From Octopus bimaculoides (lineage: Eukaryota): a stretch of DNA of 64,000 nt. The position numbers were made by a program, and so were the translations under genes. Each line of letters begins with the position of its first letter. Position 1 is the first letter of the stretch. The notes below the pieces were generated by a model. It saw only the letters and a program-made list of their open reading frames with translations, was not told the origin of the DNA and ran no database searches. This document shows, in pieces, positions 1-64,000 of the stretch. Where the stretch lies: positions 156,262,969 to 156,326,968 of the forward strand of contig NC_068981.1 in assembly GCF_001194135.2 (NCBI RefSeq). The letters run 5' to 3'.

Positions 1-112
1 ATATATATATATATATATATATATATATCCACACACATATATATTGGGCCATCCCATAAATAATGCGGTTTTTTTATACATTTATTTTTCAAAATTAAGA
101 TAAAGTCCTTTT

Positions 113-1113
113 TTAATTTAAAATATACTCTGCTTCATTTTCTACAATGCTCTTCCACCTATATGGTAGACTTGCAGGGCCCCTCTTCCAAAATTCACTT
201 GTCCGTGATGTAAAAATACTCCTCCAGTACTATTCTTACTTCGTCTACAGAATTCGTATCTTTTCCATCCTGCAGAATAAATAATCAGATGAGGCAATGT
301 CCGGCGAATATGGTGGATGAGGCATCGTTTTCCATTCAAACTACTCCAACCATTGGGATGTCGTCCTCGCTGTATGTAGCCGAAGTGTGTTCTTCCTGAT
401 GGAAGAACACACTTCGTCTTGAAACCAAAGATGGTCGTTTCTCTTCTAGCGTTGACTTAAGCTGCTTGCAGTAGATCTCCTTTGTTATCGTTTGGTTTGG
501 GTTTAAATGTTCAGTGAACTAAACTTTTTATATCCCACCAAACAGATAACAACACCTTACGTGGGTGAAGACCTTTAGCCTGGGGTGCCGGTGTTTCTCC
601 TTTCCCTACCCACTGTCTTAGGCACTTGACATTTTTATAGAGAATCTATTTCTCGTCACCAGTCTCTATTCAGTCCAAAAAAGGTTCATTCGTAAGACGT
701 GACAGCAAAGAAAAGCACACATTCACTCTCTACCCGCGATTAGACCCGGAAAGTTTATGGGGAACCCATTGACCCAATTTGCCGACTTTTCCGATGGCAC
801 GCAGGTGTCGATGACTGGTTGAATGACCGAATCCAAGCTTCTCTGCTAATTCCTCAACAGTTACAATGGGATTTTGTTCCACCAGGGTTTGCAGGACGTC
901 CTTGTTGAGCTGTACAAATCTTCCAGGACGGGGCTCGTGTTCTAGGCTGTAGTTTCTTGGCTCGGAATTTCTGGAACCATCGTTGATACTGGCTTACGCT
1001 TATTGTCCAATCCCCATATACTGCATCAATATTCCCCGCACTTTCCGTTGCATTGTTGCTTTATTGAACTCATAAAGCAAAATATGCCGAATATGCTCCT
1101 TTGTCACTTCCAT
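113..1113 (-). pseudogene. Mariner transposase pseudogene
   Basis: Starts MEVTKEHIRHILLYEFNK; contains MPHPPYSPDIASSDY and ends ...LPYRWKSIVENEAEYILN*; stops and frameshifts. Confidence 0.88.
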
Positions 1114-1169
1114 TATAGCTTTGAAAAAGTAACTGTTAAAATCAAACTGCACTCTTCAAAACTTGAACT

Positions 1170-2357
1170 TGTAATACTTCGACCGTGCGAACCAAAGGAA
1201 ATGGTGATGTAGACGGTAAAGGCTCCTTTTTACCATGTCGCACGGTCGAACACAAAACAAGATATATAAGTTGGAAGGCTCGTAAGTGATACGAGCCATA
1301 GTGCCAGTAAGAGAACTTAGGACAAATTCAACCGTTAGATATATAATGAGAATAAATTTATTAACAAAGTGAAACTGCAGTTCTATATTTAAGAGATGAG
1401 GAATGAAGTTAAAATAATAGACAGGGAACAACACTGGAAAATACGAAAACTAAAAGAAGCAGCACATATGCTAGGACACAACAACCTCCTAAGCAGACCG
1501 AGTGCAGATATGAATAGCATATGGGAACCGGTATTGAGGAAGGATAGAAAAATAATAGATTTATAAGCCTTAAAATTCACGAAGGTATACAACAACGTGA
1601 AGTGACGGACAGTCGTATAAGCAATAGTGTGTGTCACAATACGTGAGTGTACAAGTGTGCGTGTGAATGAGAGGAAACACAGAACATAGAAAGAGTGTCT
1701 GTAACATAGAATGTAAAAGGTCTGAAACACTGAGAATAGAGAAAACCAGTTCGTACAAGAGTTACACAAGGAGATAGAATGTTCATACGCAGGAAGTTGT
1801 GGCCAGGGAGCAGAGCTGTAGTATCACACTATGTCTGTTGAGCGTCGAATGCTGCGACCTGTGTTACCTGGTACGGAATATTCTCGCTGGTTAGTTCTGA
1901 TTGTTGTTCGTGAGTGGAAACTCCACTCAAACAGGGTCGAGATAAAACCGCGCTTGTTGATGTTGGTGTTGCTGGCGACGACAATAGTAGACAGTACATT
2001 GGTGGTGAAGACGTCGGCGCTGGAACTGGCTGTAGCTGTGTTCTGTATGTGTGTGGTCAACGACCAGACCTGTGAGAGATCTGAAATCGAAGACGATTGC
2101 CGTCGTTGGATCGGGCTTATTTATAGGCGAAATAGGGCTCACCGGAAACCCAGAAAAACTCCTTCTCACGTGACTTTATCCCAAAGCCACAATTGGATGT
2201 AATGCCCCCTTAGCAAGCAGAACATGGGGACAATTGCCGCGCAAATAAGAACCAATCAGGATAATGGACAGAAGGGACCAAGGCAGCCGAAGGCTAGTTG
2301 TTAGCAGCTTCGTTATCATTTATGATTGAATGCCCGAGAGAGAGAGGTTTCACTACA
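1170..2357 (-). mobile_element. Solo LTR (1,188 bp), probably Gypsy-type, nested in the mariner
   Basis: TGTAATAC...CACTACA ends and a 4-bp TSD AACT (1166-1169, 2358-2361). Removing it restores the mariner 5' region. CCAAT 2252, CACGTG 2167, TATAAA 2125-2120 and AATAAA 1362-1357 fit a - strand LTR. Confidence 0.8.
1396..1566 (+). pseudogene. Penelope-like element endonuclease C-terminal fragment inside the LTR
   Basis: NEVKIIDREQHWKIRKLKEAAHMLGHNNLLSRPSADMNSIWEPVL resembles the vkIL..E..w.kR.i.EA.hI......N...g..l...W.p.l tail of PLE GIY-YIG ORFs. Confidence 0.6.
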
Positions 2358-2572
2358 AACTAATAAGATCATGGTAAAATTACTACCTGCTTTTATAGCA
2401 AGGTGATGCAGGTAGTTTATCCTGTCCCCCTCAAACTTTTAGTTCATGCAATTGAAAAAAAAAACGCATTATTTATGGGCTGACCCTGTGTGTGTGTGTG
2501 TGTGTATGTATATATATATATATATATATATATGGTGTGTGGGTGTATGCATGTATATATATGTGTATATAT

Positions 2573-2798
2573 ATACTTTTATTTTTTGTTTCAGTCATTT
2601 GACTGCGGCCACAAAGACACATACACATAAATATATATACGTATACAGATACGACGGGCTTTTAGTTTCCGTCTACCAAAGCCACTCACTAGGCTTTGGT
2701 CGGCCCGAGGCTATAATAGAAGACACTTACCCAAGGTGTTAAGCTGTGGGACTGAACCCGGAACCATGAGGCTGAGAAGCAACCTTCCTACCACGGAG
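2573..2798 (-). mobile_element. Octopus tRNA-derived SINE (partial)
   Basis: Reverse complement of the 4113 family (GGTTCAGTCCCAC B-box; AGACGGAAACT). Confidence 0.85.
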
Positions 2799-2804
2799 AC
2801 TTAC

Positions 2805-2859
2805 ATTCAAGACTTTAAGTTTCTGTGTCAGCATTTCAGTGATCATTGCATGTCTTCGG
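2805..2859 (-). CDS. Candidate exon of unidentified antisense gene (RRHAMITEMLTQKLKVLN)
   Basis: catgtaacag| ... AAT|gtaagt; 55 nt; single open frame (phase 2 in). The linking exon was not found. Confidence 0.3.
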
Positions 2860-4112
2860 CTGTTACATGTGGTACAATCAATTGCAAAAAGCACAAAATA
2901 GATGGATACTTATATTGCACTTATATGTAGAAATTGACAAACTTCTCTTACATTTTCAGTTATATTGAACATCTTCCCCACACTATGCCCTGTGTTGACT
3001 TTGATTCCTGAATAATTCTCTACTCTTATTTGTATTTTCCATTTTAAGAGCTCATTATGTGAAATTAAAATAGTTAATTTTACTTGGTTTCCCTCTTGTG
3101 TTTATCATATTAGCCATCATTCAACAACGCCTGGAGTATGTTTTCATACATCCCCACCAAAAAAAAAAAAAGAAAGAAAGAAAAAGAAAACGCCGTTTGT
3201 CATTCTATAGAAGTAGGTCAGTACTTTATCTATAAAACTCCTTTGATCTCCTCATTTCATTTCATACTACAGTTATCAGCCCTGATAAATACATCTAATT
3301 GTTTATATGTAGTTTGCTTACAAACGATAACTACCCCTCTCCATCCTCATATGGTGATGGGATGGATACTTGGATAAATTACATCCCCTCATCTCTCTTT
3401 CTTTCCTTCTCTTATATACCTTTTACAGACCTTAAAGATTTTTTTTTTATTTTGGCACAGAAGGTACTCTTCTAGCTTTCTTACATGTAATTTTCAGTAT
3501 AGTGTTGTTTTATCAGAAAATCTCGGGTAGTGATTTAGCAGCCTTTCCTGTTGTTCGTTATTAACTTTTGATTGAGTATTCCAGGCTATCTTACCTGGCA
3601 GTTTGCTCACAGCTGCTTTTCTGTATGGACCGAGGGAGGCTTATAACTTTCTCTTCTCTTTTTCTCTCTCCCTCTCTTCCTCTCTCTTTATTATTTACAG
3701 ATGTTTGTATCTTGGTTTCATGCAATCTGATCCCGCCCCAGTTTTCTTTTTTTGTTTTGTTTTGTTTTTGTGGTAAACAAGTTTTACAGTCTAATACTTT
3801 CCCTATTCTTCTACATTCATTGGAAATTAGTCATGAATATTGTAGCCCTGTTAGATTGATCTCCAACGTGAGCACAAGGTCATACGCTTTGTGATAATGA
3901 TGAAATCTGTTCAATTCTCCCCGTCTTTTTATCAGCTTGTTTGAAACAATTGAGTTAAGTAGAATTTTCAGATTTTTAGGTGCAGGGACTGAAAATCTGG
4001 TATTAGGTGATTAGTCTATCTTATCGACTTCAGTGACCTCGGTCAGCACTTGACTGGCACTTGATGCTCAGTTGCCCATAACTAGATATGTTTCGACATT
4101 TTTCCTCCTGCG

Positions 4113-4271
4113 TAGGAGTGGCTGTGTGGTAAGTAGCTTGCTTACGAATCGCATAGTTCCGGGTTCAGTCCCACTGCGTGGCACCTTGGGCAAGTGTCTT
4201 CTACTATAGCCTCGGGCCGACCAAAGCCTTGTGAGTAGATTTGGTAGACGGAAACTGAAAGAAGCCCGTCG

Positions 4272-4306
<35 letters not shown>

Positions 4307-4492
4307 CTGTTTGCCCCCCCCCTTCCCCAACGTCGCTTGACAACTGATGCTGGTGTGTTTACGTCCCCGTAACTTAACGGTTCGGCAAAAAAGGCTGATA
4401 GAATAAGTACTAGGCTTACAAAGAATAAGTCCTAGGGTCGATTTGCTCGACTAAAGGCGGTGCTCCAGCATGGCTGAAACAAGTAAAAGAAT
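4113..4492 (+). mobile_element. Octopus tRNA-derived SINE, near full length, with internal (TA)(TG) microsatellite
   Basis: GGCTGTGTGGTAAG A-box and GGTTCAGTCCC B-box; tail GACTGAAAC/GGCTGAAACAAGTAAAAGA; other copies at 15476, 30665-31190, 36080-36440 and 51130-51535. Confidence 0.9.
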
Positions 4493-5928
4493 ATATGTGC
4501 ATGAAGAGTATATGTGCATATTAACTAGGAGGTGAGGCAAAATAAGCAATTTCTGATTTCTTGTTATTCTTTCCCCTACCTGTTTGAATGCTTAGTATTG
4601 CATTATCGTTTTTACTGTTGCATCATCTTTGGGAGTAAAAATCGGTCAGCATAGTTGTTGTAGTTGAGTTAGTAAACAGTCAGGTGAAACACTTTATTTT
4701 TTTTCAAGAAATTTTTCCTCAACTTTTGACCCGATTGTAATTGAGGTTGCTGATAAAATATCTGGATAATTTTTGGTGTTTAATAATCAAAATTCTCTTC
4801 TCTGTGGGGTTCCAATCTTTTCCTACATTAATGTCTAATTTCATTTTCAATTTCCAAAACAAAAACAAAAAAAAAAAACACTTTTAAGTGGGGCAAAATG
4901 AGTAATGACTTAATTTTTTCAAATTTTTCTTTTTAATTGTATGGTGTCTAATTATATCCGGAAAGCAATCACTCCAGCAGATCGTTGAGAAGCTATAATA
5001 TATTATGTTGAATTTTTAGATTTAGTCAAACTTAGTCCATTTCTTGTGCTATTTTCCCGTGTTCCTCAAAATATTTGAAGTTTGTCTTTTGTATGCTGAA
5101 AGGGAGCAGAGATAGTATTCTGGAAATGTTATAGTGTTTTTTAATGCATTTAGAAAAGCTGATTTGCTTAGCTATAGTCTTTTTGTAAGATAGTGAACAT
5201 TTGTAAAATTATTTTCTTTTTTGTCTTTTCTGTTTCAAAATACGGAGCGTTACACTATACCCCACCCCCAAAGCTGTGCCTGGTTGATCAGTTCACAAAT
5301 ATTCAAACCGTAACCATCCCATTTTTTTCTTTTTCTAGATACAGAGTGTAATTTGACTGCTATTTCTAGCAGGTCAAGCAACCGTGCAGAGACTCTCTCG
5401 TCCCTCTCACCATTATCATTTCGTTTCTAGAGTTAAAAAATAATCAATGTTTTTTTTTTTTAATTTGGAATTCTGGGATGGTTAGTTTTGATTCTTCGGT
5501 TCTTATTGTATATTTTAGCATCTCCCCGTCCTTTTATACCAGCTAGTTTTAAGCAGTTTATTTTAGTAAAATTTTCAGGCACAGGGACCGAAATTTTGGA
5601 GGAAGGGAATCGACTTCAATATTTGACTAGTACTTCATTCTGTTGACTCTGGAGGGTTAAAAAAAAAAGACCAGTGGAGGAGGGTTCAAACTCAGAACCT
5701 ATATCGTTAATCAAATACACCGAATTATGCTATCCGACGCTCTATCGATTCTGCTGATTTACCACTTTTAATAGTTTAACAATAATGATACTATTTCAGA
5801 ATGTGTTGTTTCGCGAACCATGATTTTTCTAATTGATATTTGTCTTCAAATAAAATTAAATTTAAATGTCTTTTTGTTGATTCCGCTTTTAGCGAGTTTC
5901 CATTTACCGCAGTTTAGATGTCATTTAC

Positions 5929-5988
5929 CTTCTTGAAATAGTCCACCTCAGTAATATTAATTAGTGTTGGCATATTTAATGCCGTGAA
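5929..5988 (-). CDS. Weak candidate exon (FTALNMPTLINITEVDYFKK)
   Basis: Good donor AAG|gtaaat. The frame stays open only with an aag acceptor at 5989; the stronger tag acceptors (6002, 5998) give stops. Confidence 0.25.
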
Positions 5989-6421
5989 CTTTCAAATGCT
6001 AGCTAGATAGAAATAAGTATGCAGTGAGAATAAAGATATCAGGCAATGGCTGATTTTTTTTTTCCCCCGGAAAGGAGACGACTATTTTTTTCAACTTCTT
6101 CACAAAGTTGCATAGTTTTTGATGTCTTTGCTTATTGAACTGTGGGAGCATGTACTCTCTCTACCCCACTCTCTCTCTCACGCACACTAACTGAATACTG
6201 TTGCATATAATTTCGAAAGTATTGTTTTAATTCCTTCATTAATAATAAAGATCTACTTGCTCTCTCATATATGCGTCTGGATAGTAACTATACACTGATA
6301 ATTAGCGTTTAAATATACTGTTGCAAAATTCAGTAATAGACTTAAACCTGTTGCCGGCCACTCTATTTTGTATCATTCGAACCTGGGCAAATTTCTCCAT
6401 AGGTTTTTTCTCCCTTATTAC

Positions 6422-6484
6422 CTTCATCACTCTCGCTTTCGATGTAAAGCAGTCATGGGCGCTGCCCTTCCTTCTCTTATTCAG
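6422..6484 (-). CDS. Candidate exon of unidentified antisense gene (LNKRRKGSAHDCFTSKARVMK)
   Basis: cttttcgctatag| ... AAG|gtaata; 63 nt; phase 0-0; the other two frames contain stops. Confidence 0.45.
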
Positions 6485-6779
6485 CTATAGCGAAAAGAAT
6501 AGAGGTTATTTTTTTAAAAAAACACTTGGTAGTTACTTGAGCCATTCAACAATATAACAGCACGTATTTCTTTTACTGCTGGTATGAATTAAACAATTGT
6601 ACATTATCAGCTTGCTGCACTTTGTCCTGTTCGAAACCAATTTTCTACTCTAGGTCAGCTCTTAACTATTTACTTCATAATATTTGGCCTAGTTTAGTTG
6701 TGGTTTCGACCATTTATTTTTATTGCGTATCTATGCCATTTCAGCTATGACATTTTTTTTTATTCTTTCATTTTCTTAC

Positions 6780-6888
6780 TTCAGCTTGTAATATCCTGCA
6801 GCGGATAGCTTCCCCGTCATATACAACACTCCTGTCTAAATACGTTTGTATTATAGCAAGCAAATGAGCCTCAGTTTGGTTGCTCGGC
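6780..6888 (-). CDS. Candidate exon of unidentified antisense gene (RPSNQTEAHLLAIIQTYLDRSVVYDGEAIRCRILQAE)
   Basis: NAGNAG acceptor ttttagcag|, donor GAA|gtaaga; 109 nt; only one open frame. Confidence 0.45.
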
Positions 6889-7847
6889 CTGCTAAAATAG
6901 CAACTAAATCTTCTTGAAAGCACACTAGTTTTAAAATAAGATAGTCCTAGACATAGATACTGTCTGGGGTGGGGGCGGGAGTAGATCAAGGATAGAATGT
7001 GTCTGTAGATATCTTCGATCAAAGCGTATCAGGAAATAAACAAAAACTATAGCAACCTCCACCCCCCCCCTCCAAGTTTTCTTTTCCATTGAAATTCTTT
7101 CATGTCGCAGTAAGTATTTAATGAAAATATAAATTGTATGAAGAAGAAAAAAACTCAATAGTTAGTTGGCAAAAATAAAAGCTTAAATAAATAAATGCAA
7201 AGAAAACAGGATAATGGATTTTTATCCCTTATATTTTTCGTGATTATAAGTTTATTTTTGTTTTTTTTTATGTGCATTACAATTAATTTTCGAAGTAATG
7301 AAGAAGCTCTTCAGCATTTTAACACTTTTTCCATATTTTCAGTTTTTTTGTTTAAGCTTATTTGGTTTACAAATTGGTGATATAAAATGTAAAACAATAC
7401 ATTCTAAAAGTATGCTTAAATCAATAAACTATAGATTAACAACATAAATAAACAACCTCTTCTATAATTATATTATAATTCTTATAATATATCGTCTCTA
7501 GTGCTATCTTAGCGTTTCGCTTGTAGCAAATACAGACCTGAGGTTTATCTTGCTTCCAGCTAAATTTATAATATATCTAACCTAAGAAGTTTCACCCTTC
7601 TACAGCTACAGGAATGGTTTAGGAAAAGAAAAAAAACATTCACTTTCTTGTTCTATTAATAAACATCACACACTGAAGCTACATGCCTGTGCCTTCACAT
7701 ATACTAATAGACACATACTCTCTCTCTCACTAACACAAGTTCACACTTTTCTCCTTCATGGATAAAATGGAAATTAAGCTCTGCTTGAGAGTACAGTCAG
7801 AAATTATTTTGAATGGAGGATTGTTATATTTTAAGATTACATTAACT

Positions 7848-7978
7848 CAGTGGTCCACAACCTTTTCACTGTCAAGGACCCCTTTTTAAAGGACCCCAGG
7901 ATATTGAAAGGTCTGTCAGTTTAACATGTTCACGGATCCTCAGTACTACCTTTGCGGACTACAGGTTGGGAACCACTG
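7848..7978. mobile_element. hAT-type MITE (131 bp)
   Basis: TIRs CAGTGGTCCACAACC / GGTTGGGAACCACTG; perfect 8-bp TSD CATTAACT. Confidence 0.88.
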
Positions 7979-8523
7979 CATTAACTTACAAATTTATTCA
8001 TTAAATTTCGATTAAATCGCCAACTCTGTAGTATCTCTATTATTTGTTGATATTTAAATGTCTAACTGCAGGTGCAACTGGATAAATCCAGTTTCACAGC
8101 TTCTATGTTTGCAATAACTTTATGGAGAAAAGAAAATAGGTTTAGTTACAAAATCTTAAGTTGTTCACTATTCTGTGATTGGACATTACTTCAGAGGCAC
8201 GCGATTTCAGGTTTTTGAGCTCGCTGCATGCATCATCAATAAGTGTATTCTATCACATCATTGCATCATTCTTTAGCCTTGTGAGTGAAACTGAGTACAC
8301 AGAAACTGTGCAGAAGACTATCAAATGGATTTCACCTGTTGTTCAATTTAACACCATCACCTGACCCTTGGCTGATTTTATTCCAATTCCTTTCTTTCCC
8401 CCTGTCCCTATCCTTCAGAAAAAATAAAACCTTGAGTAATGCTTTTTTTCCCCTCATGAAATTAAGCCGTATACAAAAAATGCAATAAAGATATATATGA
8501 GATTCATAATTGTTCTTTTACTT

Positions 8524-8562
<39 letters not shown>

Positions 8563-8849
8563 AGAAATATTGTCTTATTCTTAATGTACCTGGTGTTTCT
8601 TCTGTTTTGTCAATACAGTTTCCTCTTTCTTCCTCGCACACCCTCTGAAGTTTGATACCTTTTCCTGTGATTTATGAGACTCCTGATAGCAGATTGTGTG
8701 GGCTGATGTGTGCAACTAAAACTTTGTGTTTTTGACAGTTATATATTTGCTAATGGTGCCTTTCCTTGTTGTCTTGGTCTTAACCACAACATTCTCACTT
8801 ACATGTATGGTGTCTTCTTGAGATCATTTTCTTTTAGTAGGCTTGAAAG

Positions 8850-9432
8850 AAATGAAGCCAGCATACTCCACTAGATGGATAACGTCAGTGTGCATATATG
8901 ACAGTGTAAGTGAATTGAGAGAAAAACTGGGTATATGAGGCATCACCAGATGTAGTGTGCATGTGCTGATATGGTCATATGATGCATGTGGATGAGGACA
9001 GCTGCATCAAGAAGTGCTGAGCCTCTAATTGTGGAGGGATCGTGCAGGAGTAGACCCAGGAAGATGTGGGACAAAGTATTAAGAAAGGATCTCCAGATGT
9101 TGGGCCTTACAAGGAACCGAGACATCTGGCAGTTTGCTGTGCTTGAGAAGACATGTCAAGCTAAGTAAAATCGTGGCTGTCCTTGCATACAGGCATGTCC
9201 TCTACATCTTTCTTCAGCTAAGTGATCCTAATCTTGTGGGCTCATGGGTGCTGGTGCCCATGTCAGTGCCATGTAAAAGTGTCTGTGCTGGTGTCACACA
9301 AAAGCACCCATACACTCTGAAAAGTGGTTGGAGTTAGGAAGGGCATCCAGCTGTAGAAACCAGCCAGATCCTGTCAAACTATCCAACCCATGCCAGTATG
9401 GAAAGAGACATTAAATGATGATGATGATGATT
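8850..9432 (+). mobile_element. RTE LINE 3' fragment with (GAT)n tail
   Basis: Degenerate WYGH.M.DEDSCIKKC..VEGSCR.RPRKMWD.VLRKDLQMLGL; tail CCAACCCATGCCAG...TTAAATGATGATG. Confidence 0.85.
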
Positions 9433-9771
9433 AACTATTATATGGTGTCTTTTCCCTGAGGAATGTTGTAAATATGAACTTTACACATGTATCTACTTGC
9501 ATTTGTGTGTGTGTACCATATAGTTGATATTTCTTTTATTTATTGCTATTAATTTTATACCTAAACCAATTACATTGATTATTGGTTTTTGTATTAAATT
9601 TGAACTTTGTTTCACCCAAGGTGCTCATTGCATATCAGCATTAAGAAACATAAATTAGTAGGTCTATAATATAGCTATTTCTTTTAGTTTAAAGGAATGA
9701 AAGGTCAAATTGACCCTTGACTGATTTAAACTAAAACCATAAGCCACCAAAATTCTTCAACTGCTTCAGTC

Positions 9772-9804
<33 letters not shown>

Positions 9805-9988
9805 CACTCAGTATCTTTTGTTGTGAAGTCGGTTGTGTTAAGGGTTTGTATTACTGCTTCATAACCATTGGTCCCCTTTTTAATAGATATAATTTAACCC
9901 TTAACAGTTACTAATCCTTTGCTCTTCGCATCTTGTAGTAGTAAGTAGTACTATTACTCCTGTATTTAGAATGGCTCTTTTTCATTAC

Positions 9989-10050
9989 CTAACAGAATGT
10001 TTTCTTATGCTCAAGAGAAAAACCATTTGCCGATGAGGCAAGCCTGGCAT
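9989..10050 (-). CDS. Candidate first coding exon of an unidentified antisense gene (MPGLPHRQMVFLLSIRKHSV)
   Basis: ATG at 10050 with an in-frame upstream TAG; donor TTAG|gtaatg; phase 2 fits the 6888 exon. Confidence 0.3.
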
Positions 10051-10649
10051 CGCAAACTACTTCCAACCTTTAGCTAATTATTGCTCCGTTCTCTATTTCT
10101 TTCAGTTTGCCTGCCTAAGATCACCCCTCCTGCTCTATTCCTCCACTCACTACACTGTTCTCCCTGACTTTCTTGCTGTTTCGTTGCTTAGATTCCATAA
10201 TAAACACCCAATGTATTCCTGCTTAACAGTCTCATATTTTCCTATTAAAATTACTGTATTCTGTAAAAAAATAAGGCCTATACATACATACATATATATA
10301 ATGCCTTGCACGCCTGCTTTTCTACTATAATTTCAAGGGGAAAATTATAGGTCACTTTTTACAAATGTAAATATTCTTCGAATGAATTTGAATGACTTCA
10401 AGCATGTTCGATTTTATTTGTATTTCTAAAGCTATAATCACTGTAAACTTATCTTCCGTTGTTGTTAATTAACAAATGCATAGCCCCCAAAACCCCCCAA
10501 ATCACAGTCAATGTAAATAAAAACAAAACATTAAAACATTCTTTGAAAAATAAATGAAGAGGTGTTAATTAGAAAAAATATAGAACAACACACTAACCAT
10601 ACAAACGTTGTAGACTTCTAGTTTAGAAGACCTTATACTAAGCTGAAAA

Positions 10650-10695
10650 GCAGGACGTCACCAATCTGCGAGGGCTTGTGAAGGTTAAGGTACTT
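10650..10695. promoter_or_regulatory. Candidate bidirectional promoter / first-exon region (CRE-like GGACGTCA abutting CCAAT; possible donor AAG|gtactt at 10689)
   Basis: The motifs lie between the antisense candidate start (10050) and DNTTIP1, in a stretch that appears to retain CpG (about 10.0-12.0 kb). Confidence 0.3.
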
Positions 10696-11517
10696 CCCTT
10701 CGTCCTCCAGTAAAATTAATAAATTTACTTTGGTACGCTTTAATTTAATTCATCTGCAAACCTTTCAAGTTGTCTCCCTTAGTTGTCATTTGCCTCCCTT
10801 TAGTGCAATTCGGTCTATTGCCGTCATTTTTAGTTATTTTCGCAAGTCAACTGGGTAGTACCTATTAGGTTCCTCATCTCTTAGAAATGGATTCAAAAAG
10901 ATTAAAAGCGAAGTCGGTTCCGGCGGTATTTGGACTTAGAACACCTGGAAGAAATGCCGCTCGGCATTTTGCCCTTCGCGCTAATGATTTTGCCAATCAA
11001 ATGTAGTGCTTGCTAACAGAGATTAAAATACGTAGAGGTTTACGGTTGAAAGGTCTCTGATAATAAATCGGTTTAATCATGTTTGACCTAGAACCAAACA
11101 ACAGAGGCATAACCATTGATTAGTTTCTCCACCCCGATAGGCCGATAATTAGGAACTCATACCGAAAAATCGCCGCATATTTTTATATATGAAATTTTGC
11201 AGAGATACGTTTTTGAGATTGTAGATTATAATATAATGCTGATAAAATTTAGAAAATAGTTTTGGTAGAAAGGTCGTTTCAGAGCATTTTTCTTCCCTCA
11301 CCTACAACTTTGTTACCAAACAATACTAAATTACTTTAGCATTTTCACTTTTTTTTTTTTATCGGATTTATGTGTGAAGTATCAACACTACGAAACCTAA
11401 TTTCGAAACGTATATCCGCAGAACGCCTTTGAAAAAATATGTATTTTAAAGACAATCAAGAAGAAACACAGTCAATGTGGGGAAAACGATCTGTTAATTC
11501 ATGAAAAAAAAAATTTT

Positions 11518-11758
11518 GGATCTTTTTTAAAACGGGGGCCACATTTTTCATTAACGAAACACTTTGAAACTTGGAACACTGGTAGAATGTGTCATATAAA
11601 ACATCTTTTTCTCTTAGTCTTCTTAAAAAAAAAAGAAATCCCAAAGTTATTCCATGTTAAAGTTGATGTATTTCTGTAATTTCAACCAATCACTGACGTC
11701 CATTCAGCCGATATACATTAAGTGCCGACTACATAAACAAACGATTCTGAAACAATTC
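11518..11758. mobile_element. Truncated copy of the GGATC-TIR MITE found at 41740
   Basis: Near-identical reverse complement of 42062-42302; second TIR absent. Confidence 0.8.
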
Positions 11759-12863
11759 TAATTTTTTTTTGACACTCTCCTAGAAAGTGGGAAATTGCGT
11801 AGGGCGTTCCAAACTGTAATCTCTTCAGATGTGCATGTTCTACATATCAAAAATTATGAATTTTCCTCGAAAAGAAAAGTGGGGCGAGCTTTTGTCCTTC
11901 AGCCTTTTCTGTAAATTCTCATTTTGGCAATTTTTGAATTTGGCTGCTATTTCTAGGTCACGCGGCCACATAGAGGCTTCTTCTTTGGCTCCGTACATGG
12001 AAAGAAAAGACATAATTGTATGGTTGTATCCAGCAATCGTGACAAGATCATTGCCTTTTTAATTGCTTTTACTTCAGTTTATTAGGACAGGATCAGCTAA
12101 ATGAGTTTTACGTTGTTCTAAAGTAAGCATAAGAGAAGGAATTGCAGCGGGGAATGGAAACAATGAAAAACTGCAAAAATGAAGAATTCAGAAAAAAAAT
12201 GTTTAATTACAAATAGAGGACCGGAAATATTAGTGTTTTATTCACTAATTTTGTTTAATGTCTTTCACCAAAACTTCCGTCACCAAACTTTTGATCATAA
12301 CTGAATTGAGAATGTAGAAATTACGTAACTGACCCAGTTGATTAATTTCTGTTGTCATTATCAAAATACAAATACTCACTATAGCTCTGACAGTAAGATG
12401 ACAACTATCTCAGTTGAAATGTTATGTATGTGTTGGGCTTGTAATAGGCAGTACACTGAGTGCACTGAATAACCCTTCTCTTACTTTACCCGACCACAGA
12501 GTAGCTATGGTCACCTGGTAATTTTCATTGAACTTATCAGTTTTCAGCTTTCCATGACATTTGACATGAGAAAGTTTTAAATAATATATTGAAGGTATAG
12601 CTCCTACAGCAAAATAAATGTCTTTGTAATAGCTTCGTATAAAAACAAATAGATGAGCCATTAGACCTGCTGTAAATATATCCAAGTTTCATGACAACAT
12701 GCTTTGAAACTTCTGCAGATGCTTTCTTTGTAGCGTCACTAAGATTCTCCTTCAAATGGATTAATAATTTATGTGTAGGTCTTAAGTGAAATGGAAAATA
12801 GAACTATCAAAATGTAATTAGTTTCTGTATAACGAGTAACAAGTATATGTTCGTGTGTGTTTG

Positions 12864-12899
<36 letters not shown>

Positions 12900-15475
12900 T
12901 ATACATGTGTGTACACCTATTCATGTATACGCACATGCATACAGACACATGCACACACACATGATGGTGCAGATGGTATATCTCTCTCATTCAGTGATGA
13001 AGGTTCAGCTGTTTGATCAACTGAACTTCTTGCTCTTGAATTATCATGTAAGTGGTTAAGCATTCCACAGACACATGTACCCTTAATGTAATTCTCAGGC
13101 AAAAATCACTGTGACACAATTTGTGGCTAGGCTGTACTTTTTGAATTACAGATAAAACTCTTGAATAATTTAAGTGAAGCTGTAATATATTGAATTAATT
13201 AAAACTTATATTTTTTTCTGATAGTAACTCAGGCACTGCTAAACCCCTCATCCCTCTACCTCTTGTTACCCTTATTGCGTCCAAATCCACCAGCTCCACA
13301 CAAACCGCTATGTCCAGTCTTTACTCTCCAAAATATCAGTCCTTTGGAATCTCACCCTTGCTATTGAGCTGCAACAGTTTACATAGAGCATTAAAAACAT
13401 AAAGCTTGCCTGTCTTAGATGGCCTGCCGAGATCATGAACATTGTCCTTTCTTCCAGATTCAGTAACTAAAAACCACAAAAAAATGTTATAAGCAGATCT
13501 TTTATCAAATTTCTTCCAAATTATTGATAAGATATTCACTTGTCTAATCCTCATAATGAATTTTCTAGCTATATAATTTTCAAATTACTTAATTCAATAG
13601 CTGTTCTCTTTCAATATGACCATTTTAGATATAATACTGAAATATTATTGTAAAATTCCTGTCTTTTACAACTAAACTATATAGTCTATTCTTACATGTC
13701 TTTATCCATTATTATTTTAATTTATAACTTTTCTCTTACAGGTTATACTGTTTATTTTCAGTAAGGACCAAAGGAATTTGCAACCAAGGTTTTCAGTTTT
13801 TTTCTTTATTATTTCTTTATTTATTTATAACACAGATATTTTTTGTTTTTATCAATCATATATCAATCTATTCTGGAATATGAGGACATTGTTTTTATAT
13901 AAAATTTCAAAACATATCCCACCAGGACATAATAGCTTACCACAACCCAAGGAATATACTTTTCACAACAAAACTCCATAAAATATAAAAATAATGCTTA
14001 GAGTAACAACATTTGTTTACATGAGAAATATATAGTGCAATTTAAGCCTCAAAAAGATTCTCAAACAAATTAAAACATATGTGGAAGAATACTTATCGCT
14101 TGTCTAGTTTCTGGAACCATTTCTGAAAATCCCTATATCATAATGGGCTTTGTAAATAAAACTGCTGTTTCATACTGGATTTATTTTTCATTGTGTAGTA
14201 CCAGTGGTGAGCAGAGTTGGAGAACAAAAGAATGTTTTGGATATATTACACATTTTGTTACTCATATTTCTGTTGAAATACAGTCTTTGTTTCTAATTAA
14301 TTCTGGAAATAATGAAGAATTTGTTATAACTTCATCATTATTGATCTGGTGTTTGGAACTTAAATTAACATGGAATTTTGGAAGAAAGTTTAATTTAGAT
14401 CATTTTAGAACAGGAAATTTGTATTATAGAAGTAAAGGTGGTCGCAAGTTGTTGGTATCAAAAAGGTTAAATCAAATTCCTAAGATTTTGAGACTCCAAG
14501 AAAGAATGCCCTTGTGTTTTGAAAATATGATATTCAAAATGAAGTATATAGTGTTTAAAAACATAGTTACATGCATACACACAAAGACAGACTAGTGTAG
14601 TGTCTGGTAAAAATGATGGGTTTTATTTCTACCTCACTGTATTTTTTAATGTTTTTCTTCCAAGCTTTGTTCCATTTTCCTGTTTTGTGTGTGTGTGTGT
14701 TTCACTCTCTTATTTTCTTTTAGTCATATTCTGTCTCTACCTCTTCTCTTTATTTCGCATTGTCTCCCCTCCTTCATTTTGATATCATACATATATTTTT
14801 CTTGCTCTCTCTCTCTAACATTCACCCATTCTATATCTCTTATTTATTACGTCTCAAATTCCCTCTTTCTAATGAGCTTATCTTCATTCTGCCTCTCTCT
14901 ATTTATTTCTTCCACTCTTTCACTGACTGTTCACTCCACTATCATATGTCTGCTGACTATTTCTCTTTCCTCAACCTACTCTCTAAATAATATCTTACCT
15001 ATCTATTTATCTATTCTACTTCTCTTTATTTCTCTCTCTTCCACTTCTCTCGACACAGCCACTGATTTCTCCCTGCATGACTGAGAGAGGATAACTCACA
15101 AACAAAAAAACACATATGACTTTAGGGTTTTTATGTATTAAGACATAAAAATGCATAAAAATCAGTAATTGAAGAAAACTAATAGTACTCTATATCACCA
15201 AACATTATATAGCAAAGTTCATTATTTTGACTCATTTGTATGCCATGGGGCTAAATTTGTATTTGCTGGAGATGCATATTAATTAACTAAAGTTCTAAGA
15301 CTATGTTTTTGTGGGAAAATTGTAAGTAAATTTACTTGCATACTGTATGTATTCCTGGATAGGTCGCACCCTTAGTTTGGGGTTGTCAAAATAGGTATTT
15401 GTAGTGGACTCGCAGATAGGTTGCATTATAATCTGGCAGGTTACATGGCCCTTTTTTAATGTAAATATAACTAAT

Positions 15476-15870
15476 GCTGTGGCTGTGTGGTAAGAAGCAT
15501 GCTTCCCAACCACATGGTTCTGGGTTCAATCCCACTGTGTGACACCTCAAGCAAGTGCCTTCTACTATAGCTTCTGGCCAACCAAAGCCTTGTGAGTGGA
15601 TTTGGTAGATGGAAACTGAAAAAAGCCCATCGCATATATATATATATGTAAATGTTTGTGCGTCTGTGTTTGTCCCCCACCACCACCATCGCTTGACAAC
15701 CGATGTTGGTGTGTTTACATCCCCATAACTTAGCGGTTCAGCAAAAGAGACTGATGGAATAAGTACTAGGCTTACAAAGAATAAGTCCTGGGGTCGATTT
15801 GTTTGACTAAAAGCAGTGCTCCAGCATGGCTACAGTCAAATGACTGAAACAAATAAAAGAAAGAAATAAG
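15476..15870 (+). mobile_element. Octopus tRNA-derived SINE (CpG-decayed copy)
   Basis: Colinear with 4113-4492. Confidence 0.9.
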
Positions 15871-16538
15871 AATTTGAATCTATGTTGTCAAAAAGAATAA
15901 TACTCAAACTTCCAGTTTCTGCTTTCTAGTAAACAAACGTCACAAAAATGTTTCCATAACAACTTGGAAACTGAAAAGGCCAGGCCCAGGGTATGCCCCT
16001 GGACTACTGATATGCCACTGTCTACTTCAGATCCCTGTGATGTCCGCACCTCTGATTTTTGTTGAAATTATTGAAAGTGTGACCTATCTGCGATTCATGT
16101 AGGATCTGATGCAGCAAAATGTCCAAGTGTTGTTTATGTTGACATCTATTCCATGTACAACTCTTAAAAGACACTTGCTAAGCTGCAGCAAGATGGTCAA
16201 ACTGGGTAGCTGTATAAAATGTATGGAATCTGTGGTATTGTGTTTTGCAGTTTTTAACCATTGCAATATGTACAGAGGAAAGAACACAGATGTATTTTTG
16301 TTTCAAACTTATTTTAGCTGCTTTATTCACTTTTTTCATTACCATGGAACAAAGTTGTTTGTTGTTCCGTTAGATTTAATTGGTTGCATTTCTAACAAAA
16401 ATATAGATTATTTTATATATGATCGCATAAAACTATTCATTACCTTGAAAATGTTTATATGAAATGTCTTTTCTATTTTTATTTTTTTCGTTTTGAATTA
16501 CATAATTTTCTTATCATTTATTGTTGTTTCTATTCTAG

Positions 16539-19407
16539 GGTAGTGATTCAAGTTTCAACTCAATTACCTGAGTCTCGGTCATGCTCACCATATTTCCGAA
16601 AGGACCCAAATGATATCATTCAACAAGAATGCGGATCAGATCAATTAGCAATATCTAATTTCAAAGCTATATTACCTCCAGGACAAAACAATATATATAT
16701 GGCATCATCCTCACCTAAATCGAACAATCAGAAGGTATCTTCTATTTCTCCCCCCTATCCTGTTTTATTGGGACACCCAAGTTATTCATCTCTAAAATCT
16801 CAGCCACAAGGCAATAAACTACTGACTCTGTCTTCAAAAGCACCATCTCCTGGCTCCATTAATTCTTCATCACACAGTATTTCTCCTGTTAGAAATCCGT
16901 CTCCTGTTCAGCTTCAACTTGTTACCAATAATAATAATTTATCATCATGTGAAAATGTTGCTTATGGTAACAATCTTTTGCAACTAAAACGAACACAATC
17001 TCCTGCCCTGATTCAAACACTTCTGCAAAATCGAGATCCTTCTCCAAATCAAAGACTGTCATCAACAATAGTAAATGTTGCACCAGAAGGATTTCAACAA
17101 AAAATCTTAGTAACACCATCTGTATCACCAAACAGAGTTGTTGGTACAGATCAATCATGTGAAGGATCTTCTACTATATTAATAACAGCCGATCCCAATC
17201 CTATTATTAATAAAGTAACACAACCTCAAGTGACATATGTGAAAACCACCCCAATTGCTGTATCATCACCTGAGCCATCTCGCACTACACCAGTCACATA
17301 TTCACAAATGCAACCAACTACCCAAGTGTTTTATATGAAATCAACATCTCCAAATATGCCTCAACTTTCATCTCAGTTACAAGTACAACCATTTCAAGGT
17401 ATGCAAATTAAACAAGACCAACTTATTCTTAATTCAATAATTGTTGATAAGTCACAGACCTCAACAGATAAAAATGTAACATCGTTACAAGGCTCACAGC
17501 CATTACTTTTATCTGTTCCAAAATCTACTGAACAAGAACAAACCATTCTGGGTAATGAATTAGAATTTCGGCAGCCAATTTATAATTCTTCATTAACTAC
17601 ATCTCAGCCTGCAACGTCTTCACTATCATCTTTGGATCGATTGACTCTACCAACTTGTCACTCAAACGAAGATAAAACATTGTCAACAACTGTACAATCT
17701 GTATCTGCTATTTCACAGGCACCTATATTAGCTCAAAGACTTGCTGCTCCTTCTGTTAATAATACCATATTTTCTAGTCAACTAACTTCTTCTAGGTTAG
17801 TCTTACCTTCTAGTGGTTCAGCAGTACTACCAACAGGTTTGGCAAATACTCCCAATATCCAGTTGATACCAACATCAACTAACTTAACAAATAATTCATC
17901 CCAGTTAAACATACTGTCTGTTCAGAATAATAGACTTTCTGCTCTATCATCTACAGAAAACTCATCTTTTTTGCAACATGCATCACCCACTCAGATTTCT
18001 TCCATAGAGAATGAGCCTAGAGGTAAGTTTTTGGTTTCAAATGCAGCACTAAATGTTCAACCTGCAATGGTTACCTCAAACCCACAGTTAGCACCATCTA
18101 TCACAGAACGTTTGCCTGTTAGTAATGCTTCTATGACTGGTAACACAGGTCTTATGGCTTCACAGTTGCACCCAACATTTGTTGACAGACTGTCAATGAC
18201 AAACAAAGATAATGCTGTCACATATTCCACAGTTGTTGTTACAACTCCACAGTTTATTACAGCTCCTACAAATACCATGAGAAGTGATTTGACTAATGTC
18301 TCAGCTGTAAAAAGTATTCTTGCTGCCCAGAATATATCTTCTAATTTAAATCCAGCTGCAAATAATTCTATCTTTAAAATTATTACGCCAACAGTTGGAG
18401 TTAGTCAACAACCATCAACACAAGCTCCAAAATTAGTTTTAACTGAACCACCTGAGTCATCACTCCTTAACTCTTCACTAAATCAAAGATTTCAAGCTAA
18501 TCAAACAGCCATGTTACTTAATACAAATAACTCTGGCCAGCATAATTTTGCACAAATTAAAGATAATATGCAACCTCAGATCATCTCATTTAATCCTGTT
18601 TCTTTTGAAATACCAGCTGAGTCATTTAGATTCATTGAAATGCAAGGTCAACCATTAAAAACAACGTCGAGTAATATAATAAATAATACTGTGACTAACA
18701 ACATTTCTGTTGATAAACCAATAAATATTGTTACTAGAACGGACTCTGGCAATGTAATGAACCCTTCAAATATTTTTGTTGTGTCTTCTGCCTCAGAAAC
18801 GTCAGTGCAATCATCAACTAGTGTTAGCACCAAGTCAAATGAGAATATAAATTCTGAACTCCAATCCACATCTAAGTTGCCACCTTTGGAAAATAAATTA
18901 TATGTTGAAGAGAACAATCCTTCTGTTACTCAAAAAGAAACTGCTTTTTCTTTCCGTGCATTACCAGTGAAAGATTCCCCAGCTGAACCTGTGAAACCAA
19001 AACGCCCTGTTAGGAAAAAAAAAGATGATGATGATGTCAATCCATTTTTTGCTCATTTACGTGTTTCTTCAGCATCTCTTTCAAACCAAGGAGGTTTACC
19101 TCCTTTTAACACGCTCCAGACTACAAGTGAAGAGACTAAAACCAAACAGTCTTTCTCAGAAATTAAAAATATTTTACATAGTAAAACAGTTGATGATCAG
19201 ACTAACTTTCAGTCAACTTCTCGTGGATTAAATAAAAATACTTTCAACCAATCTAATAATACTAAGGAAACATCGGATCCCTTAGATTCTTGTCTCAAAG
19301 CTAGTTCTAGTGATAATCAGTTGAATCAAAAGTGTATTGATAAAGATAATCATACAGAAGAAGAGAAATCATCAGAGACTGATGATAATACAGAAAGGAA
19401 GCCCATT
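16539..19407 (+). CDS. DNTTIP1: DNTTIP1 giant coding exon (2,869 nt), S/T/Q/P/N-rich low-complexity N-terminal extension
   Basis: Stop-free frame (ORF track 16459..19464). Acceptor tttctattctag|G at 16538/16539, donor ATT|gtaagt at 19407 (phase 0), which matches the next exon. First internal Met is at 16699. Confidence 0.8.
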
Positions 19408-19714
19408 GTAAGTATATCCTCTTATTATTATTTTTTTTTTTTAATATTCTTGGTTTCCGTGTAAATGTAACACAACTGGAAATGTATTCAAATATTTCAG
19501 ATTTCAGTTATTATCATTATTATCATCAATTGTTTTAATGCCAACTTTACTAGGTTGGCATGCATAAGATGAAAGTTATTGAGTTTTTTTTCTATAGCTG
19601 GACGTTTTTCTTGTTGCTTACCCTTAATTTATTTGCAACTAAAGTACTATTTCTTTTAGTTCTCAATGGCAGACTATAAACAAAGACACTGTCGCATAGA
19701 TTGTGACATTGTTT

Positions 19715-19747
<33 letters not shown>

Positions 19748-22700
19748 GTTTAATGTCCGTTTTCTATGCTGGTATGGGTTGGATGGTTTGACTGAGGTTT
19801 GGAGAGCCAGCGGCTGCACCAGGCTCCAATCTGATCTGGCAATGTTTCTATAGCTGGATGCCCTTCCTAATACCAACCACTCCGAGAGTGTAGTGGGTAC
19901 ATTTTATGTGCCACCAGCACAGGAGCCAGTCAGTGGGTACTGGCATCGGCCTCATTCGGATGGTGTTTTTTACATGCCACCGGCATGGGGGCCAGTCAGG
20001 TGGTCCTGGCATTGATCATGTTCGGAGAGTGCTTTTTAAACACCATGCAGATGATGGGAAGACAAACACACATGTAATAAATGCATACATACCTACCCAT
20101 GCATGTATATCTATGTGTGTGTGTGTATATATAATCATATATTATATAAGACAGGCTTCTACTGTATCCCTTTACCAATTCCACTCAAAAGGCTAATAGT
20201 CATTAGAATACATTCCACAATGCCATACAGTGGGAATAAACTCAAAAACATGGCCATGTGGGTAAAGCCAAAAGTTTTAACCACATGGCCATGCCTGATT
20301 TAAAGATATTTAAGTTGATATTCAGCATTTATGTGAATGGTTATTGTGATTTTCTGTTTTTCTAACAGAATTAGAAAAGAAATCCTAGGTGTGAAACAGA
20401 ATCTGGAATCAAAAAATCTCAAAGTTAGTATAGCAAAGACCAAAGTCCTAGTATGCAAGAAATTAGACAGGAATCCCTTCACCCTTGTGGTAAATGTCCC
20501 TGCTCGTGTGTAAGAAAGGAGTAGGCAGAAATTTTGTTTGGTGTACCTAGTGCATGCTATAGACATGTAAGTGGTGCAGCGGAATAGTAGGAAAGTTAAG
20601 AGAAAAAGTAGTGTTTTCTCTATGGAAGGTGTACAGCAGCCATAAAGGCCACAGATACATGGGAAACTGATTTCTTCAAATGTCCTGGGGGCTCTCTGCA
20701 AATTATAGGTAATTTTTGCTACCTCACTGACCTAATTTACCATGGAGATGGTTGTACAGAAAGCATGATTGCTAGAATAAGAATGGGATGGAGAAAGTTC
20801 AGAGAGCTTTTACCTCTGTTGCCAACCAAAAGGTCTCTCCAAGTGAAAGGAAGACTATATCATGCATGTGTACAAACTGCAATGCTACATGGTAGTGAGA
20901 CATGGGCCCTGAATGCAGAGGATAGATGAAGACTATAGAGGAATGAAACTGGTATGCTCCACTGGATGTGCTATGTCAGTAGGAGCACTCTGTCAGTTAT
21001 GACGATGAGGGTCCCAGCTGATACGATCAATGGAACAGCTTGCTCATGAAATTAACGTGCAAGTGATTGAGCAATCCACAGACAAGTGTACCCCTAACGT
21101 AGTTCTCAGGGAGATTCAGCGTGATACAGAGTGTGACAAGGCCGGCCCTTTGAAATACAGCTACTACTCATTTTTGCCAGCTGAGTGGACTCCAGCAACA
21201 TGAAATAAAGTGTCTTGTTCAAGGACACAACGCGTCGCCAGGAATTGAACTCACGGCCTTATGATCATGAACTGAATGCTCTAACCACTAAGCCACATGC
21301 CTTTACCTATGTCAGTGTACATGTGCGACAGAGCGCGAGTGTATACAAAGAAATGTTAGGCATAACTGAAATTATTATATGCAGTGTGCAAGAGAGGTTT
21401 GATCATGTGAAGTGGATGGATGAGGCCAGTTTCATAAACAAATGCCTATCACTTAAAGTGGAGAAACTTTTGGAAGACATGGGATGAAGTATTGAAGGTG
21501 ATCTCAAAATGAAGAAAATGACAAGACTGTGATATACAACACTTTGCTGTACACAAAAAGACCTGCTCACTACAACAGAATTGATATCTTAAAACAAAGG
21601 TGTCACATAAAAAACACTGGTGTTGGTACTGGTGTCATGTAAAAAGCACTGGTGATGATGCCACATAAATAGCACTGGTACTGGTGCCACAGAAAAAGCA
21701 CTGGTGATGGTGCCATGTAAAAAGCAGCCAGTGTACTCTGTTAAGTGGTTGGCATTAGGAAGGATATCCAGCTATAGAAACCAAACCAAAACAGACTATG
21801 AAACCTGGTGCAGTCCCTGGCCTTGCATATTCCTACCATGCTAGTATGGAAAATGACATTAAATGATGATGATGACGACAACAATTTACTGTTCTTTCTT
21901 TCAACCTTTGGTGCACTCATCCTTCAATTCACTAGAGTATTTTTCTTTCACATACAATCTGTTTTGCATTGGGTATCCATAACTACAATTTTCTGCATTC
22001 AGTGACTGATGACTTTCAAGTGCAATCATTTTCTCACCACAGTCTTTCATATGTTAACATTGTGTATCCATTAAATCATACACACCACATTCTTCTCTAA
22101 TTATTGAAGATCCTCAATGTTCATGAATTTGTCTGCTGATGTGCAACATTGCTGCACAAGTAAAACAAAATTCAAAATTTTAGTTAAAAGCAGTTCTTTA
22201 ATGTAAATATTAATGGTGCCACATGCTTAAACCATGTGTGTTGTTAAACGTTTTTTGGCAGCAGTATTTCATCCAAGGAACATTCCTTTAAAGATATAAA
22301 GTGTTAAAAACACATTGAACAGCTCCAGAGATGAACAAGAACATCAGATATCGATATTTCATTGTTATTTCAGTTTATTGATGCCATATACTCAACATGC
22401 CCTCAAGACTAATTCAATATACAGATAGCATAAAATCTGTCTGCTGATGCAACAGTGCCACACAATTAATACAAAATTCAAATTTTGAGTTAGCAGCAGT
22501 TCTATAATGTAAACATTATCAATATCTGTCATTCTCATTCACTTCCAGGGCAGTTTGTTTCACCTGGCTTTGAAATGTACTGTGTATTTTTTAACATTCT
22601 ATATCTTTAAAGGGACTTTCTCTGGATGAAATGGTAAAAGAAACACTCATATTTCCAGAGGTGAATAATTCAATCCCCCAAGAATCCCTCTCAACATGTG

Positions 22701-22896
22701 ACTATGATGCTCCCTTACTACTCCTGCTCATGATCAGAAGTGCACATATCATCAGCCATTAAGGGACATGCTCAACTGGTTATGGTCAAGCAAATCTGTG
22801 GTATTGACCAGAATATTTGCTGTAGCCCATCTTTTTTACCAAGACAAAACATGTTCACTTCCAATCAGTTAAGATCAGAAGCCATTACATCAGGGC

Positions 22897-22927
<31 letters not shown>

Positions 22928-25900
22928 GAGCTGACAGAATCGTTAGTGTGCTGGACGAAATACTTAGTGGTATTTCACCTGTTGCTATGGTCTGTGTTCA
23001 AATTCCTCCGAGGTCAACTTTACCTTTCATCCTTTCAGGGTCAAGAAAATAAGTACCAGCTGAACACTGGGGTCAATGTAATTGACTCATCCCCTCGTCC
23101 AAAATTGCTGCCCTGGCAGTAAAATTTGAAACCATTATTATTATTTTTATGTTTGACTTTTGCTTTGCATTTCTACAAGTTGGCTCCAAGTCTCACCCAG
23201 AGACCTCAAAAGACAACAAGTTAGAAGTTCATGTTGGTGTTATGCTTAGAGTGCCATATATTTGGTTTTGTACATAGTGTTGTTCTAGAGAATGTTTAAG
23301 AAACCATAAGACAATTACGTGTTTGTTTTAAAATTTGAGATTACATAGACAGTATTTTATGTAGGATATGGACAGTTCCCATGAGCACTATCTNNNNNNN
23401 NNNNNNNNNNNNNNNNNNNNNNNNNNNNNNTATTGTTTTAGTCTTCAGGTTCCACATTTTGCTAATTTCTATTTCAAGATCTTTATATTTGCTCAGTTTT
23501 TGGTAGGTCTTGACAGATACGTTTATATCAATTGGGACAGTCATATCAATGAGGAGGCATGATTTTTGTCTGAAGTCTTTCAATATGATGTCTGGCCTAT
23601 TTGCATCTATTTTTCTGTCAGTTTGAATGGTGAAGTTCCAGAGGAGTGAGATGTGATCATTTTCAAGCACTGGAGGTAGTTTGTGTTCCCACCAGTTTTT
23701 ATTATGGGGCAAGTCCAGGTTTTTGCAAATTACCCAGTGAATATATTATGCAGCTCTATCATGCCTTTTGAAATATTCTGTAAGCTCTAGACAACATAAT
23801 CAATGGTTTCATTTTGTTGTTGACATACACGACATGTTGGGAAGCTGCCGTTCTTTAATATGTTGGCCTGGTAGTTCCTTGTGGGTAGGCATTGATCTTG
23901 GGCTGCCATGATAACCCCTTCTGTTTCTGATTTTAAGCCATTAGCCATTGAAGGGTAAGGGCTTTGTCAACATTGACATTATTTGCTCTCTTTGGGTATT
24001 TGCCATTTATCAGTCAGAATATCTAAGGCAGCAGTTTTAGCACGGGTTTTCATGCGCTTAACTTTTTCTGCGCTTGTTTCTAGTACATCTAATTCTGGAA
24101 TTTGTTGTATTTGGAATTCACTTAGATATTCCTTTGCCTGTTTTGTTACTGAGTATGACGCTTTCTTGTTTTCATGTTTTGAGACAAGTTTTAACATCCA
24201 GTCCTCAGAGTTTTTCAGGTAAGTGTCCAGGCCGATTGTGGCAATCTTCATTGTTAATGCCAGTTGTAAAAGTCCACAGCCTCCCTATTTTCTTGGCAGA
24301 TAAAGTCAATCTATATCTGCCTTAGGGTGGTGCATTCTATGCATTGTCAACAGTTTTCGTATTTTTTTGTCAAGATTACATATTTCAATAATTGACCAGT
24401 TAATGATATTGAAACTGTAAGTCATGACTGGTATGGCTAAAGCATTGATCGCTTCGATCCTGTTTCTTGCATTCAGCTCTGTCTTGAGTATTGCTCTCAC
24501 CCTGCGATAACATTCTCTTCTGATCCTTTCCCTCATCACTGAATGTTTGATTCCGTCCCCTTCAATTACCCCTAGCTATTTGTAGCTCTCTGTTGGTTCT
24601 AACTCTTTTATGACATTCTGCTGGTCAAGGTTAACATTAGATGTTTCTGTTAGTTTTCCTTTGATGAAGGTAGCTTTTGCACATTTATCGAGGCCAAATT
24701 GCATCCTGATGTCATCACTGAATTGTTTAACAATCGCTAGTAAGCCCTTGAGTTGTTGCTCAATTTTTGCAAAGAGCTTTAAATCATTCTTGTAAATGAG
24801 ATGATTTATACTTTTATCAAACATTTTATAACCATATTGTGCATCATTGAGCAATTTTGAGAGAAGTATTAAGGCTAGACAAAAGAGGAGTGGTGATAGT
24901 GAGTCACCCTGGAAAATGCCACATCTCTCCTGAGAACAGATCTTATATCTTCTATCTTGACACCCTCCCACTTTTGATCCTCTAAGGAGTCTAAGTCTGT
25001 AGATATTCTATCAATCCAAGGGGCCTTTTCATTGTGTTCTTTTTCCTTCTGCCCAAATTTTATTCCAAATTTCCTGCACTTCTTTTGATAGGACAGACTT
25101 TACTGTAACTGATATCTTCCCTATCTTTCTGTAAAAATTTTTGGGGTTATTTTTTAATGTTATTGTCCTTGTACCTTGCTATGCGGGCAGCTTTGATGGT
25201 ATCAATGTCAAGTATGGTTTTCATATTATATTTTTTCTTTAATTTTCAGGTTTTTGTAGGTTTGATACTCTTGTCAGACTTAAGGTTTTTCAAACATTCT
25301 ATGTCAGACCTAAGTAGCTTAATTTGGTGTTGAATATGTTCTTGCCAAGAAGGCTTTTTGTGGGAATGTTGTCGTTTTCTAATCTTTTCACCACATAGAA
25401 TCGTTGAGATTTTTAGGGATGCATAGTACAGTTGGTTCAGATCTGTAATATCAACATCATTAGCTGAAATTATATCCTTAAGCGTAAGGCGGATTTTACC
25501 AATTATTTTCAAGTTTTGGTTAGAATTGGGAATTTCTGGGAGAGTATCGCATTCATTCATACTGGTTTGTTTAATTTTCAGCCATTCAATCATGATTTGA
25601 TTTTTTAGATCATGTAGTTGTGTTGGGTTAGTTTCTGTGTTACTTTCTTCATCTATTTGATTTTCATCTGCCTTAGTGTTTATGGTTGGTTCAGAGAGTA
25701 TTTCACTTTGCCTATCAATTACATTAACTTTTTCAATCATTACTGCATTTTCATCAGCCCTGGGCTTGGTCTATAATTATTTCCTCTAGTATCTTCTTTA
25801 GCTGCAGCTTTGTTCTTTTTATACCTTCCTGCTTGTTTAATTTCGTCAATCTCTACTTCAATTAGTAATTTTTTTTTATAATATTTCTTCTGACGTTGGC

Positions 25901-27911
25901 AAGTGTGTTACTTTGTTGGGTCTTACTTCAAGGTGCTTCTGTCTCCAGTTTTAGTAGGTTTCTACAGTATTAGATTTATTTGTGGTGAAATATATGGCAT
26001 GGTGAAAGGCCGTAAGAACTTCTTTATTATCTTCCCTAGACCATTTTTCATTTTTTGTCTTTTGGTTATTTGATGACGAGCATGGATGGCTATTTGTTGG
26101 CATATTCCGGTTGTGGGGTACTTCCAGCTCCTGTGTTTCAGGAAGATCTGAACCAGTAGCTGATTTTTCGTATCCAATCTGGTTTGTAATCTGCTTTGTT
26201 ATCATTGAGGCATGACAAGCTTTGATGTTGACACCAGGGGACGGATTTGTCTGTTTAGGGTCAATTTTTTGAGACAACACCGTCACCGAGTTCTCAGCAT
26301 GTAAATATTGCTCGTAATGTAGCTTCTTAAGGCTAACAGATATGTATTCGTCTGTATTTTTTTTGTTGATAGATTTATCTCCTAGCATAGTTTTTTTGTG
26401 GTGTTTTTAAACTTATGAATGGTTCACTCTGTCTGTGTTAGTTCGAAAAATTAAAATAAAAAAGAAAAAAGTTTTGTTTTTGCTTTTGCTTCGTTTGTGA
26501 CACATGTTTTCATATGCGTAAATGTGTGTCCTGTAAATTTCACGTAGTTGTGTAAACATTGAGATATATGTGTGGTCCTATGGGTATCAAAATGTATATA
26601 TGATTGTGTAGACATTTGAGTGTATGTGTAATTACTCAATTTATGTGCTTAGTGTTTTGTTCCATTTCTATTTTATAATTTGTAAACTTTCCAGTGTTGA
26701 TTTCGCGTGTGTTTTACACATGTTTCATTGAGACATCATGCACAGGAGAAACTGTGCTTTGTATGGCAGTAAAACTTCGTTTTTTTTTTGTTTTTTTTTT
26801 TAATGTTCATTAAAAGACCGCTTTCTTCAAGTCTTCCACAGGTTCCTTTATCTAATTCCATCGCTGTTATTGGATTAAATTTGTTTTTGAATGGGGAGCC
26901 TGGTGTAGCACATCGATGTTGTTATTTATCGTTGTTGTTGTTGTTATTATTATTATTATTATTATTATTAGCAGCAAGTTGGCAGAATTTATAGTGTACT
27001 GGACAAAATGCTTAAAGGAAAATGAAGGTGGAGAGGGAAATGCTGCTACCCAGTAAATTTGTTGATGAGTGGATGTGAGTAGCAAGCATGGTCTTTGTGA
27101 ATGGGCCTTCTCTGGGCATGCACCTTTAGATTGGAAAGAGAGACAGCTGATGGTCACGGATAGCCCTTGTATTTGTCGCATTTACACATATTTGATATAA
27201 TCCTACACTGTATCATCCTCAATCTGTTTGGGAACCTTTATGGTTATTAAAGAATGCATTATTATTTCCAAAGCAACAATGTTTTTACATTCAGTTTTTT
27301 TAAATTATCATACTATGAGAAAATCTTAGCCCATGTGACTACCAGAACATTCTTTCTAACCTTTTCATTACTGAATTTCTGTTGAAATACACTGCCTTTG
27401 TTTCAGTCAATTTTTATTATAAAGTTGTTTGTAAAGTAACTTCATCATAATGGAGCTGGTCATTTGGAATGTAAATTTATATGAAATTTTGACGTAAGGT
27501 TTTAATTTAGATTGTTTTCAATAGGAAGTTTGTGTCTTAGAATCAGGAACAGTCTCATGCGGGTTAATATCGAGTGTTGGCACTAGTTTATATTTAATAT
27601 CTTCCTTGCTGATATTATGTATATATATATATGGACAAAGGATATCTGATGCCTTGCCGCATTCAAGAAGGCTCATACTCTGCAGCAGAAGTGTAAAGAC
27701 CAATCCTTCATGGAAGTGCTATGGAAAAGTGCCCATGCGACACCACGTAAAAGCACACTCTGTAAAGTGGTTGGCATTATCAGACTGGAGTCTGGTGCAG
27801 CACCCCAGCTTGTCAGCTGTGGTTACACCATCTAACTCATGTCACCATGGACAACAGACGTTAAATGGTGATGGTGATGATATATACACACATATATATA
27901 TATATATGCAC

Positions 27912-27956
<45 letters not shown>

Positions 27957-28825
27957 TACACACACACACACACACATACATATATACACACACATATACA
28001 TATACATACACCTATATATAGATATACATATACACACACATTCATACATGTGTGTTCGTGTACAAATATTTTTTTGTATCTATGTAACTATATTTAAATT
28101 TTAAGGCTACTGTCCACTGTGTAGACAATACAAAGGTAATTTTTTGACTTATAATAGAAGTGCTTGGATCACTAATTTCTCCTGCTAGCAATGCTGCAAA
28201 CCTTTTCCTTGGTTAACTGTAGATTGTTTCATGGGTAGAAAATAATTTTCTTTTACATATTTCTCAGATACCTTGTTGGTACTTTTCTGATTGAACATGG
28301 GGTTGTGGATAGTGTATGATATATTCCCTATTTATGCCTCATTTACTGATATGAGAGAGCACATGGTCCATTGTTCTGTTGAGTATTTGTGTATATACAA
28401 CTGTTCAAGATACAGATATGAATACGTTTTCTTATGGATGCAGGCATGGTTGTGTGATGAAAAAGTTTGCTTCTCAATTACATGATTTTAAATTTTGTTC
28501 CACTGCATGAGACATTGGGCAAGTGTTTTCAACTGTAGCCCAAGGCTTGTGATTGGATTTGATAGAGAGAAACTGAAAGAAACACATTGTGTGTGTGTGT
28601 CTTTGTCTTGACATTATATGACTGTTGTAAATGAGCATCACTGTCATACAAGCAGTGTTCATTATTTCCAATCTACAATGAAAACGTGTCCAACCATGGG
28701 GAAATATCTTTCATGGAAACAAGTGAATGTTGACAACAAGAAGGGTATCGAGTTGTAGAAAATCTGCCGAAATGAATTCTATCTGACTTATGCAAGCATG
28801 GAAAATTTAGATGTTAAAAGGATAA

Positions 28826-28860
<35 letters not shown>

Positions 28861-30991
28861 CACACATATAATGTACACAGATTCACCTATTAAAATGGAA
28901 TTGTTATAGTTCCAATTATATCATTTGTCTTATCTTCTATTTCAGCCAAAGCCATTCAGCATGCGGTTACAGACTTTGAATAACTTTCCAGTTAGTCAGG
29001 CTTATAAGTCTACATTCCGATGTCATGCAGCAGCTATATCAAGGGCTAAGTAAGATATGAACTATTATAAATCGTTTAGTGAAGGCAAGAAATTTATATA
29101 AATATATATACAAATGTGCGTGTGTATGTTAGTACAAACAAAGAAGAAAAAGTATGCAATACATTTATTTGAAGTTGAAATGTCATACCGCCATCACTTC
29201 TCCAGGATCTCATTTCTCCATGTTTTAACCCTTTTGTTAGCCTCTTTCTAGTAAAACCTGTTGCCTTTTTGAAAATAAGGAAGATTTTAATAATAAAAAA
29301 AAAATTGTCATTAATAAGCTGATGCTTGCAACATAAATTAACATAAAATTTTGATGAGAAATTATAATTTAGATTTATTTTATATGAGTTTTGTTTCACA
29401 GAACCAGGGTTAAGGAACTTGAGAGTAACAACTGACTAAATATAAGCTTTGAATAAATATTTTTTATCTATATGTAAACAGTGTGTGTGTGTGCATTCAT
29501 GATGCTGACATGACAATAGTTTAGAAGTTCACTTTGCAGTTATGTAATCCAGATCAGATTACATCCAGTCACACTGATCACTCACTCCTCTCTTGTTTTA
29601 CAAATTCCAGGGTAGCCTGCATTACTAGCTCCACTAAATCATTGGACCTGATAAGACAAAATTTACAAAGATTCATCAACAAAGAAATTGACCATGTCAT
29701 TCAGGATTATTTAAAGGTAAGCTTGCTTCATTTGTTTATTTCTTTAACCTTTTGCCTGTCCAAAGAATTTTCATAAGTTTTGACCTAAACGTCCATGTTT
29801 GTTTTCAGACTTTTAGTTAACCCTTGAAGTTGCATGGCTTGGTAGATAAGGGAATTTGGTTCACAATAGTATTGTCATGAGTTTGATTCCCAGCAGCGTA
29901 TTGTGTCCTTGAACAAGACACTTCATTCCCATTGTTCCAGTCCACTCAGCTGACAAAAATGAGTACCTGTATTTCAAAGGGCCAGCCACAGGTTCCCTCC
30001 ACTGTTAGGGTGTGACACTTCTTCTCACAGCTGTCCTCATCCATACACAATACATGACCATACCAGCGCAGTCATCTCTCTTGCACACCACATGTGATGC
30101 TTCTTACGTCTGACTTTTCTCTCAGGGCGCTTACACTCTGTCGTGTATGCACACTGGCATTGTACATTATCTGGTAGTCAATGCAGAGACTAGGGATAGA
30201 TGAGTGGTTGGTAAGAGCTGTACAAGCCCTGTACGGGGATGCTGTCAGTGAAGTGAGGGTTGGCAACGAATATAGTGAAGAATTCCGAGTAGAAGAATTC
30301 CCATCCAACACCTCTACTTCTACTTGTAGTACATTACCAGGGACAGGTTCAATTCATTGCTATGTAGATAGCAATAAAGTGAACCTGTTAACTGACATTA
30401 AATTGAACCTGTTAACTGACACTGTTTACTACATTTTTCTCTATCTAAATTTACAGTTGTATTATTTTGCAATTAATTTTTTATACACTTCAATTTTACA
30501 GAAATTCTTTAATCCTGGTATAGAAAACATTCGCTTTAATAATGGACTAAATGCCGTGAAAGATGAACATGTGCAATCAGTTTGTCAGAAGATTCTAGAA
30601 GAGGTTTGTATTTCATTTTTTTTTTTGTTTTCTTTAATATTGTTACCTTATTCCTTAAAATTGAGATAAAATATGTACTCTCTCTCTTTTACTTGTTTCA
30701 GTCATTTGACTGCGGCCATGCTAGAGCACCGCCTTCAGTTGAGCAAATCGACCCCAGGACTTATTCTTTGTAAGCCTAGTACTTATTCTATTGGTCTCTT
30801 TTGCCAAACTTCTAAGTTATGGTTATGTAAACACACCAACATTGGTTGTCAAGCGATGTTGGGGGGGGGACATACACAGACACACAAACACACACACACA
30901 TATANNNNNNNNNNACTGCTAAGTTATGGGGACATAAACACACCAGCATTGGTTGTCAAGCGATGTTGGAGAGACAAACACAGACACACAA

Positions 30992-31022
<31 letters not shown>

Positions 31023-34000
31023 CACATACATATATACAACGAGCTTCTTTCAGTTTCTGTTTACCAAATCCACTCACAAGGCTTTGGTCAGCCCGAGGCT
31101 ATAGTAGAAGACACTTGACCAATGTGCCACGCAGTGGGACTGAACCCAGAACCATGTGGTTGGTAAGCAAGCTACTTACCACACAGCCATGTGAAAAGAT
31201 GGCCATTTGTTTGATAGTTCATATACAGTATTTGAGTATGTAATAATGTCTTTGTGTGCAATAGGCTATCTATGTGTTGATAGATTTAAGTTTGAAGGCA
31301 TGTTTTTAGAATCAAGGACCTGGAGTTCATTGCTTAAAAAAAATAAAAATAAAAATAATGTTGTGGCGGACATCCCCAAGTGAGAAGCGGGCTGTTCCAC
31401 TACTGATAAATAGTGAACAGACACAACAAGCAGCCAGTTAGCGAGGTATGCTGTTTGGGCCAGTCATGCAGACAACGAAATACGTCATCATAATGTGGGA
31501 CATATCAGTGGCAATGAGGAGTCGAACTACACACAGTGGCAGATAAGACTAACACAGAACTGAACTACACAAAGTGAAAAATAATATAAATCTGTTTGTA
31601 GGATTTCTGTCAGGTCGCTATGTGTTAGTAGCACATGGGGTAGCAGCACTACCGGTGAACAATGTAGACTGGTATTACATGCAACATTCTGAAGAGAAAA
31701 ATAATTCTGTATGGAAGAAAAAATAATAATAATAATGTGTGAAAGAAAAAAAAAATCTCAAAGCAGGGAGATGTTGTGACGGACACCCCCAAGTGAGAAG
31801 TAGGCTGTTCCACTACTGATAAATAGTGGACAGACACACCAAGCAGGGTCATTTTTCCATTTTTCATTCATTTTTTTTTCTCCCCACTGTGATGTTCTGT
31901 CTGTCCTTGTGCTGTCCCCTCTTTTTAATAATAAAAACTTCTTTTCTGTTTTTTTCTCAGGCTAAAAAGATGTACGTTCCAGATCGTCAAAATATAAAGT
32001 ATGATAAAGCACCCGTTGAGAATGTATCTGAACTAACAACAGCTGGCAGTTCTAAACGAGTAAGTTTTACTATTTGGATATTTTGATATAATCTCAAATG
32101 CACAATTTCACTCATTAGCAATTATTTTTTATATTTCTATATATGTTTGATTACTAGCCCTTTGGAAATTAATCAAGAATTTTGAAGGCTTTAGTAAAAT
32201 AATTTTATTCATTAATTGATATACCAAGCTGGTGTTTGGAACACAACAGCAGAATGTTTATTCCATAAAACTACATTTTTAATTTCGGTAATGAGCAAGG
32301 CAGCGAGCTGGCAAAATTCTTAACACATTGGACAAAATGCTTAGCAGCATTTCTTCCAGCTCTTTATGTTCTGTGTTCAGACCCCACCAAGATCAATTTT
32401 GCACTTCATCTTTTAAGGGTTGATACAATGAAGTACCAGACAAGTACTGGGATCAGTGTAATCATATTGTCACTCCCTTCAAAATTGCTGGCCTTGTGCC
32501 AAAATTTAGAAAGAATTTATATAGTGAACACATTAAAATAGGTGGTCTCCAATGAAAGAACCAGTTGCAATCCCCAGCCCTTTGGTACCAAAAGGGTTAA
32601 TATGACTAAACTGATATTTGAGATTGCACAATTTATCATAGGATATCATTCATAATTTTATTTTTAAAATGCTTCATGATTTAAAGGAAATGGACACTCA
32701 CTTATAAGTATGTTTTAACTGTGAATTTAAAGATCAATTCTTCTGCATCCTTCAAAATTCCATGCTTCTCAAAATTCACCACCATTTCTCCTGACATGCT
32801 TAAGTATCCTTTCCTTTCTCTGGTTCTTTTACAGTTCATTTCCCTGTCTTCTTGTATTTTATTCTAATTTACTGTGCATACACTTTTAGATTTCATTGCA
32901 TCTTTCTTTTCTTGTCTTATTGCCACTTCCTAACCCCTCTTTTATCCTTTTTTTCAACAAGTTGTAGGCCCCTGAGCACTTTATATAAGAAGTTCATTAT
33001 TGCTATTGCTATATTGATCATCAAATCATTAGTAAATTTATTATGTCTATGTATTTCTATGATTTTTATAAGTCTTTTTATTTTTTTTATTTCAGTCAAC
33101 ATTTAACCGCAAAAGACGATCCTCAGACACTGATTCAGACATTGCTCTTCCAGTCCAAAAGAAAAAGGTAAAGCTTTGAATTTTCTCATTTTTATATTGG
33201 TTCTTCTTATTGTTTATTTTAGGTAAACCCTAATTTGAGCAAACCTATAGTCAGAGATATTCTGGCATTGACCATCTCATGTTTTCGTATATCCAACCCT
33301 TAATAAGATGGTAGGGTATGATTTGGTGAAATTTGGGTACTATTTCTAGCAAATCAAGTTACCATGAAGAGCATAGGTGGGGAGTGCCTCAGTACTTGAG
33401 AAACTGTGAGAATACACAGCACTGAAAAAAATAATGACTCATTAATTTTACAGATTTATGTTAGATTATTAACAATAAGCACATTAGAATGTTTGGATTC
33501 ATAACCATGTAGTAACTCACTTTCCCATATGCTTCTCTGTGTGACTTACTAACTCATCATCATCATCATCATTAAGCATTTTCACACACGCACATACACA
33601 TGGCAGACTTTTAGATTCCATGCAGTAAATCCACTCAAAGCTTTAGTCTGCCCAAAGCTATTGTAGAAGACACTCAAGTTGCCATGTAGTGGGATCAGAC
33701 CCAAAATCATGTGAATGGAAAGCAAGTTTCTTTACCACATCACCATGCCTGCTTCTATGCTATGTCTAAGATAAGACAGAAATGAATACAACAGTATATA
33801 TTAAATTACTATTTTGATCTTAAGGCTTAAACTAATTCTTCATGAGTTTATGGAAGCTTCATCTGCTGATGATTTCAAATCTGAATGCAAACAAAAGAGC
33901 CTGTACTCTCCTGGTGTAAGAGATTCTCTTGTTGGTTTGTTTTTATATCAGTTTCCTTCACAGTTACAAAGCTTGTATTTTTTAGTAAAGATGAGTTATA

Positions 34001-37000
34001 ATCAATGAGTTGAGGTTGATAAAATGAAACATGGCCTATGAAGTTAAGCTGTAGGTAGTGGGGGAAAAACTGAATATTGTAAATCACTTATTCTACTGGT
34101 TTATTGTCTTACCCTTGACCATTGCTTTATATTTCATTGAACTTGTTTCTTTTTATGCTTTTTTGTCAATAAAGAGATACACATGAAACATATATACATA
34201 TGTACCTAACACATATGTATCCAGACCAATGAAAGCATAATTTGTGTCACTTAGTTTGCTAAAAATAGCAGCCAAATCACCCTCAGATCACACTCAACGG
34301 TCTAGTCACAGATATAGAAAAAGATGGGATGGTCATAGGAAGAATGCCTTTGATCACACATTTACTTATGCAATAACATAAACGCAAGCACGCACACTTA
34401 TGTATGTATTCATCATATGCAAAGTACTTAGAGTTTACATCTCTAAGTAAACTTTGTTAACTTTGCTACTCAAGGTCATCAACAAATTTTGCTCAATTTT
34501 TTTATCTTCATCTTCATGCCAGTATTTTATTTTGCTTGTCAAACTACCCACACCATTTTCTTTATATATCTTCAGAATTTAATTTGTCAGCTAAATTTTA
34601 TTTTTACATGCTGCTTTCATTTTTTAAATTTATTTTCACAGAAAAAAGGCCGTCCCCCAACGCATTCAGGGTAAGTTGATTTTTTATTCCTTTTCTCTTA
34701 AATTCTATTCTTTTATTCTTTTGCTTGATTCAACTACTGTACTGCAGCATCAAGGTCAATTTCTTTTATAAAAAATCTTCATTGCCTTCAGAAGGAAGAC
34801 TGCAGGATTTAAGTCCTAAAGTACTGGGCAACAAGTCAACTATTAGAATGAGATAGCCATGTTTAGAAATTTGATTAAAAGTTTGACTGAAACAACTATG
34901 TTTAATATCCTATCTCTATGTCCTGATTACTTCTGTGCTCTAAGGCTAGTCAAATAGGGACTGATTAGGGCTATTTCAACTATGAGTATTAAACATTTTG
35001 TAACCTATTTTAAACAATACACTGACTGAATTACAATTTATTTTGAAAATGATCAAGCACCAACTTTTTTTTCCATATAATGACCACTTTTGTCTAAATG
35101 TAAGCACTTTAAAACTGGTAGTTTTTCTAACAAAGAACCAGAGACAGTCTTGAGCTGATTGGTATCAAAAAGGTTAAAAATCATTAAACAGGACTTCTAC
35201 TTTTGTCTTGTTTGATGATTCAATGCAGTTGCTTATGATTTATTTGCAATATCTATAAGAATAAAGCTTAGTACAATAATTAACTGTTCAGGTACAGTTT
35301 TTTTTTTATTCCTCTTCAAAAGATGTTATTAAGTATTAAAAGGGCAAGGGTCAAGAATTTCGGGTTAAATGAAGACCGCTGCATTAGATATCCTATGGTG
35401 TGTGGCTTGATGCCTCACATCCGAATGTGTTCCGTTTACTTCTTGTATCTCAGAAAATAATCATTAGTAATGCATTAGTCAGTTCAAAGGGTTCTTGTAC
35501 ATACACAAAGCAAATCTTTACACGTAAGGCATGTTGCCTGCCTTACCTAAGTCCACTTTCCTGAAAATGTCCTGACCACATTTTTGACTGAACAATGATG
35601 TCATGTTGTAATGTTGCTGCTTAGCATTCAAGTTGCCCCCCCCCAGACTGACTATGTTATCCAATTTAACCTTTTAAGACAGTAGGGTGTAGTTTGAAAG
35701 ATATTTAGCTGTTATTTCTAGCTGGTTGAGCACTCACATGGAGGTTCTTTTGTTGGCTAATGGACTATGTAGCTAGATTTTCAAAAATATTACTCTACAT
35801 ATTAGAATAGGAAAATAACATGTAATGCTGTTAAAGAAGACTATCAATAAACTGATTTGTGGAATCTCATTTCTGTGTATTTCTTAGGAGAGTAACACCT
35901 CAGAAATCTATACGTTCTGTTGAACCACTCAAGAGAGAAGGGCCAAAGGTAAGCTGATATTGCATTTTCTCAATATATTTGATGATGCTACTTCTTAAAG
36001 TATTTAATTCACATGTAGATTAACATGACTCAGGGTCTTTTAGTTGTAGGATCTTCAATTATTAATTTTAATATTTTATCTTTTACTTGTTTCAGTCATT
36101 GGACTGCACACATACTAGACCACTAACTTGAAGTGTTTTAATCAAACAAATCGACTGTAATACTTAGATTTTTAAGTTTGGTACTTATTCTAAAGGTCTG
36201 TTTTGCTGAACCACAAATGCCACAAGGACATAAACAAACCAACACTGGCTGTCGAATGATGAAAGGACAGACAGGCATTTACACACTCTGGGTTTTCACA
36301 CAGTTTCTATCTACCAAATTCATTCACAAGGCATTGGTCGGCCCAGGGCTATATTTGAAGGTACTTACCCATGGTGCCATGCATTGGGCTTGAACCTGAA
36401 ACCAGATAGCTGCAAGCTTCTTAACTACAAGGCCATAGCTGTACCTATACAATTACTATTTGCATATTAAATCTAAATGCTAATGAATAATGTACAACTT
36501 TTTTATCAAAATAACTTTATTAATGTACTGAAATAAAACAATGCAAAAAAATATTAAAAGCTGATGTATTTTTGAAAAATATTTTTCACTTCCAATCATA
36601 CTTTCTCTTCAGGCAAGGAGGTCTTGAATTTTTGCTGTATTTTGAAGCATTTTAAATGCTTTTCTTGTATATTCACGTAGACCTGTTGATTATTTTTAAC
36701 CACCTTCCATGTACTGATTTGTGTTTTCTTTCTTACAAACTGAGATACACATTATACTTCACCTGTCTATTTAATGGATGCTGTAGCTAACTTAAATCTG
36801 TCTTTTATTTTCTATTCTGTTCAGTTCATTGTCAGATGTTTGAACAATATTTGATAGTTGTCTTCCATTATTATAATATTTCTGAAGGTGGCGAACTGGC
36901 AGAATTGTTAGCTTGGCAGGCAAAATGCTCAGCAACATTTCATCCATCCTTATGTTCTGAGATCAAATTCCAGCAAGGTCAACTTTCCCTATCAACCTTT

Positions 37001-40000
37001 CGGGGTTGATGAAATAAGTACAATTTATACACTAGGGTCGGTGTAATTGACTATCCCCCACCCCCAAAATTCCAGCCTTATGCCTATAATAGAAAGGATT
37101 ATTATATTTTTGAAGGAGGCAAGCTGGCAGAACTGTTAGCATGACAGGCAAAATGCTTAGTGACATTTCTTCTAGCTTTGTGTTCGGGGTTCAAATTCCA
37201 CCAAAGTTGACTTCACCATTTGTCCTTTTGGGGTTGTTAAAACAAGTACCAGTTCAGCATTGAGATCAATGTTCTCAACTTACTCTCCCCGCTTAACAGA
37301 CATTGCCGGCCTTGTACCAAAATTTTAAATCAATATTATGATATATCTCTTAGACTTCTTTTTTTTTTTTTCGTTAGAGTTATTGAAAATGTCTCTATCC
37401 TCTATATACATTTGTGCTCATTCTATAAAACATTCTTATAAAATTAAACAAAAGAAAAGTGAGGGAAGAACAAACAAGGTGTATAAGTTTATCACTCAGG
37501 AAAAATATAAAGTTTATTAGGCTTTGGTCATTGTTCTGACTATCATATTCTAAACTTTTGATACACTCTTTTTACATAAAAAAAATTCTACATAAAAAAA
37601 TTGTCTTACTTTTTAATTTCAGTGGGATCCAGAGCGCCTAATTTCAGAAACACTATTTGTAATGGGTGCAAGGGCCAATAAGTAAGTAAAATGAATTTTT
37701 GTTTAATTAATTAATTTCAGCACACCCTTCCCACCTCCATCACCTGTACCGGAAGTCTCTATCTTCTAACCTCTATCGGATGTTTCTCCCATGAACACCT
37801 CCAAAGGTTTAATGTTCCCCCATCCCTGCTTAGGGTTTATCTCTTATGTAATGTAGTGATTATGTAGCGCTTAAAATGATGGTATAGTGTAGGCAGGTTG
37901 AAGGCTATTGTATGTTTATGAGTTCTGCCTCACCAGGAAACAGGAAAGATGGCTATTTATAAATTCCAAATCCTTCCCAGGTGAAGAATGCACCCCACAA
38001 CATAGATTAGTAGTTAGCGACTTCAGGATCAGGGTAAATGGATGTCCAGAAGATGACCAGCATAGAGAAGAAGGGTCTGGAAGCTTAAGGATCCTGCATA
38101 TGGGCAGAGATTTAGAGACATCATCATCATCGTCGTCTTCATTTAACGTCCGCTTTCCATGCTAGCATGGGTTGGACGATTTGACTGAGGACTGGTGAAA
38201 CCGGATGGCAACACCAGGCTCCAATCTAATTTGGCAGAATTTCTACAGCTGGATGCCCTTCCTAACGCCAACCACTCAGAGAGTGTAGTGGGTGCTTTTA
38301 CGTGCCACCCGCACGAAGGCCAGTCAGGCGGTACTGGCAACGGCCACGCTCAAAATGGTGTCTTTTATGTGCCACTCGCACAAGAGCCAGTCCAGGGGCA
38401 CTGGCAACGATCTCGCTTGAGCATCACATGATGTAGAAGACAACTGGAGGTTCCTATGGGACAACCTGTTGAGGGCTACTGACCAGATCTGTGAATGATG
38501 CAAAGTCCCCTCTCAACCCAAGGTAATATGGTAGTGGAACAATGTAGTTGACAGGGCCATTAGGGTAAAGAAACAGGCATGGAAGGACTGGAAGAATGGT
38601 GATAGCAGGAAATTGTATCAGATTGCCAGGAGACAGGTTTACTTAGCCAGAGGGGAAGCAGATGAGAATAAATTTGCCAATGTTCTGTGTCGTGAGGACC
38701 AGAGACTTGAAGTGTTTTGTGTTGCAAAACTGTGTGTGAGAGAGAATTGTGATGTCATAGGAAAGAAATGTGTCCACATGAATGATGGCTCACTTGCATT
38801 TACTGAGGCTGCAAAGAGAAAGACTTAGAGATGCCACTATAAAAGGTTGCTAAATGAACAGAATGAATTGGAGAAAGAGAGAATCAGTTTAGATGAGATG
38901 CGGTTTGGGTTTGTGCCAGGGTAAAGCACTGCTGATGCTATATTTCTGGTATTTTTTTCTATTTTTAAAGTGATTATTATTAATAGACATTTTCAATTCA
39001 GACACCAAAGTCGTATATATATCATCTTCAATATCATAAGAGTGAACTATATTTTAATATAATTATTCATTTAAATGTACTCCAAGTTTTAATTTTTCTT
39101 TTTTCTTTTTCTTTTAGAGCTCTTGGATTTGGTGCAACAAGAGGTCGATTATATATAAAGCATCCAGAATTATTCAAAGTAAGTTTTCTTTGGCTCATTC
39201 TATATTCATTGATTTGTTCCTTTTACTTAATTGTCTTCTACTATTTAAGTTGTTGTTTTGTCGCTCTCTGGCTCATCAGTTCCTGTTAAACCATACAACC
39301 TTTACTAGCATGGAAAAAGTAACATTAAATGATGGATATATGTATGTATGTATATCTTCTTCGGCTGTACATCATAGGTCTATGTTGACTGTTGTTGTTC
39401 AGTAACCATCTCTGGCAGGCTCACATGCGGGCTACAAAGCCTGCTCTTGATCTACACCAGTGATAACATCTGCAGCAGGTGAATCTGTATGTATGTATAT
39501 ATATATATATATATTATGTACTAAATTTACCCACAAGGCATTGGTTGAAATTGTAGAAGTAAGCTCACATCTTTTCCCAGTTTTCTTGGGGAAAATTCAT
39601 GTTACTGAAACATCAGTATAAACCACAAATACACAAATGTGTACATAACGTTTGTGTCAGATAAGAAAGGACAGAATCTTAAACCCTTTTGAGAGTCTCT
39701 CTGAAGTGAGGAAGTTATCAAAATAGTAACCTGATGCCAAGGTGGTGGTGTGTAGCAGATTAAATCTGCTACTATCTCCCAAATTTTATTCACAAGGCTT
39801 TGGTTAGCTCAAAGCTACAGTAAGAGACAGTTAGTCCAAGTGCTGCACAGTGAGATCAACACTCAAATTTATTTGTAGTGAAGTGAACTTCTTAAGTATA
39901 CAGTCATGGCTGCTCCCATTAAATAGATAATAGATAAGTATTGTCTGCTTACTAAAGAAGACTTTATCTGAAACAGATTAAAATTACAGATTTAAAAGCT

Positions 40001-43000
40001 CAAATGTAACAACTTAAAAACCCTGGTTAATATTTTGATGAGACAATCATTTATGCCTTCTTTGAACAACTGGTTGTAAGCATTTACAGGGTGTTCAGGC
40101 TAAATTTGACAGTTTGTATAAAAGGAAACACAATATCCCATCCAAAAATACAAGTATTTTAGAATATAAAAAAATATCAAGTGATTATGGCTGAGAGATA
40201 AAGGTTTACTCAAAGCAGCCACTCTCAGCTTCCACCATGGCTTGAAGGTGGCTCTGGAACCTGACACATGTTCCTCACTGTGTCCTTGGGAAGATCTTCG
40301 AATACCTCCTTGATCTTGGCCACCAGCTCAGCTTTGATGTTGCAGGCAGAGCAGTTGATATCTTTATCAATGCACCCCACACATTGTAATCCATGGAATT
40401 ACAATATAGGGAATTAGGAGGCCAGAAGTTGGGGCTGATGAAGTCATAGAAATTCTCTGACAACCACAGCTGCCTCTTTCTGGCAGTATGGCTAGGAGCC
40501 AAATCTTGCTACTACACATATGGCCTTCCAACAGCAACACTGTCCTGCCAGAGATTGACCAGTCTCCAGCAGCTTCACTTGGTTACCTGAATTAAGCCTA
40601 AGGCTTTGTTTATAGATGTGGGGATGAATTCTGACGTGCAGACATAGTCGGAATACCTGTGTTGTCCCTTCCTGCTGGTTACAGCTTTATAGTCTCCATT
40701 GCAACTGTCCATGTCATGTCTTACAGCTTTTACAGTGTTCAGCAGTGATGATGACAGCATTTTGATACCCAGTGCAAATCATCATGATACAGGTAACTTT
40801 TCACCTGTATTCAGATGGCTTCTAGTCCAACATGTCAGCTATTTTTCTCAACTTCAATTTTAGTCATTATGTTCTCCAACATTGCTGACTGTTCCAGAAA
40901 AAAGGTTGTCATAAAAATCATCAAATTTAGTCTGAACATTCTGTATTATAATTTTTATGTAAATGTATTCATTTTTATATGAAATACATATGTATGTAAA
41001 TTTGTATTCTTTACAGTACTCTGGAGACCAAGATGATAAACAGTGGTTATTTGATAACCACCATATGCCTGCTATCGGAGGAAAAGCCTATATATTGTTA
41101 TATAATGACATCGAAAACCTTGCTAATACTGATGAATATCGGTAAGTTGAGATGCTTTATTTAAAGTTAAAATAACATTTGCTTGTGTATCATAAATATA
41201 AATAATACCTTGAATAATTTTAAATTTTCTTTTGACAATTTTATTCTTTATTCTTTTATGTTTTGGTTTTGATATCATGTTGTACTTCCTTTATGCTTTA
41301 TTCCCTGTAACTTTATTATTTCTTTTTATTTCAGTAACTATTTGGCAATTTGGCACTTCCTACTTTAGATATTAAAATGTATTGTTATATATTATAACAT
41401 AATAGCTTATTGTGTAATAGCTTTTTTTTAATTACTATTCCAATTTTTATTATTTGATTGTACTAGTAATTTATTAATTTTATCATTCAATTTTCATAAT
41501 GGTTTAGTAATTATTATGAGTGTAATATCATCATTATCATTGTACATCTGTCTTCCTGGCATGAGCTGGTTATGTTTCACATCTCATCACCCCCACTCCT
41601 TTGTCATCTGGTACACATGACAACAAGGAAAACCTAACCAACTGTATTGTTGTGTATCTCATTATTTTTAGCATGATTTTTATAGCTGGTTGCACTTCCC
41701 ATCAACAGCCACTTTACAATGTAGACATATTAGTAATTGGGATCTATTTTAAAACGGGGGCCACATTTTTCATTAATGTTTTACGTAGTGTTTTTGGTAC
41801 GGAAAGACTTTCAAACTTCGTATACTTATCTATTTTGTGTTATAGAGCAGAAAAATATTTTTGTATTCGAATTTATTTCATGTAAAAAATTGTCTTATTT
41901 CGATAATTTCAACCAATCACTAACAAGTATTCAGTTGTTTACATTTACTCCTTTGGCTGATTAAGCGATGTAAAGCGTATTTAATCTCCATACCTTCGTT
42001 TTATTTGCTTTTTTCATCTTAAATTTGCTTTAACCCCTAACCCTAACCTTAGGGTTAGGGTTAATTGTTTCAGAATCGTTTGTTTATGTAGTCGGCACTT
42101 AATGTATATCGGCTGAATGGACGTCAGTGATTGGTTGAAATTACAGAAATACGACAACTTTAATATGGAATAACTTAGGGATTTCTTTTTTTTTTAAGAA
42201 GACTAAGAGAAAAAGATGTTTTATATGACACATTCTACCAGTGCTCCAAGTTTCAAAGTGTTTCGTTAATGAAAAATGTGGCCCCCGTTTTAAAAAAGAT
42301 CCAGTAATTGTAATTAAATCAAAAAACTAATAATTATATAATTATGATGAGATAACAGACTTTTTGCTCTTTTATTCCTAAGTTAGTAATTTCCAAAATA
42401 AAACATATTTCTGCCTCTTTGCCAAATTAAACTATATTTTTAATCTTAATTATTTTTTGTTCTAAAATATTAAGGTTTTTTTAGTTTTTTTCTTTTTTTT
42501 GTGGACTTTTTGTTTTTGTTTGTTTTGTTTTTTTTTGACACATTAAATTTCATGCAAGGTTGCTTTTGTCTTGCTGTTTTAGTTCTTTATATCATATGAA
42601 AGAACTATATACTGACATTGTAAGACACCAAGCTACCAATATTCACCAANNNNNNNNNNATTACTTCTTTCTACTGTTGAAGTGTTGCTGTTTAGTAACA
42701 CTTGTCAACATTGATCAAGCATCTGCTGTCCAGCATTGAAAAATTTTGTCACCATTATAATTTGGACATCCTAGCTTTTGCACTGTCAGTTAACGCTTAA
42801 ACATATGTCCAGAGTATACTATAGTGCCAGAGGCAAGAAAAAAAGCCATATCATCAGAAACAATGTTTTATTTATTCAGCTAGTGTGACTTATCGCTTAT
42901 CTTGACAGAATATACAAAGTTTTGTTTGAAATTAAAAAAATTTAGTTGATGTGTTTGGTTTGCTTCTCTTAAAAACACTAAAAATGTTGGTGGGGTGAAT

Positions 43001-46000
43001 TTAACTTGACATTTGTTTTGTTTTTTGTTTTTTCATTTTCTATATTTGAAGCAAGTTTGTTGCTTTGTGCTTCGTCTGAATTTGAATGACATCAAAACAA
43101 TTTCACTAATGTCAATTTCCATTCTACAGGGAAAATCCCAATGTGATACTCAATGAATTGGTGCTTTTCAAGGTTCCTCTTTGGATGTTAGAAAAGATGA
43201 AAATACAAATGAATGCTTTACGTACAGATCTTCCTAAAACCAAAACTCCAAGCATAAACAATATACATTCCAACGATACAATTATTTCATTGACTAAAGA
43301 AGTACAACCAGCAGTCATTCAGGTAAATTACTAAACTCCTTTATCTAAGACAATCTAAACTTTATTTACTGCATAAGCAGTAACCTAACATTAATAATTA
43401 CATTCTTAACTCATCTCCCAATTATGAGTGTTTACAGTGATTACTGCAACAAAACTTTTCCTTAATCATTACTAGCTAAATTGAAAACAGGTTGGAAAAT
43501 GAATGTATCATAGATTCTGAAGAAAGGACAGTATGAAAACTGAAAGAGATCCTGGCCAGACATAAGTTCAAAGAAGTAGTAGTTGATGCATATGACAAGA
43601 AGGGGTAGGAGATAAAAGCTTATAATATAGAGAGCATTTAGGAGGCAATCTACTGCAGACCACTGACCAGAATTGTGACTGGTGCAAAGTTTTTGCCAGA
43701 CAAAATGTGACATGGTGGTGGAATAGCACAGGAGATAAAGTCATAGATGCTGAAAATTAAAAAAAGGAGCAAGGAACAATATCAAATAGAAGAGAAGCTA
43801 TATGTCATGTGTATGTACCATAAGTAAACCCAACAGAACGACCATATATTTAAAGTTGACATCATCATCATCATCATCATCATCGTTTAACGTCCGCTTT
43901 CCATGCTAGCATGGGTTGGACGATTTGACTGAGGACTGGTGAAACCGGATGGCAACACCAGGCTCCAGTCTGATTTGGCAGAGTTTCTAGATAAGCGATT
44001 TGACAGTTATACACTCAAATGTGCAATTAAAATATGATGGCATGAAAAGCAGCTGGACCATCAGGGATGGTTGCTGAAATGGTGAAAATACTCAATAATA
44101 TTAGACACATTAGTCAGTCGTGTAGTCGTCATATCCAGCGACTGGTGTAACAGTATCATCAACAACTGTTACAAAGGCAAAGAAGATATTCTAGAAGAAA
44201 GCCACAACAGAAGCATCAAACTGATGGACCACGTTAAGAAAATAATGGAAATAGTTATGATTAGTAAAAGAGGCAGATTAGATAAAATGCAGTTCAGGTT
44301 TGTGACAGAATAGGGCACCACTAATGCACTCTTCATAATGAAACAACTTCAGAAGTTCTTAGCTTTAGAGCAAGCAACTTCATCCAGCATTCATTTACCT
44401 GGAGAAGGTTTTGACAGGCTACCACACTCTGTAGTCTGTCTTGTGGTTGCTAAGAAAACTAGGTGATGAATGGCTTGTATGAACTGTGCAAGACATATAC
44501 AGAGATGTCATCAGAAAAGTGAAAGCCAACAATGAGTTCAGTGAGGAGTTTAGCATGAAGGTAGGTGTCCATCAGGATTTGGTTCTTAGCCTCCTACTAT
44601 TTACTATAGTTCTCCAGGTTATAACAGAGGTGTTTAAGACTTCACATCTATCAGAATTCCTGTATGTTGATGAACTGTTTCTTATAGTTGAATTTGCTGA
44701 AGATTTAGAGAAAAAACAATTGCAGCGTGGAAGGTGTTTATAAGCCATTTAAGAAACACACATGCAGCACAGAATTTTGTCAGTGAACAGGTTGCGGTCT
44801 CAAAGCGACGAAAATATTTTGACACAAATTAAATTTAAATGTTGAAGTGAATCTAACGGTTTTTGTGTGTTTCTTAAATGGCTTATAAACACCTTCCACG
44901 CTGCAATTGTTTTCGTTCCAGCACACGATCTCAGATCAGGTCACTTGCTATGCAAGTACATCTCCGTAATTAGAGAAAAAAATTTCAAATATAGAAGCAA
45001 TAACTAGAATAAAGAAACCTCAAGGTAATCATCATCATCATCATTTAACATCCGCTTTCCATGCTGGCATGGCTTGGATGATTTGACTGAAAACTTTTAA
45101 GCCAAGGGGCTGCACCAGGTTCCAATCTGATTTGGCAAGGTTTCTATGGTTGGATGCCCTTCCTAATGCCAACCACTCTGAGAATGTAGTGGGTGTTTTT
45201 TACATGCCACCAGCACAGGTGCCATTGACCTGACACCGGCATTGGCTATGACTACAATCTCACTTGGCTTGACAGGTCTGTCCAGAAAATAGAAGATAGA
45301 TGAAAAACAGTGACACTGAAAATGATGGGAAATTTATGCACTTTCTGTAATCATATGTAAAACAGATTCACACCACAAAGTAAATGAGTATTTTCTCTCT
45401 CGCTCACTCATCTGAGTGTTGCCTGTTTTATTCATTTGCCTTTTACAGTTTAACTTGTTTAACCTTCAGTATAAATTTTTTTTTTTAAATGTTGCTTAGC
45501 ATTTTCTAAGGTCATTTGTTTCATTGTTTTAAATAATACAATTTCCATTGCAAATATCCTGTTGTTTGAGTTCAGACAATTATCATGTAGGTACCTTCTA
45601 TTTTCGCTTCATGAGAAAATGAAACTTAGTAGAAATTACTTATTGAAAAGGAATATTTCTTTAGTAAACTTGTTTTTTTTTTATATTGATATTCATAAGT
45701 ACTGCAATTAGTACAACTTAACTATCTTGATTTAAATAAACCTCTTACATTTGTAGATTCAATAAACTAGATACCTAAAGCTGCTAGTAGAGGCATAGTA
45801 TTTCAGTATTGACAATTATTAAGGAATTAAATGTTTGCATGTCTTTATAGGTTGCTGAGCTAGATAAATAATGAACAAGTAGAGAAGTTACATAACTTCT
45901 GGTTTAGATTGTTAAAACAGTATAGAAGAAATGTAACTCAATACCATACTATAATTAACATAAGCTAGCAAAGAAGCTTCTATGATGTTACTAAACCTGC

Positions 46001-46428
46001 TAGAAATAGCAGTTAAATTTCTCTCTACCATCTTAAATAAGAAAATCTCACAGTAAGAAAGTCCTAGACACATCCCTTGAAAAAATGGAGTGTTTATGGC
46101 TGGAATGCCTCTATTCATACTTTTGTTTGATGGGAGTGACATCTAAAAATCATATATTCAGCGACTGAAGTTTTAGGCTACATCATTATCATCATCATCT
46201 TAATGTCCAGTTTTCCTTCTCTGCATGCATCGGATGGGGTTTATTGAGACAGATTTTCTACAGCCGGACCCCCCTTGTTGCCAACTTCTGTTTTGAAGCA
46301 AGACATGTTTGTGCAGAATATTGGATGAATAACACCCATTTACAAAAATCCTGCAATGTCAAGACAAAGAATCTCACACACACACACACACACACACGCA
46401 CGCACGCATGCACACACACACACACACA

Positions 46429-46483
<55 letters not shown>

Positions 46484-49400
46484 TCACACACACACTCTCC
46501 CTCTCTTTCTCTATCTCTCTCACTTTCTCTCTCTCTCTCTCGCACACACAACACACACACACACACACAACAAGCTTCTTTCGTCTTCCATCTATCAAAT
46601 CTAAGTCATGGCTTTAGTTGGTTTGGATCCGACTGAAGTAGAAGACACTTGCCCAAGATGGGTATCCTTATTCACAGATTCGCTTAATGATGACTTTTTT
46701 CTAGGTTCATTCAGTAAGTAATGAATCATTATAGAAGTTTCATTACTGTAATAAGGTAATTAGACTTTAATGCAAAAAAATTCAATAAAGGTAGATTGTT
46801 TCATTTAAATGCTATTAACTAGGTATTAAAGAACAGTAAAAAATTTGATTAAAGTTATACTGATGTTAGTGAAGGCATGTAGCCTGGAGATTAGCACACT
46901 ATACTCACAACCATAAGATTGTGGTTTCAATTCCTGTGCCAGGCATGTGTTGTGTTGTTGAGCAAAACACTTCATTTCACATTACTCCAGTTCACTCAGC
47001 TATAAACCAGTCCCAGCAATAGCTAGGAAGTTAATCTTGTGATGGGACCAGCTTACCATTCAATGGGACTCTTATGACGTCAGTCACTTGTACACAATGG
47101 AAATCAAATTAAAAAACAAAATTGGGGTCTTATGAGTCTAGGGCTTATGACAGACCAATACAGACTAGATTTGCAAACTAGACAAGTTACACCAGTAATT
47201 CAGGAAAATAATTATTTAAATATAAAAATAAACATACACAAGTATCTAAAATGAAGCGCTTTGTTATTTTTTTCTTTGACTTTTAGAGCATGTTTAGTAT
47301 TGGCTCTAAGTTTACTAAAGTAATCTTGTGAAAAACAACTGTGCTTCCATACTTTTGAAAATTGCAATCAGTAATACATGCCCCATCCCTCAGAAAATAT
47401 ACACACACACACACACATCTTTTTGAGTAAATATCCTATATACTTTTTTAGTCATTTAAGATCTGCAATAGTGGTTTGGCTATGCTTCACTGATAATGTC
47501 TAATGAGACCGACAGATGTCTGATATTGTCATAGCACTGCTAAAGATCAGACTCACTTCACTCTGCATTCCATACTTAATTAATTTTAATTATTTGAAAT
47601 CTCATATTTAAAAGAAAATATAAAAATTAGTCTTTTAAATTATGATTGTTCTCATCACCAAGGGTGCCATTTTTATTGATTAATTTTTTTAATTTATGAC
47701 ATCAAAGATACTAGCTTCCATTTTACTACAATATTTGCTCTACTTGCTGATAAGGGAAAAAAGACTTAGTTATCAATTAAGATTGCTTTTCTTTTTATAC
47801 ATAGATTAACATACTTAGTTTAATATTCCAGTCATTAAATATAGTTTCACTTAAATAACTCTCTGCATTTACTCTAGAAATGTTTAAGCAGATTTTATAT
47901 TGAGAATCAAAGTAAAGTAAAATTATTCATCCTTTGCTGCATTTGTCCATTTGATTATTCCATTGTAATTATAAAGAAACCGTCATGATTCGGTTTCTAC
48001 TACGAAGTCTCTTCTATATTATAGTCCTCCAGTTCCACTGAAGTCCTCGCAAGCAAACTTCCATTTACAAGATTTTTATATGATGATAGCATTAAGCCTG
48101 TTTGTGAGGTAAATTTACTTATATCTTTGTGTAAAAATGTAATTTGAAGCATTTTGGATGTACTTGTGTTGGAAGCTTCATAATGCTCTCAATGTTTTAC
48201 AAAAATTATATTTCTCTTGGCATTTCTAATGTATATAAATCACATTTTGTTGGTTTTGGAGGGACTGCAAAAGTTACAGATTCAACCTATCCTCATTAGT
48301 AATAAAAAAAAAAGGACTTAAATTGGTCAAACTAAAATAATATGCTTGTTGCTGGCATTTCATTCAACATTGGAGAGTTACTTATTATATGAGAAAATAG
48401 TTCTTAAAAGATAAAGCTAGAGATTTGTTTGAATTGTTTTTGTTCTTTAAGCAGTTTATTAAATTGTTAAACATCGCAGAGATGTCCTGCTTGAAATAGT
48501 GGGTTGGGACCTAAACTAATTTGATGTTTTACTGCCGTGAGTTCAAGTCTCACAAGATGACTTTGTGCAACATGATACCTCATGCAAGGAAACATTTCAG
48601 TGTTGCATTGTTGAGAGAGGAATGGTGAAAGTAGCAGTAAAGGTATTATTGTTGGCCATGCACACAAAGCAAAAAACACAGGTTTTAAATTCTTGAAAAT
48701 GGGTCTGTGATTGTTTTTCTATTTCAAATTGTTTTACAAATGTAAAACATTTACTAGTGTTTATATATGAAACTGCTGTGGGGTCATGACATAGACATTG
48801 AATGTGTATGTACATGCTTTGGTATGTATATTTATATGCATATATATATATTGGGTCATCCCATAAATAATGTTTTTTTTTTTTCAATTGCATGAACTAA
48901 AAGTCAGAGAGGGAAGAGAAAAGCTACCTACATCAACTTGCTATAAAAGCAGGTAGTAATTCTACCTTGTCTTGACTGAAACAAGTAAAAATTAAAGAAT
49001 ATATATATATATTGGGTCATCCTATAAATAATGGCGGTTTTTTCAATTGTATGAACTAAAAGTTGGATAAACTACCCGCTTCAACTTGCTATAAAAGCAG
49101 GTATTAATTTAACCTTGTCCTTATCCTTAATGCTGTTCTAAAGAGTGCAGTTCGATTTTAACAGTTATTTTTCCAAAGCTGTAATGGAAGTAACAAAGGA
49201 GCATATTCGGCATATTTTGCTCTATGAGTTCAATAAAGGTAACAAAGCAATGGAAAGTGTGAGGAATATTAATGCAGTATATGGGGATTGGACAACAAGC
49301 GTAAGTGGTTCCAGAAATTCCGAGCTAGAAACTACAACCTAGAAGATGCAGAGCTTAATGATGATTTCTTACAAACCCTGGTGGAACAAAATCTCGTAAC

Positions 49401-51334
49401 TGTTGAAAAACTAGCAGAGAAGCTTGGATTTGGTCATTCAACCATTCATCAACATCTGCATGCCATCAGAAAAGTCAGCAAATTGGGTCAGTGGGTTCCT
49501 CACAAATTTTCCGAGTCTAATCATGTGCAGAGAGTGAGTGTGTGCTCTTTTTTGCTGTCATGTCTCACAAATGAACCTTTATTGGACCAAATAGTGACTG
49601 GTGTTGAGAAATGGATTCTCTATAAAAATGTCAAGCACCGAAGACAGCAGGTAGGAAAAAGAGAAACACCGGCACCTCAGGCTAAAGAAGGTCTACACCC
49701 ACATAAGGTGTTGTTATCTAATTGATGGGATATGAAAGGTTTAGTCCACTTTGAACTTTTAAACCCAAACCAAACAATAGCAAAAGAGATCTACTGTGAG
49801 CAGCTTAAGTCAGTGCTAGAAGAAAAACGACCATCTTTGGTTTCAAGATGAAAGATGTTCTTCCATCAGGATAATGCTCGGCCACATACAGTGAGGATGA
49901 CATTCTAAAGGCTGGAGCAGTTTGAATGGGAAGCAATGCCCCACCCACCATATTTGCCAGACATTGCGCCATCTGATTATCATTTATTCCACAGTCTTCA
50001 AAATGGATCTTCTATCGAAAGGTTAAACGTCGTAAACAGTGGCTTGGTAAAAGGGAAGAAGCTCAACCACAACCGAGAAGGGAACTTCATGAGAAAAAGG
50101 TTCTTCTCTCTATCTGGTGGGATTGCAAAGGAGTAATTCATTTTGAATTGTTACCTCTAGTGCAACAATTAATGCTCAAGTCTACTGTCAGCAATTAGAG
50201 CGTTTGAACCAAGCTTTGAAGAAAAAAAAACCCGCTTTAGTGAATCGAAAAGTAGTGATGTTTCATCAGGACAATGCATGACCCCACACTGCAAAGATCG
50301 CATCACAGAAGATCGAAGAGCTTGGGAAAAAATTCCTCATCCACGTTATTCTCCCAACCTTGCTCCTTCAGACAACCATTTGTTTCATAGTTTACAGAAT
50401 CATTTGTGGGACATAACTTTCGCAAGCCAGGAGGAGGTCGAAACTGACATTTCAGAGATCTTTGCTTTGAAACCAAAAGAGTTTTACATTGCTGGGATTA
50501 AAAAGCTTGTAAATAGATGGAAGGAAGTCATAGTTAATCAGGGAAAGTACATTGATGATTAAATTTCAATTAAGTATAACATTTGATCATTTGTTTTCTT
50601 TATTCAAAATTTGGACACAACTTATGGGATGACCTGATAGTTGAGACTGAAGATAATGAAACTGAGGCTGACGATGACAAATTTGAGATTGACATTTTGA
50701 CATTGATGTGATTGAGGTTGATAATATAGAATTTGATAGGTAACCCTGTATATTAAGTAAAGAGGCATATTCTACCAAACATTTGAATCAATTATTACTA
50801 CACAACTACACAAAATTCTGTATTGATATGTAATTGTGTTAACTGTAAAATGATAATTATAATGTGTAATTGAATGGTTTATAATATCTTTGTTATCAAC
50901 AGTTTCATTTTAGCATTTGTTATCATTGCTATTATTTAATCTAAACCATCACTGGATTAGCTGACCAAGGGTTAAAATATTCCAACCTGATATTTTTATA
51001 TCCAGCACTATATTTTCCAGTGTGTATTTCCTTTAAGATATGATTTGAGAGAGGTTTCAGTACTATTTCTAGCAAGTTGAATGACTGCATAGACGCTCTT
51101 GCACTGGGTTGCTCCTTTGTAGTTTCTGAGTTTATTCTTTTGTTCTTTTATTCGTTTTAGTCATTTGACTGCAGCCATGTTGGGGCACCACCTTTAGTCG
51201 AACAAATTGGCCCCAGGATTTATTCTTGGAAGTCTAGTACTTATTTTAAGTCTTATTTGCTGAACCATTAAGTTACAGGTTTGTATACACCCCAACATAG
51301 GTTGTGAAGCAATGGTGGGGAGATACACAAATAC

Positions 51335-51381
<47 letters not shown>

Positions 51382-53384
51382 GCTTCTTTCAGTTTCTGTC
51401 TACCAAGTCCACTTACAAGGCTTTGGTTGGCTTGAAGCTATAGTATAATGACACTTGCCCAAGGTGCCATGCAGTGGGACTGAACACAGAACCATGTGAT
51501 TGGGAAGCAAGCTTCTTACCACACAACCACTCCTGCGCTGTTGAATAAAATAAATAAATTTTTGTGATGAAATACTAATTTAATGAACAGCTTTTATTTT
51601 CAGCTACCATTTGCTAAAGAAATATATATTATTGTCCTTCTACTATTCTTTAATGGTGTGTGCAGGAGGCTGGGGTTAGAATTCATCTTATGAAAGTATA
51701 AGATGACATAATTTCAAGCCTTTTCTTAACGTTGGTTTTTCATATTTCTAAGAACTCTACAAATTCTAGATTACCCCAGTTCATTTCATCTTGAGCTATT
51801 GGTACATAAGGTTGGCAATAAAGTATTTAGCCCAGTTTTGTCTTTCAGCCACTTAATATTATACAGAAGCTGGAATTAAGGTAGCCTTATCTTAGCTGTT
51901 CACCCAATTCTCATCTGGTTTGGCTTTATTGTCTCATCTCCTGTTATGTTTAATTTTTTTCTCTCTCCTTCAACCTGAAAGTAACCAATACATGATAATT
52001 TACTTCATCCAGATTATGTCATTTATTCTATTAGCTGCTGCTGCTATAAAAAAATCTTCCAATGTGTCTCATTCTCTCTTAACCTTTTCATTTATTAAGT
52101 TTATTTTGTTCGTGTAATAGTAGATAGAATATTCTAGAATATTCTATTCACTTACTCTACTATTCTTGTAAAACTGTATCATCATCATTGTCACTATCAT
52201 CATCAACATCTGCTGTAACGGATTTGACATTTAGTATCAGGATTCTTCACTACATCATTTAGTATTCACTTTTCCATGTTTGCATGTATCTTGTGAGTAA
52301 ATTTGGCAAACTGAAACTGTAAAAAGCCTCTCATGCAATATGTTTTTATAGTGTGTCTGTGTGTGTGTTCTTCTCAACTTCACATTTGCACAGTGGTTTT
52401 AAACTAAACCACTGTTCATACAAGTGGTATAATTTGTTTGGCCTCTCTGACCATTGAGCTCTTTGTTCAAAGGATTAGGAGAAATGTTGTCTTGCTTGGA
52501 AACAGGCAATGGTTGGCAACAGGAAGAGAATCCAGCCTTCTGTTTTTCCATACTAGCATTGGTTAGATGAATGAGGATTTATTTGTGACGGTATTTTATT
52601 CCCAGATGCCTTTCCTATTACTGACCTTTGCATGCTTTTCAAGTAGTGGATGTTTTTCATTACACTGGCTCTCAAAAGCACTGTAGTTTGTTATTATGGC
52701 AACATGCAAAGCCATGAAATGCCAACATCTGCACACGTACATGGGCACACACATATATACAAAGACGAAGGGAAGATAATTTTATGAATTAAGAATCTCT
52801 CGAAGTTAATTTATATTCCTAGAAGAAAGAGAGTTTTATCCTTGTTTGTAAGAAGGGGGTGTAACTATGGACATGTTTCGATCTATTAGATTTCATTAGC
52901 TTAAAATAGTCTACTAAATTCTGCTTGACAAAGATTTTTACATGAAGTAAGAATAATTTTTGGGCCAGTAATATTTGCATAATTCAAAATTTTGTCCGTT
53001 TTTTTTTTGCAAATGCCATTCAATAGGGATCCCTAAAGAGATACAATAAGTTATTTTGTATGTATCACTCAATGACATTCTTAATACTTTTACTGAAAAT
53101 TACTTTTCCTTTAACACCGTTTTACATATTTAACATACGGTTCTTAAATTTCTCTTGTATTTATATACTGTTTTCTCTTGCAGACACCACCTGAAAATAA
53201 TGATATGTTTGAAATATTATCAATGGACAATGATACCCAAGAGACAGATGTATCTCCATTTGTTCCTGGACCTATTGGTGCTGAAGGACCTTCTCCTTCT
53301 ATATCAGATTTAGATGGCCTTGATGAAAACACTACTTCCATATCCAGTCCATTTCAATTGACTACTTCCGATCCAAATGGTTGA
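16539..53384 (+). CDS. DNTTIP1: DNTTIP1/TdIF1 gene model (5' end unresolved): join(16539..19407,28946..29049,29611..29716,30502..30603,31961..32059,33096..33167,34642..34670,35888..35948,37623..37681,39118..39178,41017..41141,43130..43322,48025..48108,53184..53384), about 1,330-1,390 aa
   Basis: All junctions are AG/GT and phase-compatible. The spliced product contains SLDLIRQNLQRFINKEIDHVIQDYLKKFF (dimerisation domain), KKGRPP (AT-hook) and REGPKWDPERL...MGARANKALGFGATRGRLYIKHPELFKYSGDQDDKQWL...GGKAYILL...DEYR...WMLEKMK (C-terminal SKI/SNO/DAC-like domain). These are recognisable against vertebrate DNTTIP1 (REGPKWDPARL...GSRANKALGMGGTRGRIYIKHPHLFKY). Confidence 0.93.
19723..20050 (-). mobile_element. 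RTE-type 3' end / derived repeat with (GAT)n tail
   Basis: (CAT)n then CGTTTAATGTCCGTTTTCTATGCTGGTATGGGTTGG; three modular units. Confidence 0.8.
20368..21875 (+). mobile_element. RTE LINE 3' portion, degenerate, with a nested SINE
   Basis: ELEKK..W...LESK.LKV..AKTKVLV, CPCSVCRKGVG, WRKFRELLPLL, AMLHGSETWALN; ends in the (GAT)n tail. Confidence 0.88.
20981..21306 (-). mobile_element. tRNA-SINE (second family) inserted into the RTE
   Basis: 10-bp TSD CTATGTCAGT at 20971-20980 and 21307-21316; related copies at about 12990-13150, 29830-29990, 46870-47010, 62890-63170 and 63590-63700. Confidence 0.85.
22927..23145 (+). mobile_element. tRNA-SINE (third family, GGCAGAATCGTTAGC head, (TTA)n tail)
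   Basis: TTCAAATTCC B-box and CCTTTCATCCTTTC-GGGGTCGATAAAATAAGTACC core; other copies at 32300, 36890, 37115, 55310 and 60085. Confidence 0.8.
23146..26930 (-). mobile_element. R4/Dong-clade non-LTR retrotransposon (RT + CCHC + restriction-like endonuclease), near full length, degenerate
   Basis: KWSREDNKEV N-terminal motif; GIFQGDSLSPLLFCLAL...HLIY.NDLKLFAK; MQFGLDKCAK; LNARNRIEAINALAIPV; TCRVC...ETIDYVVS; LWNFTIQTDRKIDANRPDI...IDMTVP...KLSKYKDL; (TTA)n tracts on both flanks. Confidence 0.92.
23394..23430. other. Assembly gap (37 N); further gaps at 30905-30914 and 42650-42659
   Basis: N runs. Confidence 1.
28946..29049 (+). CDS. DNTTIP1: DNTTIP1 exon PKPFSMRLQTLNNFPVSQAYKSTFRCHAAAISRA(K)
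   Basis: ctatttcag| ... AA|gtaaga; 104 nt, phase 0 to 2; open frame. Confidence 0.85.
29611..29716 (+). CDS. DNTTIP1: DNTTIP1 exon VACITSSTKSLDLIRQNLQRFINKEIDHVIQDYLK (dimerisation domain)
   Basis: aattccag|G ... AAG|gtaagc; 106 nt; resembles vertebrate SMDLLRAVLQPSINEEIQTVFNKYM. Confidence 0.92.
29990..30295. mobile_element. RTE fragments in inverted arrangement
   Basis: QRLGIDEWLVRAVQALYGDAVSEVRVGNEYSEEFRV on +; adjacent RTE 3' coding sequence on -. Confidence 0.7.
30502..30603 (+). CDS. DNTTIP1: DNTTIP1 exon KFFNPGIENIRFNNGLNAVKDEHVQSVCQKILEE
   Basis: ttttacag| ... GAG|gtttgt; 102 nt; phase 0-0. Confidence 0.92.
31359..31846 (+). repeat. LTR-like unit (TGTTG...CAACA, 31359-31686) followed by a truncated direct copy of its first 75 bp (31772-31846)
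   Basis: TGTTGTGGCGGACATCCCCAAGTGAGAAG vs TGTTGTGACGGACACCCCCAAGTGAGAAG; no TSD seen. Confidence 0.5.
31961..32059 (+). CDS. DNTTIP1: DNTTIP1 exon AKKMYVPDRQNIKYDKAPVENVSELTTAGSSKR
   Basis: ttttctcag| ... CGA|gtaagt; 99 nt; phase 0-0. Confidence 0.9.
33096..33167 (+). CDS. DNTTIP1: DNTTIP1 exon STFNRKRRSSDTDSDIALPVQKKK
   Basis: ttatttcag| ... AAG|gtaaag; 72 nt; phase 0-0; basic NLS-like runs. Confidence 0.85.
34642..34670 (+). CDS. DNTTIP1: DNTTIP1 29-nt microexon KKGRPPTHS(G), AT-hook
   Basis: ttttcacag| ... GG|gtaagt; phase 0 to 2; GRP AT-hook core as in vertebrate KRKGRPP. Confidence 0.9.
35888..35948 (+). CDS. DNTTIP1: DNTTIP1 exon RVTPQKSIRSVEPLKREGPK
   Basis: tttcttag|G ... AAG|gtaagc; 61 nt; EP-x-x-REGPK conserved. 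Confidence 0.92.
37623..37681 (+). CDS. DNTTIP1: DNTTIP1 exon WDPERLISETLFVMGARAN(K)
   Basis: aatttcag| ... AA|gtaagt; 59 nt. Confidence 0.95.
37870..38950 (+). mobile_element. RTE LINE internal fragment (endonuclease end / linker / RT start) with a nested antisense RTE-tail repeat (about 38123-38425)
   Basis: FPGEECTPQHRLVVSDFRI; WWNNVVDRAIRVKKQAWKDW; MRFGFVPG.STADAIF. Confidence 0.85.
39118..39178 (+). CDS. DNTTIP1: DNTTIP1 exon ALGFGATRGRLYIKHPELFK
   Basis: tcttttag|A ... AAA|gtaagt; 61 nt. Confidence 0.95.
40087..40943 (-). mobile_element. Tc1/mariner-superfamily (maT/DD37D-like) transposon, internally deleted
   Basis: TA-flanked TIRs CAGGGTGTTCAGGCTAAATTTGA / TCAAATTTAGTCTGAACATTCTG; APSHTA..Q.WL..NF..F..PNFWPPNS..CN.MDY.VW. 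Confidence 0.85.
41017..41141 (+). CDS. DNTTIP1: DNTTIP1 exon YSGDQDDKQWLFDNHHMPAIGGKAYILLYNDIENLANTDEY(R)
   Basis: ctttacag| ... CG|gtaagt; 125 nt. Confidence 0.95.
41740..42302. mobile_element. Foldback MITE (563 bp) with GGATC TIRs and an internal telomere-repeat palindrome
   Basis: TIRs of about 38 bp, GGATCT(A/T)TTT(T)AAAACGGGGGCCACATTTTTCATTAA; perfect 8-bp TSD AGTAATTG (41732-41739, 42303-42310). Confidence 0.9.
43130..43322 (+). CDS. DNTTIP1: DNTTIP1 exon ENPNVILNELVLFKVPLWMLEKMKIQMNALRTDLPK...QPAVIQ
   Basis: ttctacag|G ... CAG|gtaaat; 193 nt; WMLEKMK resembles vertebrate WMVEKMR. Confidence 0.92.
44717..44969 (+). mobile_element. Penelope-like pLTR insertion (253 bp) with an inverted 5' segment
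   Basis: 12-bp TSD TTAGAGAAAAAA (44705-44716, 44970-44981); perfect 46-bp inverted repeat 44717-44762 / 44864-44909; hammerhead motif in between. Confidence 0.75.
44773..44830 (+). ncRNA. Minimal type I hammerhead ribozyme fold, G3:C8 core variant
   Basis: Stem I AAUUU-UGUCA / UGACA-(C)-AAAUU; core GUGAACA (vs CUGANGA); stem II GUUGC/GCGAC; GAAA; palindromic stem III AAUAUU; predicted cleavage after UUU (44819/44820). Confidence 0.72.
46356..46570. repeat. Compound (CA)n-(CT)n microsatellite
   Basis: Seen directly. Similar simple repeats at 1-42, 14690-15090 (degenerate CT-rich), 27880-28050, 59740-59790 and 61782-61830. Confidence 0.95.
48025..48108 (+). CDS. DNTTIP1: Probable symmetric (phase 0-0) DNTTIP1 exon SSSSTEVLASKLPFTRFLYDDSIKPVCE
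   Basis: cttctatattatag| ... GAG|gtaaat; 84 nt; open frame; no homology support. Confidence 0.55.
48851..48970 (+). mobile_element. Mariner left-end fragment
   Basis: TA-TTGGGTCATCCCATAAATAATG TIR plus about 100 bp of 5' leader. Confidence 0.8.
49012..50637 (+). mobile_element. Composite mariner transposon, pseudogenic, with a duplicated catalytic region from two subfamilies
   Basis: MEVTKEHIRHILLYEF...WVPH...TGVEKWILY...DNARPH...PPYLPDIAPSDYHLFHSLQN, then at about 50005 restarts at the WILY-equivalent with a diverged copy ending RYSPNLAPSDNHLF...RWKEVIVNQGKYIDD*; right TIR CTTATGGGATGACCTGA-TA. Confidence 0.88.
53184..53384 (+). CDS. DNTTIP1: DNTTIP1 terminal coding exon TPPENNDMFEIL...TSDPNG*
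   Basis: ttttctcttgcag|; phase 0; stop TGA at 53382-53384, followed by a long U/A-rich 3'UTR-like region. Confidence 0.78.
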   Translation, partial: TPPENNDMFEILSMDNDTQETDVSPFVPGPIGAEGPSPSISDLDGLDENTTSISSPFQLTTSDPNG

Positions 53385-55178
53385 TTTTTTTTTTTGTTTT
53401 GATTTTTTTTTTTGTTTTTTTTTCCATTGAGTGATCCTCTTGGTTGACTCCTAACAAAAGCACCAACTTCAGTCACAATTAAACTGACTGACTGATCCTA
53501 TTTTTCTAGATTTATTCAAAGTTCATGTTGGTGCTATCATGTTTTCTATGCTATGGATCTAAATGGAACTGACTTGGACTCAGGGCTGCAACTGACATCA
53601 ACAAACTCCTGCATATTAGTGTGCAATGAAATTCAATATGAAGTGTATGATAATCTCTTATCTCCATGCAGCCATTGTTGGGTGATCACAAGCATAAAAC
53701 AAACTTTTGAAAAGACAGAACAAATTTTGTTTCTCTCCTATTTGTAATTATTGTTTCCTGTGTACTCAAGTTTAATCTTAACCTTTTATTGAAAGACAAA
53801 GAAAAAAATATGCCTTTATTTTTAAAATTCTATTTTCTTTCTAGGAAAAAAATATTGTAATTAATAGGCATGCAGACTTTTGGGGAAAAGCATTTTTAAG
53901 CAACTGTTGTTTGTTTTATATTTTATCTCTAAAATGATATATAAAAGAAATGAAATGAATATTGTTTTTAAATATTTGTTTTAAATTGTTTTTCTTTTCC
54001 ATATTATTTGAGGTAGGAGAAAGATTTTACTTTGAACATATTAACTTTTACAGATTTTGCTATTTATCAGTTCAGAAGCCAGAAGATGTAATAGTCTCAA
54101 AAAAAAAAAAAGAAAGAAAGCAATGAAAATATTAAACCTACTAATAGAGCATCATACTTAAGCACTTACACTTGTATATTACAAGACACAAAAGAGCAAA
54201 TACTGTTTGAAGCATTAAATTGAATGAAAGAAATTTAACGAACAGCATTCCATCATTTGCAAATGTTGTGAACCAAAAGGAATCACTCTAAGAGAAGGAG
54301 TGCACAAGGTGTCAAAAAAGACAATGCTATTTCTTTTCTCTCTTTTTTTTTTTTTTTAAATGATTAATTTGAAAGAAGGGCAGTGCCAGTAACCCTTTTC
54401 AAAGACTCCAAGGCTGGTGGGATGAAGTTATCTTCAAACTGAAGGCCTAGCCCAAATGCTTGCAAGAGAATAGACTCCATTGAAAGTACTCAAGGGCTAG
54501 GGGGGAGTGTTAAAGATTAACAACTTATCTAGAAATAACAAGGAGGAAGGTAACATACCTGTGTTTTTCAATAAAAAAAGAAAAGAAAAGAAAACCATAG
54601 TGTGTTTCCATATACCCTCAAAAGCAGAGTTGGAAGAAGCCCTGGCTGATGTGTTACAGGGCAGACCATATGGGAGCATGTGCCTCGTTTTTAAGACTGA
54701 GGAGACAGGCAGAGCTGTAGTACCCCATACCTGCTCCTCTCACACTGGTGCAATGCAAGTATTATATCCTGAGATATTTGTATTGATGTTGACTTATCAT
54801 TATCTTTGTGACATCATATAGGCAAGTGGTTCACATGGAGATGACATGGTTAGGCAGGTTCTGATAGCCTCTGAAGGCCATGAGGTTATTCTTCAACTAT
54901 ACCCCTAAACTCTATTAAAGGTTTCAAAAAGGATATGAGTCTGCTTGTTGGTGCCAAGTCGATCGCTCAGTTACTACATGTGTAGTGGTAGTTAAAGCCA
55001 TTCAAGGAACTTGTAATTAGAAGAGCAAAAAAAAAAGAGAGAAAGAGGTGAGCAAATATGATTAACAATACCAACAAATTCCAGAGGTGAAGACCATGGC
55101 TAATATCATCACTTTTTCCAGACTATAACCAGTCTTAACTTCTGAAGAAAAGGAAATCCATGTGTATCAAATGTGTGC

Positions 55179-55226
<48 letters not shown>

Positions 55227-55517
55227 TATGTACATCTCCACACATATTTTGCATTGTATGTATAGGACCATGTGGTCAATGAAGGAATAATTATAGAGTG
55301 GTGTATTGACAAAACTGTCAGAGCATAGGAAAAGATACTTTGTGGTATTTCTTCCAACCCTTTACATTCTGAGTTCAAATCCTACCAAAGTTAAATTTGC
55401 CTTTAATCCCTCCAGGGTTGATAAAATAAAGTACCAGTTATGTAGTGAGGTAGGGGTGGGTTAATGGTATTGACTAATCTTCTCTCCCTCAAGATTGTCT
55501 CAAATTTTGAAACAATT

Positions 55518-55890
55518 ATTACCTCCGCCAAGGAAGGAGGTTATGTTTTCATCGGCGTTGGTTTGTCTGTCTGTGTGCAAAATAACTCAAAAGTTGTGAA
55601 CGGTATTTCATGAAACTTGCAGGAAAACTTGGTAATGACACAAGGAACAGATGATGAAATTTTGGTAGTGATCCAGGAATTTTTATGGATTCTTGAAGGA
55701 TTTTTCATTTGTTATATTTACTTTACATGAAGTGTTACAATATTATATTCTTTGATTATCTCCCTTGAAAATATGTTCATTCTTTCCACGTAACCTATGG
55801 TGGCATTGCTGTTTCCAAAGTTTATTTTTGTTTCTCTATTAGTAATTTTACTCATGTATCTATCTTAAAATGAGCTCCTTGGCGGAGGAT
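55518..55890 (+). mobile_element. Helentron-associated non-autonomous element (HINE/DINE-1-like)
   Basis: subTIRs CCTCCGCCAAGG (55522-55533) / CCTTGGCGGAGG (55877-55888); 5' hairpin CCTCC..GGAGG; (GTCT)n core; a related 3' end ...CTTGGCAGTGGCCTGCGCTCTGCGAATGCTTTTCTAGTT at 57605-57643. Confidence 0.65.
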
Positions 55891-55959
55891 GACATGACAA
55901 GCCTTGACTATTGGGATTGACTCAAAAAGCTCAAGCTTTGCTCCCTCCACCACCGCTGT

Positions 55960-56780
55960 GAGCTCTATATCATCTGTATGATGCAGAAAATATTCCATCA
56001 ATAATGTGGTGTGCAAGTGAGATGACTGCGCTGGTATGGTCATGTACGAATAGATGAGGAGAGCTGTGTGAAAAAGTGTCACACCCTGGTGGTTGAGGGA
56101 AACTGGAAGCGGTAGACCCAGGAAGACCTGGGATGGGGTGCACGACCTTCAAACATTAGGCCTCACTAAGGCAATGACTAGTGACTGAGACCTTTGGAAA
56201 TATGCTGTGCTTGAGAAGACCCAGCAAGCCAAGTGAGACCATAACCTGTGGCTTATGCCAGTGGTGTAACCAGCCCACTTAGGCATACCTTTCTTTCATT
56301 GGACACTAAACTCTGCTTGTGAAGATCTATTGAGGTAAGTGAAATCGAACTCAAATTCGATGACTGGCATCCGTGCTAGTGGAGCGAGCACCATCCGAGC
56401 GTGATTGTTGACTGGCCCCTGTGCCAGTGGCACATAAAAAGCATCATTCAAGTGTGATTGTTTCCAGTGTTGCCTTACTGGCACAACATTCAAGCGAGGG
56501 CGTTGCCAGTGCCGCTGGACTGGCTCCTGTGCAGGTGACACGTAAAAACACCATTTGAGCATGGCCATTGCCAGAATCGCCTGACTGGCACTCATGCCGG
56601 TGGCATGTAAAAGCACCCACTACACTCTCGGAGTGGTTGGTATTAGGAAGGGCATCCAGCTATAGAAACTCAGCCAGATCAGATTGGAGCCTGGTGCAGC
56701 CATCTGGTTCACCAGTCCCCAGTCAAACCATCCAACCAATGCCAGCATGGAAAGCAGACATTAAATGATGATGATGATGA
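55960..56780 (+). mobile_element. RTE LINE 3' end with full modular 3'UTR and (GAT)n tail
   Basis: RLRWYGHV...VEGNWKR.RPRKTWDG..; three GGTGGCACGTAAAAAGCACC-like modules. Confidence 0.88.
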
Positions 56781-56789
56781 TTTCTCATC

Positions 56790-57145
56790 TTTAAAATTTG
56801 TCCGAGGCTTGGCCCCTGTGCCATCCATCTACTACAGAAATGTTGGTGTTGTATCACAACACTATGACAGAACTATTTCACCTCAATTGGCCCTGCTCTC
56901 TTCAACATCGTACCAGATACACATAAAGGAGGAAAGTGACTTCACAACATTCAAACGATCCCTAGATAATTACCCCCAACAAATACCAGATAAGCCACCC
57001 ACACCCAGATATGTCTCTGAAAACAATAACCCTCTGCTTGAATGGGCTACAGTTCCCCAGAGCTGACTGTGTATCTCTTCCAGGTGGTGCTATTAAATTA
57101 AACATGACCTGAGTCAACTTCAGCCGAAACTTATCTAAGTAATCT
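56790..57145 (+). mobile_element. CR1/L2-group LINE 3' fragment
   Basis: GPALFNIVPDHIKEESDFTTFKRSLDNY.QQIPDKPPTPRYVSENNNPLLEW; (CTAA/GTAA)-type tail. Confidence 0.7.
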
Positions 57146-57653
57146 AATCTATGCTGTAACTTTTTAATCAAAGCATGACAACATGGGTAGAGGCTGATAT
57201 CTTAACATTTCTGATGGTCTTAAGTATAAAAAAAAATTATTAAAGATTTATATAGAACTACATTCAGAATATGTCTATAAGCTATTGTACTTAGCCCTGG
57301 TTTCTATCCTCAAACAGTTCCGTTTTGTAGATGCCTTTTTTTTTTTATTAATAAAGCACTCCGAAATTAGAAAAATCAAAAATCTGCAACAATCTTGGTC
57401 CCATGAGTATCAGATAATGGATTTTCAACTGTGTAAAGAAACTGATTGTGGTGATCGTAGTTTTGACGGTGATTGTGGGGAAAGCAGAGACAGTGTTGAT
57501 GACAATGGTCGAGATAAGTATGGGAGGAGGTTATCTTTTTGCCAGCATTGGTTTGGGAAATTGGGCGATTTTCCACATGCATGTATATGGGTGGAAATGA
57601 GCTGCTTGGCAGTGGCCTGCGCTCTGCGAATGCTTTTCTAGTTATAATTATTG

Positions 57654-59736
57654 TCACCAGTTTGATTTCCACTCATTTAGTTACTTATTTTTGCTAAAAA
57701 TTTTGTTGTGTCTTGCAACCTTTTCAATAGTTGTTGACTCTGTCCATTATCAGAGATGTGTTCTTTTTCTTTGTTTGTGCACGTGTGTATACACGTATGT
57801 ATGTATGTATGTGTGTGTATGCATGTGTTTACGTTTGTATGTATGTATTCTGTTTATTCATGTGTTTGTGTGTTCATGCGTTTGTGTTTGTGTGTGTACT
57901 TCTGTCTCCTTGTGTGTCTATGTGTATCGGTTTGTGTGATTGTACGTGCATCTCTTATGTATTGATGTGTGTTTCCATATATGTGTGTGTGTGTGTGCGT
58001 GTGTGCGCTTGTCTGTCCATATTACCTATGTACCTATCTATTTATCTGTCTGTTTACTTACATATCCATTTACCTACACGCATATATATAGACCACCCAC
58101 CATCACCTCGGCAGTGAAGAAAAGCACCACAGAGCACTGGAGTGGCTGGACTATACCCACCCAGGACGCTGAGGACAGCAGTCAGGTGAAAAGAATGACT
58201 GCACATGCAATAGGGGCTAGCATAAGAACCACATAGTAAAGTTTAACAGGAATCTATACATGCAGGTTCAAGATGTAGCCATTGGTGTTGGTGTGGCTGG
58301 CCTCTTCATGACCTGATGAGACAGAAAACTTAAACAATCCTTAGCAGAACAATCCACAACTGTTTTGCTTTACTGTAGGTATATAGATGACATTAATATT
58401 CTAGTTAGGACAAACTCTAATAACTGTTATGTTGAAACCGAGAGGAGCACAATGGAGGGTATCCAGCATGTAGCTAACTCCATCCACCAAAGTATCAAGG
58501 TAACTATAGATTACCAGACTAGACACCCTAACAATAAACTCCCTGTCCTTGATACTGAACTTTAGTTAAAGACTGAACAACAGAGTGCAGCTCCTCCACT
58601 CCTATTACATGAAGCCCATAGCTTCTAAATATGTTGTTCACAAGAACTCAGCTTTGTCACAAAACATGAAAATCAACATACTGATGGCAGGCTTAGTTAG
58701 GATAATGAACAATGTGTCCCCGCTATGCAAACCCTATGAAATAAAGAAACATGTACAGAACTTCATGCAATTCTCTGGATATGATTAGAAAAATAGGGTT
58801 CGAGTATACAGGGGAACTAGAAAGAAGTTAGATAGCATTATATGTAATGAAACCAACGGTACCTGCTCTACATATAGAAGTAAAGACTGGAATAGGATAC
58901 AAAGAGTTTGTCACAAAGGAAACAGGGTCAACACGTGGTACAAGACTGACAAATATCAAAAAGTAATTTTTGTAGAGGCTGCTGCCCATGGAGAACTAGC
59001 CCAAAGGTTTAGGAAAGCTCTGAAGGAGGCCAAACTTAATATTAAGATCGTTGAAAAGCCAGGGAGCTCCATCAGATCACAACTATGTAGGACATACTCC
59101 TTTGAGAATACAACATGCACCAGTGACAACTGCATAATATGTAAGATTTAACCCTGGCATTAACTGTAGAACTAGAAATGTGTTCTACAGCATAAGGTGC
59201 ATAAAGGGTGCTTGTAAAGACAAGAACATGATATACATAGGTGAGACATCTAGAAGCATTGTAGAGAGACTAAATGAACATTTGAGACAATATGACGACA
59301 AAAAACAGTCCTCTATACTCTACCGACATGGATGTACACTGGGTCAACTTGACATCTGCATTTTATCCAAGCTTTCGAAGGACCCAACACTCAGACAAAT
59401 AGAGGAGTACATCCTCAGTAGTAAATAGGAAATATGCATAGAACGTAGTCAGACCCCAATACCTACAGTTTATATATACACAGGTAGAGTTGTTAGTAGG
59501 CTGTTAGGTAGACATATGTTTGTGTGTGTGTAGGTAGATGGATATGTAAGTAAACAGGTAGATAAATAAGTTCACACATACACAAATGAAGACCGAAACA
59601 CATGACCATATATACACACACACACAAGGACACATGGAGACATACATCCATACATAACAGACGCACATACATAGTCTCATAAACCCATACACAGACACAC
59701 ACATAGATATGCAGAATACATACAAACGTACACACA

Positions 59737-59778
<42 letters not shown>

Positions 59779-59942
59779 TACACGCACAAACATACATATG
59801 TGTATACACATGCGCACAAACAAACAAACAAAAAGAACGCAGCTCTGATAACAGACAGTCAGCAACTATTGAAAAGGTTGGAAGACGCAATGAAAATTTT
59901 AGGAAAAATAAATAACTAAATGAGTGGAAATTGAACTGGTGA
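57654..59942 (+). mobile_element. Penelope-like element (Neptune-like), RT 3' half + GIY-YIG, flanked by inverted microsatellite-rich pLTRs
   Basis: YCRYIDDI; IDYQTRHPNNKLPVLD; YYMKPIASKYVVHKNSALS; C.SDNCIIC...NCRTRNVFYSIRC..C...YIGETSRSIVERLNEH; inverted repeat 57654-58080 / 59525-59942. Confidence 0.88.
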
Positions 59943-61778
59943 GTGTGTTAAATAATAAAGCACTAAAAGAGAATGACTCTCCCCAGACACAATAAAATAT
60001 GCTTCAACACACAAATTCACATAAAGAATCTTGCAAACCAAATACAAAAATGAAATAAAAAATTATTGTTATGTACATAAAGTAAGGTGGCAAGCTGTTG
60101 GAAACGTTAGCACACCAGGTAAAATGCTTAGTGTTTCATCTGTCTTTTACATTCTAAGTTCAAATACCACTGAGGTAAACTTTGCCTTTCATCCTTTCAG
60201 AGTCAGTGTAGTTGACTTATCCCCACTCCCACTGAAATTGCCTGCATTGTGCCAAAATTTGAAACTAATATTATGCAAACAAAGTTGTTTGCTTAAGAAG
60301 TTTGCATTTCTACATCTTTGTTTCAGGTTTTATTGCACTGCTTGGTACCTTGGGCAGGTATCATCTATTGTTGTCTCAGGTTCATTTACTCACCATGAAC
60401 AGAATTACATTGACAGAAACTGGAAGAATACAGAGTGTGTATGTATAATTATACTGGAAGAATGTTATGTGCACATAAAAGTATATCTTTTCATATTGTG
60501 ATGAATGTAAACATCACTAAGGATAGCAAAAAGCTAGTGTTCTTTGAATGGTGTCTTGTAATGTTTGTTCTGCATCAATTTGCATAGCTACTCCTTTAGC
60601 TCTTGTCAGAAATGCAGTTAATGAGGTGTTGGGAAACTGCAACTATCAATACTTTTGTTCATCAAGTGTAATATAAAATTTTACAAAAAAAAAAAATAAA
60701 ATAAACTTTTTATGAGATGTTTCTTTCATATAAAAATTTGCAAGCAATACATTTATCAAATTCATAATGTGCTTTACAAAATAGATGATGCTTAAAGCTG
60801 GAAAGTATAAACCGTAGTCATGGCCAGTGCCAATGTCACGTACTGGCATGTAAAAAGTACCCATCACATGCTTGGAGTGGTTGGCATTAGGAAGGGCATC
60901 CCAGCCATAGAAATCATGCCAAATCAGACTGGAACCTGATGTAGCCCTCTAGCTTACCAGTTTGAGTCAAACCATCCAACCCATGCCAGCATGGACAGCA
61001 GATGCTAAATGATGATGATGTGATGATTGTTTTGTGACTGTTATTCTTGCATTCTTTTATTCTTTTACTTGTTTCAGTCATTGGACTGCAGCCATGCTGT
61101 TGCTGCCCTGAAGTGTTTAGTGTTATTTTTTATTTGGTATTTATTTTCTTGCTCATTTTTTCAACCACTAAGTTACAGGGGCATAAACAAACACCAGTTG
61201 TTTACTGAGTGTCAGTTTGTCAGCACAAACATATAGACATGTATATACACACATGTACATACATGCATACTCACACAAGCAAATGAGTGAGTGAATGAAT
61301 GAATGCCAAACCAATAGGGATGATGTGAAGGAGATGTATTTAGTTGTCATGTCTATCAGGTCTGATGTAAAAGTTCCATTATTTTATCAAGATTCTCTGA
61401 AACCTGATTTGCTTATGTAGACGTCTATGTTTGATATAATGATTGATTTATCTGCTTTATAATGATGTTGGTATGTGCAATAAGAGCACATTATTAAAAT
61501 CAACCTTCCTTTAATATGACATCATTTTAATGCCTTCAAAAGACAAATATAAATATCAGTTATTGTTACTTATACTCTGTGATATTTAAGGGATATATTT
61601 AAAAGTTGTTGATAATTCTGTATTCTTTTAATGATTTCATCATTATGTTGTAGTTGTTGTTTAGTCTCAGAAAAAACCTAATGGATCAAACCTATGGTTA
61701 GAAGACCTTCAAACTATTACCATCCCACAAAGTATTATCTATGTCTTCTATTATTCAAGCTAGTAGATTTTGGATGTG

Positions 61779-61833
<55 letters not shown>

Positions 61834-62889
61834 CTTTTTCAGAGAGAGACTGAAGGAGGGAGAAAAACCAAGAGTTTGGCATCACACACATATTTTCAAA
61901 CGTTCCATATACTGACACTTGTACAAATTAATGTAATTCTTTTATTACTGACACTACCAATTCACCCCTGTCTCTCTCAAATTCTTCTGTTAACAGATAG
62001 TAGGGTGTGGTTTGAGGGAGATTTGGTTGCTTTCCCCATGAGATGCTGAATAATAATAGTTTTGTGGATGATCATTTTGTAGTTTCTGAATACAAGATAA
62101 TATATACAGACAATTCAGATTTATAGATTTATATATTTCCAGATGACCTTCAGAGTTAAACTAGAGTAGTTTTATTTCCATTACATTATTTCAATAGTGT
62201 TGTTCAATAATATAAGGATTTAAATGGCAAATATTTTTTTAATTGATTACATTGTTACAGACTCACTTATCGCTACAGATGTTTACATTTTATTCTCATT
62301 ATTTCTGCTAACTCTTTAACACTTCATGTATGGAACTTGTGAATAAATGAGTTGCCAAAAGTATGCTGAGAGATGGAAGTCATCAATAACCTATTCTAAT
62401 TGTCTCTGTATTGTTAAATGTATAAAAATTCCGTAAACTTTTACCCTATTTCCCTACTGTCTTTAGGCACCCTATTACTGAATCATTAGCCTTATCATCA
62501 CCATCATCTTTTCACCATCTATTTTTATATACTTGTGTGACTTAGACAGGATTCATTTCATGTGGTCAAATGCTGTTCCTGTCTCAAACATTTAGCTGTT
62601 TCCAAGCAAGGTGATACTTACTCTAATTTGGATATGTTTTCATAAGAGATTAATCTTTCTCAAGCCTTGACTGGATATTGTTGTCATGTGAATGTACTAC
62701 GTAAAATATATATATATATATACATTCAGCTGTATTTCTGAACTGGGAATAGTTGTATGGTTAAAAAGTTTGCTTTGCAGTTTTGTGATTTTAGATTCAG
62801 TACTTTAGTCAGTTACCTTCTACCATAACTGTGTGTTGCCCAAAGCCTTGTGATTAAAATTCAATAGACAGAAAGAGTGTGGAATTCTG

Positions 62890-63170
62890 TAAGATGAACC
62901 TGGCCCTTAAAGGTAAAGGTAAAGTTACCTTCTCAAATCATTCCAACTCAGAAGGGCTGGTTTCATGGTATATATATTCCCCACTTGAACGAGATGCTTG
63001 TCCATCGCAGGGTTATTCATTTTTGCCAGCTGAGTGGACTGGGGCAACACGAAATGAAGTGTTTTGCTTAAGAACACAATGCGTTGCCCAGGCCAGGAAT
63101 TGAAACCACAATTTTACAATCATGAGTCCAACATCCTAATTGCTAAGCCACATGACTCCACAACCCAGCC
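62890..63170 (-). mobile_element. tRNA-SINE (family of 20981)
   Basis: GCCAGCTGAGTGGACTGG...AGGAATTGAAACCAC...CTAAGCCAC. Confidence 0.75.
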
Positions 63171-63209
63171 CTTAAGTGTCTTTAGCAGAGTTCACTAAGT
63201 TGCAAGAAT

Positions 63210-63381
63210 TTAGGTTAGGTATTCGTTATCATTCAGAAGGTAGCTTGACATCACTGTTCTATTGAGTGAACATAGCCTTTGCTCTGATCCTGCAATTCCT
63301 CTCACGTTACCATTAGAGAAAAGTAATGTATAATCACAACTACTTCTGTCAGCCACCTTGAACATACAGTATGTTGATAGG
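63210..63381 (-). CDS. Possible terminal coding exon of a convergent gene lying beyond the window (LSTYCMFKVADRSSCDYTLLFSNGNVRGIAGSEQRLCSLNRTVMSSYLLNDNEYLT*)
   Basis: Acceptor ttattggtttttag|; open frame to TAA; non-repetitive sequence; no recognisable homology. Confidence 0.25.
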
Positions 63382-64000
63382 CTAAAAACCAATAAACTAA
63401 CATGTTCCACGATGGTCTAAACCTATGCCCCTAAGGATAACTTCCTCTCTTCCCCAACTCACAGAAAAGTTCATAGACACTGTCTTTCCTATTTTGATTA
63501 AAGCATTAAAAAAATGGGAGAAAGACTATGGTTATGGCTGTAATTGATGTATTAGTGAAAGCCTGGGATCTAATGGTTACGATGTTTGGCTCAAGATGTT
63601 ACAATTGTGGGTTCAATTCTTGAACTGGGTGACATGTTATATCCTTGAGCAAAGCACTTCATTTCATATTGCTCAAGTCCACTCAGCTGAAAATAAGTAA
63701 AGCAACCGCTTGAGTTAACTTTGCAGTATATTAGCATTCTGTCATCCAAGAAGCAGGATGGGTACATTTAAAGATAGGCGTTGCAACCACCTGGTACTCT
63801 GTTCCCGCTATGAAAGAGCTATCATGATAGCCAAATTGCCCCATTTACCTTGACTTGATGATGTATAGGAATGAAGATTTATATCAGGGGTCTTGAAAGT
63901 GGTCAATATTGACCCCTGGGGGTCGATAGGACTATTCAAGGGGTCGATTAATACCTGAAACTCCACATCTACTTAGTTATTATTTATTTATTTTCTTGTA

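Follow-up and report, generated by a model that had tools for sequence, protein, structure and literature searches.

A long exon of the Octopus bimaculoides DNTTIP1 gene encodes a conserved and probably disordered N-terminal extension, so far found only in coleoid cephalopods

Main finding

A stretch of 2,869 nt without stop codons, located on the forward strand at positions 16539-19407 of the window, i.e., of the 64,000 nucleotides of DNA analyzed here, forms the second coding exon of the DNTTIP1 (TdIF1) orthologue in Octopus bimaculoides; as a structural annotation, this assignment is close to certain. DNTTIP1 is the dimerizing, DNA-/nucleosome-binding subunit of the MiDAC HDAC1/2 complex, and it is usually a compact two-domain scaffold. 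Overall, the observations are best explained if the long exon encodes a disordered, motif-bearing arm that would serve for docking on MiDAC, a reading to which we assign a probability of roughly 0.6. To our knowledge, the coleoid extension has never been studied, even though it is contained in public gene models.

Structure of the long exon and its junctions

The reading frame of the long exon stays open from 16423 to 19464 (1,013 codons); the second-longest stop-free run in any frame of the window reaches 190 codons, and the remaining five frames of the exon contain between 41 and 104 stops. Shuffling the exon 500 times gave open runs of at most 175 codons, and approximately 2e-27 runs as long as the observed one are expected from base composition. 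The exon is flanked by an AG acceptor at 16537-16538 (+), with a polypyrimidine tract just before it, and by a GT donor at 19408-19409 (+; ATT/gtaagt). The original prediction of a stop-free exon with canonical splice sites was thus confirmed, the open frame being far beyond chance.

Base 16539 is the last of a split codon; 956 whole codons follow, bringing the exon to its end in phase 0. The exon corresponds to residues 25 (of whose codon it supplies the last base) to 981 of isoform X3 of O. bimaculoides LOC106868443 (P0001, 1,412 aa), with 100% identity, and joins the exon at 28946 (PKPFSMR...) exactly as in that public protein. Moreover, a spliced map of the joined window exons reproduced P0001 residues 26-1412 with 0 mismatches. 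The phase compatibility proposed for these two exons is shared by all public models and by two decapodiform mRNA-like contigs. The extension was also expected to come from one exon, which holds for the 956 whole codons of the long exon; however, this begins mid-codon, so that an upstream exon is required and the long exon is not the entire N-terminus. An alternative 5' exon of 47 nt was located at 13742-13788 (+), with AG/GT flanks and a translation (...VILFIFSKDQRNLQP) followed by the first two bases of the codon for R; RefSeq isoforms X1, X2 and X4 contain it, joined to the long exon at 16539, and positions 33872-34023 of the Argonauta contig L002 match the block 13701-13851 at 85% identity. 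It was the only upstream exon found in the window, as exon 1 of isoform X3 (MMADRNTDHLHSTNVADRDNAFRQ) and the first exons of isoforms X1 and X2 were absent when all six frames were searched. A Rfam search of the window gave no match.

Identity of the downstream core

The 13 window exons downstream of the long exon encode the complete DNTTIP1 core, all on the forward strand. Sequence conserved across metazoan DNTTIP1 proteins starts in the next coding exon (PKPFSMRLQTLNNFP..., 28946-29049), whose motif is common to chiton, bivalve, arthropod and priapulid proteins. The dimerization domain (aa 1025-1092) and the first part of the linker come from three exons (29611-29716, 30502-30603 and 31961-32059). 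Seven exons follow (33096-33167, 34642-34670, 35888-35948, 37623-37681, 39118-39178, 41017-41141 and 43130-43322), encoding the basic linker KKKKKGRPP, a conserved basic stretch of the core's own, and the TdIF1 C-terminal (SKI/SNO/DAC-like) domain (aa 1181-1277). The C-terminal tail is encoded by two final coding exons (48025-48108 and 53184-53381), after which a TGA stop codon occupies 53382-53384.

Residues 1025-1092 of P0001 match positions 1-68 of the 69 of the DNTTIP1_dimer profile (Pfam PF18192, E 3.6e-21), as well as PDB 4D6K and 6Z2J, while residues 1181-1277 match all 97 positions (1-97) of TdIF1_2nd (Pfam PF21229, E 2.4e-43), and the C-terminal DNA-/nucleosome-binding domain matches PDB 2MWI (4.1e-40). 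Octopus residues 1019-1287 align to residues 59-317 of human DNTTIP1 (E 1.6e-54), the domains of which span residues 56-147 and 197-316 (PMC4344507), and the interdomain basic GRP linker, PVQKKKKKGRPPTH in octopus, aligns with human PLPK-KRKGRPPGH. A search with the core returned 160 matches at E<=1e-5; among the 120 listed, from Metazoa, all 120 carry PF21229 and nearly all also PF18192, and those with a descriptive name are called DNTTIP1. The cuttlefish orthologue carries this name too. Judged from its sequence, the gene is DNTTIP1, as it had been called from the start, with both defining domains complete.

Sequence constraint and conserved motifs

When compared with Argonauta, every exon of the gene stands out as a distinct conserved block among unalignable introns, and the long exon shows 83% nucleotide identity over 2,940 nt between flanking introns that do not align. 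Its dN/dS against Argonauta is 0.199 at a dS of 0.50, with windows down to 0.06, as compared to 0.12 for the DNTTIP1 core; the final 250 residues are faster (omega 0.34-0.36). In addition, 351 of the 956 extension residues (37%) are invariant in four coleoid sequences from octopods and sepiids. On these alignments, the extension is under purifying selection since the octopod-decapod split, in agreement with the coding constraint originally argued for (dN/dS 0.20), and constraint at the protein level indicates that the long form is translated.

Within the extension, conserved islands of 5-23 residues (including aa 860-864) lie between gapped, variable and indel-rich stretches. On the forward strand, these comprise RSCSPYF (aa 38-44; 16576-16596), which holds the first invariant SP site; KRTQSPALIQTLLQNRDPSPNQR (aa 175-197; 16987-17055), a putative IxxLL-type amphipathic helix between two invariant SP sites; QQKILVTPSVSPNRV (aa 211-225; 17095-17139); GMQIKQDQLILNSIIVDKSQT (aa 312-332; 17398-17460), identical at 21 of 21 positions between octopus and cuttlefish; QAPILAQRL (aa 418-426; 17716-17742), which contains an RL dipeptide motif; MVTSNPQLAPSITERL (aa 535-550; 18067-18114); and VNPFFAHLR (aa 858-866; 19036-19062), in which NPFFA.LR is invariant in five of five coleoid sequences. 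RL dipeptides occur seven times in the extension, against 2.3 expected (shuffle p = 0.004). As noted earlier, SP/TP sites are dense in the first 300 residues, where 14 of the 19 [ST]P sites are found; eight SP sites, with their serines at S41, S128, S140, S146, S179, S193, S221 and S295, are invariant, all of them within aa 41-295. The basic patch KPKRPVRKKK, put forward as NLS-like, is indeed present (aa 844-853; 18994-19023, +), but only octopods have it: Argonauta shows KTKRPVRKKN at this position, whereas Acanthosepion has KNAKTANKNDE and another sepiid KNARAANKNDE, and the patch is thus not a conserved NLS.

These data bear on the possibility that the extension is a tolerated low-complexity expansion, i.e., a passive spacer or entropic bristle without specific binding. 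Its S/N/T/Q/P-rich, domain-free and repeat-free sequence and the faster evolution of its last 250 residues would fit such a role, as would the unrelated low-complexity N-termini of varying length borne by other invertebrate DNTTIP1 proteins, which suggest that this position tolerates insertions. Nevertheless, a pure spacer is expected to conserve length and composition and not sequence, and both the overall omega, with its lowest windows and the residues kept invariant across the octopod-decapod split, and the discrete near-identical islands of 9-23 residues speak against it, making this explanation unlikely.

Composition and predicted disorder

The extension is rich in S (15.4%), N (9.6%), T (9.2%), L (8.7%), P (8.2%), Q (7.9%) and V (6.5%), much as the original prediction described it (S/T/Q/P/N/V-rich), with a net charge of about zero, N+Q at 17.6% and S+T at 24.6%. 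In the AlphaFold model, the mean pLDDT of the extension was 29.4, no residue reached 70, and values were uniformly 24-40 over all 96 ten-residue blocks, although the input was an alignment of five sequences, a shallow depth that itself lowers confidence. The sole helix in the model has 8 residues (exon residues 156-163, corresponding to aa 181-188). Charge-hydropathy analysis placed the extension slightly on the ordered side (0.446 vs a boundary of 0.415); for a polar and uncharged sequence such as this, the plot tells little or speaks slightly against disorder. No Pfam domain was found in the extension at E<=1, nor any PDB sequence match, and self-BLASTP (E<=10) revealed no internal repeats; tandem duplication therefore does not account for its origin. 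Altogether, the extension of approximately 960 residues is probably intrinsically disordered, as had been anticipated, on the strength of these model predictions (mean pLDDT 29).

The original suggestion was that the extension could lend MiDAC activation-like, condensate-forming or O-GlcNAc-regulated capacity. Along these lines, a long, polar, uncharged and predicted disordered region could work as a condensate-forming, prion-like or transcription-activation domain that alters MiDAC activity. The residues that usually act as stickers are, however, scarce (F+Y+W 4.0%, R 2.7%, G 2.5%), repeats are absent, and it is discrete motifs that are conserved rather than composition; we find this proposal as unlikely as that of a passive spacer. 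It may be asked, too, whether the extension holds at least one folded domain of a new kind, which AlphaFold missed as it was given five close sequences. A hydrophobic content of 25.5%, the position in the charge-hydropathy plot and a conservation unusually high for a disordered region, seen in a shallow alignment, would agree with it; but low pLDDT in every block, a single short helix, and short islands separated by variable, indel-rich spacers, with no Pfam or PDB sequence match, make a hidden fold quite improbable.

Gene models and transcripts

The long exon is present in all five O. bimaculoides RefSeq isoforms and in all four of O. sinensis, and also in models from O. vulgaris, Argonauta and Acanthosepion. 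The position of its acceptor (AG/G) is conserved in the Argonauta contig L002 and in the sepiid genomic contig L003. Two mRNA-like Logan contigs, one from a sepiid (L004, full-length, 5,053 nt, with a single ORF of 1,447 aa) and one from a decapodiform (L001, 3,864 nt), match the sepiid genomic contig over the whole long exon and resume 9.1 kb further on, in the next exon, at the orthologous splice sites; both use the orthologous donor exactly, and L004 also uses the orthologous acceptor of the long exon exactly. Evidence for the junction between 19407 and 28946, a check suggested at the outset, is therefore direct in decapodiforms and by gene model in Octopus: a junction-spanning protein query retrieved no octopus fragment across it, the contig collection does not list P0001 among its called gene products, and the Logan sequences in the octopus cluster (P0134-P0137) are unspliced, continuing into both introns. 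Overall, the long exon is spliced in frame to the DNTTIP1 core, and is retained in octopods, Argonauta, sepiids and another decapodiform.

The same models speak to the idea that the gene mainly yields a DNTTIP1 of ordinary size, from an internal promoter or start (e.g., Met-987 in the exon at 28946), with the long form as a minor isoform. In the core exon, the first Met in frame does lie 6 residues past the junction; yet none of the O. bimaculoides and O. sinensis RefSeq isoforms lacks the long exon, a BLASTN comparison of intron 19408-28945 with the Argonauta intron revealed no conserved block fit for an alternative first exon, and protein-level constraint shows the long form to be translated, so that a predominantly short product is very unlikely. 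Hardly any weight is left for a chimeric model, in which the long exon would belong to a separate upstream gene or end at the in-frame stop at 19462-19464, as ORF callers running past the donor on unspliced contigs would have it (P0004, P0134, P0136), given that residues past the donor are not conserved, that three lineages share the phase and the splice sites, and that two intron-less contigs (L001 and L004) fuse the exon to the core at the exact donor and acceptor, which effectively refutes it for decapodiforms.

Restriction to coleoids

No relative of the extension was found outside coleoid cephalopods, either in an exhaustive HMMER profile search of 1.84e9 representative proteins or in a word-indexed protein search, and hhalign comparison with bivalve and chiton N-termini gave a probability of 0.3%. 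Residues before the dimerization domain number 34-352 (median 76) in 116 other DNTTIP1 proteins and approximately 1,010-1,060 in coleoids, in a survey that could miss long unrelated extensions in unsampled taxa, and whose word index seems to overlook the C-terminal portions of long proteins (core-only queries missed P0001-P0003). Thus far, then, the searches place the extension in coleoids only. The novelty initially claimed with respect to protostome DNTTIP1 stands in part: low-complexity N-terminal extensions of 120-350 aa are frequent in other protostome and hemichordate DNTTIP1 proteins, so that only the size and the sequence are specific to cephalopods, and a public record of the gene model dates from 2015 (UniProt A0A0L8HUW4).

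Proposed role of the extension

We propose that the approximately 960 residues form an intrinsically disordered arm with about a dozen short conserved linear motifs, among which would be the eight invariant Ser-Pro sites (aa 41-295) and one short IxxLL-type helix. In human MiDAC, tetramerization requires DNTTIP1 residues 1-49, and cyclin A2/CDK2 counts MiDAC components among its substrates (PMC7319964). The human segment adjoins the dimerization domain and the octopus arm would be attached directly upstream of the equivalent segment, a position from which several arms per MiDAC particle would follow. Displayed on MiDAC, these arms may offer docking and regulatory surfaces for partner proteins, and proline-directed kinases, cyclin A/CDK2 for example, would probably act as the switch. 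That the extension works as a motif-bearing, phospho-regulated interaction platform, as motif conservation and analogy with the human complex suggest, we hold to be an even bet.

A broader and speculative scenario, which we consider rather doubtful, is that the coleoid ancestor gained an arm without traceable homologue, which supplied lineage-specific docking motifs to MiDAC and rewired its partners or targets and its control by cell-cycle kinases. As MiDAC is known to regulate neurodevelopmental genes, such rewiring could in that case affect developmental or neural gene regulation in ways particular to coleoids. Many eukaryotic regulators carry disordered extensions specific to a lineage, and the coleoid one, already annotated, would represent an ordinary kind of change and not a new kind of system. 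Still, a conserved arm of about 1,000 residues on DNTTIP1 itself suggests that the architecture of MiDAC can be remodelled in one animal lineage, and the conserved motifs, together with the SP sites, provide a defined set for partner and kinase tests.

Comparison with known systems

Human and other vertebrate DNTTIP1 (329 aa; PDB 4D6K, 2MWI, 6Z2J/6Z2K and 9R4I) share with octopus the dimerization domain, the basic KKGRPP linker and the SKI/SNO/DAC-like domain, but 58 residues precede the aligned core in the human protein as compared to 1,018 in octopus, and the profile search found no counterpart of the extension in vertebrates. The octopus protein is 4.3 times the length of the 329-aa human chain, matching the roughly fourfold enlargement first estimated, and is expected to have a mass of about 150 kDa. 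Lophotrochozoan proteins, e.g., those of the chiton Liolophura (535 aa), the bivalve Mactra (566 aa) and the bryozoan Watersipora (729 aa), and bivalve-like proteins of 704 and 733 aa, have a core similar to that of octopus (42-55% identity), and an S/P/T/Q/V-rich low-complexity N-terminus directly before a conserved NPF-x-MR segment; these N-termini have 120-350 residues and no profile-level similarity to the coleoid extension. By eye, and without statistical support, a possible shared motif can be seen in chiton NPFSFQALP, bivalve NPFTFP and octopus TAFSFRALP. In C. elegans, the DNTTIP1 orthologue SAEG-2 binds SAEG-1 (a MIDEAS/TRERF1 homologue) and HDA-2 (PMC3088716), in support of an ancient origin of the complex; unlike octopus DNTTIP1, SAEG-2 is not reported to have a giant extension. 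Finally, the N-terminal region of MIDEAS (716 aa) is predicted to be largely disordered and is absent from the cryo-EM map (PMC7319964). It has no sequence similarity to the coleoid arm but resembles it in being long, disordered and borne by a scaffold subunit of MiDAC; the subunit is a different one, the coleoid arm being carried by DNTTIP1.

Coding Status of the Long Exon and Its Connection to DNTTIP1

The long exon (16539-19407, + strand) is coding. It lies within a stop-free run of 1,013 codons (16423-19464, + strand), the second-longest such run in all six frames of the 64-kb window being 190 codons. Its five remaining frames contain 41-104 stops each, the longest open run obtained in 500 shuffles of the exon was 175 codons, and approximately 2e-27 runs of this length are expected in the window from base composition. 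Preceded by a polypyrimidine tract and AG (16537-16538), the exon opens with G16539, the last base of a split codon; it then runs for 956 whole codons and ends in phase 0 at a donor between 19407 and 19408 (ATT/GTAAGT). As open frame, length and splice borders are as measured, the original prediction of a stop-free 2,869-nt exon with canonical splice sites was correct in its description of the sequence.

Translation of the exon gives residues 26-981 of LOC106868443 isoform X3 from Octopus bimaculoides with 100% identity (1,412 aa; XP_052827854, UniProt A0A0L8HUW4), publicly labelled "uncharacterized protein LOC106868443 isoform X3"; this match places the window in O. bimaculoides. Residues 26-1412 of this protein were rebuilt exactly from 14 window exons on the + strand, with AG/GT at every border: 16540-19407 (the long exon, from residue 26 on), 28946-29049, 29611-29716, 30502-30603, 31961-32059, 33096-33167, 34642-34670, 35888-35948, 37623-37681, 39118-39178, 41017-41141, 43130-43322, 48025-48108 and 53184-53381, directly followed by a TGA stop codon from 53382. 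The Pfam domains DNTTIP1_dimer (aa 1025-1092, E 3.6e-21, profile positions 1-68 of 69) and TdIF1_2nd (aa 1181-1277, E 2.4e-43, 1-97 of 97) were both found, and residues 1019-1287 align to residues 59-317 of human DNTTIP1 (E 1.6e-54), the KKGRPP basic linker falling within the alignment. Judged by sequence, the downstream part encodes a complete DNTTIP1, and the octopus protein shows every feature of family membership that can be examined at this level. Residues 1-981 have no Pfam match at E<=1 and no match to any PDB chain. Regarding the 84-nt exon 48025-48108, Argonauta DNA is 91% identical (52455-52601 of the genomic locus L002), and the Argonauta protein model skips the orthologous exon, 28 residues being absent in the alignment; it is a cassette exon, or else the annotation left it out.

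None of the five RefSeq isoforms of O. bimaculoides (1,334-1,455 aa) lacks the long exon. It is also present in four isoforms of O. sinensis, in the model of O. vulgaris (1,412 aa), in Argonauta hians (1,372 aa) and in two models of Acanthosepion pharaonis that carry the name DNTTIP1 (1,433 and 1,434 aa). Splicing was seen in two decapodiform mRNA-like contigs. L004 (SRR25158147, 5,053 nt) holds one ORF of 1,447 aa with both Pfam domains, and L001 (SRR27666064, 3,864 nt, with an Illumina adapter at its end) covers the distal extension and the entire core. On the sepiid genomic contig L003, nt 337-3283 of L004 match the long exon from exact acceptor to exact donor (2646-5529), nt 3284-3387 resume at 14615, and L001 makes the same jump at its donor junction; hence, a 9.1-kb intron has been removed at positions orthologous to window 19407/28946. 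Acceptor and donor positions are identical across Octopus, Argonauta and the sepiid. The predicted joining of the exon to DNTTIP1 is thus borne out by the public isoforms and the spliced contigs, but splicing of the kind proposed as a check for 19407-28946 was seen at the orthologous junction only: no spliced octopus contig was found among assembled sequencing contigs, so that the junction in Octopus itself rests on gene models and conservation. L001 also carries an apparent frameshift inside the extension (approximately 1214-1274), giving ORFs of 423 and 751 aa; an error of assembly or sequencing is more probable here than a real variant.

The long exon forms part of the N-terminus, not all of it. 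The first exon of isoform X3 encodes 24 residues (MMADRNTDHLHSTNVADRDNAFRQ) and is absent from the window; in Argonauta, the orthologous exon precedes the long exon by 34 kb. Isoforms X1, X2 and X4 have a 47-nt exon (13742-13788, + strand) in its place, and X5 begins with an internal Met (16699). The 47-nt exon and its flanks (13701-13851) are 85% identical to L002 33872-34023, and therefore this alternative 5' end seems to be conserved in Argonauta. RefSeq-predicted peptides upstream of it (e.g., ...SLSLSLSLSPSLSLPLSLP...) look like translated UTR, not real protein. Upstream of every mapped exon, a 168-nt block (3567-3734) is 74% identical to L002 21989-22164; candidates for its nature are an untranslated exon, an enhancer and a repeat.

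Other Elements in the Locus

Within intron 19408-28945, several ORFs of 123-164 aa occur on the - strand (23341-26388), one of which (24576-24971) matches reverse transcriptase RVT_1 above the Pfam cut-off (E 1.6e-7). This element resembles a decayed non-LTR retrotransposon and makes up part of the intron, which is 9.5 kb long here and 3.2 kb in Argonauta. An assembly gap lies at 23394-23430, with further N runs at 30905-30914 and 42650-42659. Between exons 48108 and 53184, a 145-aa ORF (49288-49725, + strand) matches the mariner-type Transposase_1 weakly and below threshold (E 0.0069, 16.7 bits where the cut-off is 24) and is probably a transposase remnant. Two short segments, 38119-38277 and 43860-43932, have multiple matches each in the Argonauta locus (L002 34832-34979 and 44225-44369), which suggests a dispersed short repeat common to octopods. 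Simple dinucleotide and AT/AC-rich microsatellites occur in introns and downstream (27880-28034, 46431-46541, 55181-55226 and 61781-61829).

Constraint and Anatomy of the Extension

Coding constraint, as had been anticipated, acts on the extension: between O. bimaculoides and Argonauta, dN, dS and dN/dS are 0.099, 0.496 and 0.199 over 943 codons, compared to 0.065, 0.541 and 0.12 for the DNTTIP1 core. Windows of 100 codons range from 0.06 to 0.36, the final 250 residues being the least constrained; against the sepiid, dN/dS is approximately 0.18-0.20, though dS is saturated. The long exon is 83% identical to Argonauta DNA across 2,940 nt, the intron within 1 kb on each side has no BLASTN match to Argonauta, and blocks conserved between the two coincide with exons along the entire locus. 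Four sequences across the octopod-decapod split share 351 of 956 residues.

The extension is rich in S (15.4%), N (9.6%), T (9.2%), L (8.7%), P (8.2%), Q (7.9%) and V (6.5%), with 4.0% F+Y+W, 2.7% R, a net charge close to 0 and no internal repeats. AlphaFold2, run on a five-sequence alignment, gave a mean pLDDT of 29.4 with no residue reaching 70, and one helix (aa 181-188, ALIQTLLQ) as the sole secondary structure. Disorder is thus predicted, from an alignment that is shallow, and by charge-hydropathy the sequence does not fall on the disordered side. Conservation is clustered in short islands separated by variable, gapped stretches: RS.SPYF (aa 38-44), KRTQSPALIQTLLQNRDPSPNQR (175-197), QQKILVTPSVSPNRV (211-225), GMQIKQDQLILNSIIVDKSQT (312-332, 21/21 identical), QAPILAQRL (418-426), SQLNILS (479-485), MVTSNPQLAPSITERL (535-550), IEMQGQPLKTTS (724-735) and VNPFFAHLR (858-866). 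As foreseen, [ST]P sites are dense in the first 300 residues (14 of 19), and eight are invariant (S41, S128, S140, S146, S179, S193, S221 and S295). RL dipeptides are enriched (7 observed, 2.3 expected; p ~0.004 by shuffling), and the residue before them tends to be D, E, Q or N. The NLS-like KPKRPVRKKK patch is confined to octopods; sepiids carry KNAKTANKNDE or KNARAANKNDE instead. Altogether, these features make up the usual pattern of a predicted disordered region with short linear motifs.

Distribution and Origin

The extension is restricted to one lineage. Its HMMER profile matched two coleoid representatives only among 1.84 billion representative proteins; the core retrieved 160 DNTTIP1 proteins from molluscs, arthropods, priapulids, bryozoans, echinoderms, hemichordates and vertebrates. 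Coleoid proteins have approximately 1,010-1,060 residues before the dimerisation domain, compared to a median of 76 (95th percentile 231) in 116 non-cephalopod sequences, the longest being 352 residues in a bivalve-like protein. None of these non-cephalopod N-termini comes near the coleoid size, although further DNTTIP1 proteins of great length may have escaped this survey: the word-indexed search missed the Octopus, Argonauta and Acanthosepion proteins when queried with their C-terminal 431 residues or residues 859-1133, despite 100% identity, and seems to miss C-terminal parts of long proteins. As no Nautilus sequence was among those found, the origin of the extension can be placed no more closely than after the divergence from other molluscan classes and before the coleoid crown. 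By eye only, chiton NPFSFQALP, bivalve NPFTFP and octopus TAFSFRALP may have a short motif in common.

Possible Role in MiDAC and Comparison with Known Systems

In human DNTTIP1, the dimerisation domain (56-147) binds the MIDEAS ELM2 region, and the SKI/SNO/DAC-like domain (197-316) binds DNA and nucleosomes (PMC4344507). Tetramerisation of MiDAC requires DNTTIP1 residues 1-49, MIDEAS carries the long predicted-disordered regions of the complex, and cyclin A2/CDK2 substrates include MiDAC components (PMC7319964). The nematode orthologue, SAEG-2, binds SAEG-1 and HDA-2 (PMC3088716). In octopus, 37 residues separate the end of the extension from the counterpart of human residue 59, and the extension lies directly upstream of an NPF-x-MR...RAK segment conserved across protostomes. 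Assuming that MiDAC assembles in cephalopods and that the extension is disordered in solution, each DNTTIP1 subunit would project a flexible arm of approximately 960 residues from the assembly hub; its conserved islands may serve as docking sites for other proteins, and the N-terminal SP cluster, bracketing the sole predicted helix, may work as a proline-directed kinase switch.

The long form of DNTTIP1 is already in public annotation (in UniProt since 2015), where it goes by "uncharacterized protein" for Octopus and by "DNTTIP1" for Acanthosepion. A full-text literature search found no paper on cephalopod or octopus DNTTIP1, its locus identifiers, or coleoid disordered chromatin proteins. The extension will not greatly surprise a specialist; it is a clean, well-supported case that supplies testable motifs. 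The longer non-cephalopod N-termini are S/P/T/Q-rich too, but have no profile similarity to the coleoid extension (hhalign probability 0.3%). The extension is a lineage-specific addition to the known DNTTIP1 family and not a new system.
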